The notes under the pieces: model-generated | Seen by the model: the letters and a program-made list of their open reading frames with translations, nothing else | Told to the model about the DNA's origin: nothing | Database searches by the model: none | Source of the DNA: Patescibacteria group bacterium | GTDB taxonomy: Bacteria > Patescibacteriota > Minisyncoccia > Phycocordibacterales > UBA9973 | Reading direction: 5' to 3' | Assembly: GCA_038063535.1 (NCBI GenBank) | Contig: JBBTUV010000001.1 | Coordinates: forward strand, 21,570 to 85,569 | Length of the DNA: 64,000 bases | Position numbers and translations under genes: made by a program | In this document: in pieces, positions 1 through 64,000 of the stretch | Layout: each line of letters opens with the position of its first letter | How positions within the stretch are numbered: position 1 is the first letter of the stretch

Positions 1-861
1 ACACTTTATAACAATATTCCGCACCTTCTGACCCCCGTTATCACCGACGCCAAGCGGGCGATACTTGCGCTCAAATGGGCAGCCAAGGAAATGGACCGCC
101 GCTACGATATTCTCGAATCGGAATCAGTGCGGGACATCGAGTCCTATCACCGAAACGTAAAAACCGACGATAACTTGCCCTACATCGCTATAATTATAGA
201 CGAACTTGCCGATATCATGAGCTCTTACCCAAGAGAACTCGAAGCTGCGATCGTGCGCCTAGCACAGATGTCTCGCGCGGTCGGGATACACCTCCTTCTC
301 TCAACCCAGCGACCGGAAGTCAATGTCATCACCGGGCTCATCAAGGCGAATATCCCGGCGCGGATCGCTCTTAAGGTTTCTTCACAGGTAGACTCGCGCA
401 CAATTCTTGACACGGGCGGAGCTGAAAAGCTCCTAGGGGCGGGCGACATGCTCTATTCCTCCGGCGAGGCCCCGCCGGAGCGCCTCCAGAGCGCTTTCAT
501 TTCAGAAGCAGAGGTGAAGAAAGTGGCAAAATATCTCGCTGACGCCTATAAAGACGAGGTCATGGAAGAAATCGCGCTTGCGGAAGGATCGATCTCGGCC
601 GACCGAAGCATCTTCGAGAGTGCTATCGATTCTTCGGAAGATGACGATGAAATGTACGAGGAGGCGCGAGCCTGCGTCATCGAAGCCGGCAAGGCCTCCA
701 CCTCATATCTTCAGCGAAAATTGAAACTGGGTTACGCTCGGGCGGCCCGGCTCATGGATATGCTTGAGGAGCGCGGGGTTATCGGCCCCGGCGACGGAGC
801 GAAGCCAAGGGAGGTGCTCGAGAAAGCAAATCCAGCTGGAGCTGAACCTCCCACCCAATAA
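1..861 (+). CDS. ftsK: DNA translocase FtsK/SpoIIIE, C-terminal motor + gamma domain (5' end outside window)
   Basis: Frame is open from nt 1. Motifs: ...NIPHLLTPVITD..., IIIDELADIM, LLSTQRPEVNVITGLIKANIPARIALKVSSQVDSRTILD. C-terminal winged-helix gamma domain YLQRKLKLGYARAARLMDMLEERGVIG. Confidence 0.85.
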   Translation, partial: TLYNNIPHLLTPVITDAKRAILALKWAAKEMDRRYDILESESVRDIESYHRNVKTDDNLPYIAIIIDELADIMSSYPRELEAAIVRLAQMSRAVGIHLLLSTQRPEVNVITGLIKANIPARIALKVSSQVDSRTILDTGGAEKLLGAGDMLYSSGEAPPERLQSAFISEAEVKKVAKYLADAYKDEVMEEIALAEGSISADRSIFESAIDSSEDDDEMYEEARACVIEAGKASTSYLQRKLKLGYARAARLMDMLEERGVIGPGDGAKPREVLEKANPAGAEPPTQ

Positions 862-864
862 AAG

Positions 865-1197
865 ATGACCAGGGATGCAAAAAAAATTCTGAAGTATGCG
901 GCTCTCTCTGTTTTTTCTCTCGTCATTGTGATCTATGCCTACTTCCGATCAACCGAATTGATTTGGGGAGTAAAAGTAAAAAACGTGGTTTTGCAGAGAG
1001 AAGAAAGTATGTTAAAAATAAGTGGGAACGCCAAGAACGCAGTGCACCTTGCCCTTAATGGACGGGAAATATCGATCGACCAGGCTGGGAACTGGAACGA
1101 GGCCTTGGCGCTTCTCCCGGGATACAACCTGCTCGATATAAACGCGAAAGATAAATTCGGGCATGAGAGCCAAAAAAGTTATCAACTAATCAATTAA
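865..1197 (+). CDS. hypothetical membrane-anchored protein (single N-terminal TM)
   Basis: ORF directly after ftsK and 1 nt before recA. Hydrophobic segment [16 protein letters not shown]. No recognisable family. Confidence 0.4.
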
Positions 1198-1198
1198 A

Positions 1199-2224
1199 AT
1201 GGCGAAAAAAGTGAAAAGTGAAGACTCAAAAAGTCCTATCCTCGAAGATACACTGAAGGCGATCCGGACAAAATTCGGCGAAGGAGCGATAATGAAGATG
1301 GGAGACGCTCCGAAAGTGGGCATTAACACTATTCCTACCGGCTCCCTGGGCCTTGATATGGCACTTGGGGTAGGAGGAATACCCCGGGGAAGGATCATTG
1401 AAATTTTTGGGCCGGAGTCTTCAGGAAAAACTACCCTCGCACTTCACATCGTCGGCGAGGCGCAGAGGCTCGGAGGTGTTTGTGCCTATATCGATGCCGA
1501 GCATGCGATGGACCCGGAATATTCTAAAAAACTTGGTGTAAGCATAAACGATTTATTGATTTCTCAGCCCGATACGGGTGAGCAGGCGCTCGATATTGTC
1601 GAGAGTTTGGTGCGCACGGGAAAAATCGACGTAGTGGTGATAGATAGCGTAGCGGCGCTTACGCCCAAGGACGAGATCGAGGGTGATATGGGAGCATATC
1701 ATGTAGGAAAACAGGCACGCCTGATGTCGCAAGCACTCCGGAAACTGACCGCGATTGTAGCAAGATCAAAAACGGCGGTAATCTTCATCAATCAGATTCG
1801 CATGCAGATCGGCGTGATGTTCGGAAACCCTGAAACCACTCCAGGCGGCAAAGCTCTTAAATTCTATTCATCTGTGCGCTTAGATATAAGAAAAATTGCC
1901 CAGATCAAAAAGGGGGATGAGGTCGTGGGCTCCCGGACTCGAGTGAAAGTGGTGAAGAATAAAGTTGCCGCCCCTTTCAAGCAGACAGAGTTTGACATAA
2001 TTTACAACGAGGGAATTTCCAAAGAGGGTGAGATCATCGCGCTCGGGGAAAAATTCAAGATCCTCGAGAAATCGGGAAACTCCTACGCATACGTTCCGGA
2101 GGGCGCAGAAGAAGTGAAGCTCGGGCGCGGTTATGACGCGACTCGGACGTTTCTCAAAGAAAATTCGAAGATCGCGGAAAGAATTCTCAAGGATATCCGC
2201 AAAAAATTTGCAGAGCAAGTATAA
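1199..2224 (+). CDS. recA: recombinase RecA
   Basis: Walker [38 protein letters not shown]. Full-length RecA architecture. Confidence 0.95.
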
Positions 2225-2241
2225 ATCTGCTAATCTCTAGC

Positions 2242-2814
2242 ATGCTTGAATATAATGAAATTCGCGAAAAGCGGATAATTATTTATGCTGGTGAGCCAGC
2301 GGAAGTGATCGAATCACACGTGGCGCGTACCCAGCAGAGAAAACCGCAGAATCAGGTGAAACTGAAGAGTTTGATCAGCGGAAAAACCATCGCCGCAACC
2401 TTCCATGTCTCGGACACCGCAGAAGAAGCGGAAATCGGGAAGCGTGAAATAAAATTTCTTTACCACAACAAGGGGGAATATTGGTTCTCCGATCCTAATA
2501 ATCCGCGAGACAGATTTATACTCGACGCCGCACTCTTGGGGGATGCAGTAAAGTTCTTGAAACCGAACGAGAACGTGACTGCGCTCGTTTGGGAACATGA
2601 GGATGAAAAAAGAATCATCAAGCTCGCCTTGCCGATAAAGATGGAATTCAAAGTCAAAGATGCTCCGCCGGCGGTCCGCGGGGACACTTCAAAAGGCGGA
2701 AATAAATTCATCACCCTTGAAAACGGGGTCACTATCTCTGCGCCTCTTTTCATAAGCGAGGGCGATACGATCCGGGTGAATACTGAAACCGGAGAATACG
2801 TCGAGCGGGTCTAG
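2242..2814 (+). CDS. efp: translation elongation factor P
   Basis: 190 aa. EF-P-like KOW/OB pattern (IIYAGEPAEVIESHVARTQQRKPQNQVKLKSLISGK). Confidence 0.85.
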   Translation: MLEYNEIREKRIIIYAGEPAEVIESHVARTQQRKPQNQVKLKSLISGKTIAATFHVSDTAEEAEIGKREIKFLYHNKGEYWFSDPNNPRDRFILDAALLGDAVKFLKPNENVTALVWEHEDEKRIIKLALPIKMEFKVKDAPPAVRGDTSKGGNKFITLENGVTISAPLFISEGDTIRVNTETGEYVERV

Positions 2815-2818
2815 GAGG

Positions 2819-3019
2819 TTATTTCGCCATGTAGGGCAGAAGTCCAAGGAAACGAGCGCGTTTGATCGCTTGCGCGAGCGCACGCTGGTTTTTCGCGGTA
2901 ATGCCGCTTCGCTTACGAGAAACAATTTTTCCGTTCGGATTGATGAACCTCAAAAGAATCTCGGTATCCTTATAGTCGATATGCTTGATATTATTGGCTG
3001 AAAAAAAGTCTTGGCGCAT
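2819..3019 (-). CDS. rpsR: 30S ribosomal protein S18
   Basis: 66 aa. Conserved KDTEILLRFINPNGKI..RKRSGITAKNQRALAQAIKRARFLGLLPY. Confidence 0.9.
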   Translation of the reverse strand: MRQDFFSANNIKHIDYKDTEILLRFINPNGKIVSRKRSGITAKNQRALAQAIKRARFLGLLPYMAK

Positions 3020-3025
3020 GGATTT

Positions 3026-3481
3026 CTAAAATGGAATATCTTCGGGGTTAATTTCGTCTTCTGGATATTCGATGGTGTCTACTTCTTCTGCCGCCGCTGA
3101 TTTAGCCGGAGCGGGCGCTCCTCCGCCACTCCCGCTTCCCCTTGGACCAAATTGTGTCCGCTCGGCGATAATCTCGGTGCGGTATTTCTTCTCACCACTA
3201 TTCTTGTCTTCCCAGCTTCTGGTCTGAATTCTTCCTTCAACTAGGATCGAGCTCCCCTTTTTCATGTACTGCGCCACTGTTTCCGCCCCTCGGCCGAAGA
3301 CCACAACATTATGATACTCCACCTGCTCTTGCCTCGCTCCCGCCTTATCCTTCCATACCCTATTGGTCGCGACCGAAAAAGAGCAGACCTTTCCGCCGGA
3401 GGGAAGAGCCCGGAGTTCCGGGTCGCGCGTAAGATTTCCTATGATGATTGCTTTGTTTAGGTTCATATTTTTATTCGGCAC
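3026..3481 (-). CDS. ssb: single-stranded DNA-binding protein
   Basis: OB-fold sequence MNLNKAIIIGNLTRDPELR...VEYHNVVVFGR. Gly-rich tail ending in acidic DIPF. Sits between rpsF and rpsR as in the classic operon. Confidence 0.9.
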   Translation of the reverse strand: MPNKNMNLNKAIIIGNLTRDPELRALPSGGKVCSFSVATNRVWKDKAGARQEQVEYHNVVVFGRGAETVAQYMKKGSSILVEGRIQTRSWEDKNSGEKKYRTEIIAERTQFGPRGSGSGGGAPAPAKSAAAEEVDTIEYPEDEINPEDIPF

Positions 3482-3962
3482 TAACCATCGCTTCTATTTC
3501 TTTATCTATCTCTTCCTTATTGATCGGAGCGGCCGGCTTGGCTTCCTCTTTCCTTCGGGTAACAAGCGGCTTTCGGTAAGGAATGTCCCGCATGAACCTT
3601 CGGCCGGAAGTAGCGCTCTCTCGAGTAGTCTTCACTACCAAAAAGCGGATAACCTCCGTAGTATCTGTGAATTTTTGCTTCACTTCCGAAATTTTATCCG
3701 TGGGAAGCGCGAATTTCACCCAGCCGAAATAGGCGGAATTGAATTTCCTGCGAGTGTTGCCGAGTATTTTTTCCATATTGTAAGCGAGCGGGATTTTCTT
3801 CGGAAGCTCGTCGGAGATGACCTCCGCCCCCGCCCCCGAAACTGCGTCCTTGAGGCCCGCATACACCCTCGCCACCTCCTCATCCGTCAGATCCGGAGCG
3901 GCAAGGTATCCGACTTCGTAGACGGTCGGAGCTGATTCAACTTTCGCTTCTTCTTCTGCCAT
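3471..3962 (-). CDS. rpsF: 30S ribosomal protein S6 with C-terminal extension
   Basis: YEVGYLAAPDLTDEEVARV... First gene of the rpsF-ssb-rpsR arrangement. 11-nt overlap with ssb. Confidence 0.75.
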   Translation of the reverse strand: MAEEEAKVESAPTVYEVGYLAAPDLTDEEVARVYAGLKDAVSGAGAEVISDELPKKIPLAYNMEKILGNTRRKFNSAYFGWVKFALPTDKISEVKQKFTDTTEVIRFLVVKTTRESATSGRRFMRDIPYRKPLVTRRKEEAKPAAPINKEEIDKEIEAMVSAE

Positions 3963-3985
3963 GTCCTATGATACTAGCAAAAACC

Positions 3986-4801
3986 CTATAATTTGTAAAC
4001 TCTGCGGGCATTTTCGAGCAACTTCTCAGCAACTTCTGGCTCCGGCAAATTCTTAATTTCCGCAATCCTCTTTACTACTTCACGCACATAGATGGGTTCA
4101 TTGCGGCGACCGCGGTAGGGCACAGGAGTGACATATGGGGCGTCAGTTTCAGATAAAATCATATCGAGCGGGAAGGAACGAATAAGATCGTCGTAGTCAC
4201 GGGTGAAAGTAATAACTCCGGTAAAAGAAATGGTAAATCCGAAGTCGAGAAATGCTTTGGCCTCTTCGATGCTCCCGGCAAAAAAATGCACATCGCCCTT
4301 AATTTTTGCATGTTTTTTGAGAATCTCAAGCGCATCTGCGTATGCGGCTCGGACGTGAAGCATGAGAGGCTTCCCTACTTCATTGGCAAGCTCTATCTGC
4401 TCGATGAACATCTTTTTTTGCTTCTCAATTGAATCGGGATCGAGGCGGTAATAGTCTAGCCCGCACTCCCCCACTCCCACGACCTTCGGATTCTTGAGCA
4501 GTTCTCTGTAAGCAGCCTTGTCGAAAGATTCACCTCGGGAAGTGAACTCTGTTCCTCCCTCACCAAACTCATGCTTGTCGTGAAATGAAGCGCTGGTATG
4601 GATCGGGTGCAATCCCACAATCGCGTAAACCCCCTCCTCATATTTCTCGGCCATTTCTACCGCCTTTCTTGAAGTATCTATCTGCGTGCCAACATTTATG
4701 ACCCAAGTATCATTGTCGAGCGCTCGCTTAATGACCTCATCTCGATCTTCATCAAAAGCCGAGAAATTCACATGTGAATGAACATCAATGTATTTAGGCA
4801 T
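3986..4801 (-). CDS. tatD: TatD-family metal-dependent hydrolase/DNase
   Basis: IDVHSHVNF start, GLHP, ECGLDYY, LMLHVR, SETDAPYV motifs. Confidence 0.85.
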   Translation of the reverse strand: MPKYIDVHSHVNFSAFDEDRDEVIKRALDNDTWVINVGTQIDTSRKAVEMAEKYEEGVYAIVGLHPIHTSASFHDKHEFGEGGTEFTSRGESFDKAAYRELLKNPKVVGVGECGLDYYRLDPDSIEKQKKMFIEQIELANEVGKPLMLHVRAAYADALEILKKHAKIKGDVHFFAGSIEEAKAFLDFGFTISFTGVITFTRDYDDLIRSFPLDMILSETDAPYVTPVPYRGRRNEPIYVREVVKRIAEIKNLPEPEVAEKLLENARRVYKL

Positions 4802-6237
4802 TAGTCTTTGCGAGGGAATAAGGGTTTCTCCGGTTTTTTGTTTTCTCTGATTAATTTTTTTATTTTCTCGCTAGTGTCTGGCAAGAGCGGATTTAGCATT
4901 CTGGCAATTACATATAACTCCTGAGTTATCTCAGTAATTATCTCCTTACCTTTTTTCTCATCCTTTTTGACAACTTTGAATGGTTCGGTCTTTTGAATTT
5001 TCTGATCAAGGTTATGGATTTTTTCCCAGACATAATCGGCGGCTTTCTTTACATCAAAAGTTTCTAAAAGCTCAAAATATTCTTTCAGTTCAGATTTCTC
5101 CGGGATCTCCGGGGTCTTTTCTAAATATTTTTCCGAAAGCGTCAAAATTCTCGAAACTAAATTGCCCAGGCCGTTCGCGAGGTTCGCGTTGTAGGCCTCT
5201 TTTATGCCCTCCGGTGTTACGTCCGTATCTTCAAACGAATTCACGTGCCGGAGCAGGAAGTAACGCACAGCATCCTTTCCATACTCGTTCACCAGGTCAA
5301 TGGGATTTATAACGTTGCCGAGCGACTTGGACATTTTTCCCCCGCCGGAGGTTATAAATCCATGGTAAACCACCTTATCGGTGTTTTTTACGCCAGCAGA
5401 CATAAGCATCGCCTGCCACATCAGAGACTGAAAACGAACTTGATCCTTACCGGCTGTTTGAACAACCTCCCCGTCTACCCAAAATTTTTTAAAATTCCCT
5501 GATTCATTCGGCCATCCCAAAGTAGAAATATAGTTAGTGAGCGCATCGAACCACACATACATTACCTGCGAATCATCGCCCGGAACCGGCACACCCCAGG
5601 AGAGCCTTTCTTTCTCTCTTGAGATGCTAAAGTCTTCCAAGCCGCCCTCGACGAATTTTACCGCTTCACCCCGCCGCCACTCGGGTAAAATTACACCGGG
5701 GTGAGAGAGGTAATCAAACAGTTTATCTTGATACTTTGAAAAACGGAAAAAATAATTTTCTTCCTCAAGAACTTTGATCTCAAGATTCAGATGCAGAAGG
5801 CATCTTCCCTTCTCATCTAAGTCGGTATCTCTTTTGAAAGATTCACAGCCGACACAATACTTTCCCTTATATTTTTTTTTATAGATATCACCCGCTTTAT
5901 CGCACCTTCTCCAAATTTCCTCGGCAGCTTTCTTATGAAGAGGGTCGGTGGTCCGTATAAAATTATCAACCGATATATTCAATACTTTCAAAAGTTCCTT
6001 GAAACGTAGAGAATACTTATCCGCATAAATTTTAGTATCTTTCTCGCCTGCACTCTGTGCTGACTCAAAAACTTTCTGCCCATGCTCATCCGTGCCGGTC
6101 GAGAAAAAAACATCTCTTCCTATTAATCTCTGATAGCGAGCGACGGCATCACTTTGCACAAACTCAAGCGCGTGACCCATGTGCGGATCCGCGTTTACAT
6201 AAGGAAGTGTGGCCGTTAGATAGAAACTTTTTTTCAT
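4801..6237 (-). CDS. metG: methionyl-tRNA synthetase
   Basis: LPYVNADPHMGHALEFVQSD (HIGH-class motif), KMSKSLGNV, Zn-knuckle CVGCESF. Confidence 0.95.
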   Translation of the reverse strand: MKKSFYLTATLPYVNADPHMGHALEFVQSDAVARYQRLIGRDVFFSTGTDEHGQKVFESAQSAGEKDTKIYADKYSLRFKELLKVLNISVDNFIRTTDPLHKKAAEEIWRRCDKAGDIYKKKYKGKYCVGCESFKRDTDLDEKGRCLLHLNLEIKVLEEENYFFRFSKYQDKLFDYLSHPGVILPEWRRGEAVKFVEGGLEDFSISREKERLSWGVPVPGDDSQVMYVWFDALTNYISTLGWPNESGNFKKFWVDGEVVQTAGKDQVRFQSLMWQAMLMSAGVKNTDKVVYHGFITSGGGKMSKSLGNVINPIDLVNEYGKDAVRYFLLRHVNSFEDTDVTPEGIKEAYNANLANGLGNLVSRILTLSEKYLEKTPEIPEKSELKEYFELLETFDVKKAADYVWEKIHNLDQKIQKTEPFKVVKKDEKKGKEIITEITQELYVIARMLNPLLPDTSEKIKKLIRENKKPEKPLFPRKD

Positions 6238-7301
6238 TGTCTCATCCGACTTTGAGCTTTCTTCTTCTCTAGATCGCTGATGAGCTCCATTACGAACACG
6301 GCGATGGGAATCGCAAGTATCATCCCCCAGACACCGCCCAGTTCATAACCGATAAGGATGGCAAGGATGATGACAAGGGGCGAGAGGCCCACGATCGACT
6401 TGATCAGGAGTGGTGCGAAGAGGAATACTTCGAACTGGTGGATGATGAGATACGCACCGGCTACTAGAAATGCGCTGGTGAGCCCTCCCGAGAGATAGGA
6501 AACCGAAGCCGCCGGGATGAGCGCGATTAGTGTTCCGTACGGGAAAAGCCCCATAAATCCTGCAAGAATTGCCAGGAGGAGCGCGTATTTGATCCCGAGG
6601 AGCGAGAGCACGAGGTAAACTAGCACCGCATCAAGGAGGCCCATCACCAGTTGTCCTTTTACCCAAAGGGCGATCTTGCGCCGAGAGCGTTGCCATAGGT
6701 CAACCGCATATGCCTCATAATCGGTGGGCAGGATGATCTGGAGGAACTTTTCTATCCCCCGCTCCTGCACGGAGAGATAGAAGGAAATTATCGTGATTAC
6801 GACCAAATTGAAAATGCTTCCGAAGGCTCCGGCGAGCGTCTGGAAAAATCCACCGGATAGATTGGAAACGAAAGCTTTGGAAGTAGTAATGAGGGTTGTC
6901 AGAGAAAGGCTGTGCGAGAGATTCGCGACGATGTCTTTGGCTCCGGAGAAAGCGTCATTTTTGAAGTAATTGATAAGTGCCGAATCAGGAATATAGGCGG
7001 AAAGAAAAACAGAGAGATTGTAAACTTCGGTTATGAGAAGCGGTGCGAAAAGATAAAACATTCCGGCGAGGGTTAGGATCGCTACCACGTAGCAAACGAT
7101 AACCGCCGGAACCCGCCCGAACCGAATCTTCCGGAAGTGCGGGATCGCGGACTCCATGAAAGATGCGATAACGATGGCAGTAAGAATAATGAGGATAAAA
7201 TCTCGAAGTATCCAGATGAGGTAAACACCTAAGATTATGAGCACGGCGCGGATCATCGTACCGGTCGAAATAGAGAGAGAGGGGTAGTCTTTGGGAGGCA
7301 T
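6234..7301 (-). CDS. AI-2E family (PerM/UPF0118) transporter
   Basis: About 8 TM helices. Conserved C-terminal pattern of the AI-2E family (ILAIPIAVFVMELI). 4-nt overlap with metG. Confidence 0.75.
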   Translation of the reverse strand: MPPKDYPSLSISTGTMIRAVLIILGVYLIWILRDFILIILTAIVIASFMESAIPHFRKIRFGRVPAVIVCYVVAILTLAGMFYLFAPLLITEVYNLSVFLSAYIPDSALINYFKNDAFSGAKDIVANLSHSLSLTTLITTSKAFVSNLSGGFFQTLAGAFGSIFNLVVITIISFYLSVQERGIEKFLQIILPTDYEAYAVDLWQRSRRKIALWVKGQLVMGLLDAVLVYLVLSLLGIKYALLLAILAGFMGLFPYGTLIALIPAASVSYLSGGLTSAFLVAGAYLIIHQFEVFLFAPLLIKSIVGLSPLVIILAILIGYELGGVWGMILAIPIAVFVMELISDLEKKKAQSRMRQ

Positions 7302-7308
7302 GCCAGGA

Positions 7309-8577
7309 TTATATCACAAAGATTTTTTTTAAGTCATTGTCCTTTTTGATCGGGCCGACCAGCGCAAGATTGAGCTTCCGGTTCTTGAAAATTTCTTGGG
7401 ATACGACGCGCAGATCCTCGCGGGTAACTGCGCGGATTTCCGCCGACCGCTCGTCGATCGTCTGGAGCTTTTTCTGAAGAAGCTCGGAGAGTCCGTAAAA
7501 GGAAGCGATGCTGTCGCTTGACTCAAGAGAAAGTTTCATCGTGCCGATGAGATATTCCTTCACTTTTTCAAGCTCCTCGGGCGATATGAGTTCGGCAGCC
7601 ATCCTTTTGCATTCCTCGAGTATCACTCCTATCACTTCGAGCAATCTTTGATTGGTGACGCCCGCCGAAACCTGGAAAACTCCGTGGTCGGTATAAGGAT
7701 CGTTGTGCGCGCGCACATAATAACCCACCCCCATTTCCTCGCGGAGCTTCTGGAAAAGGCGCGAACTCATGCCGCCGCCGAGCACTCCGGCGAGCACCGC
7801 GAGCGAAGGGCTCCTCTGGCTCGATAGCTTATGCGAGCGCGCCGCCAATACGAAATGAGTCTGATCGGTTTTCTTATATTCAGAGAGGATGCCGGGACGG
7901 GTTTGCCTCTCGGCCACTTTCCGTTTATCTACCTTCTGCCCCCTGGGAACCTCTCCGAAAACTTTTTTTATTTCATCGAGAACTTCCTTTTCGCTCACCT
8001 GCCCCGCCGCCACGATCACCGTCGCTTCCGGGAGATAGTGCATCCCCTTATAAGCGAGGAAGTCGAGCCGTTTCATCTTTCGGATATTTTCTTTTTCTCC
8101 GGCGATGTTCCAGCCCGCCGGCTGGTCTCCGTAGAGAAGTTTCATCGCGAGGTCTTGTACATGGCGGTTCGGCAGGTCCTGATACATATTTATCTCCTCG
8201 ATGATGACTCCTTTTTCTTTTTCCATCTCTTTCTCCGGGAAAGTGGAGTTAAGATAGATATCGGTGACCACGTCGAAGATCTGGCGAAAATGCCGCGCCT
8301 CGGCCTTGGCATAGTAGCCGGTGTATTCCTGCGCGGTAAAGGCGTTGTATTCGCTACCGAGGGCATCGAGCTCTTTAGATATATCAATTGCCTTTGGGCG
8401 CTTTATAGTACCCTTGAAACACATGTGCTCGAGGAAATGGGAAATGCCATTCACTCTTTTTTCTTCATACTTCGAGCCAGCCTCCACTAGGACCAAAACC
8501 GTCACCGTCGGATTATCTTTCATCGGGACGGTAATCACCCGCAAGCCGTTTCTCAAAACTTTCTTCGAAAGTTTCAT
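7309..8577 (-). CDS. M16-family zinc peptidase (insulinase-like)
   Basis: Inverted zinc motif HFLEHMCFKGT (HxxEH) near the N-terminus. 422 aa, typical two-domain size. Confidence 0.8.
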   Translation of the reverse strand: MKLSKKVLRNGLRVITVPMKDNPTVTVLVLVEAGSKYEEKRVNGISHFLEHMCFKGTIKRPKAIDISKELDALGSEYNAFTAQEYTGYYAKAEARHFRQIFDVVTDIYLNSTFPEKEMEKEKGVIIEEINMYQDLPNRHVQDLAMKLLYGDQPAGWNIAGEKENIRKMKRLDFLAYKGMHYLPEATVIVAAGQVSEKEVLDEIKKVFGEVPRGQKVDKRKVAERQTRPGILSEYKKTDQTHFVLAARSHKLSSQRSPSLAVLAGVLGGGMSSRLFQKLREEMGVGYYVRAHNDPYTDHGVFQVSAGVTNQRLLEVIGVILEECKRMAAELISPEELEKVKEYLIGTMKLSLESSDSIASFYGLSELLQKKLQTIDERSAEIRAVTREDLRVVSQEIFKNRKLNLALVGPIKKDNDLKKIFVI

Positions 8578-9788
8578 TCAATTTTCTCTCCGAGATATTG
8601 TATGAGTCCAGAAACCTTTATTCTCTTTTGCTTCCCGCTGTCACGATCGCGGACGGTAACGGTGCCATCTGTAAGCGTGTCGAAATCTACGGTCACGCAG
8701 TAAGGTGTGCCGATCTCGTCCTGGCGGCGATAGCGCTTGCCGATGTTGCCGTTGTCGTCAAATTCAACTCTGCCATATTCGCGTTTCAATTCACTAAAGA
8801 TTTTCTCGGCATATTTTACCAATTCGGGTTTATTCTTAAGAAGCGGAGAAACACAGGCGATAACTGGTGCAATCTGCGGTTTAAGTTTCAAATACACGCG
8901 GACCTCCTTATTCTTTACATCTTCGCTGTAAGCGGACAAAAGTAAGGCAAGCACGACTCGATCAACTCCCAAGGACGGTTCAATCACATGCGGGACAATC
9001 TTTTCTTTAGTCTCCTCGTCCAAATATTCGAGCCGATGATTTTTGAGATCAAAATCAGTTCGGTAAGCAAGCCCGAAAAGTTCTTTGCGGCCGAAAGGAT
9101 AATCGAATTCAAAGTCGATCGTTCGCTTTGAGTAATGAGCCCTGTCTTTTTCCGGAACTTCCAGTTCCTGTACTTTTTTCTGGTCTATCCCGACTTCCTT
9201 TATCCAGCCGAGCATTTCACCGCGCCAGTACTCAAAATACTTCTCCCATTCCTTTCCGCGAACAAAATATTCTATCTCCATCTGCTCGAACTCGCGCTGG
9301 CGGAAAATAAAATCCCGCGGGGCAATTTCGTTCCGAAAAGCTTTCCCGATCTGCGCCACGCCGAACGGCAGTTTTGGATGAAAGCTGTCGACGACATTTT
9401 TGAAGTTAACAAATATCCCCTGCGCGGTTTCGGGGCGCAGATAGGCAGGCGTCGCCTCCTCACCGGCGCCGACGGAAGTCTTGAACATCACGTTGAATTG
9501 TTTCCCGTCCTCCAGCGGATCGGAAAATCCCGCGACATGGCCGGAAAATTCCCAAACTTTCGGATTCAAAATGAGAGCAGAATCAAGCCCGAACATATCG
9601 CGCCGGGCATCGACAAACTTATTCCACCAAGACTTTTTTAAATTATTCTTAAGCGCTACTCCATAGTGCCCCCAATCGTAAAATCCGGCCAGGCCGCCGT
9701 AAATTTCCGAGCTTGGAAAGACAAAACCTCGTCTTTTGCAAAGACTTACAATTTTCTCCATTAGGTTGTCGCTCTCTTTTTTCATCAT
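8574..9788 (-). CDS. glyQS: glycyl-tRNA synthetase (dimeric class II type)
   Basis: IVSLCKRRGFVFPSSEIYGGLAGFYDWGHYG, class II motifs, C-terminal anticodon-binding domain. Confidence 0.9.
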   Translation of the reverse strand: MMKKESDNLMEKIVSLCKRRGFVFPSSEIYGGLAGFYDWGHYGVALKNNLKKSWWNKFVDARRDMFGLDSALILNPKVWEFSGHVAGFSDPLEDGKQFNVMFKTSVGAGEEATPAYLRPETAQGIFVNFKNVVDSFHPKLPFGVAQIGKAFRNEIAPRDFIFRQREFEQMEIEYFVRGKEWEKYFEYWRGEMLGWIKEVGIDQKKVQELEVPEKDRAHYSKRTIDFEFDYPFGRKELFGLAYRTDFDLKNHRLEYLDEETKEKIVPHVIEPSLGVDRVVLALLLSAYSEDVKNKEVRVYLKLKPQIAPVIACVSPLLKNKPELVKYAEKIFSELKREYGRVEFDDNGNIGKRYRRQDEIGTPYCVTVDFDTLTDGTVTVRDRDSGKQKRIKVSGLIQYLGEKIE

Positions 9789-11704
9789 TCCGACACAATA
9801 TCCCCACCGGGAGGAAAAGACGAATCGCCCACAAGTCGGGTGGTAAGCGTTCCTTTCTGCAATCGTACATCCACATTAGCAAAATCGTCGTGGCCGGTCA
9901 AAACCGATTCATTTACGATTGTCGGTGCGGTGCCAACCTGCGAAAGCGAAGGAGTAAAGCCAACCTGAAAAGAAATGGAGACGGCTCCCGCGCTAATGCC
10001 GGCACCCTTTGGAATATTTCCGACATTCCAAACAACCTCGCGGGTCTGGGTGTTATAGGTAAGGTCAGAGTCCTTCGGAGAAATCGGCCCGAGAAACTTG
10101 ACCCAAGACGGCAGACTCGAGCGAAGCTGCGCTTTGGAGATATTGTTGGAAGTATTCGAAAGTGACCAGGTGATAGTGTAGGTGGTCTCCCGCTCGACCT
10201 TCGGGGGAACCGAGCCTCGATTGGTAAATGGCCCGGAGAGGAAGAGCGCTTTTGCCGCAAAACCGACGTCCGAACTTATCCTTACCGTTTTTGATTCCTT
10301 GTTGCTCACTTCTTTTGCATCATATGTCTCAAGCGGCTGCCGGCCGGAGATCGAAACTTCGATATCTATCGAAGGCTGTGAAAGCACTCCCTTGGAAGCT
10401 CCGAAGAGAGACACGGAAGAGAGAGAAAAGGGTACCGAGCCCACGGCACCAGGGCCGACTTCAGCAAAATCCCTTTCGCTATTCTTATCCCAAGTTATCG
10501 TATCGTCGAGCGAATTATAAAAACCTTTAGGGCTATAGATAGTTTTCCGGTCGAGGGCATTACCGGAGAGTTTGGCACGGATCACAAGGTCGTTCACTTT
10601 CGTCTCGAGATTGTTCGCCCATCGGATCTCTCCTTCGATCGGAGTGCGTGAGCTCGATGCATACTCACCGCTATAGACGCCGTTGATGTAAAGCCGCGCT
10701 TCGATTAGGGCTTTTTTGATCGCAACACGGTGGCTTATTGTATTGAAGATGGTCTCGATTACCCCGCGGGTTCGCGCAGATTCGAGGCCGCCGGATACCC
10801 GAAAGGTTTTCTCTTCTCCGTCGAAGACATCGAGCATTTTTCCTGAAATGGTTACCGAGCTATCCGCTCCTGGTGAAAGATCGCCAATCGCCCAAACATT
10901 GTTTCCAAAAGAGGGAGCTGGCGTTGCCGAAGAAAACTGGAAGCCAGTTGGGTAATCGACCCGGAGAAGGAGACCGATTACGGGCTTAGAGGCGTTGTCA
11001 ATAGCTTTTACTGTAAGCGAAAAATTTTGGTTCGGGCTGGCTTCCTCAGGGGCGCTTACCACCAGGTCGACTGGTGTGGAATTGATCGTTACGTCGTAGA
11101 TCCTTTCTTTTTTGAAGAAAGAATTCGAGTTCTCCACCCGGTACTCGATGGAAATTCTTATGCTTCGGACGCTGCCCTGCTCGCCGAAGAGAACAGGTTT
11201 TACATTCGCGCTCCGGGAAGCACCGGCGGGGATGTCGCCGAGGGTTTCTCGGATCCGTTCTGTTTCGCCGGAAAGATCGGCGCTTTTCGGATATTCAACT
11301 ATAAGGTCGACAAGCTCAAGGTCCACGCTATTGCGGTTCGCCACATCGATGGTAAGTGGCAGCTCCTCACCGCCGGCGGAAAAAGTGTTCCCCAGCACCG
11401 AGATATCGATGTTTTTCGCGGAGACGGTGTTTTTATCGGAAAAAAAAGAGTACCCTCCGTAGATGAGAGCTAGAATGAAAAACGCCAGAGAAAAGAAAAA
11501 AAATTTCTTGAAAAATTTCGACTTCTTAAAAGACTGGCCTGGTTCCGGCGCTGGAGTGCCCCTCTCCCATGATTCGGGCACATCGAGATGCCGCGCGGGG
11601 GTAAAGCTGTCGCGGTGCTCGACTTTAGTGGGAAAATCTTTGCTCCAGAGTTTGCTTTTTAGTTCTTCGAGGCGGTTAAGTTTCTCTTTATCGTCGGGCG
11701 GCAT
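9785..11704 (-). CDS. hypothetical membrane-anchored protein with large extracytoplasmic beta-rich region
   Basis: Cytoplasmic N-terminus, then a single TM (FFFFSLAFFILALIYGGYSFF), then about 560 aa rich in S/T/N/G. No catalytic motif seen. Confidence 0.5.
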   Translation of the reverse strand: MPPDDKEKLNRLEELKSKLWSKDFPTKVEHRDSFTPARHLDVPESWERGTPAPEPGQSFKKSKFFKKFFFFSLAFFILALIYGGYSFFSDKNTVSAKNIDISVLGNTFSAGGEELPLTIDVANRNSVDLELVDLIVEYPKSADLSGETERIRETLGDIPAGASRSANVKPVLFGEQGSVRSIRISIEYRVENSNSFFKKERIYDVTINSTPVDLVVSAPEEASPNQNFSLTVKAIDNASKPVIGLLLRVDYPTGFQFSSATPAPSFGNNVWAIGDLSPGADSSVTISGKMLDVFDGEEKTFRVSGGLESARTRGVIETIFNTISHRVAIKKALIEARLYINGVYSGEYASSSRTPIEGEIRWANNLETKVNDLVIRAKLSGNALDRKTIYSPKGFYNSLDDTITWDKNSERDFAEVGPGAVGSVPFSLSSVSLFGASKGVLSQPSIDIEVSISGRQPLETYDAKEVSNKESKTVRISSDVGFAAKALFLSGPFTNRGSVPPKVERETTYTITWSLSNTSNNISKAQLRSSLPSWVKFLGPISPKDSDLTYNTQTREVVWNVGNIPKGAGISAGAVSISFQVGFTPSLSQVGTAPTIVNESVLTGHDDFANVDVRLQKGTLTTRLVGDSSFPPGGDIVSE

Positions 11705-11716
11705 TTAAAGATTATA

Positions 11717-12268
11717 TCATAAGTGCGTTTCCTTGAGCGTCTGGTTGATGAGCGCGAGTATCTCCCCTCTTCGCTCTGTCACGCCAGATACGAGCTCATT
11801 TATTTTACTCTCACCGATATATCCAAGGTGATGCAAAACTTTAAGGACAATTATTATTTCCGAATTCTGCATTTCCCCCCCACTCCCCACTTGCTCGAGC
11901 GCCGAAAATCCATCGAGGATTTCGAGGAAAAGCGGCTCGTTAGAGCCTTCCCCAGGAAGAAGACGTCGCAAGAGCCGAGCGATGTTTGAAACTATTTTAA
12001 AGACTTCAAGATTTCTCGAAAGATCTTCAAGTTTGCCGGTCGGCGCGGCGCTTCCGATCCGCCAAAAATCTCTGCCTTGCACTAGATCAATTTTTACGTA
12101 AGAGTAGTCCTGCAAAATGTAGCGCAGCTTCGAAGATATTTTCCGCACTCCCGACGCCCGCGCCGTCACCATGCCGAGCTCGCGGGTAAAAACGTAAAAA
12201 TATTTTCCATCCTCGCCGAAATTCCTGCTGCCCAAAATTATCCCTTCAGTATGATAAATGTGATGCAT
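11717..12268 (-). CDS. recO: RecO-like recombination mediator (short form, no zinc finger)
   Basis: N-terminal OB-fold pattern HTEGIILGSRNFGEDGKYFYVFTRELGMVTARASGVRKISSKL...LQ. Only 183 aa. Confidence 0.55.
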   Translation of the reverse strand: MHHIYHTEGIILGSRNFGEDGKYFYVFTRELGMVTARASGVRKISSKLRYILQDYSYVKIDLVQGRDFWRIGSAAPTGKLEDLSRNLEVFKIVSNIARLLRRLLPGEGSNEPLFLEILDGFSALEQVGSGGEMQNSEIIIVLKVLHHLGYIGESKINELVSGVTERRGEILALINQTLKETHL

Positions 12269-12906
12269 TACAAATCTTCTTCTTTTCCTAGTTCTAGTTT
12301 TTTGAATTCAATCCCGAGAGGCGGCAAAACATTTCCCGGCCATTTCCAAATGAAAGATGCCCACTCTTGGATAAACGCATCATGCACTGGAAAGGAAATT
12401 CGTGGTTTTAGGGCTTGGGCATAAAGGAGAGCGTCTTTCATCCGCATCCAGGGCCCAGCCACGGGTAGCGCCAGAATCTCAACGGGATGTCCAGGGTCCT
12501 CGAAGGCATCGCCGGGGTAGCAGAGCGAATCGATCATGTACCCGGTATTCTGCACCCGCCCCATCGATTCGTAAATTTCTGCGTGCAAATTGCCGAAGGA
12601 GCAAATAGCCACCCCGGAGATCTCTTTTTCTTGGCCTTTTTCAACTACCTGGTGGGTAATGCCCGCTTGGTCGAGGAGTTTCCCGACTGCGGTGTTGGTA
12701 ATGACAAGAGCTTTCGGGCTACTCTCAAGAACCTTTTTCAAAGTCTCAATGTGTAGATGGTCCCCGTGCTCGTGAGTAATTAAAATAGCGGTGATGTTTT
12801 CCTCTCTCTCTGCCCCCTTGGTAAAATCTCCCGGATCAGTCATTATCCTGACCCCTTCCTTTGGCTCCGCCACGAAACAGCAGTGCCCTATTTTTTTTAC
12901 CTTCAT
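12268..12906 (-). CDS. MBL-fold metallo-hydrolase
   Basis: ILITHEHGDHLHI (HxHxDH) plus downstream His/Asp ligands. 1-nt overlap with the recO-like gene. Confidence 0.75.
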   Translation of the reverse strand: MKVKKIGHCCFVAEPKEGVRIMTDPGDFTKGAEREENITAILITHEHGDHLHIETLKKVLESSPKALVITNTAVGKLLDQAGITHQVVEKGQEKEISGVAICSFGNLHAEIYESMGRVQNTGYMIDSLCYPGDAFEDPGHPVEILALPVAGPWMRMKDALLYAQALKPRISFPVHDAFIQEWASFIWKWPGNVLPPLGIEFKKLELGKEEDL

Positions 12907-12950
12907 CTACCTATTTTATCACAGATACTTTGCTTCTTCATTTCAAAAAT

Positions 12951-12990
12951 ACATATTATGCATTATGGGAGCGGCCGCTACCATTATATG
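12951..12990. repeat. ~40-bp direct repeat copy A (ACATATTATGCATTATGGGAGCGGCCGCTACCATTATATG), upstream of the MBL/recO-like operon
   Basis: Aligned by eye with copy B at 13571-13610. 26/30 identities in the core. Central NotI-like palindrome GCGGCCGC flanked by inverted CATAATGG / CCATTATG half-sites. Confidence 0.7.
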
Positions 12991-13007
12991 ATATATGATA
13001 AATGTAT

Positions 13008-13568
13008 CTATAGGTTGAAGTATTTTTCCAGTATATTTCTGTTAGTGATATCTTTTGCCAAGATTAGATGGACATACTTCCCGATCTCCCAGTAATTTGC
13101 AATAAAGTCAATCTCTTTCTGGCACCGAAAGGGATAAACCCAAACGCTGTCATTAAATTTAACAAATCCGAGCTCCTTCATTTTCTCCCTCAAGGAATCC
13201 CGAGCGGCCTTTTTCTTCTCGGGGATATCAAAAACTACAACACGAAAATTCCTATCCCATATCTTGGGCTCTTTGATTTTCATCTCTTCATAATTGAAGC
13301 GTAGATAAACTTTCCGCCCGTTCTCCGTCAAAACCAGCTTGTGATGCTTGCCTTCCTCTACAATTTCGATTAATCTCTGCTTTCTTAGTCTAAGAAAATA
13401 TGTTGAGATCCGCTTTGGCCTCTCATTTAATCCAAAAATTTCCTTTATAAAATATTTCGTGACCTTGTAACTTGCCCTCCGATTCGATAAAGCAACACTG
13501 ATACCTATTCCCACCCCAAGGGCACGGATGATTTTCCCGCTATTCGATTCCTTGTCAATTACTCTCAT
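13008..13568 (-). CDS. PaaX-like transcriptional regulator (N-terminal wHTH, C-terminal Cas2/VapD-like fold)
   Basis: C-terminal segment RVVVFDIPEKKKAARDSLREKMKELGFVKFNDSVWVYP matches the Cas2-fold region of the PaaX family. N-terminal part resembles a winged helix. Confidence 0.5.
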   Translation of the reverse strand: MRVIDKESNSGKIIRALGVGIGISVALSNRRASYKVTKYFIKEIFGLNERPKRISTYFLRLRKQRLIEIVEEGKHHKLVLTENGRKVYLRFNYEEMKIKEPKIWDRNFRVVVFDIPEKKKAARDSLREKMKELGFVKFNDSVWVYPFRCQKEIDFIANYWEIGKYVHLILAKDITNRNILEKYFNL

Positions 13569-13570
13569 TC

Positions 13571-13610
13571 CATCATATTACCATAATGGGAGCGGCCGCG
13601 TTCATTATAT
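13571..13610. repeat. ~40-bp direct repeat copy B (TCATATTACCATAATGGGAGCGGCCGCGTTCATTATATG), immediately upstream of the PaaX-like gene
   Basis: See copy A. Begins 3 nt upstream of the PaaX-like start codon on the minus strand. Confidence 0.7.
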
Positions 13611-13637
13611 GTAAAGTAGATGATAACAAGAAATTGT

Positions 13638-16600
13638 TCAGATCACTAACTTTTTGAGCTCTTCGATTATGGGCGCAACCGCTTCATCAGTGATATCTTC
13701 TGGCTTTATTTTGCAATGCGCAAAAATCTGCTTCTCGATTTCCGCTCCACAGGCAACAAACTTTTGTCGTTCTTCTTCCATGCCGCGATTTTTCCATTGA
13801 TACCGAACCCGTGCTTCTTCCATGCGTTCATCGTATGAGACCACCCCATTAGGATTAACTCGATTGTCAGAATAACTCATTATCTTCACATCCATCTCGC
13901 TAGAATCTCTATGTTCACAAAGTAAACTGAAACGATCCTGAGTTGCCAGATAAATAGCTTTTTCCGGTAAACCAATCTCTTTCATGATTTGGATTGCTGG
14001 CACGTGCTCATCATGCCCATACTTATTCACATACTCGCTTTTAACATTTTCCCAGTATTTTATTTCTTCCTTATCAAAATCGGAGAAATAAGTCAGATCG
14101 GTTTTAATAATATTCCCCATGTCGTGAAAAAGAGCCGCTAGTATCAGATCGTTTTTGTCGACCGGTGAAGAAAAATTATCGCAAATCAAAGTCACCACGG
14201 CTGCAACACGGAGCATATGCTCCTGTAATCGCGGAAATATCTTGTATTTCTTATAAATTTCCATTACCTTAAGCGGCATTTTGTCTCCAGGATTAAGGCC
14301 CAGTTTCTTCCTGCGATCCTGAAGTTCGCGCATAAATTCACGATACTCCCCTTCCATTTTTAACTCAGTAGTTATCTCAGTAGATAATTTAAATTCACTC
14401 CCCACCGTTACTTCTTTTACATTGAGTTCGTCTTTAATTAATTCAAGATATTCACTTGATAACTTTACGGACTTTATAACTTGCAACTCTTTGAGCGGTT
14501 GCCGCACAGGAATTCCGGCCTTCTGCCTAGCTTCAAGTCCCTGCGTCACAACCTCGCGAGTTATTCTCATATTCTTGAGAATATTAGAATGTATTTTCCT
14601 GGTCTTCGGCCACTCGCATATATGCACGCTCTCCTCATCTTTTTCTGTGCGCAGCTTAAGCCAAATATCTTCCGCAGTAAAAGGCGCAAACGGTGCCATC
14701 ACTTTTGCTAGGGTTTTTAGAACAAAATACAAGGTTTTCTTGGCATCTTTGTCTCCTTCTTTTATTCTTTCTCTAGAGCGGCGCAGATACCAGGTCGAAA
14801 GGTCGTTGATAAAATCACGAATCGTGCGTGTGGGCTCCATGAGTTTGTAATTGTCGAGCGATTCGGTAGTGAAATTTATGAGTTCATTAAGTCGACACAG
14901 GATCCATTGATCCAGAACATTTTTTGATTTTGGCTCTTCGTTTTTCTCTAAATTTTTATTTCGATATAATTCATAAAACGCAAGCACATTGTAAAGTAGC
15001 GTGAAAACTTGCTGGCGCAAGAGATGCACGGTCTTTTCGTCGAAATTTTTCGACTCTCCGGGCTGATTGACCGAATACATCCAGAGGCGCAAGGTGTCGG
15101 CCCCGTACTTACCAATCATCTCCCACGGGTCTACCACATTGCCCACAGATTTCGACATTTTCTTGCCCTGCGCATCGAGCAAATGCCCGAGGCATATCAC
15201 GTTTTCGTAGGCGCGGCCTCTTCCCATCAAAACCCCGACCGCGTGGAGTGTATAGAACCAACCGCGAGTCTGATCGATGGCTTCGGAAATATAGTCGGCC
15301 GGATATAAAATCTTTTTCGCATCGAAGGGATAGTGATCCTGCGCAAACGGCATCGCCCCCGAGTCGAGCCAGACGTCCATCACTTCTTTTACCCGCCGGA
15401 ATTCCTTGCCGTTCTTTTCCAATATGATTTCGTCAATATACGGCCGATGCAGATCAAGCTCGAAATCGTCATTGCGCGGAAGCGGGATTAATTTGACCGG
15501 CTTGACCTCGCCATTTTTGAAGAAATCTTCCGAAGAACTTTTAAGTACCATCGCTTCTCTTTCATTCCTGCCCTCCGCTGCTGAATGGAGCATCCAGAGA
15601 GAATCTTCATGCGCGACTATAAGAATTTTTTTATTTTTATAAGTCTTTTCTATTTCCTTTAGAAATTTTCCCACTCGCATCTTTACGTCATAAAGTGACT
15701 CGCCGCCCGGCGCTGCTTCTCTAAACCTGTTGCTAGGATTTGAAAAAGCTGCCCAATACTCTTTGATCGGCCGGCCCTCAAGATTTCCAAACCCGATTTC
15801 CCGAAGACGCTCGTCATAGACAACTGCGCTCTCAGAGAGTTTTAGTTCCTTTCGAACAATTTCCGCCGATTGGCGAGTCCGCTCTAGTGGAGAGGCAATA
15901 ATAAAATCAATGCTGTGCTTTTTAAGTTTCTCGGCGGAATTAATTACTTGTTTCTCGCCCTTCTGTGTTAGAGGATTCTTTGCGTTTGGATCGGAGCTCA
16001 CAAACCCTTTTTCGTTGCTCTCTGCTCCACCGTGGCGCATGAGGAGGTACTCGTTATTTGCACTCTTTGAATATTTTTTGAGCGTGGCCAGCGAATCGAT
16101 TACGATTTTCTCTCCGTCCTCTGCCATCCACACCGGCAAAGGGGTCCCCCAGTAGCGCTCACGCGATATTGCCCAATCCTTTACATCGCGGAGCCACTCA
16201 CCAAAGCGCCCCTCGCGGATATGCGCGGGCTCCCAGTTTATTTTTTTGTTTTCACTGATCAGTTTTTTCTTAATTTTTGGCTCCGACATCCGGATGTACC
16301 AAGAATCGCGGGCATAATATATGAGCCGTGTCTTGCATCGCCAGCAAAATGGGTATGAGTGGGTATAAGACTCTTTTGCAAAGACTAAATTTCTCTTTTG
16401 CAGGTCCTTCAGGATATCCACCGCAAGCACTTCATCCACTACTGATCTACCGGAGAGCCAGTCCGTTCCATCTATAAATTTCCCGTCTGGGTCCACTAAA
16501 TGCTGCTTGGGTAAACCGACTTTTGTCCCAAGCTCAAAATCATCCTGCCCATACATGACAGCGGTGTGCACGATGCCGGTACCTTCTTCGGTCGATACAA

Positions 16601-17483
16601 AATCCGCTGCGTAAACCTTGTATGCATTTCCTATATTCTCGGGATTTTTGTTTTTAAGAAACGGGTAAAGCGGCTCGTATTCCATACCGATCATTTCGCT
16701 CCCTTTGTGCTCGGCAATAATTTCGTAATTTTCAAGAACACTTAACCTGTCTTTTGCAAGCACAAAAATTTCTTCCCCAACTTTTGCTTCTACATAAATA
16801 ATATCTTTCCCCACAGCTAGCGCCACATTCCCGGGCAAAGTCCACGGCGTCGTGGTCCAAGCCAAAAAATACGCATTCGGGAATCCAATAATCTTAAATT
16901 TTGCCGTGACCGACAAATCTTTCACATCTTCATACCCCTGCGCGAGCTCGTGCGAAGAGAGCACCGTGCCGCAGCGCGGGCACCAAGGAACAACTTTGTA
17001 ATCCTTGTATAAAAGTTTTTGCTTGTCTACATGGGCGATGATGTTCCAAACCGATTCAATGTAATCATTCTCGTATGTTATGTATGGATCCTCCTGATCG
17101 ATCCAAAATCCGATGCGCTCGGTAAATTTGCTCCAGTTGTCAACCTGTTCCCAAACATTCTTTCGGCATTCATCGTTAAATTTCGCCACACCGTATTTCT
17201 CAATCGCTTTTTTAGAATTGAGGCCGAGTTTTTTCTCGACTTGGAGCTCGACCGGAAGCCCATGAGTATCCCAGCCACCCTTCCGGCGCACATGATATCC
17301 GCGCATGGTCTTATATCTGGGAATAGCATCCTTAAAAGCCCGCGCCTCGAGGTGGTGAATGCCCGGCGCGGCGTTGGCCGTCGGCGGACCTTCATAGAAA
17401 ACAAATTCTTTGCCACCCTTTTTGAGCGACTTTTCAAAAATTTTATTTTTCCTCCAGAATTCTAAAATTTCCTCCTCACGCAT
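13638..17483 (-). CDS. ileS: isoleucyl-tRNA synthetase with inserted histidine-phosphatase domain and C-terminal HD domain
   Basis: IleRS hallmarks: PPTANAAPGIHHLEAR (HIGH region), editing domain, WAISRERYWGTPLPVW, DVWLDSG, KMSKSVGNVVDP. Inserted at about aa 478-660: LLMRHGGAESN...SPLERTRQSAE...IVAHEDSL (RHG histidine-phosphatase/PGM motifs). C-terminal about 200 aa: H..(28)..LFHDMGN...D (HD-domain metal ligands). Confidence 0.9.
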   Translation of the reverse strand: MREEEILEFWRKNKIFEKSLKKGGKEFVFYEGPPTANAAPGIHHLEARAFKDAIPRYKTMRGYHVRRKGGWDTHGLPVELQVEKKLGLNSKKAIEKYGVAKFNDECRKNVWEQVDNWSKFTERIGFWIDQEDPYITYENDYIESVWNIIAHVDKQKLLYKDYKVVPWCPRCGTVLSSHELAQGYEDVKDLSVTAKFKIIGFPNAYFLAWTTTPWTLPGNVALAVGKDIIYVEAKVGEEIFVLAKDRLSVLENYEIIAEHKGSEMIGMEYEPLYPFLKNKNPENIGNAYKVYAADFVSTEEGTGIVHTAVMYGQDDFELGTKVGLPKQHLVDPDGKFIDGTDWLSGRSVVDEVLAVDILKDLQKRNLVFAKESYTHSYPFCWRCKTRLIYYARDSWYIRMSEPKIKKKLISENKKINWEPAHIREGRFGEWLRDVKDWAISRERYWGTPLPVWMAEDGEKIVIDSLATLKKYSKSANNEYLLMRHGGAESNEKGFVSSDPNAKNPLTQKGEKQVINSAEKLKKHSIDFIIASPLERTRQSAEIVRKELKLSESAVVYDERLREIGFGNLEGRPIKEYWAAFSNPSNRFREAAPGGESLYDVKMRVGKFLKEIEKTYKNKKILIVAHEDSLWMLHSAAEGRNEREAMVLKSSSEDFFKNGEVKPVKLIPLPRNDDFELDLHRPYIDEIILEKNGKEFRRVKEVMDVWLDSGAMPFAQDHYPFDAKKILYPADYISEAIDQTRGWFYTLHAVGVLMGRGRAYENVICLGHLLDAQGKKMSKSVGNVVDPWEMIGKYGADTLRLWMYSVNQPGESKNFDEKTVHLLRQQVFTLLYNVLAFYELYRNKNLEKNEEPKSKNVLDQWILCRLNELINFTTESLDNYKLMEPTRTIRDFINDLSTWYLRRSRERIKEGDKDAKKTLYFVLKTLAKVMAPFAPFTAEDIWLKLRTEKDEESVHICEWPKTRKIHSNILKNMRITREVVTQGLEARQKAGIPVRQPLKELQVIKSVKLSSEYLELIKDELNVKEVTVGSEFKLSTEITTELKMEGEYREFMRELQDRRKKLGLNPGDKMPLKVMEIYKKYKIFPRLQEHMLRVAAVVTLICDNFSSPVDKNDLILAALFHDMGNIIKTDLTYFSDFDKEEIKYWENVKSEYVNKYGHDEHVPAIQIMKEIGLPEKAIYLATQDRFSLLCEHRDSSEMDVKIMSYSDNRVNPNGVVSYDERMEEARVRYQWKNRGMEEERQKFVACGAEIEKQIFAHCKIKPEDITDEAVAPIIEELKKLVI

Positions 17484-17516
17484 TGTGGGTTAAGTTTAGC
17501 ACAAAAAAGCCTTATT

Positions 17517-19175
17517 TTACATTCTCTCCGGGGCCTTGATGCCCAAGAGATACAGCCCCTTTTCGAGGACTTTGGCGTAGGCCGAGGTAAGAGCCAGCTT
17601 GTAGGGCGAATAGATATCTTTCACGTCGAGAATTTTATTGCTTCCGTAGTAACTATTGAACGCACGAGCGAGGTCGATAAGATAATTGGCAATGTGGTGC
17701 GGCTCGTATTCTTGGGCAGCGCGGGCAACCACTTCTGGGAATCTGTAAAGAAGTTTCTCCGTTTCCGACACTTCAGCCGGAAGCTCATTGAAATTGGGAA
17801 ACATGTTTTCCTCTTTGGCTTTTGCAAGAACTGATTTTGCTCGAGCGTATGAATATTGCAAATACGGACCCGAATCGCCCTCGAGCGAAACCGATTTCTC
17901 GACGTCGAAAATCACATCCGCGCCGGCGGCTTGCCGGAGAATCACATATTTTATCGCCGCCACCGCCGCATCGATATTGTCGCGGGCTTTTCCTTTGAGC
18001 TCGGAGATAAGATCGAGAGCGGGGAGCGCCGTTCCCTCGCGCGAGGATATTTTCCCCGCTTTCCCGCGGGAGAGGCGCATCAGCCCGTGAGTGATGTGAA
18101 AAATTTTTCCTTCGTATTTCTTATCTATCAGGGAAAGCGCTTTGGCCACTACCCTCATGTATTCTTTCTGCTCGCTCCCGGTTACCATGATCGCAAGCGA
18201 GAGATCCCGCACTTGATCAAGTTTGAGATACGCAAGACCGAGCTCCTTCCCTTCATATGTTGGCAGGCCTTCTTTGGTCAGAAACACGCGAGTGTGAAGC
18301 GACGGATCGTGCTTCTCTGCGCGGAAGATGACCGCGCCCTCGCTTTCCTCGAAAATCTTGCCGATATTTTCTCGGACTAATTGCTCTCCCCAAACGGCAG
18401 CTTTGCTCTCGAGGAAATAAAAGTCGAATTTGGTGCCGAGAATTTTGTAAACTTCCTCGAAAGCCTCCATCGTCGCTTCGAAGCCCCAGGTGTAGAGATC
18501 ATTTATTTCCCCATCGCTCCGTTTGTATATCTTTTTATTTATCTCGTCGATCTCATGCTTCGCCTCCGGGTCAGTCTCATACGCCTCCGCTCCGTAGGCG
18601 TAGGCCTTGCCGATGTAGAGAGCCTGATTCTGCAGAGTTTCGTTTTTGAGCCTGTATTCTTCGGGCTTTTTCAAAAGGCCGTAAATGGCCCGTGCCACGT
18701 GCAGGCCCACATCGCCTTGATAGTTCGCGCGCAGGACTTCTGCCCCGGAGTACTCAAGCACACGCGCGACCGCTTCCCCGATCGCATTCGTCATCAGGTG
18801 TCCGATATGCAAGGGTTTGAAAGGGTTCGGGTCGGTGTACTCGACCATGATCTTTTTGCCCTTGTTTAAATTATTTTTTCCGAAATCCTCGTCATTTAAA
18901 ATTTTCTTCACAGAATCCTGGAAAAAATATTTATTGAGGTAAAAATTAATGAAACCGGGCCCCGCTACTTCCACTTTCTCGATTTCACTCGGCATATTTT
19001 TTTTGAGTTCCGCAGCGATTTCCTCTGCCTTGCCTTTGCCAAGCCTAAAAGCCACGTTCGTCGAGTAATCACCCATTATTAAATCCGCCGGATGCTCAAG
19101 GTGAACTGCATCTCCCTGTACCTTGAGGGCCTTGAGCGAATTTTCTATCGATTTTTTTATTTTTTCTTCGATCAT
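17517..19175 (-). CDS. argS: arginyl-tRNA synthetase
   Basis: N-terminal Add-1 domain, catalytic HIGHLMTNAIGEAV, C-terminal DALR anticodon-binding domain. Confidence 0.95.
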   Translation of the reverse strand: MIEEKIKKSIENSLKALKVQGDAVHLEHPADLIMGDYSTNVAFRLGKGKAEEIAAELKKNMPSEIEKVEVAGPGFINFYLNKYFFQDSVKKILNDEDFGKNNLNKGKKIMVEYTDPNPFKPLHIGHLMTNAIGEAVARVLEYSGAEVLRANYQGDVGLHVARAIYGLLKKPEEYRLKNETLQNQALYIGKAYAYGAEAYETDPEAKHEIDEINKKIYKRSDGEINDLYTWGFEATMEAFEEVYKILGTKFDFYFLESKAAVWGEQLVRENIGKIFEESEGAVIFRAEKHDPSLHTRVFLTKEGLPTYEGKELGLAYLKLDQVRDLSLAIMVTGSEQKEYMRVVAKALSLIDKKYEGKIFHITHGLMRLSRGKAGKISSREGTALPALDLISELKGKARDNIDAAVAAIKYVILRQAAGADVIFDVEKSVSLEGDSGPYLQYSYARAKSVLAKAKEENMFPNFNELPAEVSETEKLLYRFPEVVARAAQEYEPHHIANYLIDLARAFNSYYGSNKILDVKDIYSPYKLALTSAYAKVLEKGLYLLGIKAPERM

Positions 19176-19597
19176 CGCAGTCCCGTGCTCCCTTCTCTAC
19201 CTTGGCCACGTACCGTATCTGATAATTCTTCCGACTCTTCAATCTCGACACGCTCGAACCGCTGTATTATCATCTGCGCGAACTTCTGCCCCTTCTCAAG
19301 CAGCACTTCTTTGGCCGAGGTGTTTAAAAAGCTCGCGACTATCTCGCCGCGGAAGCCCGAATCGATCACTCCGCCCATAATCTTAAGCCCCAAGTTGAAG
19401 GAGATGCTTGATTTGTCCCAAATTAGCCCAACGTGATTTTCGGGAATTTCAACTGCGATCCCTGTGCGCACGCGCTCCTGTGCCCCGGGTTTGAAAAGTA
19501 CGTTCTCGAGGCAATATAAATCCACCGCTGCATCGCCCGGGTGCCCATGAGTCGGTAACTTCGCTTCCGTATCAACTTTTTTAACCTTGAGAATCAT
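19172..19597 (-). CDS. dut: dUTP diphosphatase
   Basis: 141 aa. dUTPase motifs AAVDLY, GLIWDKSSI, GVIDSGFRGEI. Confidence 0.85.
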   Translation of the reverse strand: MILKVKKVDTEAKLPTHGHPGDAAVDLYCLENVLFKPGAQERVRTGIAVEIPENHVGLIWDKSSISFNLGLKIMGGVIDSGFRGEIVASFLNTSAKEVLLEKGQKFAQMIIQRFERVEIEESEELSDTVRGQGREGSTGLR

Positions 19598-19601
19598 ACT
19601 T

Positions 19602-20291
19602 TTATTTTATAATCTTTTTGACTTTTTGGTAAATTTTCTGGTGAATATTTTCACGGGTGTCGATCCGACCGTCCCTTTCGCAATCGATTTTAATCCAACC
19701 TTTCTGTGTTTTGGCAAGCCAGAGGGCACTTTTACGAGAGTTGGCGAGAAAGTTTTTATCTTTCTCGTGAACATCTTTCCTCTTTCCTAAATAACGCCTG
19801 TCATTCCCATTTTTCCTCTCTTTGATCAGCCGAAGGACGATCGCGAGCGGAACATTGAGGTAAAAAACTGCGTCGGGCTTGGGGATCTTGAAGACGTTGT
19901 ATTCCATTTGGTCGAGCCACTTCAAGAAATTCTTCCTTTTTTGGGTATTGGCGATCTTGCCGCCCTGATGGATCTGATTGGCGCTTACGTAACGATTGGC
20001 AAGGACGATGTTCCCTTCCCGAAGCCACTTTTTTACCTTGTCCTTTGATTCATAGCGGTCGGCCGCGTAGAGAACCGATGCGATCTTGGGATGAGTTTTT
20101 ACGAAATTGTAATATTGCTCAGAAAGGCAGTGGCCGATGAAGGCCCCGAAGAAGTTTGAATAATACTCCGGGAAGTTAACGACTTTGACCTTATGTCCGT
20201 CACGCCTTAATTGCTTGATTAAAAGGTTTGTTTGCGTGGCTTTCCCGCTGCTGTCGGTACCATCTATGACGATTAATTTGCCTTTTTTCAT
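19602..20291 (-). CDS. tmk: thymidylate (dTMP) kinase
   Basis: P-loop LIVIDGTDSSGKATQ, DRY-like ADRYESK, lid region. Confidence 0.8.
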   Translation of the reverse strand: MKKGKLIVIDGTDSSGKATQTNLLIKQLRRDGHKVKVVNFPEYYSNFFGAFIGHCLSEQYYNFVKTHPKIASVLYAADRYESKDKVKKWLREGNIVLANRYVSANQIHQGGKIANTQKRKNFLKWLDQMEYNVFKIPKPDAVFYLNVPLAIVLRLIKERKNGNDRRYLGKRKDVHEKDKNFLANSRKSALWLAKTQKGWIKIDCERDGRIDTRENIHQKIYQKVKKIIK

Positions 20292-20689
20292 AATTTTAGC
20301 CCCAAAACTTGTTTTAAATATTTATCCAACATTGGTATTTCTTTAATTTCTTCAAGGGGCAACCACTCGAAAGCATCATGTTCGTCGCTTAATTTCACTT
20401 CTCCTTCTGCCTCGCCCGAGTAAGTGAGTCGCACAACGTGTTTGCATTTATCAGCTTTGATTATATCCTGCGCCGCAAGTAATTTCGGCTCCCCGACTAT
20501 TTGCAACCCGGTTTCTTCCACCACTTCCCTCCTTAGATTCTCCATCAAGCTAGAACCCGGTTCAATTCTTCCGCCCGGGATATCCCATTTGCCACCCACC
20601 TCCGGATATTTTTCTTCCGAACGCTTCAAAACCAGGTATTTCCCCTCCTTATTCTTCAGCAATATTTTTACCCCGACTCGTAATTCCAT
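20288..20689 (-). CDS. NUDIX hydrolase
   Basis: Nudix box GGKWDIPGGRIEPGSSLMENLRREVVEETGL (GX5EX7REUXEEXGU). Confidence 0.85.
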   Translation of the reverse strand: MELRVGVKILLKNKEGKYLVLKRSEEKYPEVGGKWDIPGGRIEPGSSLMENLRREVVEETGLQIVGEPKLLAAQDIIKADKCKHVVRLTYSGEAEGEVKLSDEHDAFEWLPLEEIKEIPMLDKYLKQVLGLKL

Positions 20690-20691
20690 GT

Positions 20692-21936
20692 TTAAACAAA
20701 ATCCTTCGGTATTGGGTGTTTGCGGGCCAGAGCTTTTATTTTTTTACGGATCTCGGCTTTCTTGTTGGTGTCGTCTTTATTGCGAAGCGTCTCGAGCATG
20801 AGCTCGGCCACAAGCGCGCAATCTTTTTCCTTGAATCCCCGGGTAGTGATCGCCGGCGTGCCGAAACGGATACCGGACGGGTCGAGCGGTTTTCTAACGT
20901 CATTTGCGATCGAGTTCATATTGAGCGTAATGCCTACTTCGTCGAGAACCGTCTGTGCCTCTTTGCCGGTCACCCCGAGCGAGCCAAAAACATCGGCAAG
21001 TATCAGGTGGTTGTCCGTTCCTCCCCCGATCATCCGGATTTTGTGCTTCCGGAGCACCTGTTCCATCGCTTTCGCGTTCTTGAGTATTTGCGCCGCGTAC
21101 TTTTTGAAGGCCGGCTTCATCGCCTCTCCGAACGCCACTGCTTTGGCCGCGATCGTGTGCATGTGCGGCCCGCCTTGAGTGCCAGGGAAAATCGACTTAT
21201 CGATTTTCTTGGCGAGCTCCTCGCTCTCGCGGGTGAGAATTATCCCTCCGCGCGGACCCCGCAAGGTTTTGTGCGTGGTCGAAGTGATGATATCGAAGCC
21301 GTCGTCGAATGGATTGCGCAGGACTCCGGCGGCGATAAGCCCGGCGATATGCGCCATGTCGGCCATCGTCACCGCCCCGACTTCTTTTGCGATATCGACG
21401 AATTTTTTGTAATCAAGCGTGCGCGAGTATGCCGAAAATCCAGCAAGAATTATTTTGGGCCGGTACTCGAGCGCCTGGCGGCGCAGATCTTCGTAATCGA
21501 TCTCACCGGTGTCAGGATCCTTCATTTTATAATTTACGAATTTATATATTTTAGCGGGAAGGGTGAGCGGGTGCCCGTGGGTGAGGTGCCCGCCGTGCGA
21601 GAGATCCATGCCAAGCACAACGTCGCCGGGCTCGAGCAGGGCCGCATAGACCGCCAGATTCGCCGGCGCGCCGGAATGCGGCTGGACGTTTGCGAATTTG
21701 CACTTGAAAAGTTTGCAAACACGCTCTATGGCAAGACGCTCAATCCGATCGGTCCAATCTTGCCCGCCGTAGTAGCGGCGGCCGGGATAACCCTCGGAGT
21801 ATTTGTTGGTGAAAACAGAGCCGTTAGCTTCCAAAACATCCCGAGAAGTATAGTTCTCAGAAGGGATTAGTTCGAGGCCGTCGCGCTGTCTCTTTTCCTC
21901 TCCCTTGATTAGTTTCTCGACGGCTTTGTCTCGCAT
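20692..21936 (-). CDS. glyA: serine hydroxymethyltransferase
   Basis: LELIPSENYTSRDVLEANGSVFTNKYSEGYPGRRYYGG. PLP-lysine region TSTTHKTLRGPRGG. Confidence 0.95.
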   Translation of the reverse strand: MRDKAVEKLIKGEEKRQRDGLELIPSENYTSRDVLEANGSVFTNKYSEGYPGRRYYGGQDWTDRIERLAIERVCKLFKCKFANVQPHSGAPANLAVYAALLEPGDVVLGMDLSHGGHLTHGHPLTLPAKIYKFVNYKMKDPDTGEIDYEDLRRQALEYRPKIILAGFSAYSRTLDYKKFVDIAKEVGAVTMADMAHIAGLIAAGVLRNPFDDGFDIITSTTHKTLRGPRGGIILTRESEELAKKIDKSIFPGTQGGPHMHTIAAKAVAFGEAMKPAFKKYAAQILKNAKAMEQVLRKHKIRMIGGGTDNHLILADVFGSLGVTGKEAQTVLDEVGITLNMNSIANDVRKPLDPSGIRFGTPAITTRGFKEKDCALVAELMLETLRNKDDTNKKAEIRKKIKALARKHPIPKDFV

Positions 21937-22883
21937 TGCCCCATTCTAACACATTTAAAAACTATCGTCCCATTCAAATCCGTCCGGAAGATCTTGGCAC
22001 CGGAAGCGGTGAGTGACTCAAGTACGCCCAGATGCGGATGGCCGTAGCGGTTATCCCGGCCGGCGGAAATGAGCGCGTACTCCGGGGAAACTGCTTCGAC
22101 AAATTCCGTCGAGGTCGAGGTTTTCGAGCCGTGATGGCCGACTTTCAAGATATCGCTATCGAGTGCTTCCCTAGAATTTTCAGCCAGGATTATTTTCTCG
22201 GTTTCCTTTGTCGCGTCACCCATGAGCATTATCTCCGTTTCTCCATAAGTGAGTTTACCAACGACCGAGCCGTCGTTAGTGGTCCAATTAGAAACATCGC
22301 GGTCGGGTAATAAAATATCGATCACTGCTCCACCCCCTAAGTTAAGCCGCATGCCGCGGCGAGCGAGCACTTCGGGAATTCTTTTATTTTTTATTTCCTC
22401 TTTTAAATTCCGGTACGTCTTCGACTCATTGAAAGTACCGGGCTCAAGGAGCACGCCAACTTTGTATGTTTTGAGAACATCGGCGAACCCGCCGATGTGG
22501 TCTTGATCGGGATTGGTAATGATAATCGCGTCGATAGATCGATCAAAGGGCGACATGACGCGCGAAAGCGCACCCAGAATCTTCCGCGGTGGCCCAGCAT
22601 CGATGAGGATTTGCGTCCCAGTCGGCGACTCGATAAAGATAGCATCGCCCTGCCCGATGTCGAACATGGCGAAGGTAAAATTCCTGTCGGAGCTCCTGAA
22701 ATCAAGATAGAAAAGAAAAATTACCGAGATGAGGAGAATTAGAACAATAATTGCAAGTAGGTTAATCTTGACTTTCGAGCTAATCGGCATAAGATTAATC
22801 TTATCATTATGAAACCTTACACTCAAAAAACTTTTAATATCCCCGAACTCAAGGGCATCTCGAAAAAAAATATCGAGGAACAC
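21909..22883 (-). CDS. membrane-anchored ComEC-type MBL (metallo-beta-lactamase) domain protein, encoded separately from the ComEC channel
   Basis: TM anchor, then FAMFDIGQGDAIFIE...IITNPDQDHIGG...LKVGHHGSKTS. This is the ComEC C-terminal nuclease-domain signature. True start may be the Met at 22793 (MPISSKV...), which removes the overlap with sodA. Confidence 0.7.
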   Translation of the reverse strand: MFLDIFFRDALEFGDIKSFLSVRFHNDKINLMPISSKVKINLLAIIVLILLISVIFLFYLDFRSSDRNFTFAMFDIGQGDAIFIESPTGTQILIDAGPPRKILGALSRVMSPFDRSIDAIIITNPDQDHIGGFADVLKTYKVGVLLEPGTFNESKTYRNLKEEIKNKRIPEVLARRGMRLNLGGGAVIDILLPDRDVSNWTTNDGSVVGKLTYGETEIMLMGDATKETEKIILAENSREALDSDILKVGHHGSKTSTSTEFVEAVSPEYALISAGRDNRYGHPHLGVLESLTASGAKIFRTDLNGTIVFKCVRMGQCETKPSRN

Positions 22884-23405
22884 CTCAAGCTCTACGCCGG
22901 CTACGTCAAGAACGCAAACCTAATCAATGAAAAAATCGCGGAGTACAAAAAAGATGCGGAGGGAAATGCATATGCCCTGGGCGAACTCCAGCGGAGGTTC
23001 AGTTTTGAATATAACGGCATCAGGAATCACGAGTATTATTTCGATTCGCTCGCCGGCGGCGCTAAAAATCTGGATTCCGGATCTCCACTGCGAAAGGAAA
23101 TAGAAAAAGAGTTCGGTTCCTTCGAGGACTGGCTCAACATGTTCAAAGCCATTGCTCTCACTCGCGGCATCGGCTGGGCAGTACTGGCTTGGGACCACGA
23201 CGAGGAACAATTTGTGCACATATGGGTAGACGAGCAGCATATCGGTCAGTTAAATGGGGTTTGCTGGATACTGGGGCTTGATATGTGGGAGCACGCTTAT
23301 GTCTATGACTACCCGACAAGTGAGAAGAAAAAATACATAGAGGCGTTTTTCGATAACCTCAATTGGGAAGAGATAGAGAAGAACTTTCTGGAGCTGCAGG
23401 ACTAG
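22809..23405 (+). CDS. sodA: Fe/Mn superoxide dismutase
   Basis: N-terminal helical domain (HLKLYAGYV, NHEYYF). C-terminal WEHAYVYDY with conserved metal-ligand spacing. Confidence 0.9.
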   Translation: MKPYTQKTFNIPELKGISKKNIEEHLKLYAGYVKNANLINEKIAEYKKDAEGNAYALGELQRRFSFEYNGIRNHEYYFDSLAGGAKNLDSGSPLRKEIEKEFGSFEDWLNMFKAIALTRGIGWAVLAWDHDEEQFVHIWVDEQHIGQLNGVCWILGLDMWEHAYVYDYPTSEKKKYIEAFFDNLNWEEIEKNFLELQD

Positions 23406-24834
23406 CAAAGAATTTTTTAATATCTCGGCCGAAAAGCTTGTAAGCGAACCAGGCGTAAATCGCAAGCGTGACAACGAGAGGAAAATTCGGGATAGCAAAT
23501 GAAGCAAAGGGGAGCTTTGCGAAAAAATCGATAACCCAAAGTTCGTACTTAAGAAAGATGGTTGAGATAAACCCGAAGAGCACCGAAAGGGGAAACCAAA
23601 TCGCCCCCAGAAAGGCCGTAAAAAACCCGAGCCCCATGGTGGCCGGAATAAAAGCCAGGATGAGAATATTGGCGGGCAGCGCTACTAGTGAGAGATTGCC
23701 CATTTTGTGGAGGATAAAAGGAAGGACGAAAATATAGGCCGCGACGGTAACGCAAACGATGTCACGCAGCTTAAATTTGTCCGTCACCCACATAAAATAC
23801 CGCTCGATTCTGGGCGCAAAGAATATAACCGCCACCGTGGCGATGAATGAAAGCTGGAAGGACACGTCGAAAACCAGTACGTATGGGTTCCAAAGGATCA
23901 TGACAACACCAGCAAGGAGTAAGGCCCGGCCGGCGTTGGTGATTCTCCCGGTCGCTCGCGCGAAAAGCGCGAGCGACGCCATGATGCCAGCCCGGACCGC
24001 CGTCGAAGCACCACCGGTCATGAGAACGAAAAGGAGGATCGCGAAAATCCCGGTACCGATGCCGAAATTCTTGGGGAGAAAGGAAAAAAGTTTCATGAAC
24101 CACTCGGCGACGATGGTGACGTTGTAACCCGAGAGCGCAACAATGTGGATGGTGCCGGTACTTACCAAGTTCTGCCGCATTTCCTCGGGGAAAGCCGAGC
24201 GCTCGCCGAGTATGAGCCCGCCCATAAGGAGCGATTCTGGCGGAGCGATCGCGAGATTCATCGCACTGAGAAGTTTACCTTTGACCGCGAAAAGAACTTC
24301 TCGGATAGGATTGCCTTTTCCGCGAGAGAGAATTTTGATTTCCTGGTAGTTGGCTAAAAGGAGAACTCCGTCTTTCCGCAGATAATTGACGTAATCGAAT
24401 TCCTTGCCGGTGTCGGTAATAAAATTCTCGGGTCTTTTGAGCGGGCCAGTAAATTTTATTTCATCGCCATAACGATATTCCGTATCGAAGCCGGTGGTAA
24501 CTAGAATTTTTGTGCTTTCAGTCTTCACCGTGAGCTTCTGATTTGTTTCCCGAATATCCGGCTCGGCGACAATGATTCCGACAAAACTTTCACCCGCAAC
24601 TTCCGGAACTTTTTTGTCCGCGGCGTGGAACCTCAAAATCCCGATCGAAACTGCGATCACGAAAACCGCGGCAACCGCTGCCCACTTTAGTTTAGTAAAG
24701 TAACAAAATAAGGAAATTATTACAGACAGAACTAAGATAAAAAGGGTAAAATAAAAATTTATCTCAAAAAAAGAGCGCAAGAGCACTCCAAGCCCAAACC
24801 CAAAACAAACCGCAAAGAAAATTCTATCTTTCAT
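23359..24834 (-). CDS. comEC: ComEC/Rec2 DNA-uptake channel core (DUF4131 + competence domain), lacking fused MBL domain
   Basis: About 10 TM helices. Competence-domain signature ERSAFPEEMRQNLVSTGTIHIVALSGYNVTIV. Confidence 0.75.
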   Translation of the reverse strand: MKDRIFFAVCFGFGLGVLLRSFFEINFYFTLFILVLSVIISLFCYFTKLKWAAVAAVFVIAVSIGILRFHAADKKVPEVAGESFVGIIVAEPDIRETNQKLTVKTESTKILVTTGFDTEYRYGDEIKFTGPLKRPENFITDTGKEFDYVNYLRKDGVLLLANYQEIKILSRGKGNPIREVLFAVKGKLLSAMNLAIAPPESLLMGGLILGERSAFPEEMRQNLVSTGTIHIVALSGYNVTIVAEWFMKLFSFLPKNFGIGTGIFAILLFVLMTGGASTAVRAGIMASLALFARATGRITNAGRALLLAGVVMILWNPYVLVFDVSFQLSFIATVAVIFFAPRIERYFMWVTDKFKLRDIVCVTVAAYIFVLPFILHKMGNLSLVALPANILILAFIPATMGLGFFTAFLGAIWFPLSVLFGFISTIFLKYELWVIDFFAKLPFASFAIPNFPLVVTLAIYAWFAYKLFGRDIKKFFASPAAPESSSLSLPN

Positions 24835-25292
24835 GCTCTAAGCTTTACCGGCTCGTTGTCGGCAAAGCTCGTCGCGATTTCGTCTGCACGGTTGTTCCAT
24901 TTGTCTTCGTGATGGCCTTTCACGTAATCCCATTTGGGTTTGAATTTCCTGTCGAGTTCATAGAGCTCCTCCCAGAACTCACGATTCATTACCGGCTTCT
25001 TGTTGGCCCCTCGCCAATTATTCCTAAGCCAATTAGGAATCCATTCTGTTATCCCCAAGACGACATATTTAGCATCGGCTATTATTTTAATTTCGCCGGC
25101 GATTTTATTTTCTTTCATGTATTTAAGCGCCTCAATGGCCGCCCGGAGTTCCATCTGATTGTTGGTGGCATGCTCCACTCTGCCGCCGATCTCAAAAACT
25201 TTTCTGCCCGCGATAAAAACCGCCGCCCAGCCGGCCGGCCCAGGATTGCCTCTCGCCGATCCATCTGTATAGATTGTTATTTTATTCTTCAT
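24831..25292 (-). CDS. rnhA: ribonuclease HI
   Basis: IYTDGSARGNPGPAGWAAV, NNQMELRAAIEAL, C-terminal DKWNNRADEIA (DEDD catalytic residues). Confidence 0.85.
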   Translation of the reverse strand: MKNKITIYTDGSARGNPGPAGWAAVFIAGRKVFEIGGRVEHATNNQMELRAAIEALKYMKENKIAGEIKIIADAKYVVLGITEWIPNWLRNNWRGANKKPVMNREFWEELYELDRKFKPKWDYVKGHHEDKWNNRADEIATSFADNEPVKLRA

Positions 25293-26941
25293 ATGATATC
25301 CACCACCCTAAGGCGCAGTTCTTCCCGGCCGCGGTAGCGGGAGAGATCGAGGTTGGCAAGCAAGTTCACGTAAAATCCAACACCCACGGGACCTGTGAAA
25401 GAATCTCCGTGAGAGAAAAAGGAAACCGCTTTTGCTTTGTTTCCCAAAGAGTCAATAAAAGAAATTTCCAAGTGCTCGCCGCCGTTTTTGCCGAATTTTT
25501 TTATGTTTTCGACTTTCACTTTCTCGAAAAGAAAAACCGGTTTCGGGTTTCCGAGCCCGTATGGCGCAAGTTTCTGGATTTCATCCCAAGTTTTCATGGT
25601 CACGACCCCTAAATCCGATTTTATATCATAATTTATATTAGTATTTAAATTAGTATTTCTTCTGACTTTTGAAAAATTACTCGCGAGGGCCTCTTCGAGA
25701 AAATGAATTTTATCGGTATGCACGGAAAACCCCCCTGCAAGCTCGTGCCCACCGTACTCGATGAAATATTCCCGGGTTTCGGTCATAAGTTCCACTACCG
25801 ACACCGACCCGTCCGAGCGGCAGGAACCTCTGATAGAATCGCTCTCATCCTTGCCCCAGACAAAAACCGGCCGCGCGTATTCATCCGAGATTTTCCCGGC
25901 CACGAGGCCTAGCACTCCCACTCGCCACTTTGGATTACCAACGACTATTATCTCGCGCATCTCCCTCTTCTCGAAATTTTTCTTCACTTCCCGCATGATA
26001 CCCGCAACCATGGCCTTCCTTTCGTCGTTGATGCGCGAGAGATGCTCGGCGAGCACCCCAGCCCGTCCTTCATCAAGAGTAGTGAGAAGCTCATAGGCCC
26101 TGCGCGGATCATCCATGCGCGAAGCGGCGTTCAGGCGCGGGGTTATCGAGAAGGTCACGTCATCTTCGGAGAGATATTTCTGGTCGATGCCGAGATTGGC
26201 AAGAAGTTTCTGCAATCCCGGCCGTGGCGAGCGGCGCAGGACCTTGAGACCGAAGTACGCAAGAGCGCGATTTTCTCCGAGGAGCGGCACCATGTCAGCA
26301 AGAGTGGCAAGCCCAGCCATGTCGAGCATCCATTTTTCAGCGTCGTCTTTAATTTTGAAATATTCTCCGTACTTTTTGACGAAGGCCTGCGCAAACTTGA
26401 ACATGACCCCAGCCCCGGCGAGCATTTTCTCGGGGTACTCATCTGTCTTCGGATTCAAGATCGCGTAAGCCTTCGGTAGAACTTCTGGCGGGAGGTGATG
26501 GTCTGTGATAATAACATCCATCCCGTCAACTTCAGCCTGCGCGACTTCTGCAATGGCGGTAATCCCGAGATCGATTGTAATCAAAAGTTTTGCACCGGAT
26601 TCAGCGAATTGCTTGACTGCCTCGACATTGAGCCCATAGCCCTCGATATTCCGTTTCGGAATATAGACCTCGAAATTTTTGAAACTGACGAGACGAAAGA
26701 GATCCTCGAGGATCACCGCCCCGGGAATGCCGTCGCAATCATAGTCGGCGTAAATAATTATTTTTTCCTTGTTCTCAACCGCCTCGTACAGCCTGACGCA
26801 GGCCCGCTCCATGTCGCGCATAAGGTATGGGTCGTAGAGGTCCCTCCTGTAATCCGGCTTCAAAAATATTTCGGCTTCCGCCTCTGTCCTTATACCCCTT
26901 TTCTTAAGGAGAGTTCCTAGGAGTTCCCCGTACTTTTGCAT
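25289..26941 (-). CDS. recJ: single-stranded-DNA-specific exonuclease RecJ
   Basis: DHH family: IIYADYDCDGIPGAVIL, VIITDHHLPPE, DHHA1 region GGHELAGGFSV. Confidence 0.85.
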   Translation of the reverse strand: MQKYGELLGTLLKKRGIRTEAEAEIFLKPDYRRDLYDPYLMRDMERACVRLYEAVENKEKIIIYADYDCDGIPGAVILEDLFRLVSFKNFEVYIPKRNIEGYGLNVEAVKQFAESGAKLLITIDLGITAIAEVAQAEVDGMDVIITDHHLPPEVLPKAYAILNPKTDEYPEKMLAGAGVMFKFAQAFVKKYGEYFKIKDDAEKWMLDMAGLATLADMVPLLGENRALAYFGLKVLRRSPRPGLQKLLANLGIDQKYLSEDDVTFSITPRLNAASRMDDPRRAYELLTTLDEGRAGVLAEHLSRINDERKAMVAGIMREVKKNFEKREMREIIVVGNPKWRVGVLGLVAGKISDEYARPVFVWGKDESDSIRGSCRSDGSVSVVELMTETREYFIEYGGHELAGGFSVHTDKIHFLEEALASNFSKVRRNTNLNTNINYDIKSDLGVVTMKTWDEIQKLAPYGLGNPKPVFLFEKVKVENIKKFGKNGGEHLEISFIDSLGNKAKAVSFFSHGDSFTGPVGVGFYVNLLANLDLSRYRGREELRLRVVDII

Positions 26942-26969
26942 AGAAGAATTTTAGCATATAATTCTAACT

Positions 26970-27377
26970 ATGGATGATTGCATTTTTTGCAAAATAATCA
27001 GAGGAGAAATCCCATCGACCAAAATCTACGAGGATGGCGATGCTTTTGCATTTCTGGATATCGCTCCAGTCAACGTGGGCCACACCCTTGTTGTACCGAA
27101 ACAACATTTCAAGAATGTCTACGAAACTCCGGACGAAGTTCTCCAGAAAGTAATGACTGCGGCAAAGAAGATCGCGGAAGCGCTCAAAGCACTACCCTCC
27201 GACGGCGTGAACGTGACGATAAACAACGACTCCGCCGCTGGGCAGGTCGTTTTCCATTTCCACGTGCACGTAATCCCGCGCATCGCGGGCGACGGATTTC
27301 CTCTCTGGCATAGCCGCCGGCCTTATAACGAAGGAGAAGCCAAAGGAACAGCAGAAAAAATCATGAGAGGGCTTTGA
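26970..27377 (+). CDS. HIT-family nucleotide hydrolase/transferase
   Basis: CIFCKIIRGEIP. Histidine triad HFHVHVIPR. Confidence 0.85.
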   Translation: MDDCIFCKIIRGEIPSTKIYEDGDAFAFLDIAPVNVGHTLVVPKQHFKNVYETPDEVLQKVMTAAKKIAEALKALPSDGVNVTINNDSAAGQVVFHFHVHVIPRIAGDGFPLWHSRRPYNEGEAKGTAEKIMRGL

Positions 27378-28443
27378 TGCCTGGCAGAATGCCTTTCGCC
27401 AAAAACTCGAGTGCTGCTCCCCCGCCGGTTGAGATGAAGGAAAAATCATTTTCCAATTTCATTACGGATATTATTGCCACAGTGTCTCCCCCGCCGATGA
27501 TGCTTTTTGCCTTCGAGCCAGCCACGGCCTTTAATACTTTTTTCGTCCCCTTCTCTCCACCCACCTCATATTTGCCGAGCGGGCCATTCCAAAGGATGAG
27601 TTTAGCATTTTGGATGTAGGGCAGAAGTTTTTTTATCGTTTCCTCACCCACGTCAAGAATGGTTTCATTACTCCGCACTTCTCTTACTCCTCGGTTGATT
27701 AGTTTATTCCCCGCCTGGACCAAAACATCCTCGGGGATTATCAACTTTTTATTCTCGAGAATGTTCTTAAAATCGTAGATCGTTTTATCCACCAGTGACT
27801 GCCCAACCTCGTATCCCCTCGCCGCAAGAAGTGTGTTTGATAATGCCCCACCGATAAATACCTGATCGGCTAGCCCCAAATACTTCTCGATCAATGGTAT
27901 TTTGGTCGAGAATTTCGCTCCGCCTAAAATAAATAGAAATGGGCGCTCGGGATTTTTAAACGTGGTTGATAAATTTTCAATTTCCGCTTCCAATTGAAAT
28001 CCGGCATAAGCCGGCAATAATTTCGGCAGAAGCACGATGGAAGCATCTTCTCTGTGGTCCACGGGGAAGGCTTCGTTCACGTATATTTCACCGAGCTTTG
28101 CGAGGTCAGCCGCAAATGCCGGGTCGCAATTTTTCTCTCCGGGATCATTACGAAGATTTTCAAGCAAAGACACTTCTCCGTTCTCCAAACTCACGTCGTC
28201 GAACTTTGAAGGGAGATACTTATTGAGCACAAGGGAAACCGGTCGAAGGCTCTCCCCTCCTTGCCCAAGATGTGAAAGCAAAATGATTTTCGCTCCCATC
28301 TCTTTCAAAAAATTTATCGTCGGAAGCGTTTTTTTTATGCGAAAATCATCCTGGACGACGCCGTTTTCGATCGGCAAATTGAAATCGACTCGGACAAGGA
28401 TTGTCTTTCCCGCAATATTTTTTAACTCCCTAATGCTTCGCAT
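27361..28443 (-). CDS. pgk: phosphoglycerate kinase (start set at the internal Met; the ORF-track N-terminal 83 aa are judged non-coding)
   Basis: MRSIRELKNIAGKTILVRVDFNLP...LLSHLGQ. Matches the PGK N-terminus. C-terminal ATP-binding GGGDTVA. Confidence 0.85.
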   Translation of the reverse strand: MRSIRELKNIAGKTILVRVDFNLPIENGVVQDDFRIKKTLPTINFLKEMGAKIILLSHLGQGGESLRPVSLVLNKYLPSKFDDVSLENGEVSLLENLRNDPGEKNCDPAFAADLAKLGEIYVNEAFPVDHREDASIVLLPKLLPAYAGFQLEAEIENLSTTFKNPERPFLFILGGAKFSTKIPLIEKYLGLADQVFIGGALSNTLLAARGYEVGQSLVDKTIYDFKNILENKKLIIPEDVLVQAGNKLINRGVREVRSNETILDVGEETIKKLLPYIQNAKLILWNGPLGKYEVGGEKGTKKVLKAVAGSKAKSIIGGGDTVAIISVMKLENDFSFISTGGGAALEFLAKGILPGIKALS

Positions 28444-29192
28444 ATTTTTACCATCCCGGCGAATTCCGCCGGATCGAGACTGGCCTTGCCAGCGAGAAGT
28501 CCGTCCACTCCGCCATGCTCCAGGAATTCTCGCGCGTCCTTTGTGTTCGCCGACCCGCCATAGATAATCCGAACGCTTCCCGCAGTATCGGGAGTCGTTA
28601 TATCGGAAAGGACCTTGCGGATGAAGATCGTCATCTCTCGCGAGTCGGTCGGATTCGCATCCCGACGAATCGCGGTGGTAGAGAGCGCCCAAACCGGTTC
28701 ATATGCAATTATGACCTTCGGAATTAAATTTTTCGCGAGGCCGTCCAATCCCCCTTCGATTTGCGCTTTTACTATATTGAAATAACCGTGATCGACGCCC
28801 CGCTCATTTTCCCCGATACAGAGAATCGGGGTGAGCCCCGCGGCAAGCGCTCCTTTTACTTTTTTGTTGATAAGCGCATCTTCCTCGCCGAGCGCTCGCC
28901 TTTCCGAGTGTCCCAAAATCACATACCTGGCACCTAGTTCATAGAGCATCCCCCCGGAAACCTCGCCGGTGTAGGGCCCGACATCTCCCGGGAATGCATC
29001 CTGCGCCCCAAGCGTTACTTTTCGCGAGTACTTTTTAAGCGCCGGCAGATAGAGGAAAGGGGGGCAGATGACTATGTCCGTCTTTCGGATCGGGGGAAGA
29101 GATCTGGAGATTTTCGAGAAGAGCGAGAGCGCATCTTTTCCCGTCCGGGGATTCATCTTCCAGTTTCCCGCGAGAATTCTCCTTTTTGGCAT
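28422..29192 (-). CDS. tpiA: triosephosphate isomerase
   Basis: ILAGNWKMNP. Catalytic YEPVWAIGTG-like AYEPVWALST. GGSANTKDA. Confidence 0.9.
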   Translation of the reverse strand: MPKRRILAGNWKMNPRTGKDALSLFSKISRSLPPIRKTDIVICPPFLYLPALKKYSRKVTLGAQDAFPGDVGPYTGEVSGGMLYELGARYVILGHSERRALGEEDALINKKVKGALAAGLTPILCIGENERGVDHGYFNIVKAQIEGGLDGLAKNLIPKVIIAYEPVWALSTTAIRRDANPTDSREMTIFIRKVLSDITTPDTAGSVRIIYGGSANTKDAREFLEHGGVDGLLAGKASLDPAEFAGMVKICEALGS

Positions 29193-29231
29193 TGGTAAAT
29201 TATATCATAATGCGATAAAATTAAACGTAAG

Positions 29232-30548
29232 ATGCGACGAAACAGAGGCTTCACTCTGCTTGAGACGCTCGTCGGGAGCTTCGTTTTTCTCGTTGTCGCG
29301 CTGGCCGCCTATCGCGCTTTCGGGACGCTCATGGACGCGGTCGCCGCTTCCCAGTCGAAAGTCGCGGCCTCGGCGCTCGCGAACGAACAATTTGAGATAA
29401 TCCGTAATCTCCCCTATACTGACGTCGGCATCGTGGCGGGACTTCCGGCCGGGAAAGTACCAAGAGAGCAAGCGCTCGTGCGCGACGGTTATTCTTTCTC
29501 TGTTTTGACTACTATCCGCAGTTCCGACGACCCTTTCGATGGCACGATCGGAGGCAATCCGAGCGATACCTCCCCGGCGGACTACAAACTCGCGGATCTC
29601 GACATCACTTGCAACAATTGCAAGATCTTCACTCCGCTTAAGTTCACGACTCTGGTCGCTCCAAGAGCGCTTGAAACCGCAAGCTCAAATGGCGCGCTTT
29701 TCATCCAAGTTTATGATTCGGCGGGAGCGCCAGTACCCGATGCTTCCGTTCACATAGTAAACACCCAAACTGATCCGGACACGATTATCGACGAAGTCAC
29801 AGATAGCGGGGGCTGGTTGAAAATAGTTGACGCTCCGCCGGGAACGAACGCGTACAACATTTCCGCGACCAAGGCCGGGTACACCCTCGAGCAAACCTAC
29901 CCTTACGGAGGCGGAGCCGGACCCGACCCGATAAAGCCGGACTCGACCGTCGTCCTCCAGCAAGTCACGCAGATCGGATTTCAGATTGACCGGGAAAGTT
30001 CCCTCTCGGTTACCACTGTCGACGGAACCTGTGTGGCCCTCCCCTCCGTCGGATTCTCCTTGACCGGGACCAAGTTGATCGGTAATCCTTCGGTCCTAAA
30101 ATATCCGACCCAGAATTTCACCACCGACGCATCCGGGGCCTATTCGCTCTCGGATATGGAATGGGATACTTACGGCGTGCTTCTGACGAGCGGTACCTAC
30201 GACCTCGCCGGAACCTCGCTTCTGCCCAGCTTCGCATTAAATCCGAACGAAAATAAAGTTTTGCAGTTAGTGGCTGTCCCGCATGCAAGCTACGCGCTTC
30301 TGGTCACGGTAAAGGACTCGCAGAACGCTCCGATAAACGGCGCGACGGTGCACCTGGAGAAATCGGGATTCGATGAGACAAAAATCGCCGGGAGCGGTCC
30401 TTGCTCAACTCCAGGGCAGGTCTTCTGGAACGGACTTACAAGCGGCTCCTACACGCTTACTGTCTCCTACGCCGGCTACCAAGATTCCGTAAGCACGGTC
30501 GACATGTCCAGCGCTTGGCAAGAAAGGACGATAACTCTCAATCCCTAG
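29232..30548 (+). CDS. type IV pilin-like / pseudopilin protein with large C-terminal domain
   Basis: Prepilin class III signal MRRNRG|FTLLETLVGSFVFLVVALAA (G-1, F+1, E+5). About 400-aa beta-rich C-terminal region. Confidence 0.65.
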   Translation: MRRNRGFTLLETLVGSFVFLVVALAAYRAFGTLMDAVAASQSKVAASALANEQFEIIRNLPYTDVGIVAGLPAGKVPREQALVRDGYSFSVLTTIRSSDDPFDGTIGGNPSDTSPADYKLADLDITCNNCKIFTPLKFTTLVAPRALETASSNGALFIQVYDSAGAPVPDASVHIVNTQTDPDTIIDEVTDSGGWLKIVDAPPGTNAYNISATKAGYTLEQTYPYGGGAGPDPIKPDSTVVLQQVTQIGFQIDRESSLSVTTVDGTCVALPSVGFSLTGTKLIGNPSVLKYPTQNFTTDASGAYSLSDMEWDTYGVLLTSGTYDLAGTSLLPSFALNPNENKVLQLVAVPHASYALLVTVKDSQNAPINGATVHLEKSGFDETKIAGSGPCSTPGQVFWNGLTSGSYTLTVSYAGYQDSVSTVDMSSAWQERTITLNP

Positions 30549-30550
30549 CC

Positions 30551-31153
30551 ATGAAACTCCGCCATAAAAAAGGATTCGCTCTTATTGAAACCCTTTTTGC
30601 CGTTTCGATCTTTGTCCTCATCGTGATCGCGCTCGGGATGCTTGCAAGGAATATCTGGATTTACAGCTCCTACGTCTCGACCGGGCTTTCCGATTCTATA
30701 AACGGCAGGCGCGCACTCAAGCTCATGACCGCGGAGATCCGTACCGCTTCCACCGCCGATACTGGCGTCTACACGATCGCAGTCGCATCCGGAAATTCTT
30801 TCACTTTTTACTCCGATATCGACGGCGATGTGCTCAAGGAAAAAGTGAGATACTTTCTCGCCGGCGCGAACTTGCAAAAGGGAGTGACCAAGCCCACTGG
30901 CTCTCCGCTCTCTTACAATCCGGCAAATGAGGTTATCTCAACTCTGATCGGAAACGTGACAAGCGCGAACATTTTCAGCTATTACGACGAGAACTACGAC
31001 GGAACTACGGCGGCGCTTTCTTTCCCGGTTAACATCGCTCTTATCCGGCTCGTGAAGATCACTTTCACTACCGACAAAGACCCGAACCGTGAGCCCGCTC
31101 CCTCGACTTTCACCACTCAAGTTTCCATACGCAATCTTAAAGACAACCTATAA
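30551..31153 (+). CDS. type IV pilin-like protein (start at the internal Met of the ORF-track ORF)
   Basis: MKLRHKKG|FALIETLFAVSIFVLIVIALG prepilin cleavage/methylation motif. Starts 3 nt after the preceding pilin gene. Confidence 0.65.
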   Translation: MKLRHKKGFALIETLFAVSIFVLIVIALGMLARNIWIYSSYVSTGLSDSINGRRALKLMTAEIRTASTADTGVYTIAVASGNSFTFYSDIDGDVLKEKVRYFLAGANLQKGVTKPTGSPLSYNPANEVISTLIGNVTSANIFSYYDENYDGTTAALSFPVNIALIRLVKITFTTDKDPNREPAPSTFTTQVSIRNLKDNL

Positions 31154-32607
31154 TGAAATGCTCAATTTACAATTTTCGATTTTCAAAGCGGAATCGAGGG
31201 ATGATAATCGTGCAGACGCTCGTGTTTGCAAGCATAGTCGTTGTGATCATGGCGGCGCTGGCGAGCTATTCCGCGACCGCCATCCGCACGGGTAGAACCG
31301 CCTTCAACCGCGAGCAGGCGCTGCAGGCGGCAGAAGCCGGCATCGACTACTATCGATGGCACCTCGCGCACGCCCCGAGCGATTACCAAGACGGTACCGG
31401 TGGGGCCGGGCCGTACATTCACGACCTAAAGAATCGGAGCGGAACGACGGTGGCTGAATTTTCCTTGGATATCACCGCGCCGCCCGTCGGCTCGACTATC
31501 GTAAAGATAGAATCGACCGGTGCTTCTTCTGCCGACCCGAGTTACGTACGAAAAGTGGAGAGCTCCGTCGCCAAGCCTTCGATCGCTAAATATGCGGTCG
31601 CCGGTAACAACGCTTTCCGTTTCGGCACTGGCACGGAGGTTTTTGGACCGATCCACGTGAACGGCGGCATCCGCTTCGACGGGCTGGCACACAATTTGGT
31701 CACAAGCGGCACGACCAGCTACACCGATACTGACTATGACGCTTGCACCGGCGCAAACTCTTACGGTGTGCACACCTGTGTTTCCCCGGCCGACCCGACT
31801 TACCCCACCGCTCTGCCGGTGCGTCAGGATGTTTTCGAAGCCGGACGCCTGATCAGCCAGCCGACCATAGATTTCGGAGGATTCACTACCGACCTTGCGA
31901 CTCTAAAGAGCGACGCTATCGCAAACGGCTTTTACCGGGATGTCGCCGGATCGGGATACGTCGGTTATCATATGGTGCTAAAGACGAACGATACTTTTGA
32001 TCTCTATAAGATTAATTCCTGGGCGAGCTTGGGAAGCTGCTCAAGCTCTCCTTCCGGCACTCTGAGCTGGAGCGTGGGCGCACAAACGCTCGAGGGTAAT
32101 TTTCCCTTCCCTTCGAACGGAATAATCTTCATCGAAGACCATGTGGTAGTGGACGGACAGATCAATGGCGCCAGGCTTACCATTACAGCCGCGGACCTCC
32201 CGGTTCCTTCCAACCCGAACAATTATAAAAACATTCTGACCAATAATGACCTCTCTTACACCAATTATGACGGGTCGGATTCAATCGGATTGATCGCCCA
32301 AGGCGGAGTGATGGTGGGGCTCCAGAGTGAGAACGATCTTAAGATTGATGCGGCTCTGGTCGCTCAAAACGGAAGAGTGGGAAGATTTTACTATTACGGC
32401 TCGAGTTGCACCAACAAGACCCGCTCCATCATTTCCCTCTACGGCATGATCGCTTCCTATTCCCGATACGGCTTTGCCTACACCGACGGGACCGGCTACG
32501 TGACCCGCAGCATCACTTACGATGCGAACCTTCTCTATGCCCCGCCTCCTTCTTTCCCGCTCACTTCGAGCCAATACGAGATACTCTCCTGGCAAGAAGT
32601 GAAATAA
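31153..32607 (+). CDS. PilX-like minor pilin / pseudopilin (large)
   Basis: N-terminal hydrophobic segment RNRG|MIIVQTLVFASIVVVIMAALASY, with Gln instead of Glu at +5. This is third in the pilin gene run. Confidence 0.45.
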   Translation: MKCSIYNFRFSKRNRGMIIVQTLVFASIVVVIMAALASYSATAIRTGRTAFNREQALQAAEAGIDYYRWHLAHAPSDYQDGTGGAGPYIHDLKNRSGTTVAEFSLDITAPPVGSTIVKIESTGASSADPSYVRKVESSVAKPSIAKYAVAGNNAFRFGTGTEVFGPIHVNGGIRFDGLAHNLVTSGTTSYTDTDYDACTGANSYGVHTCVSPADPTYPTALPVRQDVFEAGRLISQPTIDFGGFTTDLATLKSDAIANGFYRDVAGSGYVGYHMVLKTNDTFDLYKINSWASLGSCSSSPSGTLSWSVGAQTLEGNFPFPSNGIIFIEDHVVVDGQINGARLTITAADLPVPSNPNNYKNILTNNDLSYTNYDGSDSIGLIAQGGVMVGLQSENDLKIDAALVAQNGRVGRFYYYGSSCTNKTRSIISLYGMIASYSRYGFAYTDGTGYVTRSITYDANLLYAPPPSFPLTSSQYEILSWQEVK

Positions 32608-33825
32608 CTATTGGATCTGGTTCAAGACCGAGTAGAGAGGCGAGATCATCGAAATCGCGAAGAACCCGACCGCGGCGCCGATCACTATCATAAGCAGAGG
32701 CTCGATGATAGTGGAGAGATTTTTCGTCCTATTTTCGATCTCCTCCTCGTAAAAGGCGGCGACTTGAAGTAGCATATCCGAGAGCTTGCCCGTTTCTTCC
32801 CCAACCTCGATCATCTCTGACATCATGATAGGGTAAAGATGGGTGTTTTCCTCAAAAGTCTTTGAGAATGACGACCCCTTCTCCACTGCCGTTTTCGCCT
32901 CTCGGAGCACTTTTTTGTAGTAAATGTTCTGAACTACGTCCTCAGTTATCTCAATTGCACGGGTAATCGGAACTCCAGCCAAAAGGAGCGAGGACATGGT
33001 ACGGGTGGTCCGGGCGGTGTTAAGCTCTTTTGCCAAGTTACCGATCACTGGGAGATGCACCGTAAGAAAGTCAATATATTTTCTGAGAAAGGGCGCTCGC
33101 AGGAGCGCTACCATGCCGAGCGATCCAAGAATAATGATAAGAAAGGTGATCACCAGGTGCTCGGAGAAAAAGTTCCCCATCCAGATGATCGCTTGGGTGG
33201 ACTTCGGAAGCGTCACCCCGAGCTCCTTGAAGGTGCTCGCAAGCGTGGGCACCACGAAAGCGAACATGAGTACCCCGATGATCACCATCGCGGAGAGTAT
33301 CACCCCGGGATAGACCAGTGCGCCGTGGATCTTTTTGTTAAGAGAGTGCGCTTTTTCAAGGTTGCCGCCGATATCAGTGAGTGCACCGGCTAGGTTCCCC
33401 GACTCTTCCCCGGCCCGCACCATCGAGACGAAGAGCGCAGAGTAGACTTTGGGAAATTTGGCAAGTGCAGTGGAAAAAGGCTCACCGGTGTTTATATCGT
33501 TCGCAAGCGACTTCAAAATCTTCTGAAGCGCGGCGTTTTTTGTCTGCTTCTCCAAGACCGCGATCGCCCGTGCGAGGGAGAGCCCCGCCCGAAGCATTCC
33601 GCTCAGATTCTTGCAGAAAAGAATGAGCTCCGCCTTACTGATATGTCCGAGGGCGCTTTTGAGAAGCGCCGCGAAGTCGAGGCTATGCGCCCCTTTCTCT
33701 TTGATCGATATGGGAGTCGAGCCCCTTGAACGCAGTTCTTTGGCAAGCGTAAATCGGTCGATCGATTCTAAGAGCCCTGTATAGACTTCTCCGGTTTTTG
33801 ATTGAGCTTTGTAAGCAAAAAGCAT
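32608..33825 (-). CDS. pilC: type IV pilus assembly platform protein PilC / GspF family
   Basis: Two GspF repeats, three TM segments, conserved C-terminal PLYSVLNQI. Confidence 0.85.
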   Translation of the reverse strand: MLFAYKAQSKTGEVYTGLLESIDRFTLAKELRSRGSTPISIKEKGAHSLDFAALLKSALGHISKAELILFCKNLSGMLRAGLSLARAIAVLEKQTKNAALQKILKSLANDINTGEPFSTALAKFPKVYSALFVSMVRAGEESGNLAGALTDIGGNLEKAHSLNKKIHGALVYPGVILSAMVIIGVLMFAFVVPTLASTFKELGVTLPKSTQAIIWMGNFFSEHLVITFLIIILGSLGMVALLRAPFLRKYIDFLTVHLPVIGNLAKELNTARTTRTMSSLLLAGVPITRAIEITEDVVQNIYYKKVLREAKTAVEKGSSFSKTFEENTHLYPIMMSEMIEVGEETGKLSDMLLQVAAFYEEEIENRTKNLSTIIEPLLMIVIGAAVGFFAISMISPLYSVLNQIQ

Positions 33826-33828
33826 ATC

Positions 33829-35562
<1,734 letters not shown>

Positions 35563-35584
35563 TACTTCTTATTATAACAAAAAA

Positions 35585-35602
35585 AATCCCAAGATAGGGA
35601 TT
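35585..35602 (-). terminator. intrinsic-terminator-like hairpin plus T-run only about 17 nt upstream of the pilB start codon (minus strand)
   Basis: AATCCC-tatctt-GGGATT followed by TTTTTTTT on the minus strand. It may terminate the upstream small ORF or act as a leader attenuator for pilBC. Confidence 0.45.
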
Positions 35603-35686
35603 AAAAAATCTGATATAAAATACAAATCCCCTTTTCCTGCACTGCATGGAAAAGGGGGCGTCTTTGATTCTTTTTTGAGACCTCTC

Positions 35687-35836
35687 CTATGGCCACAACT
35701 TCATGGTCCATAGGGCAATCTCGTCGGCAAACACATGCACCAGCGTAAAGCCGGTGCCCAACGCCAGGGCGCAGAGCCCTGTGAACTCTAGAGGTCTGTC
35801 TTCGTACAACCTTTCGACCTTTTCCCAAATTCTCAT
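35687..35836 (-). CDS. possible small membrane protein (49 aa)
   Basis: Good SD GGAGGT 6 nt upstream of ATG (MRIWEKVERLYEDRPLEFTGLCALALGTGFTLVHVF...). One hydrophobic helix. Bracketed by two terminator hairpins. Confidence 0.25.
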   Translation of the reverse strand: MRIWEKVERLYEDRPLEFTGLCALALGTGFTLVHVFADEIALWTMKLWP

Positions 35837-35934
35837 CGAGCCACCTCCAGTTGGGTTGCCTCCTACCATCTCCTTGCATTATATCACACTTGATATACAA
35901 AAGTCAATAGGCAAAAGCCTTTATTTTGCAACGA

Positions 35935-35958
35935 AAAAAGCGACTTATGTCGCTTTTT
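35935..35958 (-). terminator. Rho-independent terminator downstream of the SH3b-like secreted protein gene
   Basis: AAAAAGCGAC-ttat-GTCGCTTTTT. Perfect 10-bp stem flanked by A/T runs, about 20 nt after the stop. Confidence 0.6.
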
Positions 35959-35978
35959 TCTCTAAACGGCATTGCTAG

Positions 35979-37955
35979 CTATCTAGCGTACTCTGCCAAG
36001 ATTTTTGCTAATAATTCTTTTTGCCAGACAGCGGGGGTTTCGCTAGCAATATCAGAATCAGGAAGTTGTTGCACGTTGGGTGACCCATTTGCTTCTATGG
36101 ATTTAATCAGTGCCAAGGTATCAACTCGCCACCCATCGCTTACTATCAAAGTTTCGGGCGCCATCATATACAGCTTATACTGCGCGGTATTTCTAAGTTG
36201 TGAAGCGTCCCATAATATCGGCTGTTTATCCCATTGACCAGTCCCCAATGAACCGGGAGCCCTGCGAGCCGCCTCATTTACTTCTATATAAAAAGGAAGG
36301 TCACGCCAGTTTGTCGGAACTGGGTTTGATGCTGGTCCACTTCCCCAAGCACTCCACGTTAGGAAGAGCACACGCCAAAATTTACCAGTCGATGGCTGTA
36401 CGTACAGATTCCAGTATCGGACAGCAACAGTACCCGGAAAAGATGGGTCAACTGCTGTTTCCGCTCGGGTTCCCAAGAAACGCCACTCACTTGGGTCGCT
36501 TGGTAGATATTGAATATCCTTTTTTAAAAACGAGCCCAGTGGACCCCCTATAACAGCTGTTCCAGTATTGGCAAGCATGTATTCCATGGACGGAAGAGAA
36601 AGAGATCCATCGGGAGTTGTGTCAGTTATTTTTATCAAATAATTTTCCGCACTCCAGCCGTCCGGCGCGTTCACGTAATCCACGTTCCACCAAGTATATC
36701 CGCCTGTGGTAACTGGGGGCAGGGGCATGATAGTGCCCCGGCTTCCTGCATTTTGGACTCCGAGGATCGAGCCATTGGCCGCGCTTCGAGCGTTGAGGTT
36801 CACCATAGTTTGCATCATGTCTCCGGCTTGGAATTTAGCGGGGGCGGAAGGGGGTGGCGGGGGAATGGGGTCAGGTCCGCCGGTTAGCGGAGGGCTTGCA
36901 ACTCCCGCCGGAGAATTTATATCCGCTCCACCGATGCTTGATGCAGAAACCCAACCAACCAGTGTCCCGCCCGTGGGGGCAGTGAAGTTTACTTCGAACC
37001 ATGCGCCAGTCAGTTCTTGCCCGACCACCGTGCCGCGCACGCCTGCAGGGTATGTCGTAAGTGGCGTAGCGTTTGCCCCGGCATCACTTCGAACGGTAGT
37101 TGAAGTCTTTGTCTCAACGTAGTCCCCTACTCGGAATTGCCACGCCGTAGCGCCGGCCGGAGGACTATAGGGAGAATAAGGAGTACCTGTCGTGTTTAAG
37201 CTTGTTCCCGGGCAGCGCTGTCCCGTCATGCCGCTGTAAAGATCTCCCGGAGCGCAATTTCTTGGAGGGGCGGCCGGCGGTGGCGGAGGAGGGGCAGGTG
37301 GGGGCGGTGGGGGCAGTGCAGACGGAGTCCCCGAAGCGCATCCGTAGGTAACTCCGTTTGCTGCATCCTGTTGCGAAGGGCGCAGAAGTGATAATCTTGT
37401 CCAGTCATTCAAGCTTCCAATTATTGCAGTCCAGGTCGAAGGCCCCCATATTCCAGAAGCAAAACCCCCGAAACTAAGCGAGAAGGCTTCGCCCTTCGCC
37501 TCGCGATATTGCCTCGCAGTTGCAAGTAAAGTAGCTTCATTACCATTGATACGACTTAGCTCGTCCGCATAGAGAGGCCACTGCTGGAGAGACACTCCGG
37601 TCTGCACTCCGTTGACTGACGGTAGCCATCCATCGATTGGCTCGCTTTGAGTAATCTCTCTGGTCAGAAGTGGTGAGGGCAAATTCTGCCACCCTTCGTA
37701 AGAAAGCTGGCCGTTTGAGAAAGAGAAGTGGCGATAGCCGTTCAGTTGATGAACTGTCACGCCCGGGACTGATTGGGAAGTATATTTGGTTTGGTAGGCA
37801 AATTGCACCCCTCGATAAACTTTCACAGAGCCGTCAGGACAAAGCGAAACGGGGGCCGTCTGCGCATGCGCCGCCTGTCCCGAGAACAGAAGGGCGAGGG
37901 CTAAAATCCCAATTGTTAATTTAGTGTTCACTTTATAAACTTTATAACTTTCCAC
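35979..37955 (-). CDS. secreted protein with two SH3b-like domains separated by poly-proline linkers
   Basis: Signal peptide MESYKVYKVNTKLTIGILALALLFSGQAAHA. PPPPPPAPPPPPPAAPP and PIPPPPPSAP linkers. Two segments fit the bacterial SH3 pattern (FRVGDYVETKTSTTVRSDAGANATPLTTYPAGVRGTVVG...WFEV and FQAGDMMQTMVNLNARSAANGSILGVQNAGSRGTIMP...WWNVDY). Confidence 0.55.
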   Translation of the reverse strand: MESYKVYKVNTKLTIGILALALLFSGQAAHAQTAPVSLCPDGSVKVYRGVQFAYQTKYTSQSVPGVTVHQLNGYRHFSFSNGQLSYEGWQNLPSPLLTREITQSEPIDGWLPSVNGVQTGVSLQQWPLYADELSRINGNEATLLATARQYREAKGEAFSLSFGGFASGIWGPSTWTAIIGSLNDWTRLSLLRPSQQDAANGVTYGCASGTPSALPPPPPPAPPPPPPAAPPRNCAPGDLYSGMTGQRCPGTSLNTTGTPYSPYSPPAGATAWQFRVGDYVETKTSTTVRSDAGANATPLTTYPAGVRGTVVGQELTGAWFEVNFTAPTGGTLVGWVSASSIGGADINSPAGVASPPLTGGPDPIPPPPPSAPAKFQAGDMMQTMVNLNARSAANGSILGVQNAGSRGTIMPLPPVTTGGYTWWNVDYVNAPDGWSAENYLIKITDTTPDGSLSLPSMEYMLANTGTAVIGGPLGSFLKKDIQYLPSDPSEWRFLGTRAETAVDPSFPGTVAVRYWNLYVQPSTGKFWRVLFLTWSAWGSGPASNPVPTNWRDLPFYIEVNEAARRAPGSLGTGQWDKQPILWDASQLRNTAQYKLYMMAPETLIVSDGWRVDTLALIKSIEANGSPNVQQLPDSDIASETPAVWQKELLAKILAEYAR

Positions 37956-37967
37956 TTTGAACTTCCC

Positions 37968-40900
37968 CTAGTCTTCGATAAATCCGGGCACCCGGTAGAC
38001 CGGCAGAGTCGAAACTCCGATGGAAGTAGTGCAATTTGCATTGCCTGTTGCGCCAAGCGAGTCAGTGACGACGACGGAGAGCGACTTTTGTCCGGAGGTT
38101 GTGTAAGTCTTATAGAACGGGTTCCCTGTTCCCCCTGAAACATCCGTGCCGTTCCAGACATACGATGGATAGACACCACTCCCGCCCGAAGCGCTCGCCG
38201 TCCATGTCACCTGCTGATTGATGAGCGCCGAAGCGATGCCCGTAGAACAGGAGACAGAGAGCCCCGCAAGATTGGTCTCGTCATTGTCGCTTCCGTTCGC
38301 ACAACCCGGGTCGGCAAGGTCGACAAGCGTGTCCTCTGGGTCGGTGTTGTCAATACCGTCGGAACATTGCGGCGGGTTTGCTTCATCGGGATCCGATATG
38401 CTTGAACAGCTTGGGTCACTCGGGTAATCGGTATTGCCGTCGCCGTCGTTATCGGAGCCGTCGGAACACTGAGGGTTAGGGCTTTCAGTTGGGTCGCTTG
38501 CGTTCGTGCAGCCTGGGTCATTCGGGTAATCGGTCCAGGCGTCGGCGTCGTTGTTGGAGACATCAGAGCACTCGGGCGGCGGGGCGACAGCGGAAACCGT
38601 CACATTCGTCCAGGGAGAAGAGCAGTTGTTGCCTTCATTCGATTCGGCGATCAGGCCAGCGGCAGGCGTCATATCCATGTCGAGATCAGCGCACAGACGG
38701 ACGGAGTAGGTTCCAGCCGAAGTAAAGTTGTGGGAGGAGGAAGTCGCGCCCGCGCTTGTGGCTCCGCCAAGAGCCAACATATTGTTCTGGCTTATCGCCG
38801 TAAATACCGGGCTTCCGCCGTTTGCCGAGTTCGAGAGCTGGAAGAAGTTTAGGAATGAAGCTCCGGTCCCTGAGCAGCCGCCGTTCGTGACCGTTCCGGT
38901 GAACTGTTGGCCGACCCCGACCGTGGCGGTTGTCGGAGAGACACCTCCCAGGACTGTGAGATCAATTCCCGGAGTGCACCCAGCAGCGCCGGTGGCAAAT
39001 GTCGTATTACTCGTGTAGCCCGTACCGGTTGTGTTGGTAGCGTAGCCGCGGTAGTTGTAGGTAGTGCTAGCGGAAAGTCCTGAAACACCTGCGGTGAATG
39101 CGCTCGGCACGGTTTGGGACAGGGCGGCAGTCACGCATGTGCCGCCGTTAAGCCCCCCGAGTCCGGGGTTAGCCAATGTGCCATAACAAACTCCGCGGGC
39201 GGAAATCAAAGCTGGAACGCCAAGAGAAGTAACGGTAGCCCCGAGAGTGGCGGAACTGGAGGTAATAGCTGAAGAAGTCGGAGTGGTGACGGTGGGAATG
39301 ACATTGGTCGCGCAGATTGTTCCATTCCAGCCAGTGCCCGAAGTGCAGGAAGCGGTAATAGTGAGACCACCTCCACTGGGAGAAGTAGGATACAGTGATT
39401 TGGTGTTGTTGTTGAGGAAGAATGTTCTGGAGCTGTAAGGAATGATGACACCCGCTTTGGTGCCCGAGTCTACGGTCCCGGTGGTTACCAGAGGAGCAAT
39501 AATGAAATTGGGAGAGGCAGCTCCAGTGTCGTTGGTGTTGCTGGTGACATTAGATCCAAGCACAACTTCAGGATTAGTTACCGTCCAAGAAAGAGTTGTG
39601 GTACAACTGCTTGCGTTAAGAAGGATGATGCAGTTGGGACCGGAGAGGGTGCCGGACATGACGAGGGCATTCGACACCGTCACTTGCATATCATCAGTAC
39701 CCGTTGCCCCATTGTTGTCAGTTGCCGTTAGACGGAAAATATATGAACCCGCTGTCGTCATGTTACTAAACGACGGAGTCAGAGTTCCACCATTGGTGAT
39801 GGTTGGGATCGGTCCGGGTCCAGAGATGAAAGACCAGACGGTGGTAGAAATCGTACCGGGTGCGGTGTCGGTGGCGGAAGTGCTGGTGGGAGCGCTGGTG
39901 GAAGTAGGAAGAGTGATAGGTTTGTCTGGGCCGGCGTTGGCAACAGGCGGGATGTTGGCACAGAGCGCTCCGCTCCAGGCAGTGCCGGCGGTGCAGGTCG
40001 CAACGGCGGTATCGCCGGAGAGAAATTGCGAGTTGTTGTAGAGCTCAAAAAGCCGAGTGCCGTTTGGACTCCCGCCGAAGACGGGAGCAGTGGTCGAGCC
40101 GGAATTTCCAGTTGCTACTAGAAAGTTGGGAGACGAAGCACCACTGTTATTCTTATTGCTGGTAACCGACGAAGTCGCCACTGGATTAGTCGTGCTCCAG
40201 GAGAGGCTCGAGGTGCAGCTTGAGGCACCGGAGGTAATGGTGCAGTCGGAAGCGGAGAGCGTGCCGGACATGACAGGCGCCGGGTTCACCGTAACCGCCA
40301 CCCAGGAAGCGGAGCAGTTGTTGCCTTCGTTGGATTCGCCGATGGTGCCGTCGGTCATGGACCCGTTGTTGTCGGCGCAAACCCGGACATACCAAGTGCC
40401 GGATGACGGAAATGTATATGAGGAGGATGTGCCAGCTGATCCCGACGCTGCAAGCGGACCGATACTTGCGGAAGTCTGACCGGCATAAACGGTGCTGTGA
40501 TCAGCATCATTGTCGAATTGAAATGCGTTGGTGAAAGAAGAGCCGGTTGAGGCATTGCCATTATTGGTGATAGTGGAGCTGAAGGTTGTGGAAGAGCCCG
40601 CGGTTGCAGAGGTCGGCGTCGGCGCGCCCGCGACAAGGTCCGGCGCTGGGCAGGCAACAGTTGTGAATGTTCCATCAGAAGAATAGCCTATGAGCCCATC
40701 TGAATTAATAGCGTAGCCGCGGTATCGGTAAGTGGTGCCGCAAGACATCCCCGTTCGAACGTGTGAAAAAGCGCTGACTGCAGTTCCACCTTCAGCCAAC
40801 TGATTGCCAGTCGGTGATGGCGAAGTCCCCCATACAGTTCCGCGCGCGGTAAGGGCACAGCCACCATTTGAGGTTACGGTCGCTCCAAGAGTTGCACCTG

Positions 40901-41846
40901 TTTGGGTAATGGAAGTAGCAGTGGGACTGGAAAGAGTCGGGGCAGTACATGATAGTAAATAATTAAGCGGCATGTCGTAATTTCCTCCAGCCGAAGCGGT
41001 AACTGAAGAAACGGGGCTGCCAGGGGGGCAAGCATATCCGAGCGGAGCAGAGTCGCAATATAAATTGTAAGTCCCGGGAGATAGATTCGAATTTGTGGTT
41101 AGAGTATTAAAAGTTCCGGATGGCCCAATTAAGCGCCAGGTTCCGCCGGAAGGATTGGGGATAACATTGATGGTGGCTTCAGTCGAAGCATAAGTAATCG
41201 CAAAGGTTAGCGTCCCACCTGGGCCGACGGAAGCAGTCGGACCGGGGCTGATTGACTGGACAGAGTAACTTGGGGGCGGTGTGACACTAATAGTGTAATT
41301 TGTGCTGGGTGAGCGGGGCTTTACGTTTGTATTAGAAGCTCCCGTGTAGTTTCCAGGAGTAATTGTCCAGCTTCCACCACTAACGGGACTTTGAGTAACA
41401 TTGATTGTTGCTTTCGGTCTTACATCAATACTAGTCCAGGCGCCAAGATAATAGCAGTTCCCATTGCAATTGCTTATCGCCCAGGTGGTGTTGGTTTGGG
41501 TGCCATTGGTTAAACCCAAGAGATTCAAGTTCCCAAACTCCGGTATTGGACTGACAAACCCCGGCGGACAAGGATATTGAGGGGTGGATGGAGTTCCCGT
41601 TTGATTGGTGCGACAGAGCCATTCGTTTGTATTTGATCCTACGAGCTCAAAGTTGCCAGTAGTCCCAGTGGTGATAAGTGGCCATGGGCTTGTCTGAGGC
41701 GCTCCTCCACCGAGTACTCCGGTCGTGCACTGGGTTCCCATATCATCGAGAACACAAACAGTTAAATCTGCCGCGCTAGCGTTGTTAGAGAAAGCAAAAA
41801 ACAAAAAGGCTAAGAAAAGAGAGAGTAATAATAATTTTACTTTCAT
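37968..41846 (-). CDS. giant secreted surface/adhesin-like protein (1292 aa) with tandem Cys/Asp-rich C-terminal repeats
   Basis: Signal peptide MKVKLLLLSLFLAFLFFAFSNNASA. Long S/T/G/N-rich beta-domain arrays. Three ~33-aa repeats C-S-D-x-x-D-N-D-x-D-x-x-T-D-Y-P-x-D-P-x-C near the C-terminus. Confidence 0.6.
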   Translation of the reverse strand: MKVKLLLLSLFLAFLFFAFSNNASAADLTVCVLDDMGTQCTTGVLGGGAPQTSPWPLITTGTTGNFELVGSNTNEWLCRTNQTGTPSTPQYPCPPGFVSPIPEFGNLNLLGLTNGTQTNTTWAISNCNGNCYYLGAWTSIDVRPKATINVTQSPVSGGSWTITPGNYTGASNTNVKPRSPSTNYTISVTPPPSYSVQSISPGPTASVGPGGTLTFAITYASTEATINVIPNPSGGTWRLIGPSGTFNTLTTNSNLSPGTYNLYCDSAPLGYACPPGSPVSSVTASAGGNYDMPLNYLLSCTAPTLSSPTATSITQTGATLGATVTSNGGCALTARGTVWGTSPSPTGNQLAEGGTAVSAFSHVRTGMSCGTTYRYRGYAINSDGLIGYSSDGTFTTVACPAPDLVAGAPTPTSATAGSSTTFSSTITNNGNASTGSSFTNAFQFDNDADHSTVYAGQTSASIGPLAASGSAGTSSSYTFPSSGTWYVRVCADNNGSMTDGTIGESNEGNNCSASWVAVTVNPAPVMSGTLSASDCTITSGASSCTSSLSWSTTNPVATSSVTSNKNNSGASSPNFLVATGNSGSTTAPVFGGSPNGTRLFELYNNSQFLSGDTAVATCTAGTAWSGALCANIPPVANAGPDKPITLPTSTSAPTSTSATDTAPGTISTTVWSFISGPGPIPTITNGGTLTPSFSNMTTAGSYIFRLTATDNNGATGTDDMQVTVSNALVMSGTLSGPNCIILLNASSCTTTLSWTVTNPEVVLGSNVTSNTNDTGAASPNFIIAPLVTTGTVDSGTKAGVIIPYSSRTFFLNNNTKSLYPTSPSGGGLTITASCTSGTGWNGTICATNVIPTVTTPTSSAITSSSATLGATVTSLGVPALISARGVCYGTLANPGLGGLNGGTCVTAALSQTVPSAFTAGVSGLSASTTYNYRGYATNTTGTGYTSNTTFATGAAGCTPGIDLTVLGGVSPTTATVGVGQQFTGTVTNGGCSGTGASFLNFFQLSNSANGGSPVFTAISQNNMLALGGATSAGATSSSHNFTSAGTYSVRLCADLDMDMTPAAGLIAESNEGNNCSSPWTNVTVSAVAPPPECSDVSNNDADAWTDYPNDPGCTNASDPTESPNPQCSDGSDNDGDGNTDYPSDPSCSSISDPDEANPPQCSDGIDNTDPEDTLVDLADPGCANGSDNDETNLAGLSVSCSTGIASALINQQVTWTASASGGSGVYPSYVWNGTDVSGGTGNPFYKTYTTSGQKSLSVVVTDSLGATGNANCTTSIGVSTLPVYRVPGFIED
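38277..38582 (-). repeat. three tandem ~100-nt coding repeats (Cys-flanked Asp-rich, putative Ca-binding modules) inside the giant protein gene
   Basis: The nucleotide periodicity is visible, e.g. GGGTCACTCGGGTAATCGGTATTGCCGTCGCCGTCGTT versus GGGTCATTCGGGTAATCGGTCCAGGCGTCGGCGTCGTT. Protein repeats are PECSDVSNNDADAWTDYPNDPGC / PQCSDGSDNDGDGNTDYPSDPSC / PQCSDGIDNTDPEDTLVDLADPGC. Confidence 0.7.
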
Positions 41847-41955
41847 GTAAATAATTATAGCACAGAATAATCACGTAATTAATGCAAGCGGAAGTGTGGA
41901 AAAGAAGAATCCCCGCCTGGTATGACGGGGTTCTTGGACCGACCTTGTCGGGCCA

Positions 41956-43449
41956 CTACTTCAGCCGCGGAAAGTGCTCATGCACGATTCGCGGGATAAG
42001 GTTCTTTGGAAGTTCGCGCCGCGGCGGAGACTGAATAGCCGCCAGCGAGAGCGAAGCGAAGGGGGCTCCCGGCGCAGAGAGCGACCCCTGCAACCCGTCT
42101 GCTCCCACCCAATAGAACGCGTCCCAGGGCTCATCGCGCTCTTCGCGCTCGCCGTTATACACCCACGCCCGGCCAATATCGCTGTTGTACTCCCGCCGTA
42201 GTGCCAAGAGGTCTTCGGCAGAGAGAACATAAGCGATATCCTGCTTTTGTATAGGGGTCGGGCTGGTGACAGGTGGACAACCGGCAGTCCGCATGTTGCT
42301 AAGCCACATGCAGGTATGACCTACGGCCGGGATGGCATGGGAGAGCTCGTGATGAGCCCCCTGTGGACCGTATTTCCTGAGGTACGATGAATCCATCGTA
42401 ATCGAGCCCGTCCACCAATCCCTCACCAGACCGCCGAACGACGCCGCGAGGACATTGTCCTTGATGAAGACGAGTATCCCGCTGTCTGCGGCCTCGCTCT
42501 TGCTTGCGAGGACTACCCGTTCCTGGCAATACGCCCGATTCATCGAATCGAGCACCTCTGCCTGGAACCGGGCCAGGAACCCTGCCGGCGGGTCCTCGTT
42601 GAATCCGACCTTCGCCGGGAATTGTAACCAACCGCCATCCATGTAGAGCCACCCTCGTCCATCTGGGTGCATGACTCTATGGTAGAAGGAGAAGTTAGTC
42701 GGCTGTTCCGGAGTTGGTAATGGAACGGTGTAGGCTTTCCGGTAGTCGATCGGGACCGATACCGCCGGCCCCGACGTTGCGCAGACCGGAGTCGTCCGGA
42801 TTCTCGCGATCATCGGAATTGCCGATGTCCGCCAGTATTCCGGACCAGTGAGTCCGCACATCCACTTGAGATCTGCATCCCCACGGAAACACACGGGAAC
42901 GTTCGCCATCCCGACGTAGCGCGAATTGAGATTGTTGCGCCCGTCGGGACCGGTAAGTGCAGAGTCTCTGGGCCCATCCTTCGGACCCATCACTGCCCAG
43001 ACTCTTGGAAAGTACTTCCTTCCCAGGGAGTCGCGGGCCGCGACTTGCCTCTGGTCCATCCGGAGTGTGACGGAAACTTCGCTGCACTTTTGGACGGGAA
43101 CTGCCCCGTCGGACTCCGATCTTGCGCACCATTCCTGAGACGCAAGAGGCGGGATCATCCCATCCGCATTGCACGGATACGAAATCCCGGAGAGAGTGCA
43201 GGTAAAGGTGACGGGCTTCCCGAGCGAACTCGTCGCGCTGACCGAGATCGTAAGGTGGGCCTTGGGGAAATCCGGCAAACCGGACTGTGGGACAGTCGCA
43301 GGCGCCGTTGCCGAGAACGCTGTGATAACGTTCACCGGTGGTGGGGGCGGGGGTGGGGGCGGTTCGACCGGGGTCGGGCCGCAAGCGATTGCAAATGCGG
43401 CCATCAGGCCGCAGATGCGCGGCGAGATAGGACGCATTGTAACCTCCAA
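41956..43449 (-). CDS. signal-peptide protein with an HExxH (zinc-protease-like) motif and a poly-Pro linker
   Basis: Signal MRPISPRICGLMAAFAIAC followed by PPPPPPPPP. HHELSHAIPAVGH (HExxH...H) at aa 366-378. GC-rich relative to surrounding genes. Confidence 0.45.
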   Translation of the reverse strand: MEVTMRPISPRICGLMAAFAIACGPTPVEPPPPPPPPPVNVITAFSATAPATVPQSGLPDFPKAHLTISVSATSSLGKPVTFTCTLSGISYPCNADGMIPPLASQEWCARSESDGAVPVQKCSEVSVTLRMDQRQVAARDSLGRKYFPRVWAVMGPKDGPRDSALTGPDGRNNLNSRYVGMANVPVCFRGDADLKWMCGLTGPEYWRTSAIPMIARIRTTPVCATSGPAVSVPIDYRKAYTVPLPTPEQPTNFSFYHRVMHPDGRGWLYMDGGWLQFPAKVGFNEDPPAGFLARFQAEVLDSMNRAYCQERVVLASKSEAADSGILVFIKDNVLAASFGGLVRDWWTGSITMDSSYLRKYGPQGAHHELSHAIPAVGHTCMWLSNMRTAGCPPVTSPTPIQKQDIAYVLSAEDLLALRREYNSDIGRAWVYNGEREERDEPWDAFYWVGADGLQGSLSAPGAPFASLSLAAIQSPPRRELPKNLIPRIVHEHFPRLK

Positions 43450-43524
43450 AAGTTGTAGAAAGAGCGGGCGCGGGATTGCGCCTTTTCAGTCTTATTTAAC
43501 GCCTAAATTCAGCTAAAATCAAGG

Positions 43525-43553
43525 TTTTCCACGTGTGCACAGCAAGTGGAAAA
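43525..43553. promoter_or_regulatory. 8-bp-stem dyad (TTTTCCAC-N13-GTGGAAAA) in the 5' region of the HExxH-motif gene
   Basis: Read directly. Lies between the divergent HExxH-motif gene and the GIY-YIG gene. Confidence 0.3.
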
Positions 43554-43676
43554 GTCAAAATATGCTTGAAACTAAAGGGTTTGCGTTCGCAAGAAAAGCA
43601 TGATAGTATACCTGTATATAGTCCTCGAAAGCGGGACTATTTTAGTTAGGAGCGAAGTGAGTAACTACCCTGTTAA

Positions 43677-43952
43677 ATGATTTCAAGTAAAGGAAAATTT
43701 TACTACATATATGTCCTTCTATCTCACGCGGATAAGAAGTTCTATGTAGGATATGCAAATAACTTGAAATCACGATTTGAGCAGCACGTGAAAGGCTCAG
43801 TCCTTTCTACGAAAAATCGAAGACCGTTAGAATTAATTTACTCTGAGGCCTGCCTTGATAAACGCGACGCAATGCATCGAGAAAGATACCTGAAGACATT
43901 TCACGGTAAACAATTTCTGAGAAATAGGCTCAAATCGTATTTAACAGGGTGA
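43677..43952 (+). CDS. GIY-YIG domain nuclease-family protein (UPF0213/YhbQ-like)
   Basis: FYYIYVLLSHADKKFYVGYANNLKSRFEQH...R..E. This is the GIY-(10)-YVG, R, E signature. Confidence 0.8.
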   Translation: MISSKGKFYYIYVLLSHADKKFYVGYANNLKSRFEQHVKGSVLSTKNRRPLELIYSEACLDKRDAMHRERYLKTFHGKQFLRNRLKSYLTG

Positions 43953-43990
43953 AGATTTTTATACTCATTACCATTCGTTAAAAATCATTC

Positions 43991-45133
43991 ATGCTTGACC
44001 TAAAAACATTCAAATCCGCCCTCGAACAGCTCGAGGAAGAGCGCAAAATACCGAAAGAAAAAATCCTCGATGCCATCGAGCAGGCGATGGCCGCCGCCTA
44101 CAAGAAAGATTACGGCAAAAAGGGTCAGATCATCCGCGCCAAGTTCGATCTTGATACGGGCAAAACCGATTTCTATAAAGTGAAGATCGTGGTTGATGAT
44201 TCGATCGTGCGGATGGAGGACGAAGAACTGAAAGAGAACGACGAACGCGTGCTTTTCAACTCTGAGCATCATATTCTCATTGCTGATGCGAGGAAAATTA
44301 AGAAGGATGTCGAGCAGAACGACGAAGTGGTCTTTCCGCTCGAAGCCAAAGACGATTACGGCCGCATCGCCGCGCAAACCGCTAAGCAAGTCATCATCCA
44401 GAAGATCCGGGAGGCGGAACGAAGCTCGATCATCGACGAATACGGCACTAAAGAGGGAGAGATCATCTCTGGCATCGTGCAGAAGGTCGAGCGTGGCAAT
44501 GTCTACGTCGACTTCAACCGCGCAACCGGGATACTTCCGGCCGAAGAGCAGATCCCAGGCGAGTATCTCGAGCGCGGAGTGCGGGCGCGGGCATACTTGT
44601 ATTCTGTCGAGGACACTCCGCGAGGAATCAATCTGCGTCTCTCCCGCACTCACCCAAAATTTTTGGAAAAACTTTTCGCGATTGAAGCGCCAGAGATCGC
44701 GAGCGGCGTGGTGGAAGTAAAATCGGTCGCCCGCGAAGCCGGTTCACGCTCGAAGATCGCGGTTCACTCGCTCGACGAGCATATCGATCCGGTCGGCTCT
44801 TGCGTCGGCCAGCGCGGGACCCGCGTGAACACCGTGACGAGCGAGCTTGCCGGCGAAAAGATCGACATCATTCCTTGGTCAGAAGACACAAAACAATTTA
44901 TCACAAACGCACTCTCCCCCGCGAAAGTCACCTCTATCGAGCTCGACGAGGGGGAACACAAGGCGACCGTGGAGGTCGCCCCCGACCAGTTATCGCTCGC
45001 TATCGGAAAGGGCGGACAGAACGTGCGCCTCGCGGCCAAACTTACCGGCTGGAGGATAGATATTAAATCAAGTGGGGCGGAGGCAGAAAAGAAAGGGGGC
45101 GAGGAAAAAGAAAATATCGAAGAGGGAAATTAA
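43991..45133 (+). CDS. nusA: transcription termination/antitermination factor NusA
   Basis: N-terminal domain, S1 domain (GEIISGIVQKVERGNVYVDF), two KH domains (AIGKGGQNVRLAAKLTGWRIDI). Confidence 0.9.
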   Translation: MLDLKTFKSALEQLEEERKIPKEKILDAIEQAMAAAYKKDYGKKGQIIRAKFDLDTGKTDFYKVKIVVDDSIVRMEDEELKENDERVLFNSEHHILIADARKIKKDVEQNDEVVFPLEAKDDYGRIAAQTAKQVIIQKIREAERSSIIDEYGTKEGEIISGIVQKVERGNVYVDFNRATGILPAEEQIPGEYLERGVRARAYLYSVEDTPRGINLRLSRTHPKFLEKLFAIEAPEIASGVVEVKSVAREAGSRSKIAVHSLDEHIDPVGSCVGQRGTRVNTVTSELAGEKIDIIPWSEDTKQFITNALSPAKVTSIELDEGEHKATVEVAPDQLSLAIGKGGQNVRLAAKLTGWRIDIKSSGAEAEKKGGEEKENIEEGN

Positions 45134-45151
45134 TAAATTATAATTAAAGAC

Positions 45152-47146
45152 ATGAATACATATCTTTGGTTTGCAGTGCTAAGCTCGGTGGTCGCAATCG
45201 TCTATGGATTATTCCTGGCCAGATCGATACTCAAGAAAAGCGAGGGCGACGAGAAGATGAAAAAGATATCTCTCGCCATCCGCGAGGGCGCAAAGGCGTA
45301 TTTGAACCGCCAGTACAAGACGATCGCTTACATCGCCGCGATCCTTTTCGTGATCCTCTGGCTTTTCATTGGTCTTACCACCGCGCTCGGGTTCCTCTTC
45401 GGCGCATTTCTCTCCGCGCTGGCCGGATACGTGGGCATGAATGTCTCGGTCCGCGCGAATGCCCGCACTGCCGAAGCCGCAAAAACCGGACTCAAAGAAT
45501 CCCTCGCGCTTGCGTTTCAGGGCGGCTCGGTTACGGGGCTACTTGTCGTCGGGCTTGCGCTTCTCGGCGTTGCTCTATTTTTCATATTGACTGGTGACGT
45601 GAAAGCGCTCATCGGCCTCGGGTTCGGCGGCTCACTCATCTCGGTCTTTGCGCGGCTGGGCGGCGGAATTTTCACCAAAGCGGCTGACGTGGGCGCGGAT
45701 CTCGTCGGTAAAATCGAAGCTGGTATTCCGGAAGACGATCCGCGAAACCCGGCAGTGATCGCGGACAACGTGGGAGACAACGTCGGCGACTGCGCTGGTA
45801 TGGCAGCGGACCTTTTCGAAACTTATGCGGTGACATCGATCGCCGCCATGCTCCTCGGTTCGCTTCTCTTTGTGGGAATGGCAGGCGCTCTTATATACCC
45901 CCTCGCGCTCGGCGCAGCGGCAGTGCTCGCCTCGATCGCTGGCACTTGGTTCGTGCGGTTAGGAAAAGGAGGAAATATTATGGGCGCTCTATATAAGGGG
46001 CTCATCGCCTCGGGGACAATCTCCGCAATTCTTTTCTACCCGCTCACTAACGCCCTCATGGGCGCAAACGGCATCTACAGCACCGCCGCCCTATATCTTG
46101 CAACGCTCCTAGGCCTTGCCGTCACAGGACTCTTGGTGCTTATCACTGAGTATTACACCTCCACGAAATTCAAGCCGGTCAGATCGATCGCCGAAGCTTC
46201 TCGCTCTGGCCATGGTACCAACATCATCCAGGGTCTCGCAGTCTCGATGAAATCGACAGCGCTTCCTGTCATTGTGATCGTCGGCGGAATTCTCGCCGCC
46301 CATGAACTTGCAGGACTCTACGGTATCGCCATCGCTGCGATGTCGATGCTTTCGATGGCCGGTATCATCGTCGCGATAGATTCTTACGGGCCGATCACCG
46401 ACAATGCCGGGGGTATCGCCGAGATGGCCGGGCTGCCAGCCGAAGTCCGAAAAGTCACGGATGCACTCGACGCAGTCGGCAACACCACTAAAGCTGTCAC
46501 CAAAGGCTACGCCATCGGCTCGGCCGGCCTCGCGGCACTCGTTCTCTTCGCTTCTTACACGCAAGAGTTCTCCGGAGCCGGAGTGCAGCTCGATTTCTCA
46601 CTTGAGAATCCACTTCTTATCGCCGGGCTTTTCATCGGAGGACTTCTCCCCTATTGGTTCGGAGCACTTTCAATGGAAGCAGTCGGGAGAGCAGCCGGGG
46701 CGGTCGTCGAAGAAGTGCGGAGGCAGTTCCGCGAGATCAAGGGCATCATGGACGGCAGCGGTGCACCGGAATACGGCAAGTGTGTAGACATCGTCACCAA
46801 AAACGCGATACGCGAGATGATAGTGCCTGCTCTTATCCCGGTGCTTGCTCCGATACTGGTGGGATTTCTCCTGGGTCCGGTTGCGCTCGGAGGACTCTTG
46901 ATGGGCTCGATCATTACCGGGCTTTTCGTGGCTATCTCGATGACTTCCGGGGGCGGAGCTTGGGACAATGCGAAGAAATATATCGAAGCCGGGAATTTGG
47001 GCGGTAAGGGCTCGGATGCACACAAGGCCGCCGTTACCGGCGACACCGTCGGCGACCCGTATAAAGACACGGCCGGCCCGGCAATAAACCCGATGATAAA
47101 AATACTCAATATCGTTGCCTTGCTTCTGGTCGCCCTCTTGATATAA
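45152..47146 (+). CDS. hppA: membrane-bound proton/sodium-translocating pyrophosphatase
   Basis: About 15 TM helices. V-PPase signatures [57 protein letters not shown]. Confidence 0.9.
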
Positions 47147-47147
47147 T

Positions 47148-47786
47148 TTGGGTATGATTAAACTCACTAGGTTTTGCGCGGTCCTTTTACTAGTTTCAGC
47201 TTTTTCTCTCACGGCACTGGCAGAAGATAGTGGAAGAGGAAAAGAACGACCATTTATGCAGTTTGCACCTGGAGGGCAAACCTGGAGAGAGGAAACGAGG
47301 GAGGCGCGCGAGGCTTTCCACGAGAAACTCCGCACAGAAAGAGAGAAATTCCTGGCGGAGCTCAGAGCAAAGAAGGAGGAGTGGAAAAATGCCACCGATG
47401 TTCGAAAGCGCGCATTCTGCGGAGTGGCCACGGATATCGTGAAAAGACGATTCGGAGTTGCAACCGGAGCGCTAGAGGCAATCCAGGCACGAGTCGAGAG
47501 CGCAATTGAGAAACTCACCGACGAGGGCAAAGATACCAGCGCTGCTGAAGAAGCACTTGATGTTTCAGAAGCCAAGCTCGCTGAAGCAAAAGAAAAAGCC
47601 GAAGATATAAAAGCCTTGATACCGGAGGGAGGCTGTAAGAATATTACGCCGGAGCTTTTCGAGCAAATAAAAACTCTCGCTCGGGAAGCGAAAGATCTTT
47701 TGAAAGAATCGAAGGAGAGCCTGCGCGAGGCGATCCAGGCTCTCAAAGATCTTCGCGGTAAGACCGACGAAGATGAATCTCAATAA
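47148..47786 (+). CDS. secreted coiled-coil protein, Glu/Lys/Ala-rich
   Basis: Signal peptide MGMIKLTRFCAVLLLVSAFSLTALA. Heptad-like charged helices. Starts 2 nt after hppA. Confidence 0.45.
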   Translation: MGMIKLTRFCAVLLLVSAFSLTALAEDSGRGKERPFMQFAPGGQTWREETREAREAFHEKLRTEREKFLAELRAKKEEWKNATDVRKRAFCGVATDIVKRRFGVATGALEAIQARVESAIEKLTDEGKDTSAAEEALDVSEAKLAEAKEKAEDIKALIPEGGCKNITPELFEQIKTLAREAKDLLKESKESLREAIQALKDLRGKTDEDESQ

Positions 47787-47806
47787 TTATTAAAAACATA
47801 AATTTT

Positions 47807-48070
47807 ATGGAACCAATGGATCAAACGATGCAAACACCAGAGAGCGAACCTAAAGGTAACGGGGCCCTGGTCGGCGCAGTAATCGTCGTCCTCCTCTTGA
47901 TCATCGGGGGTGTTTATTTCTGGAAAACAAACATGAAAAAGGAAGTGGCGCCTCCGGCTCCCGAGCAGGAAGATGTCGGCGACATGGGTGGGGAGGGCGT
48001 AAGCGCGGAGGGGAACCTCGAAGCGAACTTAAACAGCGTCGACTTAGATAGCTTGGACGAAGGGCTTTAA
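47807..48070 (+). CDS. small single-pass membrane protein with acidic tail
   Basis: GALVGAVIVVLLLIIGGVYFW TM. Acidic C-terminus DVGDMGGEGVSAEG...DLDSLDEGL. Confidence 0.35.
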   Translation: MEPMDQTMQTPESEPKGNGALVGAVIVVLLLIIGGVYFWKTNMKKEVAPPAPEQEDVGDMGGEGVSAEGNLEANLNSVDLDSLDEGL

Positions 48071-48084
48071 TCTAAAAAATGAGT

Positions 48085-48163
48085 CCCGTTAGAAGCCGCG
48101 GTCGCAGTTACCATAATAAAATATCAAGTAGTCACGGGCTGACCGCGACCTGCTTCTAACGGG
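48085..48163. promoter_or_regulatory. long imperfect inverted repeat (about 20-bp arms, about 37-nt loop) ending at the tig start codon
   Basis: CCCGTTAGAAGCCGCGGTCGCAG ...loop... CTGACCGCGACCTGCTTCTAACGGG. The 3' arm abuts the ATG at 48164. Confidence 0.4.
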
Positions 48164-49009
48164 ATGAGCGTGAAAATAACGAAGCTGCCTGGGTCCGAGG
48201 CGGAGATTCTCGGCGAGCTCCCGGCGGAGGTTTTTGAGTCGCACTACGTGCCAGCGCTCCAGAAAGTGGGTGAAGACGTGGAGATCCCCGGGTTTCGCAA
48301 AGGTAAAGCGCCCGAATCTGTGCTCCTCTCGCACGTCGGAGAGATGAAGGTCCTTGAGGAGATGGCGCAAGCGGCCCTCTCGGAAGAATACCCGAAAATT
48401 CTCGAGCGCGAGAAGCTCGATGCGATCGGGGCCCCGATGATCACTATCACCAAGCTTGCGCGGAGAAACCCGCTCGGGTTCAAGATCCGGACCGCGCTTC
48501 TTCCGGAAGTCAAATTACCGGACTATAAAAAAATCGCGAGAGGAATAAAGAGTGAAATCGAGAAAGAAGAAAAACCCACCTCCGAAGAAGAAAAGAACAA
48601 AGCTTCGGAAAAAACCAGGCTCAAGATCATAGAGAGAATAATCGAGGAATCGAAGATCGAGCTGCCGGCGCTCCTTGCCGAACTTGAACTCGATAAAATC
48701 CTCCACAAAATGGAGGCCGACATCTCCGCGATGGGCCTAAAGTTCGAAGATTATCTCGCGCACATAAAAAAGACCCGCGAAGATCTCCGTAAAGAGCTCC
48801 GGCCGGATGCGGAGAAGAAAGCGAAGTTCTCGCTCATCCTCGCCGAGATCGCAAAAGTAGAAAAACTCGAGCCTAGCAAAGAAGAAGTCGATCGCGAAGT
48901 CGCGCACATCCTCGAGCACTACAAAGACGCGGACCCTGTGCGCGCCCGGATGCACGCCGAGAACGTGCTCGCCAACGAAAAAGTTTTCGTGCTTCTCGAG
49001 AGCGCTTGA
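48164..49009 (+). CDS. tig: trigger factor, short form without the PPIase domain
   Basis: N-terminal ribosome-binding domain (GFRKGKAP signature). C-terminal helical arm domain. 281 aa. Immediately upstream of clpP as in the tig-clpP-clpX synteny. Confidence 0.7.
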   Translation: MSVKITKLPGSEAEILGELPAEVFESHYVPALQKVGEDVEIPGFRKGKAPESVLLSHVGEMKVLEEMAQAALSEEYPKILEREKLDAIGAPMITITKLARRNPLGFKIRTALLPEVKLPDYKKIARGIKSEIEKEEKPTSEEEKNKASEKTRLKIIERIIEESKIELPALLAELELDKILHKMEADISAMGLKFEDYLAHIKKTREDLRKELRPDAEKKAKFSLILAEIAKVEKLEPSKEEVDREVAHILEHYKDADPVRARMHAENVLANEKVFVLLESA

Positions 49010-49040
49010 TTTTTAGAAAATTTTCATATAAACTTGAAAA

Positions 49041-49652
49041 ATGTTAATTCCTACGGTTATTGAAAAATCTTCTTTTGGCGAGAGGGCTTATGATATTTAC
49101 TCGCGGCTTTTGCGCGAGCGGATTATTTTCCTGGGCGGGCCGATTGACGACCATACTGCGAACATCGTGATCGCTCAATTACTTTTCTTAGAATCTGAGG
49201 ACTCGAAGAAGGACATTTATCTTTACATAAATTCCCCCGGCGGTTCGGTGACTTCGACCATGGCGATCGTGGACACGATGAACCATGTGCGTCCGGACAT
49301 CTCAACTTTCTGCGTGGGCGTCGCGGCCTCCGGCGGCGCGATAATTCTTTCGGCCGGGAAAAAAGGCAAGCGCTACATCCTCCCGAACGCGGAAGTCATG
49401 ATCCATCAGCCGGCCGGCGGAGTGGAAGGCCAAGCCACGGATATTGCCATCACCGCCAAGCATATCTTAAAGACTCGCGACAATTTGAATAAACTCCTGG
49501 CCAAGAACACCGGCAAGCCCCTCTCGCAGGTAGAGAAAGACGTCGAGCGCGACTTCTTCATGGATGCAGAAGAAGCCAAGTCCTACGGCATCATCGACGA
49601 AATAGTCACTAAGTCGAAAGCCGCACCAAAAACAAACGGCAACTTGAAATAG
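49041..49652 (+). CDS. clpP: ATP-dependent Clp protease proteolytic subunit
   Basis: [38 protein letters not shown] (catalytic Ser), MIHQPAGG (His). Confidence 0.95.
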
Positions 49653-49725
49653 TTGACGGAATCCACTAAATAATTTATAATAATCTTGAACTTTAGAGGC
49701 CTTACGGCCAGAGAGGAGCAACGCC

Positions 49726-49905
49726 ATGCGACGTGCTGGTGGACGACGGGGTCGCTCTCGCGAAGACGACGAGGGCGAGGGGCTTCCGGATGAGGAGCTC
49801 GACGATGAGGACGAGGAGGACTGGGAAGAGGAAGATGACGACCCCCCTGAAGCCCCCTTTCCTCGTCCGCGGATGGAGGAACCCCCGGGGCGATTCGGAG
49901 ACTAG
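49726..49905 (+). CDS. possible 59-aa protein: Arg-rich N-terminus plus polyacidic stretch (MRRAGGRRGRSREDDEGEGLPDEELDDEDEEDWEEEDDDPPEAPFPRPRMEEPPGRFGD)
   Basis: Hand-translated. SD GAGAGGAG ends 8 nt before the ATG. Below the 60-aa cutoff of the ORF track. Lies in a ~250-bp GC-rich islet between clpP and rny. The competing antisense ORF 49583..49939 overlaps the clpP 3' end and looks spurious. Confidence 0.3.
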   Translation: MRRAGGRRGRSREDDEGEGLPDEELDDEDEEDWEEEDDDPPEAPFPRPRMEEPPGRFGD

Positions 49906-49924
49906 CTGAATCGCGGCAGCAAAC

Positions 49925-49964
49925 GGGTCGGGCGTGCACTGCGCGCTCGGCCCGTGATCTTTTT
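49925..49964 (+). terminator. candidate intrinsic terminator after the clpP/small-ORF unit
   Basis: GGGTCGGGCG-tgcactgcg-CGCTCGGCCC (imperfect stem) followed by GTGATCTTTTT. Confidence 0.3.
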
Positions 49965-50181
49965 ATACACTGCTCGCGCTAGACAAAAATCGGCCGCTTT
50001 GATATACTTTCCAACGTGAATCTTATTAATTTTTCGTTTAATTTTACCTTGGTTTATAGGAATATCCCATTATGATCCGATCCGGCAAGATGCGCATTGA
50101 ATTTGTTTTAGAAAATCATTTTGTGAGCAACTCACCTCTGGAAATATAGTGGCTTGTTCTTGTAAGCCGGGCTAACGGCTT

Positions 50182-51717
50182 ATGAGTCTAGGATTATCGA
50201 TAATAATTTTTGCGGGCTCCGTGCTCCTTGTGGTCGGCGCGGCGCTCGGTTATTACCTCCGCGTCATTGTCGCGCTTGGCAAACGCCGATCGATCGAGAT
50301 CGACATCAAGCAGATGACAATGGCCGCCAAAGAGGAAGCGCAAAAGATCACCGAAGAAGCGAAGCGCGAGGCGGAAGAAAAACTCGAGGCGCTCAAGGGG
50401 GAAGAGCGGAAAAAAGAAGCGGGGTTCAAAGAAACTGAAAAGCGCCTGATCAAAAAGGACGAATTTCTCGACGCCCGCCAGGGAGAGATAGACAAAGAGA
50501 TGGAAGCGATAAAGGTACGGGTAGAGGAAGTGAAACGCGTACAGGAGAAAATAAGCAAGGTGGAAGAGGAGAAACGCGCTGAGCTCGAGCGGGTCGCGAA
50601 GCTTTCGGAAGTAGACGCGAAAGAGGAACTGATGCGCGAGATTGAGAAGAAGAACGAAGAAGACCTCATGGTCAAGATGGTCAAGCTCGAACAGTCGAGC
50701 GAAGAAAAGCTCGACCGGAGGGCCAAGGACATTCTGGCGACCTCGATCCAGCGGCTCGCCTCTTCGACCGCAAGCGAGCTCATGACCACGGTGGTCACCA
50801 TCCCGAACAATGAAATTAAGGGAAAGATCATCGGAAAAGAAGGCCGGAATATCCGCGCTTTCGAGCGCACGGCCGGGGTGGAGCTCATCGTCGATGATAC
50901 CCCGGGCTCGATCGTCATCTCCTCTTTCGATCCGATCCGCCGGCAGGTGGCGCGGCTTGCGCTTGAGAATCTGATCCTCGACGGGCGCATCCAGCCCGCA
51001 AAGATCGAGGAGCTCGTGGAGAAAGCGCGTGAGGAGATAAACAAAATAATCAAGGAAAAAGGCGAGCAGGCGGTTTATGAATGCGGCATTTTCAATTTCG
51101 ACCCTCGTATCGTCGCTATCCTCGGTCGGCTTTATTTCCGCACCAGTTATGGCCAGAACGTACTTCAGCACTCGGTGGAGATGGCGCACATCGCTGGAAT
51201 GCTCGCGGAAGAACTGGGAGCGGATGTGGCCATCGCCAAAGCCGGGGCGCTCGTTCATGACATCGGCAAAGCCCTTGACCACGAAGTACAAGGAACACAC
51301 GTCGAGATCGGCATCCGAATCCTTCAGAAATTCGGCGCGGACGAGAAAATAATCACCGCGATGAAGTCGCACCATGAGGATTACCCTTATGAGTCGATCG
51401 AGTCAGTGATCGTCCAGACGGCGGATGCCATTTCCGGCGGCCGGCCGGGCGCGAGACGCGATTCGGTGGAGAATTACTTGAAACGCCTACAGGAACTCGA
51501 AGCCTTGGTGAACGCATATCCTGGGGTGGAGAAGTCTTACGCTCTCCAGGCAGGGCGAGAAATAAGGATATTCGTCACTCCGGAGAAAATTTCCGACGTG
51601 GAGGCGAAGATCATGGCCCGCGATGTCGCCGAAAAGATAGAACAGGAGCTGAAATACCCCGGAGAAATCAAAGTCACCCTCATCCGCGAGACCCGGGTCA
51701 TAGAATACGCTAGATAA
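50182..51717 (+). CDS. rny: ribonuclease Y
   Basis: N-terminal TM, long coiled coil, KH domain (IGKEGRNIRAFERTAGVELIVDD), HD domain (LVHDIGKA). Confidence 0.9.
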   Translation: MSLGLSIIIFAGSVLLVVGAALGYYLRVIVALGKRRSIEIDIKQMTMAAKEEAQKITEEAKREAEEKLEALKGEERKKEAGFKETEKRLIKKDEFLDARQGEIDKEMEAIKVRVEEVKRVQEKISKVEEEKRAELERVAKLSEVDAKEELMREIEKKNEEDLMVKMVKLEQSSEEKLDRRAKDILATSIQRLASSTASELMTTVVTIPNNEIKGKIIGKEGRNIRAFERTAGVELIVDDTPGSIVISSFDPIRRQVARLALENLILDGRIQPAKIEELVEKAREEINKIIKEKGEQAVYECGIFNFDPRIVAILGRLYFRTSYGQNVLQHSVEMAHIAGMLAEELGADVAIAKAGALVHDIGKALDHEVQGTHVEIGIRILQKFGADEKIITAMKSHHEDYPYESIESVIVQTADAISGGRPGARRDSVENYLKRLQELEALVNAYPGVEKSYALQAGREIRIFVTPEKISDVEAKIMARDVAEKIEQELKYPGEIKVTLIRETRVIEYAR

Positions 51718-51735
51718 AATATACACATTTTCGAT

Positions 51736-51764
51736 TTGCTCTCAAAAAACCCTTGTTATATAAT
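51736..51764 (+). promoter_or_regulatory. sigma-70-type promoter for hup (TTGCTC-N17-TATAAT)
   Basis: -35 TTGCTC at 51736-51741, 17-nt spacer, perfect -10 TATAAT at 51759-51764, about 60 nt upstream of the hup ATG. Confidence 0.45.
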
Positions 51765-51826
51765 GGGCAAAGTGTAAATTTAATAGAAGCAAGGTCGAAA
51801 GGTTTAGCAAAATAACCATTAAATAT

Positions 51827-52099
51827 ATGAACAAACAAGCATTAGCTGACTGGGTACACGGCAAACTCGGCGGCACAAAGGTCCAAGCCGAAGAGGTTGT
51901 TGATGGAGTCTTTGACGCCATCACCGGCGCTCTGAAAAAGGGGGAAGAGGTGTCAGTAGCTGGCTTCGGAATCTTCTCCGTCAAGCAGCGAGCTGCCCGA
52001 ACCGCCAGGAACCCAAAGACTGGAGAGCAGGTAAAAGTCGCAGCAAAGCGTGTGCCGAAATTCCGCCCAGCCAAGGGGCTCAAGGACACGGTTGCTTAA
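51827..52099 (+). CDS. hup: DNA-binding protein HU
   Basis: 90 aa. GFGIFSVKQRAARTARNPKTGEQVKVAAKRVPKFRPAKGLKD arm region. Confidence 0.9.
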   Translation: MNKQALADWVHGKLGGTKVQAEEVVDGVFDAITGALKKGEEVSVAGFGIFSVKQRAARTARNPKTGEQVKVAAKRVPKFRPAKGLKDTVA

Positions 52100-52120
52100 A
52101 GAATTTTTCTCACCATCAAA

Positions 52121-52143
52121 AAATCCCCTTGAGGGGATTTTTT
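52121..52143 (+). terminator. Rho-independent terminator of hup
   Basis: AAATCCCC-ttga-GGGGATTT followed by TTTT, 22 nt after the hup stop. Confidence 0.7.
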
Positions 52144-52422
52144 GATTTGGCTAAAATTTGGTAAAATTGAAAGTATGAGAAGCATGGAGTGGAGAAAATT
52201 AACGCGAGAAAGCCGAAACTGGCGGGAAGCAATAGGCGAAGCAGGGATTATCCTTCCCTCTTCCAGTGAAATTTTATCGGGCCGTTCTGCGCCGGGAGAT
52301 TTTGGAGAACCGTTCGCGACGGACATTGTCGTCGATGGTATCCTTTGCGATATCTACCGCAAAAATAGCTCGGAAGATACTATCCCTAGGGTCTTCGTCC
52401 ACCAAAAAGCCTAGCCCATTTT

Positions 52423-52986
52423 TTAGTATTTCCTGATCACTGCTTTGACGATGCCTAAAATATTCAGGGAGTGCTCCGGGTAGATATCGGAATATTTCTC
52501 ATTAGCGGGCTCGAGGTGTGGAGCACAGTTTTTTGTGCGGAGATATTTCATTGTGTATTCGCCGTCGACTTCCGCTATCACTATCTCCCCATCCTTGGCA
52601 GTCGTCGCCCGCTCGACGATGACATGGTCGCCTTCTTCGATATGCGCGTCGAGCATGGAGTCGCCGTCGACCTCAAGCATGTAAGTGAGTTCTTTCCTGC
52701 CTATCAAAAAATCATCGAGGTCGACGGTGTCCGAAAGTTCATCAACGTCCGACGGTGGCCCGGCTTTGACGAGCCCAGCCATCGGGATCTCCCCGAAAGA
52801 ATCGCTCGGCACGAGACGGCCGAGATTGTCTTTCGCTACCAGCCCTGCTTCCACCAATTTCTCTACCAATTTGAAGACCGCGTTCTTTGACTTGAAGCCG
52901 AAAAGTTTCAACATCTCGGAGTAGGTCGGCATGCGCCGCTCCTTTCGGTAAAAAATCTCAAGCTTCGCTTGATGAGGATTTTTCAT
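52423..52986 (-). CDS. lexA: LexA repressor (S24 peptidase)
   Basis: N-terminal wHTH. Cleavage-site region AG (..MAGLVKAG..). Catalytic Ser in VDGDSM and Lys in MKYLR. Confidence 0.85.
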   Translation of the reverse strand: MKNPHQAKLEIFYRKERRMPTYSEMLKLFGFKSKNAVFKLVEKLVEAGLVAKDNLGRLVPSDSFGEIPMAGLVKAGPPSDVDELSDTVDLDDFLIGRKELTYMLEVDGDSMLDAHIEEGDHVIVERATTAKDGEIVIAEVDGEYTMKYLRTKNCAPHLEPANEKYSDIYPEHSLNILGIVKAVIRKY

Positions 52987-52989
52987 GGC

Positions 52990-53199
52990 CTAAAAAGGCA
53001 TCGCAAAAGACGGAAAAATCTTGCGAGCAAGGTTCTGAAAAAAGCTCTGCCTTCTTGAGTAGCGAACTTTTTTAAGGAGGATCTTATGATCTCGCGCTTC
53101 GCGCGCATAATCCTCCCCCCGAAGGATCTTCAGGTCAATGACCTTATTAATCCTCTGCAATTCCCGCTCGACTATTTTTAAATACTCTCTCTGGGACAT
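52990..53199 (-). CDS. small basic protein (70 aa), first gene of the lexA transcription unit (start set at the internal ATG)
   Basis: MSQREYLKIVERELQRINKVIDLKILRGEDYAREARDHKILLKKVRYSRRQ... The stop is 4 nt before the lexA start. The LexA box lies 13 nt upstream of its ATG. Confidence 0.4.
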   Translation of the reverse strand: MSQREYLKIVERELQRINKVIDLKILRGEDYAREARDHKILLKKVRYSRRQSFFQNLARKIFPSFAMPF

Positions 53200-53211
53200 G
53201 GTTATAGTATA

Positions 53212-53229
53212 GGTGAACGCTCGTTCACC
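53212..53229. promoter_or_regulatory. LexA (Cheo-type SOS) box: perfect 18-bp palindrome GGTGAACGCTCGTTCACC containing GAAC-N4-GTTC
   Basis: Read directly. Matches the Gram-positive/Cheo consensus CGAAC-N4-GTTCG core. Sits at the promoter of the small-gene/lexA unit. Confidence 0.6.
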
Positions 53230-53264
53230 TGTCAAGCACGGGCTGGGGATACCTTAAAAGGCCC

Positions 53265-54173
53265 TTAATTAATGGCTCTTGGCCTACTCGAGTACTGTTC
53301 GTGAAAGAAAACTGCCATACCTAAAAATACTAGCAAGCCGCCAAAGAAAAAAGGACGGGTAATCTTCTCTCCCAGAAGAAGGCTCGCCCAGATAATGCCA
53401 GCGATTGGTTGGAGGAAAAACGACATGGAGGCCATGACGGCCGTCGCTTTTTTTATGATGTACTGATACAAAATATAATAAAGAACAGTGCCGCCCACAG
53501 CCACATAGATTACACAAAGCCAAGTCGTCAAAGAAATTTCTTTTAGCAGGCTGAGACTTCCTGAATGGAAGGAGAGTAGTAATGTTTGAGAGACAATGGT
53601 CGTGTAAATAAAATACTTAGTCAAAGTAAGAGGAGAATATTCACGTGAATACTTTCGGGAGAGAACCGAATAAAGGCTAAAGACTAATACTGCCCCAACT
53701 AAAGTAAGGTTGCCCGCCAAAGTCCCGTTCCAAACACTCCCTTTCCCAAAAAGAGGTGCGGCCACAATAAAAAGAACACCGATAAATCCCAAGAAGATTC
53801 CCAGCCATTTTTTCAAACTAATTTTTTCTTTGAGAATTACCAAGGAGAAAGCGGCGATGACCAGGGGGCCGGAAGCGTACATAGTAACTGCAATGCTTGC
53901 GGTAGTATGGTCGAGTCCCAAAACAAATAAAAAGACATTCAGGGTTCCCAAGAGGGAGATGAGGATCAGTTTTCTCTTGCCCGCAACAACTTCTTTGGTC
54001 TGAGTGAGCAAATATGGTAGGAAAAAAATATACGCAAAAGCAAAACGTAAAAAGGTAAATAAGTCGATCGGTAGTTCCCGAAGAGCGATCTTAAAAAAGG
54101 TGCCGTTCGCTCCCAAGATTGACATAATAATCACCAAAAAAAGAATTTGATATTTCTCAAATGTTTCTCTCAT
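53265..54173 (-). CDS. DMT superfamily (EamA-like) transporter
   Basis: 10 predicted TM helices in two 5-TM EamA repeats. 302 aa. Confidence 0.75.
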   Translation of the reverse strand: MRETFEKYQILFLVIIMSILGANGTFFKIALRELPIDLFTFLRFAFAYIFFLPYLLTQTKEVVAGKRKLILISLLGTLNVFLFVLGLDHTTASIAVTMYASGPLVIAAFSLVILKEKISLKKWLGIFLGFIGVLFIVAAPLFGKGSVWNGTLAGNLTLVGAVLVFSLYSVLSRKYSREYSPLTLTKYFIYTTIVSQTLLLSFHSGSLSLLKEISLTTWLCVIYVAVGGTVLYYILYQYIIKKATAVMASMSFFLQPIAGIIWASLLLGEKITRPFFFGGLLVFLGMAVFFHEQYSSRPRAIN

Positions 54174-55721
54174 TTAATTATTCACTTTCGGGCGGTATTG
54201 GATGGCTTCGAGGATGTGGGTGGGTGCAATTTCAGGAGAGCCAGCGAGGTCGGCGATGGTGCGGGCAATTTTTTGAACTCGGTGATAAGCACGAGCAGAG
54301 AGGCCGAGACGCTCGGCGCTCTCGTCGAGAAGTTTTCTCACTTCGTCGGAAAGTTTCACCATTTTCGAGAGATCCTTCACGTTCATCTCGCTGTTTGTCG
54401 TGATATCGCGGCTGAATTTTTTAAATCTCTCCCCTTGCGCTTCGCGGGCTTGAACCACCCGCTCTTTTATTTTTTCGTTCACTTCCCCCGTACCTTCTCC
54501 GCCGAGCTTTTTATAGTCGACATTCCCCACCGAAAGCCAGATGTCGATGCGGTCGATGATCGGCCCTGAAAGTTTCCGGCGGTAGCGGTCAAGATCCGAA
54601 GGTTTGCAGATGCAGGCCTTCGTCTTCGAACCTAAATTCCCGCAGGGGCAGGGGTTCATCGCCGCGACCAGTATGAAATTCGAAGGAAAAATCGCCGAGC
54701 CTCTGGCGCGCGAGATCGAAACGATGTTGTCTTCGAGTGGCTGACGCAGGGACTCAATTACCCTTTTCTCAAATTCCGGAAATTCGTCGAGGAAAAGAAC
54801 GCCGCGGTGCGCCAGCGTCACTTCCCCGGGTTTCGGATACGTGCCACCACCCACGATCGAGACATAACTCGAAGTGTGGTGCGGAGCGCGAAAGGGAGGA
54901 AAGGGTACGAGCTCCCCCGCCGTCGCTCCGGCGACCGAGTGAATGCCGGTGATCTCAAGCACCTCCGCCGTGGAGAGGTCCGGTAGTATTCCGGAGAAGG
55001 CGCGGGCCAGCATCGTTTTGCCCGTACCCGGCGGGCCGTACATCGCGATGTTGTGCCCACCGGCGGCCGCGATCTCAAGACCGCGCTTAGCGCCCTCTTG
55101 TCCGCGAATGTCGGAAAAGTCGCCGACCTTCTTCTGTTTCCCAGCCCTGATCTCCGTTTTGGGCTGAAGTGGTATGCTCTTTCTGATTTTCCCCGGAAGC
55201 CGAGTCTCATCCATATGTTCGACGACTTCCGCGAGGCTCTTCGCCCCGAAAATTTTTATGCCCGGCACGACCGCCGCTTCTTCGGCATTTTCGCGCGGGA
55301 GGTATATCTCCTCGAAGCCCGCGCGCTTCGCAGCCTCGGCTAGTGGCAGCGCTCCGCGGATCCTGTGCAATGTGCCGTCGAGGCCAAGCTCGCCGAGAAA
55401 AATTTTCTTCTCCGGATTGAACTTTATTTCATCGGAGGCAAGCAAATAGGCAATAGCTATCGCAAGGTCAAAAAACGGCCCCTCCTTCTTGAGGTCGGCC
55501 GGGGAAAGAGAAACCGTGATCTTCTGATTCTTCGCTTTCGGAGATTTATAGCCTGAATTTTTGATTGCTCCGGAAACCCGGTCCTTCGACTCATCCACCG
55601 CTTTGTCCGGCAGGCCGACCACCGAGAAAGAGTGGAGTCCCCGGGAGAGGTCAACTTCGATGGTCACGATCACTCCGGATAAGAGATTGACTTGTGCGGA
55701 GTAAACTTTCGCGTAGCTCAT
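54174..55721 (-). CDS. comM: YifB/ComM family Mg-chelatase-like AAA+ ATPase
   Basis: N-terminal ChlI-like Lon-SSD domain. Walker A GPPGTGKTMLA. C-terminal Zn-ribbon-like region CPCGNLGSKTKACIC. Confidence 0.9.
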   Translation of the reverse strand: MSYAKVYSAQVNLLSGVIVTIEVDLSRGLHSFSVVGLPDKAVDESKDRVSGAIKNSGYKSPKAKNQKITVSLSPADLKKEGPFFDLAIAIAYLLASDEIKFNPEKKIFLGELGLDGTLHRIRGALPLAEAAKRAGFEEIYLPRENAEEAAVVPGIKIFGAKSLAEVVEHMDETRLPGKIRKSIPLQPKTEIRAGKQKKVGDFSDIRGQEGAKRGLEIAAAGGHNIAMYGPPGTGKTMLARAFSGILPDLSTAEVLEITGIHSVAGATAGELVPFPPFRAPHHTSSYVSIVGGGTYPKPGEVTLAHRGVLFLDEFPEFEKRVIESLRQPLEDNIVSISRARGSAIFPSNFILVAAMNPCPCGNLGSKTKACICKPSDLDRYRRKLSGPIIDRIDIWLSVGNVDYKKLGGEGTGEVNEKIKERVVQAREAQGERFKKFSRDITTNSEMNVKDLSKMVKLSDEVRKLLDESAERLGLSARAYHRVQKIARTIADLAGSPEIAPTHILEAIQYRPKVNN

Positions 55722-55723
55722 GG

Positions 55724-56101
55724 CTAGCTCTCGAGATGTTCCTTGCAGGTCCTGGCGGCCGGGTTCGCTTCGAGACGCGCTTCTTCTATCTCCTTCCCGC
55801 AGACCTGCCCGTCCGGCAGGCGGGCTTCACAGATACCAAAATTTTTTCGCTCTAGTCCTTTGAGCGCCCGGAGGATGTTGTTGAGCCTGGGCTCGAGCAC
55901 GCCGATCATCGAGGAGCGTGATTCGAATTCTTCAAAGCGGTCGGCCAGGTCGTTTTGGTCACTCTCGCGACCGGTCACTTCTTCTGGAGTCGCCTCCCAT
56001 TCCCCCGTTTCGGCGTTGAGCTTGCCCATGTCCCGAAGTTCCTCGAGAAGCACGTCCCGCTCCTTCTCAAGTTTTTCTTTCATCTTTTTCTTATCTATCA
56101 C
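55724..56101 (-). CDS. DksA/TraR-family zinc-finger protein (variant C-x9-C...C-x2-H finger)
   Basis: Coiled-coil N-terminus. C-terminal ICEARLPDGQVCGKEIEEARLEANPAARTCKEH resembles the TraR/DksA C4 finger, with an 8-residue insertion and a terminal His. Confidence 0.65.
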   Translation of the reverse strand: MIDKKKMKEKLEKERDVLLEELRDMGKLNAETGEWEATPEEVTGRESDQNDLADRFEEFESRSSMIGVLEPRLNNILRALKGLERKNFGICEARLPDGQVCGKEIEEARLEANPAARTCKEHLES

Positions 56102-56136
56102 AAGTGCATCTTAGCATGATAAATAATTATCGCAAA

Positions 56137-56997
56137 CTACTTTCGGATGCCGGAGCCGGTAAGCCGGAGGACCACTTCGCGCGCGGCCGCGGGGCTTGAG
56201 CCGAGAAGCACCGAGCGCTCGTCGGCAAAAAGGTAAAACATCACCGGGCGGCCGTCGGGAGCGTAAAGGAGGCGGGCGTTCTTGTTCTCGACAAGGCCGT
56301 CCTCGAAATTTTTACCTTGGAGAGATTCAAATTCCAGAGAAACCGGGATTCGAAAATATCGGTAAATGTCGGAAAACATCTTTTTCTCCCAAACGCGCAT
56401 TCCCGGGAAAATATCCTGAAATTCCCTCGCTTGAAGAAGGAAAAAGAGGCTTTTCCCGCCTTCTTTTTCTCCAAAGACACCCAGAAGGAACTCGTCGGAA
56501 ACGTTCTCGATGTTATCAAGCGGAAGGTTGAGGGCGGCTAGGGCAACGAAATGGCGCAACCCCACCGGCACCCCATCCGTAGCAGGTTTGATAGCAAGGA
56601 TCCAGCCTGGACGAACATTTAGTTTTTCTTCCTCTGCCAAGATCGCGGCGACAATCTCGTCTTTCGAAAGCCCGCTAATGGAAACTTGCGTTTCGCCATT
56701 TACGGAGAGCAGCCACTGCGTCCCCTGGGAAGGAACGATGTCCCGGGGAGGAGGAACATGGCTATTCGATACGAAATAAAAAATTATCGAAACTCCCAGG
56801 ATCAGAAAGAGCGACCCGAAAAATCCGTAGATCCGGTTCCCCTTGCCTTTCAAGTGTTTGGGTTCGCTTTCCCGTGCCTCTTCTTCCTCAATTATTTTTT
56901 TTACCAACGTCCCGTGGCTCTCTTCGATCGCGGCGCTCAAATCAGTCGTGAAGGTCTTTATGATCGGAGCTTCTTTTTCTCTTTCTTCTGTCATCAT
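56137..56997 (-). CDS. hypothetical single-pass membrane protein
   Basis: Acidic N-terminus, TM FFGSLFLILGVSIIFYFV, about 200-aa extracytoplasmic domain. 4-nt overlap with pnp. Confidence 0.4.
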   Translation of the reverse strand: MMTEEREKEAPIIKTFTTDLSAAIEESHGTLVKKIIEEEEARESEPKHLKGKGNRIYGFFGSLFLILGVSIIFYFVSNSHVPPPRDIVPSQGTQWLLSVNGETQVSISGLSKDEIVAAILAEEEKLNVRPGWILAIKPATDGVPVGLRHFVALAALNLPLDNIENVSDEFLLGVFGEKEGGKSLFFLLQAREFQDIFPGMRVWEKKMFSDIYRYFRIPVSLEFESLQGKNFEDGLVENKNARLLYAPDGRPVMFYLFADERSVLLGSSPAAAREVVLRLTGSGIRK

Positions 56998-59105
56998 TTT
57001 TTACCAAAGAAATTGTTGTCGGCTTGCTTGATCGAAAGGCTCACCTTCCCGCGCTCGCGGTCGACGGCGATCACCCGAACCGGCACGATCATACCAACTT
57101 TCATTATATCGGAAACCTTCTCTACCCGGAACGGCGCCAGCTCGCTTATGTGCACCATGCCATCGGTCTGGGAATTGAGACGGACGAACGCTCCGAAGTC
57201 CGCAAGCTTCACCACTTCGCCGCGGAACTCCTCCCCGGGTGCAAACTCGTGCGTCATCTCTTCGATTATTTTCTTGGCTATCTCAGCCGAGCCGTTTTTA
57301 CCGGTAAGATAGACCGTGCCGTCGTCTTCGACGGTGATCTCGGCACCGGATTTCTCTTTTATCTCTTTGATCGTCTTGCCGCCACTACCGATGACCATGC
57401 CGATCTGGTCCGGCCTGATCCGGATCTGGAGGATCATCGGAGCGTTCGGGGAAATTTCTGGCCGAGGGGCCGCGAGTTCACCGGCGATTTTCTGGAGAAT
57501 CTCGAGGTGCGCTTTGCGAGACTGGATCATCGCTTCATGGAGAACTTTGATCGGGACGCCCTCCACTTTCACGTCAAGCTGGATGGCGGTAATGCCGTCC
57601 TGTGTGCCCGCAACCTTGAAGTCCATATCGCCGTGATGATCCTCGGGGCCTTGGATATCAGTCAAGATCTTGTACTTTTTTTCTGATTCGAACATTAAAC
57701 CCATGGCGACCCCGGCAACCGGAGATTTGAGCGGCACTCCGCCATCCATAAGAGCGATCGTTCCGGCGCAGATCGAAGCCTGCGAAGTCGAGCCGTTCGA
57801 AGCCATCGCCTCCGACACTACTCGGATGGTGTAAGGAAACTCCTCCTTGGTCGGCAGAACCATCGCAAGAGCTTTCTCGGCCAGCGCCCCGTGGCCGATC
57901 TCGCGGCGATTGGTCATCGTTGCCCGGCCGAGCTCGCCGGTCGAGAAGGGCGGAAAATTGTAGTGGTGCATGAACCTCTTTTCGAATTGGATCTCCATGC
58001 CCTCGATCGAGTGCCTTGCTTCCGGGCCGCCCAAGGTGAGCACCGAGAGCACGTGCGTGCCTCCGCGGTAAAAAATTCCGGAGCCATGCACGACGCTCGA
58101 GAGCCCGCCCGCTTTCACAAAGAGATCGCGAAGCTCGTCCATCGCCCGGCCGTCTGCGCGTTTGTCCTCTTCGATCGCCTTCGAGTGAAGTATTTCATTT
58201 TCAGTGTCATCGAAAAGCGCGTCTTCGAGAGTATAGTCGCCACGATCGGGAAATTTTTCCTTACAAAGGAGATTCCACTCGGTGTGAAGTGCGTCGATCT
58301 CCGCCTTGCCCGGACCCGCGAATATCGCTTTCTCCATCTTCGGCAATATCACACTCTCAAAAAGCTCAACTGATTCTTTCGAAATTTCTTTTTTCTCTAT
58401 TTCCCTTTTTTCTTTTCCTACCTCTTTCGAGATTTTCCGCTGCCAATCCTCGAGGCGGGCGATTTCCGCGCTTGCCTTCTCGAGCGCCTCGGTGAGTTCT
58501 GCTTCCGGAACCTGCCGGGCGGCGGCTTCAATCATGTTTATGTGGCCAGCCTTTCCACAGACGACCATGTCGAACTTATAAGGCGTTTCCTCCTCACGGA
58601 GTTTACTCGAAGCGTTAATAGTGAGATCGTTCCCTACATACTTGCCTATGCGCACCGCCCCGATCGGTCCCGCCCAGGGAATGTTCGAGGTCGCGAGCGC
58701 GAGTGACGCGGCGTTGATGGCAAGCACCGTCGGATCGTTGTCGTCCACCGAGATGACCGTCACGATCACTTGCACGGCATGGCGCATCGATTGATCGAAA
58801 AGCGGACGGATGGTCCGGTCGATCACCCGGGAGGAGAGGATCGCTTCGTTCGAGGGCTTGCCCTCGCGTCGGGTAAAACGAGAACCCAAAATCTTTCCGG
58901 CAGCATAAAATTTCTCGACGTAATCGACGGTTAAATTAAAAAAATCTTTCGCGCCTTCGGCGTCGCGGGACATGCAGGCGGTGGCCAGCACCAACGTCTG
59001 GCCGTAGCGGAGCATCACTGAGCCATGCGCTTGCTCGGCGAGATCGCTGAAAGTCGCGGTCAAAGTTCGACCACCAACTTCAAGACTATATTCTTTTTGT
59101 TTCAT
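56994..59105 (-). CDS. pnp: polyribonucleotide nucleotidyltransferase (PNPase)
   Basis: Two RNase PH domains, KH (IGSGGKTIKEI) and S1 (GEVVKLADFGAFV) domains. Confidence 0.95.
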   Translation of the reverse strand: MKQKEYSLEVGGRTLTATFSDLAEQAHGSVMLRYGQTLVLATACMSRDAEGAKDFFNLTVDYVEKFYAAGKILGSRFTRREGKPSNEAILSSRVIDRTIRPLFDQSMRHAVQVIVTVISVDDNDPTVLAINAASLALATSNIPWAGPIGAVRIGKYVGNDLTINASSKLREEETPYKFDMVVCGKAGHINMIEAAARQVPEAELTEALEKASAEIARLEDWQRKISKEVGKEKREIEKKEISKESVELFESVILPKMEKAIFAGPGKAEIDALHTEWNLLCKEKFPDRGDYTLEDALFDDTENEILHSKAIEEDKRADGRAMDELRDLFVKAGGLSSVVHGSGIFYRGGTHVLSVLTLGGPEARHSIEGMEIQFEKRFMHHYNFPPFSTGELGRATMTNRREIGHGALAEKALAMVLPTKEEFPYTIRVVSEAMASNGSTSQASICAGTIALMDGGVPLKSPVAGVAMGLMFESEKKYKILTDIQGPEDHHGDMDFKVAGTQDGITAIQLDVKVEGVPIKVLHEAMIQSRKAHLEILQKIAGELAAPRPEISPNAPMILQIRIRPDQIGMVIGSGGKTIKEIKEKSGAEITVEDDGTVYLTGKNGSAEIAKKIIEEMTHEFAPGEEFRGEVVKLADFGAFVRLNSQTDGMVHISELAPFRVEKVSDIMKVGMIVPVRVIAVDRERGKVSLSIKQADNNFFGKK

Positions 59106-59234
59106 TTATTAAATGAGCTCCTCTTTAGAATAAAGGCTGTTTCACCAAAAAATTGGAAAAACAATTCTCTATCTAAAGACGAACTCCAGATTAACTTTTA
59201 ATTAATTGGAATACTAGCACGCCGGGGAAGGAAA

Positions 59235-59759
59235 TCAAGTTTTTCTGCCGTTGCCGGCGCCCATGAGATACTTCCTCGGATTCTCGGAGAGATCAACGAA
59301 GTCGTCGAGCGCTTCGCGCAGTTTCGAAGAAGTGGACTTGCCGAAGCAAGCGCCCTCCACCTGCACGCCGAGAGTCTGCAGATATTTCACGAGCGGAATG
59401 AAGTCGCCGTCGCCGGAGGCGATGACTACGCAGTCAAGCCGCGGTGCCATCTTGATCGCATCCACCGCGAGGCCCACGTCCCAGTCCGCCTTCTTCGCGC
59501 CACCCGCGAAGACTTGCAGGTCCTTGGTCTTTGTCTCGATACCGATCTTGGTTAGTGCCTCGAAAAAATTTTTCTCCTCGCCGCTCTCGGTAGTAATAAC
59601 GTAGGCTACTGCCCGGACGAGCCTTCGGCCGGCCACCGCGTCTTTCATCACCGCGCCGAAATTGACTCGTGCATTGTAGAGATTGCGCGCGCTGTGGTAG
59701 AGATTCTGTGTATCTATAAAGACACCCACTCTTTGTTCTTTATGTTTTATTACGGTCAT
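59235..59759 (-). CDS. NYN/LabA-like domain protein (putative RNase) inserted between rpsO and pnp
   Basis: RVGVFIDTQNLYHSA ... DCVVIASGDGDFIPLV (LabA/NYN PIN-like acidic residues). Confidence 0.75.
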   Translation of the reverse strand: MTVIKHKEQRVGVFIDTQNLYHSARNLYNARVNFGAVMKDAVAGRRLVRAVAYVITTESGEEKNFFEALTKIGIETKTKDLQVFAGGAKKADWDVGLAVDAIKMAPRLDCVVIASGDGDFIPLVKYLQTLGVQVEGACFGKSTSSKLREALDDFVDLSENPRKYLMGAGNGRKT

Positions 59760-59790
59760 TAAAAATTAGAAACCAAAACTTATGAAAAAC

Positions 59791-60054
59791 TTACTCGAGA
59801 TTCATCTTTTTGACAAGCTTGTCATAGCGGGGCTTGTCTTTTCGCTCGAGATACTTAAGGTGCGCCCGGCGGTCAGCAACCATCTTGATAAGCCCTCGAC
59901 GTGAGTGATTATCCTTCTTGTGCTTCTTTAAGTGCTTGGCAAGCTCATCGATCTGCCCCGAAATCACTGCCACCTGAACCTCCGGACTACCGGTATCTTT
60001 GTCGTGGACCTGATTTTTCTTGATAACTGACTGCTTCTTTTTAGTCGATAGCAT
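59791..60054 (-). CDS. rpsO: 30S ribosomal protein S15
   Basis: 87 aa. GSPEVQVAVISGQIDELAKHLKKHKKDNHSRRGL...R..L.YL. Confidence 0.9.
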   Translation of the reverse strand: MLSTKKKQSVIKKNQVHDKDTGSPEVQVAVISGQIDELAKHLKKHKKDNHSRRGLIKMVADRRAHLKYLERKDKPRYDKLVKKMNLE

Positions 60055-60060
60055 TTGCTT

Positions 60061-60089
60061 ACTCTAGCATAAAAATTAGATTTTTGCAA
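60061..60089 (-). promoter_or_regulatory. candidate rpsO promoter (TTGCAA-N17-TAGAGT on minus strand), implying a very short or absent leader
   Basis: -35 at 60084-60089, -10 complement ACTCTA at 60061-60066. The ATG complement is at 60052-60054. Confidence 0.3.
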
Positions 60090-60099
60090 CTTTACCATA

Positions 60100-60145
60100 A
60101 AAAACTACGGGCTGGGGCGCGCTTGTTGCTGCGCACACCAGCCCT
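60100..60145 (-). terminator. intrinsic terminator (GGGCTGG...CCAGCCC stem plus T-run on minus strand) after the GC-rich lipoprotein-like gene
   Basis: Minus-strand reading GGGCTGGTGTGCGCAGCAACAAGCGCGCCCCAGCCCGTAGTTTTTT. Confidence 0.45.
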
Positions 60146-60158
60146 TCGCTCTGGCCCC

Positions 60159-60689
60159 TCACTCTTGAGAGAGGGGCTCCTTGGTCCATCGGCTGGACCT
60201 GGCCTTGTTGACCTGGACCACCATCACCCCTACCCAACTGGTCATGAGGGCGACGATAGCGAGTGCCCACAGCGTCTTGCTCCCAGCCGCTTCAGCGGCG
60301 CAGAGCTTTGCAGGCACGTTGTAGGTGCCCGATGGGATCGGCACTATCCAGCCAATCCCCCGACGCCACTTCGCCTTGGCGATCGCCCGAGCAGCGACTG
60401 GGTCGCTTTCCCCCCAGCGCCGCCAACGGCCACGGCCCTGCTCGTCGAGCGCACCTGCGGACTTACAAAGCTCCGCAGTGGCCGTGAAGAGATCGCTCCC
60501 TTGCGCGAGGAAAAACTTCTGCGGAAGCGGCTTGGTAGGCTCGCGGCGCTCAATGGTGCACCCTGCGAGCACTCCGATGATTACCGCCATGAAGGCGGTC
60601 CCACACCAGCGGTGCAGCATCGTCTTTTCCCTTTCGGAAACGGCCAGTAAAACTAGCCTGGTTGAACTCCGTAAAAGATTATAGCACAA
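60159..60689 (-). CDS. hypothetical GC-rich lipoprotein-like protein (probable start at the internal Met)
   Basis: MLHRWCGTAFMAVIIGVLAGCTIER fits a signal + lipobox (LAGC). Strand choice over the overlapping + ORF 60084..60650 is tentative. Confidence 0.3.
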   Translation of the reverse strand: MCYNLLRSSTRLVLLAVSEREKTMLHRWCGTAFMAVIIGVLAGCTIERREPTKPLPQKFFLAQGSDLFTATAELCKSAGALDEQGRGRWRRWGESDPVAARAIAKAKWRRGIGWIVPIPSGTYNVPAKLCAAEAAGSKTLWALAIVALMTSWVGVMVVQVNKARSSRWTKEPLSQE

Positions 60690-60746
60690 CTAGTTGGATT
60701 TTGCAAATCATACCCGCGTCGCACAATATTTTGATATAATTTCCTT

Positions 60747-61700
60747 GTGGCACAAGAAATCGACAAACTCCACCGGGAATTCATGGAATATCTCGAGATC
60801 GAGCGCGGGGCGGCGCAGAGGACGATCGAAAATTATGGGCCGTACCTCTCGCGCTTTTTCGAACAAGCGAAGATAAAAAAAGTTCCGGACATCAACCCGG
60901 ACTCGGTGCGCGAATTCCGTCTCTGGCTCAACCGCCAGCCAGTCGGGCGCGGGAAAGATAGAACACAAACGACCTCGAAGAAGACGCAGAATTATTACAT
61001 GATCGCGCTGCGGATGTTCCTCAAATATCTCGCGAAGCGCGAAATCCCTGCGATGCCGAGCGATCAGATCGAGCTTGCGAAAGTCTCGGACCGCTCGCTT
61101 GATCTTATCACCCCTACCGAGCTCGAGCGGCTCTTGGAAGCGCCGGAAGGAAACGATGTGAAGAGCCTGCGAGACCGAGCTCTCCTTGAGCTTCTTTTTT
61201 CAACTGGTCTGCGAGTTGGCGAGCTCTGTTCGCTCTCGCGGAACATCAATGCAAACTCTGAAGAGCTCTCCGTGCGCGGCAAGGGTGGGAAAGTGCGGGT
61301 GGTTTTCATCTCGCCCCGGGCTCGCGCGGCTCTCAAAAAATATCTGGATACGCGCAAGGATATGGAAGAGGGGCTTTTTGTGCGAGTCGATGAAATTGAA
61401 AGTAGTGTGAAAGAGAAAACAAAAAATAAAAAATATACGGGCAAGGAGTATGGCAGTTTGGACCGCCGCAGCGTGGAGCGGATCGTAAAACATTACGCGA
61501 CCAAAGCAGGCATCGCGAAGCGCGTGACCCCGCACGTCATCCGCCATTCCTTCGCCACCGACCTGCTTCAAAACGGCGCAGACATCCGCTCGGTGCAAGT
61601 CATGCTCGGCCACGCCAACATTTCAACCACGCAAATCTACACCCACGTCACGGATAAAGCACTAAGAGAGGTGCATAAGAAATTTCACTCAAGAAAATGA
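60747..61700 (+). CDS. xerD: tyrosine site-specific recombinase XerC/XerD family
   Basis: N-terminal SAM-like domain (HREFMEYLEIERGAAQRTIENY). Catalytic R...HVIRHSFATDLLQNGADIRSVQVMLGHANISTTQIYTHV (R-H-R-Y). Confidence 0.85.
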   Translation: MAQEIDKLHREFMEYLEIERGAAQRTIENYGPYLSRFFEQAKIKKVPDINPDSVREFRLWLNRQPVGRGKDRTQTTSKKTQNYYMIALRMFLKYLAKREIPAMPSDQIELAKVSDRSLDLITPTELERLLEAPEGNDVKSLRDRALLELLFSTGLRVGELCSLSRNINANSEELSVRGKGGKVRVVFISPRARAALKKYLDTRKDMEEGLFVRVDEIESSVKEKTKNKKYTGKEYGSLDRRSVERIVKHYATKAGIAKRVTPHVIRHSFATDLLQNGADIRSVQVMLGHANISTTQIYTHVTDKALREVHKKFHSRK

Positions 61701-62491
61701 AAATTTTTTCTTGGAACATCAACGGCATAAGGGCAGTACATAAGAAGGGACTTCTCATGCCTTTCGTTGAAAAATATAAGCCGGACATCATTTGCTTTCA
61801 GGAAACGAAAGCCGAGCAGAACCAGAGCGAGGTGGACCTGCCTGAATATGAAGAATACTGGAATTCTGCTGAGAAAAAAGGCTACAGCGGCACCGCGATT
61901 TTCACTAAGATAAAACCGCTTTCGGTAATTAATGACCTTCCGGAGGAAATCTCAAAAAAATATAATTTGTTGGATAAGTACGGCAACCCGAACACCGAAG
62001 GGCGGGTAATCGCCGCTGAATTTAAAGATTTTTACTTGGTGAATATCTACACGCCGAACGCGAAAGACGATCTCTCGCGGATTCCCCTACGGCACAAAAT
62101 TTGGGACCCGATATTTCTCGAATATTTGAAAAGCTTAGAAAAAAAGAAACCTGTAATTTTCTGCGGCGACCTAAATGTCGCGCACACTCCCCTTGACCTC
62201 GCCCGGCCCAAAGAAAACGAAGGCCGGAAGGGCTTCACGCTCGAGGAGCGCGAAGGAATTGATAACATTATCGAGGCCGGATACCTAGATACTTTCCGAA
62301 TATTCGAAAAAGGCGGCGGGCACTACAGTTGGTGGACACATTTCGCGAACGCCCGCGCGCGCAACATCGGCTGGCGCATAGATTATTTCTTTGCAAGCTC
62401 CAAACTTAAAAACAAAATAAAATCCGCCGGCATTCTTTCCGCCGTCATGGGCTCTGACCATGCACCTGTATGGCTTGAGCTTTCTTTTTGA
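61697..62491 (+). CDS. xth: exodeoxyribonuclease III / AP endonuclease
   Basis: MKIFSWNINGIR, CFQETK, GDLNVAH, C-terminal SDHAPV. 4-nt overlap with xerD. Confidence 0.9.
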   Translation: MKIFSWNINGIRAVHKKGLLMPFVEKYKPDIICFQETKAEQNQSEVDLPEYEEYWNSAEKKGYSGTAIFTKIKPLSVINDLPEEISKKYNLLDKYGNPNTEGRVIAAEFKDFYLVNIYTPNAKDDLSRIPLRHKIWDPIFLEYLKSLEKKKPVIFCGDLNVAHTPLDLARPKENEGRKGFTLEEREGIDNIIEAGYLDTFRIFEKGGGHYSWWTHFANARARNIGWRIDYFFASSKLKNKIKSAGILSAVMGSDHAPVWLELSF

Positions 62492-62503
62492 TATAATTTA
62501 GAC

Positions 62504-63130
62504 ATGTCCCACACCCGACTTGATCAACTCTCCGACGGCATCTTCGCCATTGTGATGACGATCCTGGTTTTTGAAATTAAAATACCCGACTTTTCCCCGA
62601 CAAGCAATCTGGATCTTTGGATTGCGATCAAAGACCTGACTCCGGCTTTTGTGAGTTACATTCTTTCTTTCGCCCTCCTTTTCACCTACTGGCGAGCGCA
62701 CCACTTTTTCATTTCAATTTACGCCAAGAACGTGGACGTGCACCTGACCAACATAAATGCGCTCTTCTTCCTCTTCATCGCGCTTATCCCTTCGACCTCA
62801 TCCCTCCTTTCACGTTTTTCCGAGAACGAGCTCGCCGTCTCGATCTTCGGTATACATATCATACTAATCGGCCTTACTCTCTTCTGGATGCGCCGCTACG
62901 TCCTATATTCCGAGCACATCAAGAACCCTTCAATCGCGCCACGGGAAATTCACGGCTCGACCGTCCGCACGATGATCCCAATTGTCTTCGCGCTTATCGC
63001 CATCCCTCTTTCTTTCCTCTCGACCGGGCTATCGCTCCTTCTCTTCACCCTCGCGGTCCTTTTTAACCTCACCCCCGCCAGCACCCGCTTTTTCGAAAAA
63101 TTTTTCCCGCCTTCCGGCGCTAACTCTTAG
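62504..63130 (+). CDS. DUF1211/TMEM175-family membrane protein (putative K+ channel)
   Basis: RLDQLSDGIFAIVMTILVFEIKIP matches the RxxxFSDGVFAIAITLLVLE signature helix. About 6 TM. Confidence 0.65.
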   Translation: MSHTRLDQLSDGIFAIVMTILVFEIKIPDFSPTSNLDLWIAIKDLTPAFVSYILSFALLFTYWRAHHFFISIYAKNVDVHLTNINALFFLFIALIPSTSSLLSRFSENELAVSIFGIHIILIGLTLFWMRRYVLYSEHIKNPSIAPREIHGSTVRTMIPIVFALIAIPLSFLSTGLSLLLFTLAVLFNLTPASTRFFEKFFPPSGANS

Positions 63131-63914
63131 TCTCCTCATCCAATCTCTTGGCTTCTTTCCAGGAAAGCTCATATATGGTTTTCATCGCCTCAGCAATCTC
63201 GGCACTCTCAATGATGATGCCCAATTTTTCCCGCCAAGAGGCGATCATCACCTTATTATCATAGATGTTTATCTCTGGAGTGAAATGAAAAATATTTTCC
63301 GGGACGAGTGCGCTCTCTCTTAATTCTTCCTTGTCTTTACTTTTTCGCTCTCTGCCTTCGGCACTATTGGGAATCACCGCGCGGATTTTGATATTTTTCT
63401 CTGCCCGTCGCTTAAAATACTCTGGAAAGTAGCCGGGTAATCCCCGATACATGTTTTCGATATCTGCATACGCACGAATTGGCTCGCGTGATGTCAACGT
63501 ATCTTCGTAAACTCTCCTTATTCCCTCTTCGCCTTCATAAAACATCACCTTGGGGCGGTTGCTGACGTTGTGAACCGACTTAAGTTGTGGAATTAATGAG
63601 TCATTCGCATCGTCGAGGTCGGTTTTTCGCTTCGCGAGCTCTGCTTCAAGATAAATTTTTAAGTTATCGGGCGATTCCGCGACATATTCTTGCTTGGGCT
63701 CCTTGCCGGTAAGTGTAACGAGCCCCTTATCAAAGAGCGAGCTTAAAATATCATATACAGTAGTGCGAACAATGTGGGCTCGACGAGCAATTTTCGAAGC
63801 CGTCCCCTGCCCCAACGCAAGAATGGAGAGGTAGACATCGGCTTCTTTCTCCTTTAGGCCAACATCGATCAGTAAATTTTTTAGTTCATTATTCTCTCTA
63901 TTCTCTTTTGCCAT
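63120..63914 (-). CDS. TrmB-family transcriptional regulator
   Basis: N-terminal wHTH LSILALGQGTASKIARRAHIVRTTVYDILSSLFDKGLV. C-terminal TrmB-like sensor domain. Confidence 0.65.
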   Translation of the reverse strand: MAKENRENNELKNLLIDVGLKEKEADVYLSILALGQGTASKIARRAHIVRTTVYDILSSLFDKGLVTLTGKEPKQEYVAESPDNLKIYLEAELAKRKTDLDDANDSLIPQLKSVHNVSNRPKVMFYEGEEGIRRVYEDTLTSREPIRAYADIENMYRGLPGYFPEYFKRRAEKNIKIRAVIPNSAEGRERKSKDKEELRESALVPENIFHFTPEINIYDNKVMIASWREKLGIIIESAEIAEAMKTIYELSWKEAKRLDEETKS

Positions 63915-64000
63915 ACATAAAGTATAGCAACTAAATTAATTGTGTCAACTTTTTTCGACAAAAATATGTAAGATTGGCAATATATATTGCAAATAAAGGA

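Follow-up and report, generated by a model that had tools for sequence, protein, structure and literature searches.

LacI (with operators O1, O2 and O3), GalR (with OE and OI) and DeoR are repressors that have auxiliary operators and loop DNA. Cas2 and VapD are ferredoxin-like nucleases, and Cas2 is also the DNA-contacting dimer of the Cas1-Cas2 integrase. In the IS200/IS605 elements and in REP-RAYT, a small gene is flanked by palindromic hairpins. The Patescibacteria (CPR) are largely uncultured; the gene that is the subject of this analysis comes from a groundwater genome of that group. The repressor PaaX combines a wHTH with a dimerisation motif; its site is a long split palindrome, TGATTC(N27)GAATCA, it represses its own synthesis by steric hindrance of RNA polymerase, and its PaaX_C domain binds phenylacetyl-CoA (PMC9493321, a review). 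A literature search found no paper linking PaaX to Patescibacteria or CPR, and none that joins PaaX with Cas2.

The locus described here consists of a gene for a minimal PaaX-type protein bracketed by two copies of one palindromic repeat. The reading that we prefer, and to which we assign a probability of about 0.7, is that the enclosed gene encodes a protein for which the two repeats serve as cognate operators and which would repress its own gene.

The repeat pair and the gene that it encloses

Within the window (the whole 64-kb stretch of DNA that was analysed) a repeat search finds two direct copies of a 30-nt sequence, at 12961-12990 and 13582-13611, which are 621 bp apart and identical at 26 of 30 positions. 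When the region 12000-14500 was shuffled 100 times with preservation of dinucleotides and the best 30-mer pair was scored each time, these best pairs came to 19-23 matches: the near-identical pair to which the first-pass annotation had drawn attention is real at these coordinates. Its dyad symmetry also holds, each copy being an imperfect palindrome around GCGGCCGC (12971-12978 and 13592-13599). On the coding strand each palindrome is followed by a -10-like TAATAT, and the "catattat" similarity said to extend the repeat is its reverse complement. The exact sequence ATGGGAGCGGCCGC occurs in the window only in the two repeat copies; allowing up to three mismatches adds matches at chance level elsewhere in the window, and an unfiltered scan of all 64 kb with the family's covariance model returns the same two sites and no third. 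Occurrences of GCGGCCGC at 55063 and 56183 were rejected as extra copies: both lie within coding sequence and are without arms. There is also a weaker third match to the repeat at 13666-13683, inside ileS, where the covariance model is silent; it is probably due to chance. The features of the locus are the following:

13008..13568, minus strand: gene of the 186-aa minimal PaaX-type protein (PF20803 match; fold match to PaaX)
13578..13613, no strand: upstream palindrome (O-up), proposed operator (covariance-model match 13576-13615, 32.6 bits)
13599..13604, minus strand: -35-like hexamer TGAACG inside the inner left arm of O-up, assigned from the promoter consensus
13575..13583, minus strand: extended -10 element TGGTAATAT, its TG being the outermost part of the right arm of O-up
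12957..12992, no strand: downstream palindrome (O-down), proposed operator (covariance-model match 12955-12994, 29.5 bits)
12913..12921, minus strand: extended -10 element TGATAAAAT belonging to the MBL gene itself, followed by 6 nt (AGGTAG) and the ATG at 12906

The protein has two recognisable parts, an N-terminal winged helix (approximately residues 30-82) and a Cas2-like domain (approximately residues 103-174). The latter is matched by PF20803 (PaaX_M) at E 1.4e-19, with 70.4 bits against a cutoff of 24. The chain ends at residue 186, right after this domain, and PaaX_C (PF08223) has no match even at E 10. None of the Pfam wHTH models is above threshold for the protein: at E 10, Pfam returns PaaX_M and a marginal wHTH match only, and no HUH/Y1 transposase domain. 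The assignment of the winged helix, as in the PaaX family, comes from the AF2 fold, from Foldseek and from profile matches to the wHTH proteins TubR and MarR. An AF2 model built from close homologues had a pLDDT of 59 and weak fold matches; with a deeper alignment the pLDDT rose to 85, and the model has helices at 30-45 and 54-63 and a hairpin at 67-80. Its best Foldseek match is PaaX of E. coli W (8a39; E 6.7e-5, 194 columns), followed in order by 3l09, the Cas2-like protein 7vxr, Cas2 (5zyf) and 3kfw, with wHTH proteins included among the matches. PaaX itself was recovered by fold search only; sequence searches of the PDB did not reach it. TIGR02277 aligns over residues 44-171 (model positions 29-151 of 279) with 33.5 bits, its equivalog cutoff being 264.55.

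The Cas2 model TIGR01573 scores 19.2 bits over residues 108-144 only, below its cutoff of 24.5, and the PADLOC Cas2 models give E-values of 3e-4 to 0.02. The motif FDIPE...R...SVW nevertheless aligns with the YDVS...R...SAF of Cas2, including the Asp at the catalytic position, and this residue, D114, is invariant in 94 diverse members of the family, which hints at a role beyond dimerisation. The family of ~185-aa proteins is very large (4104 clusters at 50% identity, E up to 1e-3), and all of the members examined come from Patescibacteria-type loci. What the present analysis assigns to it is a concrete candidate operator.

Sites in relatives were sought within ~10 kb on either side of the gene, so that 962 kb of related loci were scanned along with the window. 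The ~36-bp palindrome flanks the orthologous gene (54-79% identity) on both sides at 9 loci from genomes and 80 from metagenomes, and the paired sites are 606-667 bp apart from centre to centre. Under a strict test of the centre, 76 of 81 loci have the palindrome upstream and 71 of 84 have it downstream, 18-72 nt past the stop codon; most of the others have variant centres, which remain palindromic (CACGTG, CCTAGG, CTATAG). The conserved bases are T9, A10, A11 and CGG. Beyond the flanks of the gene, the covariance model yields only two or three sites in the 962 kb and the window together. One locus (L091) has a third, promoter-type site 10 kb away. Genomes carry several paralogous units, and the distant paralogues (21-48% identity) at these same loci have palindromes of their own, different in sequence and in the same bracketing layout: upstream and downstream copies match at 16 or more of 20 positions in 8 of 14 paralogues, as against 7 of 146 control ORFs.

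The repeat pair is genuine, since the layout of a gene between two sites recurs across this large and unstudied protein family. Intergenic DNA often contains short AT-rich palindromes, and one might for that reason take the pair for a dispersed repeat of the REP/MITE type or for a chance similarity. The 26/30 match is above that of all 100 shuffles, the window holds two copies and no REP/MITE-like dispersal, and repeats are kept at both flanks of the gene in ~90 loci; within the sequence at hand the shuffles and the pattern and covariance-model scans refute this reading, which deserves next to no credence.

Promoter register of the upstream site and role of the downstream site

The dyad of O-up is centred between 13595 and 13596 and comprises, on the coding (minus) strand, a left arm ATATAATGAACGCGG and a right arm CCGCTCCCATTATGG, with ~3 bp of flank on each side. 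Its centre is 27 nt 5' of the ATG, a distance that is exactly retained in 50 of 76 related loci. Within O-up lie the -35 box and the spacer, and the TG at its outer edge doubles as the TG of the extended -10 element. The latter, TGGTAATAT, is followed by only 6 nt (GATGGA, 13569-13574) and then by the ATG at 13568, which implies a leaderless transcript of the PaaX-like gene. The upstream sites of related loci are built alike: the right arm ends in TG-N, followed by TAnnAT, 6 nt and ATG; TA..(A/T)T stands at the -10 register of the upstream copy in 40 of 48 genomes; and alignment of the sites gives TAGACA as the family consensus at the -35-like position, 18 nt 5' of the -10 box. At least 13 other gene starts in the window have the TGnTAnnnT-6 nt-ATG layout. 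Judged by these gene starts, the leaderless extended -10 is the usual promoter type of this genome, and TGnTAnnnT, 6 nt, ATG should be a usable promoter model for these genomes, one that implies leaderless transcripts.

It is because O-up overlaps the -35 box, the spacer and the TG of the extended -10 that it is proposed as an operator for autorepression. The repressor, a winged helix joined to a Cas2-like dimerisation domain, probably binds the ~36-bp dyad as a dimer; the dyad itself comprises the half-sites CATAAT...ATTATG, ~16 bp apart, and a conserved centre, (A/G)CGGCCG(T/C). Since O-up covers the gene's own promoter, protein bound there should exclude RNA polymerase and thereby generate negative autoregulation, an expectation based on the geometry and on knowledge of PaaX. 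The first-pass annotation had suggested a dyad site for the encoded regulator, with autoregulation as its consequence, and this part of its model is well supported by sequence: by ~90 loci, a fixed promoter register, paralogue-specific sites and co-variation (see below). Self-repression as a basic role is ordinary. A repressor whose detected sites are only those at its own gene (in the 64-kb window, probably a minor part of the genome, and in ~10-kb flanks in relatives) has no obvious physiological output.

What, then, might the second site do? O-down is centred between 12974 and 12975, 33 nt past the stop codon, with coding-strand arms ATATAATGGTAGCGG and CCGCTCCCATAATGC. The neighbouring genes are ileS, MBL hydrolase, recO and glyS, which bears out the MBL-fold, RecO and IleRS assignments made at first pass; there are no paa genes among them. 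The regulator had been thought also to control the MBL-RecO unit through O-down. The O-down centre is ~68 bp 5' of the MBL ATG and does not overlap the extended -10 promoter that the MBL gene has for itself. In the family at large, a -10 box goes with the downstream copy in only 13 of 48 genomes (as against 40 for the upstream copy), any gene may come next, a convergent one in 15 of the 48, and no link between the downstream -10 box and the orientation of that gene was found. The downstream copy was rejected as promoter or operator of the next gene on these grounds. Because it is not a promoter, and is present whatever gene follows, control of MBL-RecO is unsupported as a general rule. Upstream and downstream copies have no consistent orientation relative to each other (20 direct, 16 inverted, 12 ties).

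What the analysis shows is the sites, their conservation, their promoter register and their co-variation with the protein; binding, repression and a role for the downstream site we infer. O-down would be a second functional binding site just past the stop codon, not itself a promoter, which might cooperate with O-up by looping out the ~620-bp gene, or might, with protein bound, act as a roadblock or terminator. In both cases the unit would be insulated from the genes around it, and if O-down is indeed a roadblock or the anchor of a loop, it would provide a simple way of insulating a gene within these genomes.

Termination can also be made the principal function. The palindromes would then be mainly RNA hairpins, the upstream one terminating ileS and the downstream one terminating the PaaX-like transcript, bidirectionally where genes converge. 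Many downstream copies are perfect or near-perfect palindromes of 30-36 bp with very stable predicted hairpins (z -4.8 in L009, -6.5 in L011), arm positions co-vary (85% paired, 72% when shuffled; 143 double-sided changes vs 61), and in 15 of 48 genomes the downstream copy lies between convergent stop codons. The downstream copy of the window, however, is no more stable than its shuffles (z 0.09), and several properties are not those of hairpins: 1) A signal specific to the RNA strand was sought and rejected, G.U and A.C mismatches being symmetric in unbiased site sets (76 vs 66 upstream, 64 vs 59 downstream). 2) The symmetry crosses what would be the loop, and the variant centres are palindromic as well. 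3) Specific bases are conserved (T9, A10, A11, CGG), and position 4 co-varies with a residue of the protein. 4) The placement of U-tracts is inconsistent, with T-runs at variable distance, and a terminator scan is at chance level, its sole match being on the plus strand, antisense to the genes. Rfam 15 has no match at E up to 1 in 12800-13750. A mainly hairpin function is unlikely; the palindromes may have a secondary role as terminators or roadblocks beside the proposed one as operators.

Co-variation of protein and site, and the question of mobility

At positions 4, 14, 15, 16 and 18 of the palindrome, the upstream and downstream copies of a genome agree with each other far more than do shuffled pairings. 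The protein co-varies with both copies. For DNA position 4, counted from the dyad and occupied by G or A, mutual information is highest with residue 120 of the protein (K or R): K occurs with G in 8 cases and without it in 1, while other residues occur with G in 2 and without it in 38. Residue 120 requires 7 parsimony changes on the tree, that is, ~7 independent switches. The specificity rule that this predicts is that Lys120 pairs with GCGGCCGC and Arg120 with ACGGCCGT. By this rule the Cas2-like domain would lie above the dyad centre, which appears to be read by, or beside, residue 120 in the first helix of that domain; how a Cas2 fold makes contact with DNA is a question on which the rule has a bearing. 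Farther out, positions 14 and 15 co-vary with wing residues 72-76 and with residue 56, where the predicted recognition helix begins. The inner arm positions 5 and 6 vary between sites and are still partly complementary in the downstream copies; this partial complementarity is not predicted by a model of pure protein readout.

Could the palindromes belong to another factor, or constitute a generic bidirectional promoter element that is adjacent to the gene by accident? Each arm contains -35-like and -10-like hexamers that permit a symmetric promoter reading, and within the left arm of the downstream copy a promoter scan calls a TATAAT. Bottom-strand -10 boxes are nevertheless rare (13/48 and 9/48), each paralogue has palindromes of its own sequence, residues of the adjacent protein co-vary with them, and in the sampled sequence the palindromes are almost confined to the flanks of these genes. 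Accidental adjacency is very improbable.

The first-pass annotation had offered, as its alternative, that the repeats are att-like boundaries of a single-gene cassette. The closest relative (L098) has no palindrome-gene-palindrome unit at its orthologous ileS/MBL junction, nor do three others (L099, L101, L083); since the unit is missing at the same site in so close a relative, it is an indel. It is found in at least four genomic contexts, the gene always with both palindromes, and to this extent the cassette reading stands. The rest of it does not. In the empty site of L098 the ileS stop is 2 nt 5' of the MBL ATG, with no palindrome and no scar, so that the single repeat copy that might have stayed behind is not there, and the repeats are not dispersed in the window or in the related loci scanned. 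Longest-common-substring and local-alignment tests at all loci reveal no flanking duplication in 47 of 48 genomes; flanking target duplications, found in L014/L053 only, were rejected as a rule. The neighbouring genes include no integrase. In L014 the 3' end of rpoD recurs outside the unit as a perfect direct repeat of 53 bp, and in L047 the downstream palindrome and the promoter region are duplicated around an inserted ORFan.

One can nevertheless think of the unit as an unrecognised minimal mobile element, or as the domesticated descendant of one: a self-contained, portable, possibly selfish module with the palindromes as its ends, which the wHTH-Cas2-like protein would bind, pair and perhaps nick or cut. 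Were this so, the module would have spread, in public genomes and metagenomes, to more than 2000 sequence clusters at 50% identity. The constant company of gene and palindromes in their several contexts, the absences just listed, the multiplicity of paralogous units per genome, the L014 and L047 duplications and the invariant Asp at the Cas2 catalytic position would all fit. The within-genome paralogues are old, however (21-48% identity), with no near-identical copies seen; orthologues hold their ileS...recO position though the neighbouring proteins have diverged to 50-57% identity; flanking duplications are lacking and the empty site is unscarred, as described; at its upstream end the unit merges, in exact register, with a promoter of the host type; and 2.9 million viral contigs yielded one relative only, a weak match, so that an association with phages was rejected. 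Mobility of this kind is quite unlikely, and the preferred reading continues to be that the palindromes are operators of the protein that they enclose.

Comparison with described systems

The likeness to IS200/IS605 and REP-RAYT is one of layout: a unit of ~0.7 kb, with one small gene and an imperfect palindrome just inside each end, the palindromes being specific to the lineage of the encoded protein. The unit differs from them in having no HUH/Y1 domain and, in the sequence scanned, no dispersed copies, in the stable synteny of its orthologues and in the merging of its upstream palindrome with a promoter. With Cas2 and VapD it shares the fold of residues 103-174, the motif with Asp at the catalytic position and weak matches to Cas2 profiles. 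Unlike Cas2, the domain is below the family cutoff and is fused to a wHTH, and its nuclease activity is putative only; the window contains no cas1, CRISPR or tandem array, and the flanking genes are housekeeping genes.

The arrangement of sites recalls LacI, GalR and DeoR: two copies of one dyad operator a few hundred bp apart, one on the promoter and the other downstream. The pair described here differs in enclosing the whole gene of the regulator and in moving with it between contexts; the looping we only infer.

The resemblance to PaaX, the regulator of the phenylacetate catabolon in E. coli and Pseudomonas (8a39, 3l09), extends to the order of domains (an N-terminal winged helix, then a Cas2-like dimerisation domain), to a long operator whose inverted half-sites stand far apart, TGATTC(N27)GAATCA in PaaX and CATAAT(N16)ATTATG here, and to the placement of the operator over the regulator's own promoter. 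The differences from PaaX are these: 1) The protein, of 186 aa, is without PaaX_C, has no paa neighbours and scores far below the TIGR02277 equivalog cutoff. 2) The centre of the dyad is conserved and is seemingly read near residue 120 of the Cas2-like domain. 3) The promoter is leaderless and the host belongs to the Patescibacteria. 4) A second operator directly past the stop codon is the rule throughout the family, and such constancy is unusual for an autoregulator.

Two palindromes and the gene between them

Two 30-nt elements, picked out both by reading the sequence and by a repeat finder, lie 621 bp apart and are identical at 26 of 30 positions. Each is an imperfect palindrome centred on GCGGCCGC, and both are intergenic, one on each side of a 186-aa minus-strand ORF, with IleRS upstream and an MBL-fold hydrolase (MBL) and RecO downstream (the contig is from Hainich groundwater Patescibacteria):

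12961-12990: downstream copy of the palindrome, past the stop codon of the regulator gene
13008-13568, minus strand: 186-aa PaaX-type ORF, the regulator gene (Pfam PaaX_M, E 1.4e-19)
13582-13611: upstream copy of the palindrome, 5' of the regulator gene

The first-pass annotation had described near-identical dyad elements around the regulator gene; this is confirmed, and the likeness of the two copies exceeds chance when scored formally: 100 dinucleotide-preserving shuffles of 12000-14500 gave best 30-mer pairs of only 19-23 matches. The exact core ATGGGAGCGGCCGC occurs in the window at these two places only, looser matches being at chance level; two further GCGGCCGC sites were rejected as extra copies (they lie inside coding sequence and are unrelated). 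Two strong palindromes at 52116-52145 and 35932-35961 (TCAAAAAATCCCCTTGAGGGGATTTTTTGA and CGAAAAAAGCGACTTATGTCGCTTTTTTCT) are flanked on both sides by A-runs and T-runs; they resemble bidirectional intrinsic terminators and are unrelated to the regulator repeats. G+C is about 0.44 at 12001-16000 as against 0.52-0.57 in mid-window (28001-48000), a marked difference of composition within one contig.

Fetched loci of relatives (9 genome, 80 metagenome and a few more) permit a look at the prevalence of the arrangement. All 9 of the first loci have an orthologue with a palindrome of ~30-36 bp closely upstream and another closely downstream; over all loci a strict test of the centre finds the upstream copy in 76/81 and the downstream copy in 71/84, and variant centres, CGCTACCGC for example, account for most of the failures. 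From the dyad outward the half-site reads G1 G2 C3 A/G4 n5 n6 R7 A8 T9 A10 A11 Y12 R13 C14 n15 A16 T17, and the full site is accordingly about ATA-n-CATAATAG-nn-ACGG|CCGT-nn-CTATTATG-n-TAT. The window copies, ATATAATGAACGCGG|CCGCTCCCATTATGG and ATATAATGGTAGCGG|CCGCTCCCATAATGC, are in the same register and among the more divergent members (32.6 and 29.5 bits).

A search for further copies had been proposed. The covariance model R1, run over the window and 962 kb of related loci (that is, over the gene's neighbourhood), finds almost none beyond the two flanks of the regulator gene, with three exceptions: 1) In locus L047 the downstream palindrome and ~45 nt of the promoter region that follows it are duplicated (~90%; 1815-1920 and 2935-3045) around an inserted 195-aa ORFan without a Pfam match, so that the array reads palindrome, regulator, palindrome, ORFan, palindrome, serine hydrolase. 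2) In L091 a third family-type palindrome (19740-19778) stands ~10 kb from the regulator, before a gene truncated by the end of the locus; its spacing is of the promoter type (right arm, TATTGA, 7 nt, ATG), and it may mark a distant regulon member. 3) The extra site in L030 precedes a paralogue. Within the end of ileS, 18 nt (13666-13683, ATTATGGGCGCAACCGCT) show an 83% match to the repeat's left part; R1 does not pick them up, and the likeness is therefore probably chance.

The promoter and the site beyond the stop codon

In 50 of 76 loci exactly 27 nt separate the upstream centre from the start codon, and the order is always the same: a 15-nt right arm ending in TG-N, then TAnnAT, 6 nt and ATG (TA..(A/T)T follows the upstream copy in 40/48 dereplicated genomes). 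The extended -10 would be positioned for transcription to start at the A of the ATG, generating a leaderless mRNA. Left-arm positions 9-4 hold a -35-like hexamer, TAGACA (in the window TGAACG), 18 nt before the -10 box. Since TGnTAnnnT-6 nt-ATG also stands at the starts of 13 or more further long ORFs in the window, MBL included (TGATAAAAT AGGTAG ATG), this is the ordinary promoter type of this genome. In no fewer than 13 long ORFs the distance from TGnTAnnnT, often TGATATAAT, to the start is 5-7 nt (mostly 6), which leaves no space for a Shine-Dalgarno sequence; judged by this spacing, leaderless transcription appears to be the usual layout.

Gene starts after an extended -10 (examples)
7301, 11704, 12906, 13568, 21936, 26941
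29192, 41846, 47154, 60747, 62504, 63914

The downstream copy, centred 18-72 nt past the stop codon, goes with the regulator gene, not with the gene that comes next, and it is no promoter. Only 13/48 genomes have a -10-like hexamer after it, independently of the orientation of the next gene (8/31 co-directional, 5/15 convergent), and the identity of that gene varies: MBL hydrolase, a 170-aa ORF, NUDIX, serine hydrolase, RecO, a convergent sigma-70 gene. In the window its centre precedes the MBL ATG by ~68 bp, and MBL's own promoter lies in between. The suggestion that the regulator also controls MBL-RecO is unsupported in general, the downstream copy being indifferent to what follows it and the next gene convergent in 15 cases.

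A unit that is not fixed in place

Most orthologues lie between recO on one side and ileS, or an HD-domain gene that the window has fused to ileS, on the other; one subgroup adjoins a convergent sigma-70 gene (in L014 with a DsbA-like gene on the other side), and others are elsewhere. The palindrome-gene-palindrome unit is thus not fixed in place. The gene content of the ileS-recO stretch varies: HD gene, regulator, 170-aa ORF, MBL, NUDIX, serine hydrolase, 69-aa ORF. The window's IleRS (13638-17483, minus strand, 1281 aa) has a histidine-phosphatase domain (His_Phos_1, residues 480-641) inserted in its catalytic core, recurring in L099, L101 and L102, and a C-terminal fused HD domain (about residues 1088-1197), which L010-L012 and L047 encode as a gene of its own (215-220 aa) and which L098 lacks.

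Are the repeats att-like boundaries of a cassette? Among RecO-anchored loci, L098 is the closest relative with the ileS junction (MBL 72%, RecO 63%, IleRS 70% identical), and there (2740-2830) the ileS stop is 2 nt before the MBL start; the unit is also absent at the ileS/MBL site in L099, L101 and L083. The unit is accordingly an indel, as a cassette would be, but the expectation of relatives without the gene and with one repeat retained is borne out only in its first half: no palindrome is left at the L098 junction. (In L098 the MBL promoter, TTGATAAAAT, lies within the last part of the ileS coding sequence.) A flanking direct repeat is found only in L014/L053, namely 53 bp from the sigma-70 gene's 3' end, copied without a mismatch. 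It surrounds the whole unit (L014 3870-3922 and 4626-4678, 756-bp period, unique among 48 genomes) and could reflect recent insertion or duplication, or an assembly effect. Active transposition seems unlikely, because the paralogues are old and orthologues have kept their positions through deep divergence; over evolutionary time the unit acts as a portable block.

The reader of the palindromes and its relation to PaaX

What reads the palindromes? As RNA hairpins they might have a secondary terminator or roadblock effect: their arms co-vary (complementary pairs 85% vs 72% in shuffles), and some downstream copies are predicted to fold very stably. However, in the window the downstream copy does not exceed shuffled sequence in stability (z 0.09), G.U mismatches are as common as A.C ones, certain bases are nearly invariant, the would-be loop is itself symmetric (variant centres in distant lineages remain palindromic: CACGTG, CCTAGG, CTATAG), and the upstream copy is outside the mRNA, if that is leaderless. 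On these grounds we conclude that the likely reader is a two-fold symmetric DNA-binding protein. One clade (L029, L036, L037, L039) is not explained by symmetric dimer readout: in it a non-palindromic centre, CGCTACCGC / GCGGTAGCG, replaces GCGGCCGC on both flanks, in the same orientation in both copies of L029 and in opposite orientation in L036 and L037.

The protein encoded between the palindromes is the putative reader of both. Its close homologues (60-79% identity, all ~186 aa) come from Nomurabacteria/Paceibacterota-type genomes; the wider family comprises 4104 clusters at 50% identity (E up to 1e-3), 170-230 aa long in nearly all matches listed. An AlphaFold2 model from a diverse alignment (pLDDT 85, pTM 0.70) has a winged helix (helices 30-45 and 54-63, hairpin 67-80) and, after it, a ferredoxin-like domain; its best Foldseek match in the PDB is E. 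coli W PaaX (8a39, E 6.7e-5, 194 columns), then PaaX-like 3l09, Cas2-like protein 7vxr, Cas2 5zyf and 3kfw, with more Cas2 structures and wHTH proteins below. FDIPE...R...SVW aligns with Cas2 YDVS...R...SAF, and D114, the Cas2 catalytic position, is invariant across 94 diverse family members.

Paralogues in the same loci (21-48% identity) are each bracketed by a palindrome of their own, TTAGCATTAGTGTACGA|CCGTTTGTTAATGCTA on both sides in L043 and TTGTAATATTATACGCTA|TAGCGTATAAATTTACAA in L091; upstream and downstream sites match at 16/20 or better for 8/14 paralogues vs 7/146 control ORFs. Among orthologues, the two sites of one genome agree at positions 4, 14, 15, 16 and 18 far above shuffled pairings (position 15: 0.60-0.71 vs 0.27). 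Of all protein columns, residue 120 has the top mutual information with DNA position 4: Lys120 pairs with GCGGCCGC and Arg120 with ACGGCCGT, the counts being 8 (Lys with G), 1 (Lys, no G), 2 (non-Lys with G) and 38 (neither), with 7 changes of residue 120 on a tree from which that column was left out. In the window residue 120 is Lys and position 4 is G at 4/4 half-sites. For the outer positions 14 and 15 the best co-variation is with residue 56, where the predicted recognition helix begins, and with wing-tip residues 72-76. Residue 120 is in the first helix of the Cas2-like domain, which suggests that this domain sits over the dyad centre.

The autoregulatory operator first proposed is supported by the palindromes across loci, their promoter register, the paralogue-specific sites and protein-DNA co-variation. 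We put at roughly 0.7 the probability of the following reading: a predicted dimeric, minimal PaaX-type repressor would bind the upstream dyad, covering the -35 box, the spacer and the TG of the extended -10, and so block its own leaderless promoter; it would also bind the equivalent dyad past its stop codon, either looping to stabilise repression or blocking transcription that passes between the unit and its neighbours. The novelty lies in the "gene between two operators" layout, found family-wide, and in the apparent DNA readout next to a Cas2-like domain; the searchable literature yielded no report linking PaaX to Patescibacteria or CPR bacteria.

PaaX itself combines a wHTH with a dimerisation motif and a C-terminal domain; bound to TGATTC(N27)GAATCA, it represses its own promoter by sterically hindering RNA polymerase (review, PMC9493321). 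The NCBIfam PaaX equivalog aligns residues 44-171 of the regulator with model positions 29-151 of 279 and scores 33.5 bits, below the cutoff of 264.6, and a search of the 186-aa protein for PaaX_C found none. Fold, partial alignment and absent PaaX_C together make the regulator the N-terminal two-thirds of a PaaX-type repressor and not a PaaX orthologue: unlike PaaX, it fails the family's equivalog test and dispenses with the C-terminal domain, which in PaaX binds the effector phenylacetyl-CoA.

Follow-up and report, generated by a model that had tools for sequence, protein, structure and literature searches.

Why should one open reading frame (ORF) encode an isoleucyl-tRNA synthetase (IleRS) together with two phosphohydrolases? 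The ORF in question occupies 13638..17483 on the minus strand of the window, that is, of the whole 64-kb stretch of DNA that was analysed. It runs uninterrupted from an ATG start and encodes 1281 aa plus a stop codon. A first-pass annotation had read it as IleRS with an inserted histidine phosphatase and a C-terminal HD domain, and Pfam and NCBIfam scores above their thresholds bear this out. The NCBIfam ileS equivalog TIGR00392 gives 846.8 bits (cut-off 621.4), and Pfam tRNA-synt_1 matches in two stretches (375.6 bits). His_Phos_1 (PF00300) matches aa 480-641 with 118.7 bits (E 3.4e-34; cut-off 21.7), Anticodon_1 matches aa 858-999 and DUF5915 matches aa 1033-1083, stopping at profile position 154 of 195. 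At the C-terminus HD (PF01966) matches aa 1088-1197 with 32.6 bits (E 1e-7; cut-off 22), and HD_3 (PF13023) reaches 30.4 bits (cut-off 22.5). The motifs quoted by the first-pass annotation are all present, and its coordinates agree with an insert at 15453-16127 and an HD module at 13641-14279. Both extra domains are also folded with confidence in structure models: pLDDT is 95.8 for the HD module alone (AF2) and ~87-97 over both extra domains in a 1200-aa model (pTM 0.62), with ~90-96 over the phosphatase insert.

What kind of IleRS is this? The N-terminal part (aa 1-452; 16128..17483, minus strand), delimited by Pfam, TIGR00392 and motifs, begins the catalytic Rossmann/HUP fold with its first half and also includes the CP1 editing domain and the first zinc site. 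This part bears GIHH at aa 42-45 (nt 17349-17360), CPRC at 168-171, TTTPWT at 210-215 and CWRC at 380-383, and is closed by WAISRERYWGTPLPVW at 437-452. The C-terminal part (aa 678-1068; 14280..15452, minus strand; Pfam) completes the catalytic fold with its second half and goes on through the anticodon-binding domain and ARD2 to a truncated ARD3. DLHRPYID (677-684), DVWLDSG (703-709) and KMSKS (775-779) are found on this side of the insert. The IleRS hallmarks claimed initially are indeed there. However, the region described as 'HIGH' is the non-canonical GIHH, which is a GXHH variant. GXHH is a known non-canonical signature of type-2 IleRS and is catalytically competent in IleRS2.

The best structural match of the ORF is the IleRS2 of P. 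megaterium (E 2e-58, 31-32% identity). Likeness to GXHH-type IleRS2 (e.g., Deinococcus radiodurans IleRS2 and PmIleRS2, 8C8V/8C8W) includes the core, the GIHH motif, the G34 pocket and a type 2 C-terminus (ARD/DUF5915) that has no C-terminal zinc-binding domain. The G34-recognition residues Q1055, R1058, K1059 and L1063 are retained within LQDRRKKLGL (nt 14295-14324) and pair with Q961/R964/K965/L969 in the phmmer alignment to PDB 8c8v; their role is described in a preprint (10.64898/2026.02.03.703510). Unlike IleRS2, the ORF has no INS subdomain, carries a ~225-aa histidine-phosphatase insert in the catalytic domain and has the last ~57 residues of ARD3 swapped for an HD enzyme. Unfused relatives have an additional ~60 aa at the C-terminus.

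The insert (aa 453-677; 15453..16127, minus strand) lies between PLPVW and DLHRPYID, at the place where relatives have the tip of their second zinc-knuckle hairpin. The cysteines of this knuckle are gone from the ORF and are kept at the insert site in the IleRS of P0107, P0059 and L095. Within the insert, the His_Phos_1 match (nt 15561-16046) includes MRHGGAESN (482-490), SPLERTRQSAE (531-541) and VAHEDSL (623-629). The catalytic set R483, H484, G485, N490, R535, E562, R603 and H625 is invariant in 117/117 insert-bearing homologues. In the PDB the insert matches TIGAR, PspA and CobC best (E ~1e-9 to 1e-11), and the motif E-x-x-x-G-x-x-E-G, read from the sequence, belongs to the phosphatase and not the mutase subgroup. 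Judged by sequence, the insert is a PhoE/CobC/PspA-like histidine phosphatase. It shares the catalytic R-H-G...R...E...H set with these enzymes (His_Phos_1, branch 1), but here the domain is nested in the catalytic fold of another enzyme. None of the NCBIfam equivalog cut-offs is reached by the insert (cobC, 86.8 against 162.9; dPGM, 86 against 225; RNase H/phosphatase, 85 against 326). A precedent for a phosphatase domain joined to a nucleic-acid enzyme is Rv2228c, a bifunctional RNase H/acid phosphatase (NF005567, 81-85 bits).

The C-terminal HD phosphohydrolase module (aa 1069-1281; 13641..14279, minus strand) begins at M1069 and is defined by Pfam HD and HD_3, a family HMM (328 bits) and the AF2 model. 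Its metal ligands are H1089, H1120-D1121 and D1206, the central pair being part of LFHDMGN (1118-1124). In a 121-sequence alignment H1120, D1121, N1124, K1127 and D1206 never vary, while H1089 is found in 119/121. The module is nearest by sequence, as far as such comparisons indicate, to YfbR/HDDC2-type nucleotidases, while its fold matches are generic. When the family profile is run against PDB sequences the best match is HDDC2, a relative of the YfbR-type nucleotidases (E 0.0018). The YfbR/HDDC2/YGK1 5'-(deoxy)nucleotidases (HD_3) have the same H...HD...D core, and HDDC2 and YfbR head the Foldseek list by E-value. However, this likeness spans only the N-terminal ~70 residues, with TM-scores of ~0.3. 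The YfbR-like Pfam model scores 17.8 against a cut-off of 25.9, the NCBIfam 5'-deoxynucleotidase model scores 16.7 against 122, and no NCBIfam equivalog cut-off is met by the module. It also has features of its own that set it apart from YfbR/HDDC2, namely four conserved cysteines (C1101, C1189, C1245 and C1257) and a distinctive C-terminal CKIKPEDI motif.

Could the whole arrangement be an artefact? Separate genes might look like one through a chimeric assembly or through an error that shifts the frame or removes a stop codon, and an intein-like element might be spliced out. In two relatives (L003 and L004) there is an 8-nt overlap between the end of ileS, at its stop codon, and the free-standing HD gene, so one sequencing error might in principle turn the two genes into one. 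Nevertheless, this explanation is scarcely credible. Read at the DNA level, the junction (...GDK followed by MPLKV...) is in frame and places M1069 exactly at the start codon of the free-standing HD gene. The fusion is not a read-through, because ~57 ileS codons are missing and the junction falls in frame at that start codon. The same junction is common to 40 distinct proteins and 21 GTDB species loci. The identical 1281-aa protein is found on 5 contigs from three sources, and the architecture recurs in many distinct sequences at 59-73% identity. Pfam found no intein or Hint domain in the ORF at E<=1. An artefact is refuted as far as sequence data allow, and the assembly chimera raised at the outset can be set aside.

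The architecture is not rare: at least 118 other proteins among the matches listed have the insert. These matches comprise 119 other proteins, every one of which has at least one extra domain; 39 of the insert-bearing proteins have the HD module as well, and P0059 has the HD module only. The triple fusion is widespread across a large group of tiny bacteria that have not been cultivated. It is common, but its annotation has been generic, and NCBI holds the identical protein (MEK7569297.1) merely as a 'class I tRNA ligase family protein'. Our literature search found no paper describing an IleRS with a histidine phosphatase or an HD domain, in keeping with the original claim. One curated NCBIfam architecture, NF040702 (ileS_w_GNAT), is similar in that a bacterial IleRS carries an unrelated small enzyme domain. 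However, the appended domain is of another type (an N-acetyltransferase), whereas the ORF has an internal insertion besides its appended domain. Membership of the ORF in NF040702 was rejected (302 bits against a cut-off of 1999).

One clue to the origin of the fusion is that in relatives both modules are separate genes flanking ileS, which is newly reported here. Free-standing phosphatases, 187-198 aa long, align colinearly with the insert end to end and are 40-50% identical to it, and their gene lies between argS and ileS in 7/8 contexts checked. The HD module is encoded in 435 GTDB species genomes. The best 80 GTDB species loci include 21 triple fusions, 28 in which HD is directly downstream of ileS and 4 with one gene between, so that an HD gene is just downstream of ileS in 32/80. 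The row argS-[hisPhos]-ileS-[HD] is conserved in L005, L007, L009, L091, L094 and L095. In the window, argS (ArgRS, 552 aa; 17517..19175, minus strand; Arg_tRNA_synt_N, tRNA-synt_1d and DALR_1) is directly upstream of the fused gene, across a 33-nt gap, and tmk and dut lie upstream of argS. Downstream, a conserved row of minus-strand genes identified by Pfam (7309..13568) has an order common to L001, L003, L004 and L096: PaaX_M-like (13008-13568), MBL-fold (12268-12906), recO (11717-12268), DUF11/CLIPPER-like (9785-11704), proS (8574-9788) and M16 peptidase (7309-8577). The wider gene order of relatives agrees with the window.

The best explanation of the whole is one intact ileS that took in two flanking phosphohydrolase genes, and we think this somewhat better than an even bet. 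The ORF, as read from the window, would be the housekeeping type-2 IleRS (GXHH subtype) of a Paceibacteria-type Patescibacterium. A stand-alone ~190-aa phosphatase gene between argS and ileS would have entered the tip of the second zinc-knuckle hairpin in the catalytic domain. The next gene after ileS, which encodes a ~215-aa HD hydrolase in relatives, would have been joined to ileS at its own start codon, its product taking the place of the last ~57 ARD3 residues and sparing the G34-anticodon pocket. That both modules appear to be captured ileS neighbours is the main explanatory fact, and it was absent from the first-pass annotation.

What if neither extra domain still works as an enzyme? The two could serve as structural or tRNA-binding parts, with the HD module replacing the deleted part of ARD3 and the phosphatase acting as a spacer in the zinc-knuckle loop. 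The HD module does stand in for ~57 residues of a domain that binds tRNA, the C-terminus is known as a hotspot of remodelling in the evolution of IleRS, and the zinc-knuckle cysteines round the insert are lost. Bacterial GlyRS offers a further precedent in the HD domain of its beta subunit, although this domain is internal to a separate subunit of a class II enzyme. The present module resembles it no more closely than it resembles other HD families. In many relatives the present module stands as a gene of its own, and its metal ligands are retained. Against a non-enzymatic role, catalytic residues are equally conserved in fused and stand-alone modules (all are invariant in 117/117 inserts, and all but one of these residues are invariant in the 121 HD sequences), and such conservation in both modules is unexpected for pseudo-enzymes. 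Moreover, free and fused HD modules intermingle in the HD tree. We therefore regard purely structural domains as quite unlikely. The alignments indicate that aminoacylation and editing motifs, the phosphatase catalytic set and the HD metal ligands are intact and under purifying selection. On the capture model the protein would be trifunctional, charging tRNA-Ile and holding two active phosphoester hydrolases beside the synthetase.

What might the hydrolases act on? In the case of the phosphatase there is a pattern to follow. Class Ia synthetase sequence flanks the match in 94 of the best 150 cluster representatives matching the insert, and some related synthetases have 2-4 phosphatase copies at different sites, all with RHG. 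It would seem that IleRS and ValRS-like proteins took up this phosphatase on several occasions, at different positions and with as many as four copies. Such recurrence speaks for a target made or used at a class Ia synthetase, and we think it fairly probable that the phosphatase has one. For the HD module the same idea is only tentative. HD is not linked to ileS in 27 of the best 80 loci (between about a quarter and a third of the HD genes), and in ~10 of these 27 it follows ndk or CYTH genes.

One candidate target is the tRNA 3' end itself, which the hydrolases might deblock (2',3'-cyclic phosphate, 3'-phosphate or 3'-pyrophosphate) before charging by IleRS. Toxic RelA/SpoT-like enzymes add 3'-pyrophosphate to tRNA, and HD-type alarmone hydrolases reverse this. 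The E. coli CCA-adding enzyme contains an HD domain that acts as a cyclic phosphodiesterase and phosphatase. Recruitment of the phosphatase by enzymes that act on the tRNA 3' end would also fit, as would the beta-CASP ribonuclease that adjoins the HD gene at ileS-unlinked loci. However, neither module has specific similarity to any RNA-end phosphatase, and it is odd that general tRNA damage should be repaired by IleRS alone. Furthermore, at least one lineage can do without the insert: P0059 is an HD-fused IleRS with only a 35-aa linker in its place, and no phosphatase gene was found within 6 kb of that locus. A dedicated role in healing tRNA ends is unlikely.

The first-pass annotation had instead proposed, by analogy with the HD-domain Ap4A hydrolase YqeK, a self-contained signalling module in which IleRS makes Ap4A, other dinucleoside polyphosphates or alarmones in a side reaction and the C-terminal HD domain removes them, with the phosphatase assisting. 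Synthesis of Ap4A by aminoacyl-tRNA synthetases is established. YqeK, too, is a small HD protein made up entirely of helices, is about as large as the HD module and gives the best Foldseek TM-scores with it (0.45/0.49). The spacing H1089...H1120-D1121...H1160...H1191...D1206 resembles that of YqeK His29, His91, His117 and Asp135 (PMC11857287), and the invariant K1127 matches the YqeK lysine after the HD motif. Nevertheless, the analogy proved weak. An NCBIfam search of the module gave no YqeK model at E<=1, the PDB profile search gave HDDC2 and did not find YqeK, and the extra histidines H1160 and H1191 are conserved only to 83% and 74% (121 sequences). Many genomes have an HD gene unlinked to ileS. 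The HIT gene noted earlier in the window is real, but it lies 9.5 kb away on the opposite strand and has no specific link to the ORF. We know of no histidine phosphatase that hydrolyses Ap4A, these enzymes being phosphomonoesterases. Such a make-and-break module is unlikely, and a dedicated Ap4A cycle is the less likely reading of the chemistry.

Under the favoured capture model, our best guess, held with low confidence, is that both modules hydrolyse nucleotide-type phosphoesters. The HD module may be a YfbR/HDDC2-like nucleoside-monophosphate hydrolase and the phosphatase a phosphomonoesterase whose substrate is either a nucleotide or a tRNA phosphorylated at its 3' end. For HD, a nucleotide theme is suggested by HD_3 above its cut-off, HDDC2 as the best PDB profile match, the ndk/CYTH neighbours and tmk and dut in the window. 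IleRS in related bacteria accommodates unrelated domains as well: the P0373 IleRS has an IS200-like transposase domain and a C-terminal GNAT besides its phosphatase insert. Given this tolerance, a permissive scaffold that captures genes neutrally could account for much of the pattern. Similarly, where genomes are tiny and genes overlap, adjacency to ileS may signify no more than co-expression. The ORF is an ordinary IleRS core in an undescribed variant of the appended-domain synthetases, made by the capture of neighbouring genes.

The core of the 1281-residue fusion protein is an ordinary isoleucyl-tRNA synthetase of type 2 (IleRS2), of the GXHH subtype. It is encoded by one unbroken ORF of 1281 codons (window 13638-17483, minus strand) and scores 846.8 bits against the NCBIfam ileS equivalog TIGR00392 (cut-off 621.4), with the match falling in two stretches on either side of an insert. 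Pfam finds the class I catalytic domain in two pieces as well, together with the anticodon-binding domain. The sequence motifs quoted in the first-pass annotation are all present where it placed them. Its list of class I hallmarks holds for KMSKS (aa 775-779) and for the CP1 editing motif TTTPWT (aa 210-215), with GTGIVH...GQDDF likewise present, but the HIGH position reads GIHH (aa 42-45, window 17349-17360, minus strand), the GXHH variant. This variant is common to the whole clade of homologues, in which the consensus is PGIHHLEAR. The GXHH signature is known only from type-2 enzymes, in which it is catalytically competent and gives mupirocin hyper-resistance (10.1101/2023.01.31.526100). As an IleRS2 the protein is akin to the mupirocin-resistance synthetases MupA and MupB, yet it is neither of them, scoring 756 and 746 bits against the NCBIfam exceptions, for which the cut-off is 1900.

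The C-terminal layout is also that of type 2, being of the ARD type with no zinc-binding domain of the treble-clef kind and matching Anticodon_1 and DUF5915 in Pfam. The closest structures are PmIleRS2, the type-2 enzyme of Priestia megaterium (Foldseek E 2e-58), and the IleRSs of T. thermophilus and yeast. A complete ARD3 has not been kept. The DUF5915 match ends at profile position 154 of 195, and about 57 residues that would match PmIleRS2 976-1032 are missing, with an HD module in their place. In PmIleRS2, residues Q961, R964, K965 and L969 make up the ARD3 pocket for anticodon nucleotide G34, and an R964A substitution costs 1000-fold in activity (10.64898/2026.02.03.703510). Q1055, R1058, K1059 and L1063 of the fusion protein align with these residues (alignment to PDB 8c8v). 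Therefore, the HD fusion spares the G34 pocket and takes away just the next 57 or so residues. The INS subdomain is absent too, a loss described as common (10.64898/2026.02.03.703510).

Could such a protein be an assembly chimera or the product of a frameshift, as the first-pass annotation had cautioned? An identical protein has been deposited at NCBI (MEK7569297.1, from a Patescibacteria MAG on a 345.7-kb contig), the same protein has been seen on five contigs from three sources, and the junction of the in-frame deletion is found in 40 proteins and at 21 species loci. An artefact of either kind is rejected on these grounds. The architecture is real. It is widespread within one clade, and undescribed. 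Its recurrence in relatives, which had been named as a check, shows in the best matches listed from a 5.8-billion-protein collection, which comprise 119 other proteins. The phosphatase insert is present in 118 of them, 39 of which also carry the HD module (1290-1384 aa); the sole listed protein without the insert, P0059, has the HD module. Where source names are given, they are Paceibacterota, Nomurabacteria or Parcubacteria. A pattern scan with the HD alignment, covering one genome per GTDB species, found the module encoded in 435 genomes, with the triple fusion at 21 of the best 80 loci. The architecture is therefore common, but it was not already annotated as such: the deposited name is merely "class I tRNA ligase family protein", which hides both predicted extra enzyme activities.

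The first extra domain is a histidine phosphatase. It lies in an insert (aa 453-677) between the PLPVW and DLHRPYID segments of the catalytic domain and matches His_Phos_1 (PF00300) at aa 480-641 with 118.7 bits (Pfam cut-off 21.7). Its catalytic set (R483, H484, G485, N490, R535, E562, R603 and H625) is unchanged in all 117 homologous inserts compared. The insertion site corresponds to a CxxC...CxC/CxxC zinc knuckle in the relatives P0107 and P0059 and in the IleRS of locus L095. The phosphatase occupies the tip of this second zinc-knuckle hairpin, and the cysteines have since been lost from the protein studied here. All four that would flank the insert are gone, the corresponding stretches reading MAEDGEK (aa ~453-467, window 16083-16127) and EKNGKEF (aa ~678-699, window 15387-15452, both minus strand). 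Some relatives, P0107 among them, retain WQCxxC...CxC around the same phosphatase.

The best relatives of the insert in the PDB are TIGAR, PspA and CobC (E about 1e-9 to 1e-11). It belongs on the PhoE/CobC/PspA-like phosphatase side of branch 1 of the histidine phosphatase superfamily. It reaches no NCBIfam equivalog cut-off, scoring 86 against 225 for dPGM_arch, 86.8 against 162.9 for cobC, 62.7 against 350 for PspA and 65 against 261 for GpmB. A glycolytic phosphoglycerate mutase was rejected because the dPGM equivalogs score so far under their cut-offs; the ExxxGxxEG motif of the insert, which we take to be of the phosphatase-subgroup type, speaks against it as well. An intein was also considered. 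It was rejected because the insert is a full-length histidine phosphatase, colinear with stand-alone enzymes, and no intein, Hint or homing-endonuclease family is found among its Pfam matches at E<=1.

The second extra domain is the HD module (aa 1069-1281, window 13641-14279, minus strand). It matches HD (PF01966) at aa 1088-1197 with 32.6 bits (cut-off 22) and HD_3 (PF13023) with 30.4 bits (cut-off 22.5). Thus the Pfam search proposed in the first-pass annotation places both extra domains above the gathering score. An alignment of 121 HD modules, both fused and free, shows the metal ligands H1120, D1121 and D1206 to be invariant, as are N1124 and K1127, with the remaining ligand of the H...HD...D set, H1089, retained in 119. 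Cysteines C1101, C1189, C1245 and C1257 are 92-99% conserved in the same set and might make up a redox site or a structural metal site, which would be unusual for an HD domain. The module is a family of its own, nearest by sequence to the YfbR/HDDC2 nucleotidase group. HDDC2 is the best PDB match of the family profile (E 0.0018), a match confined to the N-terminal ~70 residues, and the scores against the YfbR-like family PF12917 (17.8 against a cut-off of 25.9) and NF003009 (16.7 against 122) fall short.

An earlier suggestion was that the HD module hydrolyzes Ap4A, by analogy with YqeK. In a Foldseek search YqeK does give the highest TM-scores (0.45/0.49), in a comparison where every E-value is at least 0.16. 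However, there is no YqeK model among the NCBIfam matches at E<=1 and no YqeK chain in the PDB at E<=10 with either phmmer or the HD family profile. The two-metal site of Streptococcus pyogenes YqeK uses the additional ligands His29, His91, His117 and Asp135 (PMC11857287). H1160 and H1191 of the fusion protein have a spacing comparable, in sequence alone, to that of the YqeK histidines, but only 83% and 74%, respectively, of the 121 aligned sequences retain them. An Ap4A hydrolase of this kind is a possible reading, but not the favoured one.

Both extra domains are modelled confidently, as the first-pass annotation had expected of independently folding units. AlphaFold2 gives a pLDDT of 95.8 for the HD module alone, and in a model of aa 82-1281 the two accessory regions reach about 87-97 with an overall pTM of 0.62. 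This combination indicates that the domains fold independently, with some uncertainty as to how they are oriented to one another. From their conserved residues, all three catalytic centres seem to be functional.

Where did the two domains come from? Both are captured neighbours of ileS, and in this respect their evolutionary origin is now clear. One clue is a search of the insert against 1.84 billion cluster representatives, in which the best 150 matches were classified. Embedded copies in class Ia synthetases account for 94 of these, and another 45 are seemingly stand-alone proteins of ~190 aa. The stand-alone family comprises at least 318 clusters at E<=1e-10, named PhoE or "histidine phosphatase family" by their sources, and some come from Staskawiczbacteria. 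Its members have 40-50% identity with the insert and align with it colinearly over the full length; common features include an N-x-Y motif before RHG and a G-E-x-R-E-L ending. In seven of eight contexts the stand-alone gene sits between argS and an insert-less ileS (918-984 aa), 0-25 nt from the latter; one of the seven comes from a contig of 1.5 kb, on which the flanking sequences were read as the C-terminus of an ArgRS and the N-terminus of a class Ia enzyme. Examples are found at L005 (6001-6570), L007 (2120-2707), L009 (6001-6573), L091 (5001-5564), L094 (5001-5591) and L095 (5001-5597). The adjacent ileS is of the HYGH or GVHH subtype.

The wider gene order in relatives is that of the window, namely argS, ileS, one or two small genes, recO, a DUF11/CLIPPER-like gene, proS and an M16 peptidase gene. 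An MBL-fold gene is among the small genes after ileS in the window and in locus L001. The gene directly downstream of the fused ileS encodes a protein of 186 aa that has a PaaX central Cas2-like domain (window 13008-13568, minus strand), and a PaaX-type gene also comes next after the HD-fused ileS in L096 and L097. The gap between argS and ileS is 33 nt, which leaves no room for a leader or T-box, and the 64-kb window contains no tRNA gene (ARAGORN) and no Rfam family at gathering score.

The HD module has a similar history. Its free-standing form is a protein of ~215 aa with 846 database matches. Among the best 80 loci the HD gene is directly downstream of ileS in 28 and separated from it by one gene in four. 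In L001 a HAD hydrolase gene intervenes. In L003 and L004 the HD gene begins 8 nt ahead of the stop codon of an insert-bearing ileS without HD. A further 27 of the 80 loci show no ileS upstream, with enough upstream sequence to judge in about 17. The fusion did not arise by reading through the end of ileS. Unfused IleRS runs for about 60 residues beyond "...GLTPSDVISL", whereas in fused forms "...GLNPGDK" is followed directly by MPLKVMEIYKKYKI, with which the HD protein begins, start methionine included. In other words, the tail residues are skipped and the junction falls, at the DNA level, at the HD start.

All HD-fused forms (proteins P0001-P0041, loci L011-L074) share this junction, P-x-D-K followed by M-P/A (window ~14277-14282). 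Rough trees were built by neighbour joining for the IleRS core and the HD module, and in both the fused forms are scattered among unfused ones, i.e., they are polyphyletic. Repeated identical deletions, recombination of the ileS 3' end or poor resolution of the trees are possible explanations for scattered trees with an identical junction. The HD part has a GC content of 0.39-0.42, against 0.45-0.51 upstream, with no clear sign of a foreign block.

The phosphatase module has been recruited at other positions as well. In six metagenomic class Ia synthetases (P0242, P0314, P0326, P0331, P0363 and P0373) it is found at different sites, and every copy keeps RHG. P0242, a ValRS-like fragment, has four copies, P0326 has two, P0331 has two with one before the anticodon domain, and P0314 has at least two with a third beginning at its broken end. 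The multi-copy IleRSs have their insertions behind the zinc knuckle, behind CWFESG and ahead of the anticodon domain. In addition, P0373 has an IS200-like transposase domain inside its editing region and a C-terminal GNAT domain. There is loss as well as gain. P0059, the HD-fused IleRS encoded at L096 6001-9513, has a 35-aa zinc-knuckle linker in place of the phosphatase and is nested among insert-bearing relatives; it has lost the insert again. No argS or phosphatase gene occurs within 6 kb upstream of its gene, a region filled by AAA_21, Exo_endo_phos and HTH genes.

Is either module really coupled to aminoacylation? For the phosphatase the balance tips modestly towards yes, while for HD such coupling is rather doubtful. 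In favour is the adjacency of argS, phosphatase and ileS across IleRS subtypes, the retention of an insert with perfect catalytic residues in more than 100 distinct sequences, and the repeated recruitment of the module at several sites, in multiple copies and in other synthetases. Set against this are the lost insert of P0059 with no phosphatase gene within 6 kb, and the fact that a quarter to a third of HD genes are elsewhere in the genome. Unrelated inserts such as those of P0373 are also hosted by IleRS, and tiny genomes with overlapping genes fuse neighbours easily.

Gene context offers a further hint. At about ten loci unlinked to ileS, the HD gene follows ndk, sometimes with CYTH, and precedes a beta-CASP ribonuclease gene. 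The row in full is a VirD4/TraG-like ATPase (~910 aa), sometimes CYTH, ndk, HD, the beta-CASP ribonuclease and a SLOG-family protein (L047 5427-8958; similar in L021, L030, L032, L033, L034, L038, L039, L044 and L083). Together with tmk and dut, which are upstream of argS in the window, this faintly suggests a nucleotide-metabolism theme. The HIT-family gene pointed out in the first-pass annotation is real (window 26970-27377, plus strand, 101 bits), but has no specific link to the fused ileS. The closest linkage seen is in L094, from Staskawiczbacteria, where a HIT gene (556-1005) is ~2.3 kb upstream of argS and ~4 kb upstream of the phosphatase gene. Disposal of pyrophosphate by the phosphatase is considered unlikely because the window encodes a membrane H+-translocating pyrophosphatase (45152-47146, plus strand, 902 bits), which gives the PPi from aminoacylation a dedicated sink.

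What if the patescibacterial phosphatase, with HD in one sub-lineage, is a working part of a class Ia synthetase? In this hypothetical scenario, which we regard as improbable, the module might work in cis. Its target would be either the 3' end of the tRNA, which it would free of a 2'/3'-phosphate, cyclic phosphate or pyrophosphate block, or else a nucleotide by-product of aminoacylation. In that case, the repeated, multi-copy insertions in IleRS and ValRS-like proteins would be the outcome of selection for this activity at the synthetase. If true, this would be a built-in repair or clearance step, which is not known for any synthetase.

Domains appended to or inserted into synthetases are usually discussed for eukaryotes. 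There are bacterial precedents for an appended enzyme domain in the IleRS-GNAT architecture, which is curated (NF040702), and in GlyRS-beta with its HD domain. The earlier statement that no IleRS with either domain had been described agrees with the literature searched, which covered IleRS and other synthetases with histidine phosphatase or HD domains, CPR synthetase insertions and IleRS2, and in which this architecture is not described. Nor is it mentioned in a preprint on IleRS C-terminal remodelling (10.64898/2026.02.03.703510).

The finding concerns a large clade of ultra-small bacteria that have not been cultivated. An essential synthetase of theirs houses an apparently active phosphatase within its catalytic fold, and in a sub-clade an HD hydrolase additionally takes over some of the C-terminus that binds the anticodon. 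All three states, stand-alone, adjacent and fused, occur naturally. This is a ready-made series for studying how a gene becomes a domain, and one suited to asking what a phosphohydrolase does beside a synthetase. Should the modules act on tRNA ends or aminoacylation by-products, they would represent a novel form of quality control. Otherwise they would illustrate clearly how streamlined genomes can capture genes neutrally.

Follow-up and report, generated by a model that had tools for sequence, protein, structure and literature searches.

A conserved type IV pilus core beside a variable slot for secreted proteins between pilB and nusA in a Patescibacteria genome

The pilus region of this Patescibacteria MAG, which stems from an ultra-small, groundwater-type bacterium, most probably (at roughly 70%) consists of a conserved type IV pilus (T4P) core and, side by side with it, a slot for variable cargo that lies between pilB and nusA. 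The core would comprise the PilB ATPase, the PilC platform protein and a three-gene minor-pilin operon, all set in a housekeeping backbone. The slot would hold two independent transcription units for Sec-exported envelope proteins. The first would place a lipoprotein metzincin (mz497) on the outward-facing side of the membrane by means of a poly-proline tether, and the second would be a bicistron for an adhesin-like beta-sandwich chain of ~1,270 residues (p1292) followed by a two-SH3b protein (p658). Most likely, this cargo is a rapidly evolving surface toolkit, specific to the lineage, that would mediate contact with other cells or substrates. An earlier note on this DNA had described the region as a surface/host-interaction locus. 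Its observation was essentially correct, with all eight open reading frames confirmed in position and strand, and its interpretation is partly supported. The exported adhesin-like, peptidoglycan-binding-like and protease domains are compatible with such a locus and make a host-interaction role of the trio plausible, with host attachment or degradation as its conceivable forms, but the genes do not make up one functional unit, as they have their own transcription units and lie in a variable slot.

The proposed pilus module was borne out by clear Pfam matches of PilB and PilC. PilC/GspF (405 aa; 32608..33825, minus strand) is a polytopic membrane protein of the ~400-aa platform type with two copies of the T2SSF domain (E = 1.3e-58), and NCBIfam GspF/PilC models span its full length with scores under their equivalog cutoffs. 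The assembly ATPase PilB (577 aa; 33829..35562, minus strand) has a full-length T2SSE domain with a P-loop (residues 173 to 573; E = 6.4e-121) and an N-terminal domain of the MshEN/GSPII type (Pfam MshEN, E = 1.7e-11). TIGR02538 reached 513 bits against an equivalog cutoff of 676, and the PilB assignment is therefore at the family level only.

Three prepilin-like genes had been recognized on the plus strand. We looked for a short basic leader, Gly at -1, Glu at +5 and ~20 hydrophobic residues, and two of the three proved to be canonical prepilins in the motif scan. Minor pilin 1 (mp1; 438 aa; 29232..30548, plus strand) carries the class III signal MRRNRGFTLLE, with cleavage between RG and FTLLE, matches Pfam N_methyl (E = 4.5e-7) and contains two transthyretin-like CarboxypepD_reg domains (Pfam, E = 2.8e-18); its syntenic homologues in 17 loci are 30 to 67% identical. 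Minor pilin 2 (mp2; 200 aa; 30551..31153, plus strand) starts at ATG 30551 and not at the start of a longer TTG ORF. Its class III signal is MKLRHKKGFALIE (cleavage between KG and FALIE), its N_methyl and ComGE-like matches are weak, and syntenic homologues exist. Minor pilin 3 (mp3; 484 aa; 31153..32607, plus strand) has a hydrophobic N-terminal helix and the signal RG/MIIVQ, with Gln at +5 and no Glu, followed by the motif AEAGIDYYRWHL. As all fifteen syntenic homologues share this motif and nearly all lack Glu5, we consider mp3 GspK/PilX-like rather than a standard prepilin. Its N terminus matches the NCBIfam GspK model weakly (E = 0.007); neither Pfam nor the PDB gave a match, and its large C-terminal domain has no assigned fold.

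Host binding of Saccharibacteria is mediated by their type IV pili, and further adhesins that act at close range have been postulated (PMC9894109, PMC11623550). The largest (PilX-type) minor pilins of the Nanosynbacter lyticus TM7x systems T4P-1 and T4P-2 and of TM7i have extra C-terminal domains and are thought to be tip adhesins (PMC11623550, PMC9894109). These organisms are likewise Patescibacteria and have several minor pilins in addition to PilB and PilC. The PilX-type pattern is fitted here by mp1 and mp3, so two of the three pilins, those with large extra domains, are candidate tip proteins. Unlike the Saccharibacteria systems, our locus belongs to a different Patescibacteria class (its homologues are labelled Parcubacteria) and is known from sequence alone. 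It also differs from the TM7x/TM7i loci in that no major pilin, PilT, PilD or PilM is encoded within the window (the whole analyzed stretch of 64,000 nucleotides) and in that a slot for secreted proteins adjoins the pilus genes. Our literature search found no earlier description of such a slot next to pilB.

The trio of large genes is set off from pilB by a strong terminator, a distinct promoter and one more hairpin. Putative terminator hairpins had been called by eye between the trio and pilBC; hairpins with U-runs were found 3' of both the p658 and the mz497 genes. The intrinsic terminator of p658 (35933..35960, minus strand; A6GCGAC-AUAA-GUCGCU6) folds at -19.2 kcal/mol (z = -4.05), which none of 200 shuffled sequences equalled, and the terminator-like hairpin of the metzincin gene (41911..41930, minus strand; CCCCGUC...GGCGGGG with a U-rich tail) has a z score of -3.6. 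Between the p658 terminator and pilB, an element at 35687..35907 (minus strand) combines a strong sigma-70-like promoter (TTGACT-18-TATAAT with TG; 11 of 12 consensus matches) with the putative 49-aa ORF (35687-35836) that it would drive and that has one hydrophobic helix. In L004, one of the related loci described below, the promoter is 87% conserved and a different 45-aa single-TM ORF occupies the same place; the element was not seen in the other related loci. Next follows the hairpin with a U-run at 35571..35602 (minus strand; fold z = -3.6), and downstream of it is an extended -10 box (TGtTATAAT, by eye) 8 nt before the pilB ATG. A second such box (TGcTATAAT, also by eye) precedes the p1292 gene at 41862-41854. 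The p1292 gene is only 12 nt upstream of p658, and the two are therefore probably cotranscribed. By these consensus and folding signals, the trio is predicted to be two transcription units of its own. Its separate promoters and terminators mark it as variable cargo beside the pilus genes and not as part of the pilus machine.

All three large proteins begin with the export signals claimed for them, two of the Sec type and one of the lipoprotein type, as judged by a sequence and hydropathy rule; the signal calls are thus at the sequence level. The largest, p1292 (1,292 aa; 37968..41846, minus strand), had been said to lack a recognizable family signature. Pfam contradicts this, with two copies of CARDB (E = 6.6e-13; 49.2 bits versus a cutoff of 22.7) and a K319L-like PKD domain (E = 2.6e-14; 53.4 bits versus a cutoff of 27), the PKD assignment being matched in the PDB (E = 3e-9). 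A signal peptide (residues 1 to 25; MKVK, an L/F-rich h-region and cleavage between ASA and AD) is followed by two Ig-like repeats (~145 to 296) and then by the modules FN3-like A, CARDB, Ig B, PKD, Ig B, FN3-like A and CARDB, in which internal duplications share 44 to 48% identity. Three acidic Cys repeats (~1090 to 1190), whose match to an acidic double-disulfide repeat is under the cutoff, and a PKD-like module end the chain. The signal peptide, the long Ig-like chain with internal duplication, the Thr/Ser-rich composition and the acidic Cys repeats, which are suggestive of Ca2+ binding, resemble CARDB/PKD/Big-type adhesins such as SiiE and Bap-like proteins, and p1292 may accordingly function in adhesion. 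Unlike those adhesins, its C terminus (...STLPVYRVPGFIED) has no LPXTG motif with hydrophobic stretch and basic tail, no C-terminal transmembrane segment and no T1SS signal. It thus does not match a sortase-anchored (LPXTG) adhesin, and as no cell surface anchor is recognizable, p1292 may be released rather than displayed.

The second member of the bicistron, p658 (658 aa; 35979..37955, minus strand), has a signal peptide (residues 1 to 31; a K-rich n-region, LTIGILALALLF and cleavage between AHA and QT) and the order N-domain (32 to ~200), poly-Pro linker (213 to 231), SH3b-like domain 1 (~273 to 342), Pro linker, SH3b-like domain 2 (~373 to 443) and orphan C-domain (445 to 658). The poly-Pro runs pointed out earlier are present in the sequence. 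The claim of two SH3b-like domains held at the superfamily level and fell short at the level of Pfam SH3_3 (PF08239). That model finds the first copy only in the whole protein (20.3 bits versus a cutoff of 27), an isolated repeat reaches 24.4 bits at best, and 6 of 11 related repeats match, all under the gathering cutoff. A profile of the 11 repeats is similar to the solved SH3b domains 2kyb (E = 1.2e-5; profile positions 10 to 70), 2kt8 (9.7e-5) and 2kq8 (1.4e-3) and to the autolytic lysozyme 4krt (4.5e-3). The likeness extends end to end over ~65 to 70 residues, in tandem copies with Pro-rich linkers between them. Judged by this profile, p658 has two divergent SH3b domains of a subtype set apart from SH3_3 by the signature WWN(V/I)DY..DGW(S/A)xENYL, and these probably dock the protein to peptidoglycan, be it that of the cell itself or of a partner cell. 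In contrast to SH3b cell wall-targeting proteins, p658 has no recognizable hydrolase domain. The N-domain has one known homologue; neither it nor the C-domain matches a known fold, and the AF2 model was too poor to use (pLDDT 33).

The third protein, mz497 (497 aa; 41956..43449, minus strand), probably starts at ATG 43437 (493 aa), which is preceded by a GGAGG Shine-Dalgarno sequence. By rule it is a lipoprotein with the lipobox FAIA (MRPISPRICGLMAAFAIA) directly before C23; the two closest homologues, P0002 and P0003, conserve this Cys together with its surroundings. A Pro9 tether, two beta-sandwich domains (~42 to 280) and a catalytic domain (~285 to 440) follow. The HExxH motif reported for this protein is real and forms the invariant core of a family: among 44 sequences, E368, H371 and H378 of the site H367-E368-xx-H371...H378 do not vary, and most members have a conserved S-x-M (M386), a candidate Met-turn, 8 residues past the third His. 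The family consensus HExxHxxGxxH (as HELxHxLGFGH) fits the extended zinc motif HExxHxxGxxH/D of the metzincin clan, whose closest small members are snapalysin (MEROPS M7), the karilysin and MMP catalytic domains (M10) and astacins (M12A), and its conserved Cys followed by the SxM methionine resembles the C-x3-M of snapalysin. Relative to this classical motif, the subclade of mz497 has a one-residue insertion (HExxHxxxGxxH), and mz497 itself reads HELSHAIPAVGH, with the third His one residue later and the turn Gly replaced. The predicted catalytic domain has the metzincin fold, with a five-stranded sheet, an active-site helix and a C-terminal helix. Compared with small bacterial metzincins, mz497 is lipoprotein-anchored through its tether and has the two N-terminal beta-sandwich domains and no classical propeptide. 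mz497 lacks a match to any curated model of Pfam or NCBIfam, and weak M10 or Reprolysin_5 matches occur in only 5 of the 44 relatives. This is probably a metzincin family not described before, and mz497, a metzincin-like protein, is predicted to be a catalytically competent zinc protease. Elsewhere, the family is not adjacent to pilus genes. In the distantly related locus L084, the metzincin gene is divergent from nusA as it is here; this shared arrangement suggests that the gene has long resided beside nusA.

To place the trio among relatives, we mapped by tblastn 80 PilB-anchored metagenomic loci (PilB identity, 61 to 79%), many of which are cut by contig ends. They share a backbone of comEC-rnhA-recJ-pgk-tpiA, minor pilins, pilC-pilB, a gap and nusA-hppA-tig. 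The pilB-nusA gap varies between 136 and 9466 bp. In 10 of the 21 loci holding both flanks it measures 136 to 635 bp and the slot is empty, without an ORF of at least 120 aa except for one of exactly 120 aa in L029. The remaining loci with both flanks have unrelated, differing secreted proteins in the slot. In the relatives, some slot ORFs have CARDB, Flg_new, beta-helix, TSP_1 or Gly-rich domains and others have no domain match, and all 26 inspected N termini have a signal-like hydrophobic segment, in three or four only after an internal start. Streamlined free-living bacteria have hypervariable genomic islands that encode surface structures and are defined by population-level variability. 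The slot resembles these islands in its fixed position between conserved genes, in contents that differ between close relatives and in its enrichment in envelope proteins; it differs in being small (0 to 9.5 kb) and in that its genes are for protein adhesins or proteases, where the islands have glycosyltransferase clusters.

The same map bears on whether the pilus forms one integrated host attachment system with the trio of secreted proteins, with adjacency to pilB under selection. In such a system the pilus would make first contact, binding to the host wall would then fall to p1292 and p658, and the metzincin would open or remodel the host surface. This idea agrees with the envelope location of the trio and with its domain types (adhesin, SH3b and protease), with the host-binding pili and proposed adhesins of Saccharibacteria cited above and with an SH3b-repeat gene directly upstream of pilB in L004. 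We nevertheless consider it unlikely. When the ORFs of all six frames were searched by profile, not one of the 80 loci had the metzincin catalytic domain (three had weak matches to the N-terminal region) and an SH3b-repeat protein occurred in one (L004); about half of the two-flank loci have an empty slot. On these counts the trio was rejected as conserved T4P-associated accessory genes. Its members have very few homologues and are almost confined to this genome. The gene adjoining pilB looks cytoplasmic in a more distant clade, and the division into separately transcribed units and the pilus-free settings of other metzincin relatives likewise argue against a single system. What stands of the suggested T4P linkage concerns p1292. 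Modules of its type, in an order reshuffled between close relatives, recur directly upstream of pilB in ~10 of them, which indicates a loose positional association for this gene type. Together with the same-strand orientation of slot genes, which are nearly always co-oriented with pilB, this leaves room for a real functional linkage.

It is similarly doubtful that the pilus serves mainly in DNA uptake (competence) and that the slot proteins, unrelated to it, have housekeeping roles in the envelope, such as wall maintenance, a surface layer or extracellular protein digestion feeding an auxotroph. The conserved synteny of the pilus block with comEC and recJ points toward uptake, as do recA, recO and a ComM-like ATPase in the same window, although the comEC-pilin synteny may reflect no more than an inherited gene order, since pgk and tpiA also lie between them. 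SH3b domains are typical of cell wall hydrolases and wall-associated proteins, and snapalysin and other secreted metzincins serve nutrition, which favors housekeeping roles. However, one would expect conservation of genes with such roles in the envelope, and the trio is nearly confined to one genome. It is highly improbable that the trio is a mobile or phage-derived island of recent acquisition (e.g., receptor-binding proteins of a prophage remnant): its patchy distribution and very few homologues, a small GIY-YIG ORF adjoining the slot and a slightly higher GC content over p1292 (0.57 versus about 0.50) fit it, but the GC content and skew there follow from the Thr/Ser/Gly/Pro-rich composition, the slot has no PHROG matches or phage families, no flanking direct or inverted repeats, no tRNA and no integrase closer than 17 kb (a single XerC-like one lies at 60.7 kb), and the divergent metzincin-nusA pair in L084 suggests long residence.

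The reading of a conserved pilus core beside a variable cargo slot has a further, speculative extension. The slot could be a dedicated cassette site throughout the lineage of Parcubacteria-type genomes, in which genes for adhesins, wall-binding proteins and proteases are swapped and reshuffled for partner (host) specificity and where the metzincin would process the adhesin or cut surface proteins of the partner. If this is true, pilus contact and slot cargo together would set which partners the cell attaches to.

The pilus block that the earlier note had described was recovered, with PilB at 33829-35562 (minus strand; T2SSE E = 6e-121, plus an MshEN domain) and PilC at 32608-33825 (minus strand; two T2SSF domains). 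A tightly packed operon of three minor-pilin genes on the plus strand converges on pilC-pilB. Two of these genes have prepilin signal motifs with Glu, as expected of prepilins: mp1 (29232-30548; MRRNRG↓FTLLE), which also encodes two transthyretin-like CarboxypepD_reg domains, and mp2 (KG↓FALIE; true start at ATG 30551). In the third, mp3 (31153-32607), the N-terminus is hydrophobic and pilin-like and precedes a AEAGIDYYRWHL motif, but position +5 is Gln instead of Glu. Since 15 syntenic homologues share these traits (nearly all of them lack Glu at +5), we consider mp3 a GspK/PilX-like minor pilin. No major pilin, PilD, PilT, or PilM was found in the 64-kb window. The rest of the window is housekeeping (aminoacyl-tRNA synthetases, recA, recO, recJ, comEC, nusA, H+-PPase, trigger factor, ClpP, RNase Y, and PNPase), and database relatives of one window protein carry a Parcubacteria label. 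The genes for recA, recO, comEC, RNase H, recJ, and a ComM/Mg-chelatase-like ATPase (1199-2224, 11717-12268, 23359-26941, and 54174-55721) share the 64 kb with the pilus genes. An IleRS-like class I aminoacyl-tRNA synthetase of 1,281 aa (13638-17483, minus strand; tRNA-synt_1 and Anticodon_1) is an unusual fusion with a His_Phos_1 (histidine-phosphatase) insert at aa 480 to 641 and a C-terminal HD domain. A 639-aa protein with a DUF11 repeat domain (9785-11704, minus strand), outside the pilus locus, is possibly another surface protein.

Between pilB and nusA, the minus strand encodes three large proteins, mz497, p1292, and p658. We compared this interval with 80 loci from a metagenome scan with PilB (61 to 79% identity), mapping the window proteins by tblastn. 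The conserved backbone consists of comEC..recJ-pgk-tpiA, three minor pilins (in either orientation), pilC-pilB, a gap, and nusA-PPase, and the comEC-recJ-pgk-tpiA-pilins-pilCB synteny is kept across related loci. In the 21 loci with both pilB and nusA, the gap between them was 136, 176, 228, 318, 371, 457, 465, 510, 568, or 635 bp (ten shortest) or 1,236, 1,403, 1,421, 2,970, 3,559, 3,590, 4,696, 5,006, 6,140, 6,260, or 9,466 bp (remaining 11); the window's own gap is 8.4 kb. Where the gap is filled, the number of ORFs of 120 aa or more ranges from one to five, and almost all of these ORFs share the strand of pilB. Their Pfam content varies by locus (CARDB, Flg_new, beta-helix, TSP_1, Gly-rich, or none), and their N-termini resemble signal peptides in 26 of 26 cases inspected.

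The window's own proteins recur unevenly in this slot. In about 10 close relatives, modules of the p1292 type (FN3-like A, CARDB, and Ig B) occur directly upstream of pilB, with their order reshuffled. When all six-frame ORFs of the PilB-anchored loci were searched with profiles, the SH3b-type repeat was found only in the closest relative, L004, which has a three-repeat protein at the equivalent position, and the metzincin catalytic domain in no locus. Metzincin-family genes elsewhere were divergent from nusA, as in the window (L084, where the genes that follow encode a transmembrane protein and a repeat protein of >703 aa rich in Cys/Ser/Thr), just downstream of nusA (L001), or in unrelated contexts with no pilus genes (L003, L085, L086, and L087). 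In a more distant clade, pilB lies next to a gene for a zinc-ribbon protein that lacks a signal peptide.

Two families of secreted proteins, neither matching the three window proteins, recur in the slots of relatives; one has a P(I/L)NVG..Q.K.G.L motif immediately after the signal peptide, and the other has an SG(W/F)AWS.NIGWISFNS motif. Their loci, listed jointly for both families, fall into a first group (L022 6725-9716, L026 8076-9932, L074 6174-7316, L075 9060-9863, and L051 1536-4076) and a second (L011 2584-3567, L017 3836-5110, and L022 5469-6713). A clade with PilB at 67% identity (L033, L036, L039, L041, L042, L049, and L050) has a different conserved block upstream of pilB (RNR, ECF S-component, DUF4430, thioredoxin, and CutA1) and one or two paralogues of about 570 aa with an N-terminal CxxC..CxxC and no signal peptide; Pfam (RNR, thioredoxin, CutA1, and others) rejected these upstream genes as further pilus genes. 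Between the slot and nusA, the window has a 91-aa ORF (43677-43952, plus strand) whose N-terminal motif reads as GIY-YIG-like. Similar small ORFs lie near pilB or tpiA in L012, L014, and L068 (tblastn), and a GIY-YIG gene is annotated in L086.

All three large proteins carry export signals by direct sequence reading and hydropathy, as had been proposed: a lipobox in mz497 and signal peptides in p1292 and p658. In mz497 (41956-43449, minus strand), a Pro9 tether links the lipobox (FAIA↓C23) to two beta-sandwich domains, which precede a C-terminal HExxH domain. The ORF, the HExxH motif, and the poly-Pro linker of the previously described 497-aa protein stand, but its start probably does not. We favor a 493-aa protein from ATG 43437, because a GGAGG box precedes this codon and homologue conservation reaches upstream of M98, where the 400-aa NCBI gene model begins; that model omits the lipobox, the tether, and the greater part of the first Ig-like domain (43158-43449, minus strand). 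A word-indexed search returned only 2 relatives of mz497, and a full profile search (HMMER) against 1.84 billion cluster representatives returned 89 (31 below 1e-10), mostly full-length at about 450 aa. E368, H371, and H378 are invariant in their alignment, and the family consensus, HELxHxLGFGHTCxWxSxM...DVAY...LERKYNTR..HQGER, is, as judged from sequence, a metzincin signature. The subclade holding mz497 has a one-residue insertion. No Pfam or NCBIfam model matches mz497; among 44 relatives, Peptidase_M10 matched weakly in 5 and Reprolysin_5 in 5. The AF2 model of mz497 is confident (pLDDT, 89.2; pTM, 0.84). A GTDB genome scan with a narrower metzincin alignment gave one locus only. In the same slot, L038 (5584-6231) encodes a 215-aa lipoprotein (…VSC↓GKSS) with a Pro-rich tether and an Ig-like domain that resembles the N-terminal part of mz497 (profile E = 2e-5) and has no protease domain.

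The adhesin-like p1292 (37968-41846, minus strand) consists of a signal peptide and about a dozen beta-sandwich modules, of which two CARDB copies and a PKD exceed Pfam cutoffs. Residues 300 to 520 are duplicated at 850 to 1085 and residues 520 to 660 at 725 to 867 (44 to 48% identity), and three acidic double-disulfide repeats score under the NCBIfam cutoff. Reading of the p1292 sequence revealed no C-terminal anchor motif. GC content and skew are raised over the gene due to its Thr/Ser/Gly/Pro-rich composition. The third protein, p658 (35979-37955, minus strand), comprises a signal peptide, an N-domain, a poly-Pro linker, two SH3b-like repeats, and a C-domain. Its repeats score under the Pfam cutoff for SH3b, but a profile built from 11 repeat copies matches solved SH3b domains (E = 1.2e-5 to 4.5e-3), which supports the SH3b assignment. 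The N-domain has one database homologue (P0005; 46% identity), and the C-domain is an orphan among 5.8 billion proteins; a joined search with both domains found only p658 itself and P0005 (N-domain), and phmmer with both against all six-frame ORFs of the related loci found nothing. AF2 on p658 from a 4-sequence alignment was unusable (mean pLDDT, 33).

Terminator-like structures set the three proteins apart from pilB-pilC, as the earlier note had called by eye. One lies 3' of p658 (12-bp stem plus U-run; z = -4.05). Another, also a hairpin with U-run, closes an element before pilB (35687-35907, minus strand) in which a near-consensus promoter (TTGACT-18-TGaTATAAT) and a Shine-Dalgarno sequence precede a single-helix ORF of 49 aa. 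Downstream of mz497 is a further hairpin, which is G+C-rich and has a U-rich tail, and p1292 and p658 are spaced by 12 nt. The hairpins, promoter, and spacing together imply three units: mz497, p1292-p658, and pilB-pilC, with the small ORF between the last two. L004 (1030-1390) keeps the promoter (87% identical) and terminator around a hydrophobic 45-aa ORF unrelated in sequence, and most of the 64 loci checked showed no ORF of this kind. With a plausible equivalent only in L004, the small ORF was rejected as a conserved pilus component; the element could encode a small membrane peptide or be a noncoding leader. Extended -10 boxes lie 8 nt before the pilB start (TGtTATAAT; 35571-35579, minus strand) and 7 nt before the p1292 start (TGcTATAAT; 41854-41862, minus strand), with no Shine-Dalgarno sequence at either (by eye; both are absent from the consensus-scan list), which suggests that both mRNAs are leaderless. 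A TTGCAT was rejected as the -35 box of p1292 (22-nt spacer); the extended -10 box stands.

The genes, coordinates, and domains first reported for this region, all present in our ORF list, therefore hold with small corrections, and its reading as a host-interaction locus holds in part. The pilus core is conserved, and the three large proteins are probably not part of the pilus machine but lineage-specific cargo of a variable slot that, where filled, consistently carries genes for secreted proteins. The simplest reading of their domains is a role at the surface or in partner contact, which agrees with what is known of Saccharibacteria pili (PMC9894109 and PMC11623550). The pilus itself may equally well serve DNA uptake, given the conserved synteny of its genes with comEC and recJ. 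A mobile-element origin of the cargo is unlikely: the PHROGs search was empty, which rejects a phage; repeats around the slot were all internal domain repeats or poly-Pro codon runs, which rejects a flanked element; and there is no tRNA in the window (tRNA and Rfam scans gave zero matches) and no recombinase nearby.

The region is built from known kinds of components (type IV pilus, metzincin, SH3b domains, and Ig-module adhesin). Current concepts are unchanged, and the gain is a refined annotation with candidates for experiments; the metzincin lipoprotein family, previously undescribed, and the variable slot are the points worth follow-up. Patescibacteria make up a large share of bacterial diversity, mostly without cultured members, and those in culture live attached to other microbes. 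To our knowledge, how they recognize and hold their partners is little understood beyond a few oral Saccharibacteria. The locus defines an uncharacterized, mostly Parcubacteria-labeled family of predicted membrane-tethered metzincin proteases, for which the mz497 model offers residues for testing (E368, H367, H371, H378, and M386). The divergent SH3b repeat subtype defined here may report the identity of the bound cell wall. The pilB-nusA interval is a fixed chromosomal position at which secreted proteins differ between related genomes, making it a practical metagenome target in the search for specificity determinants.
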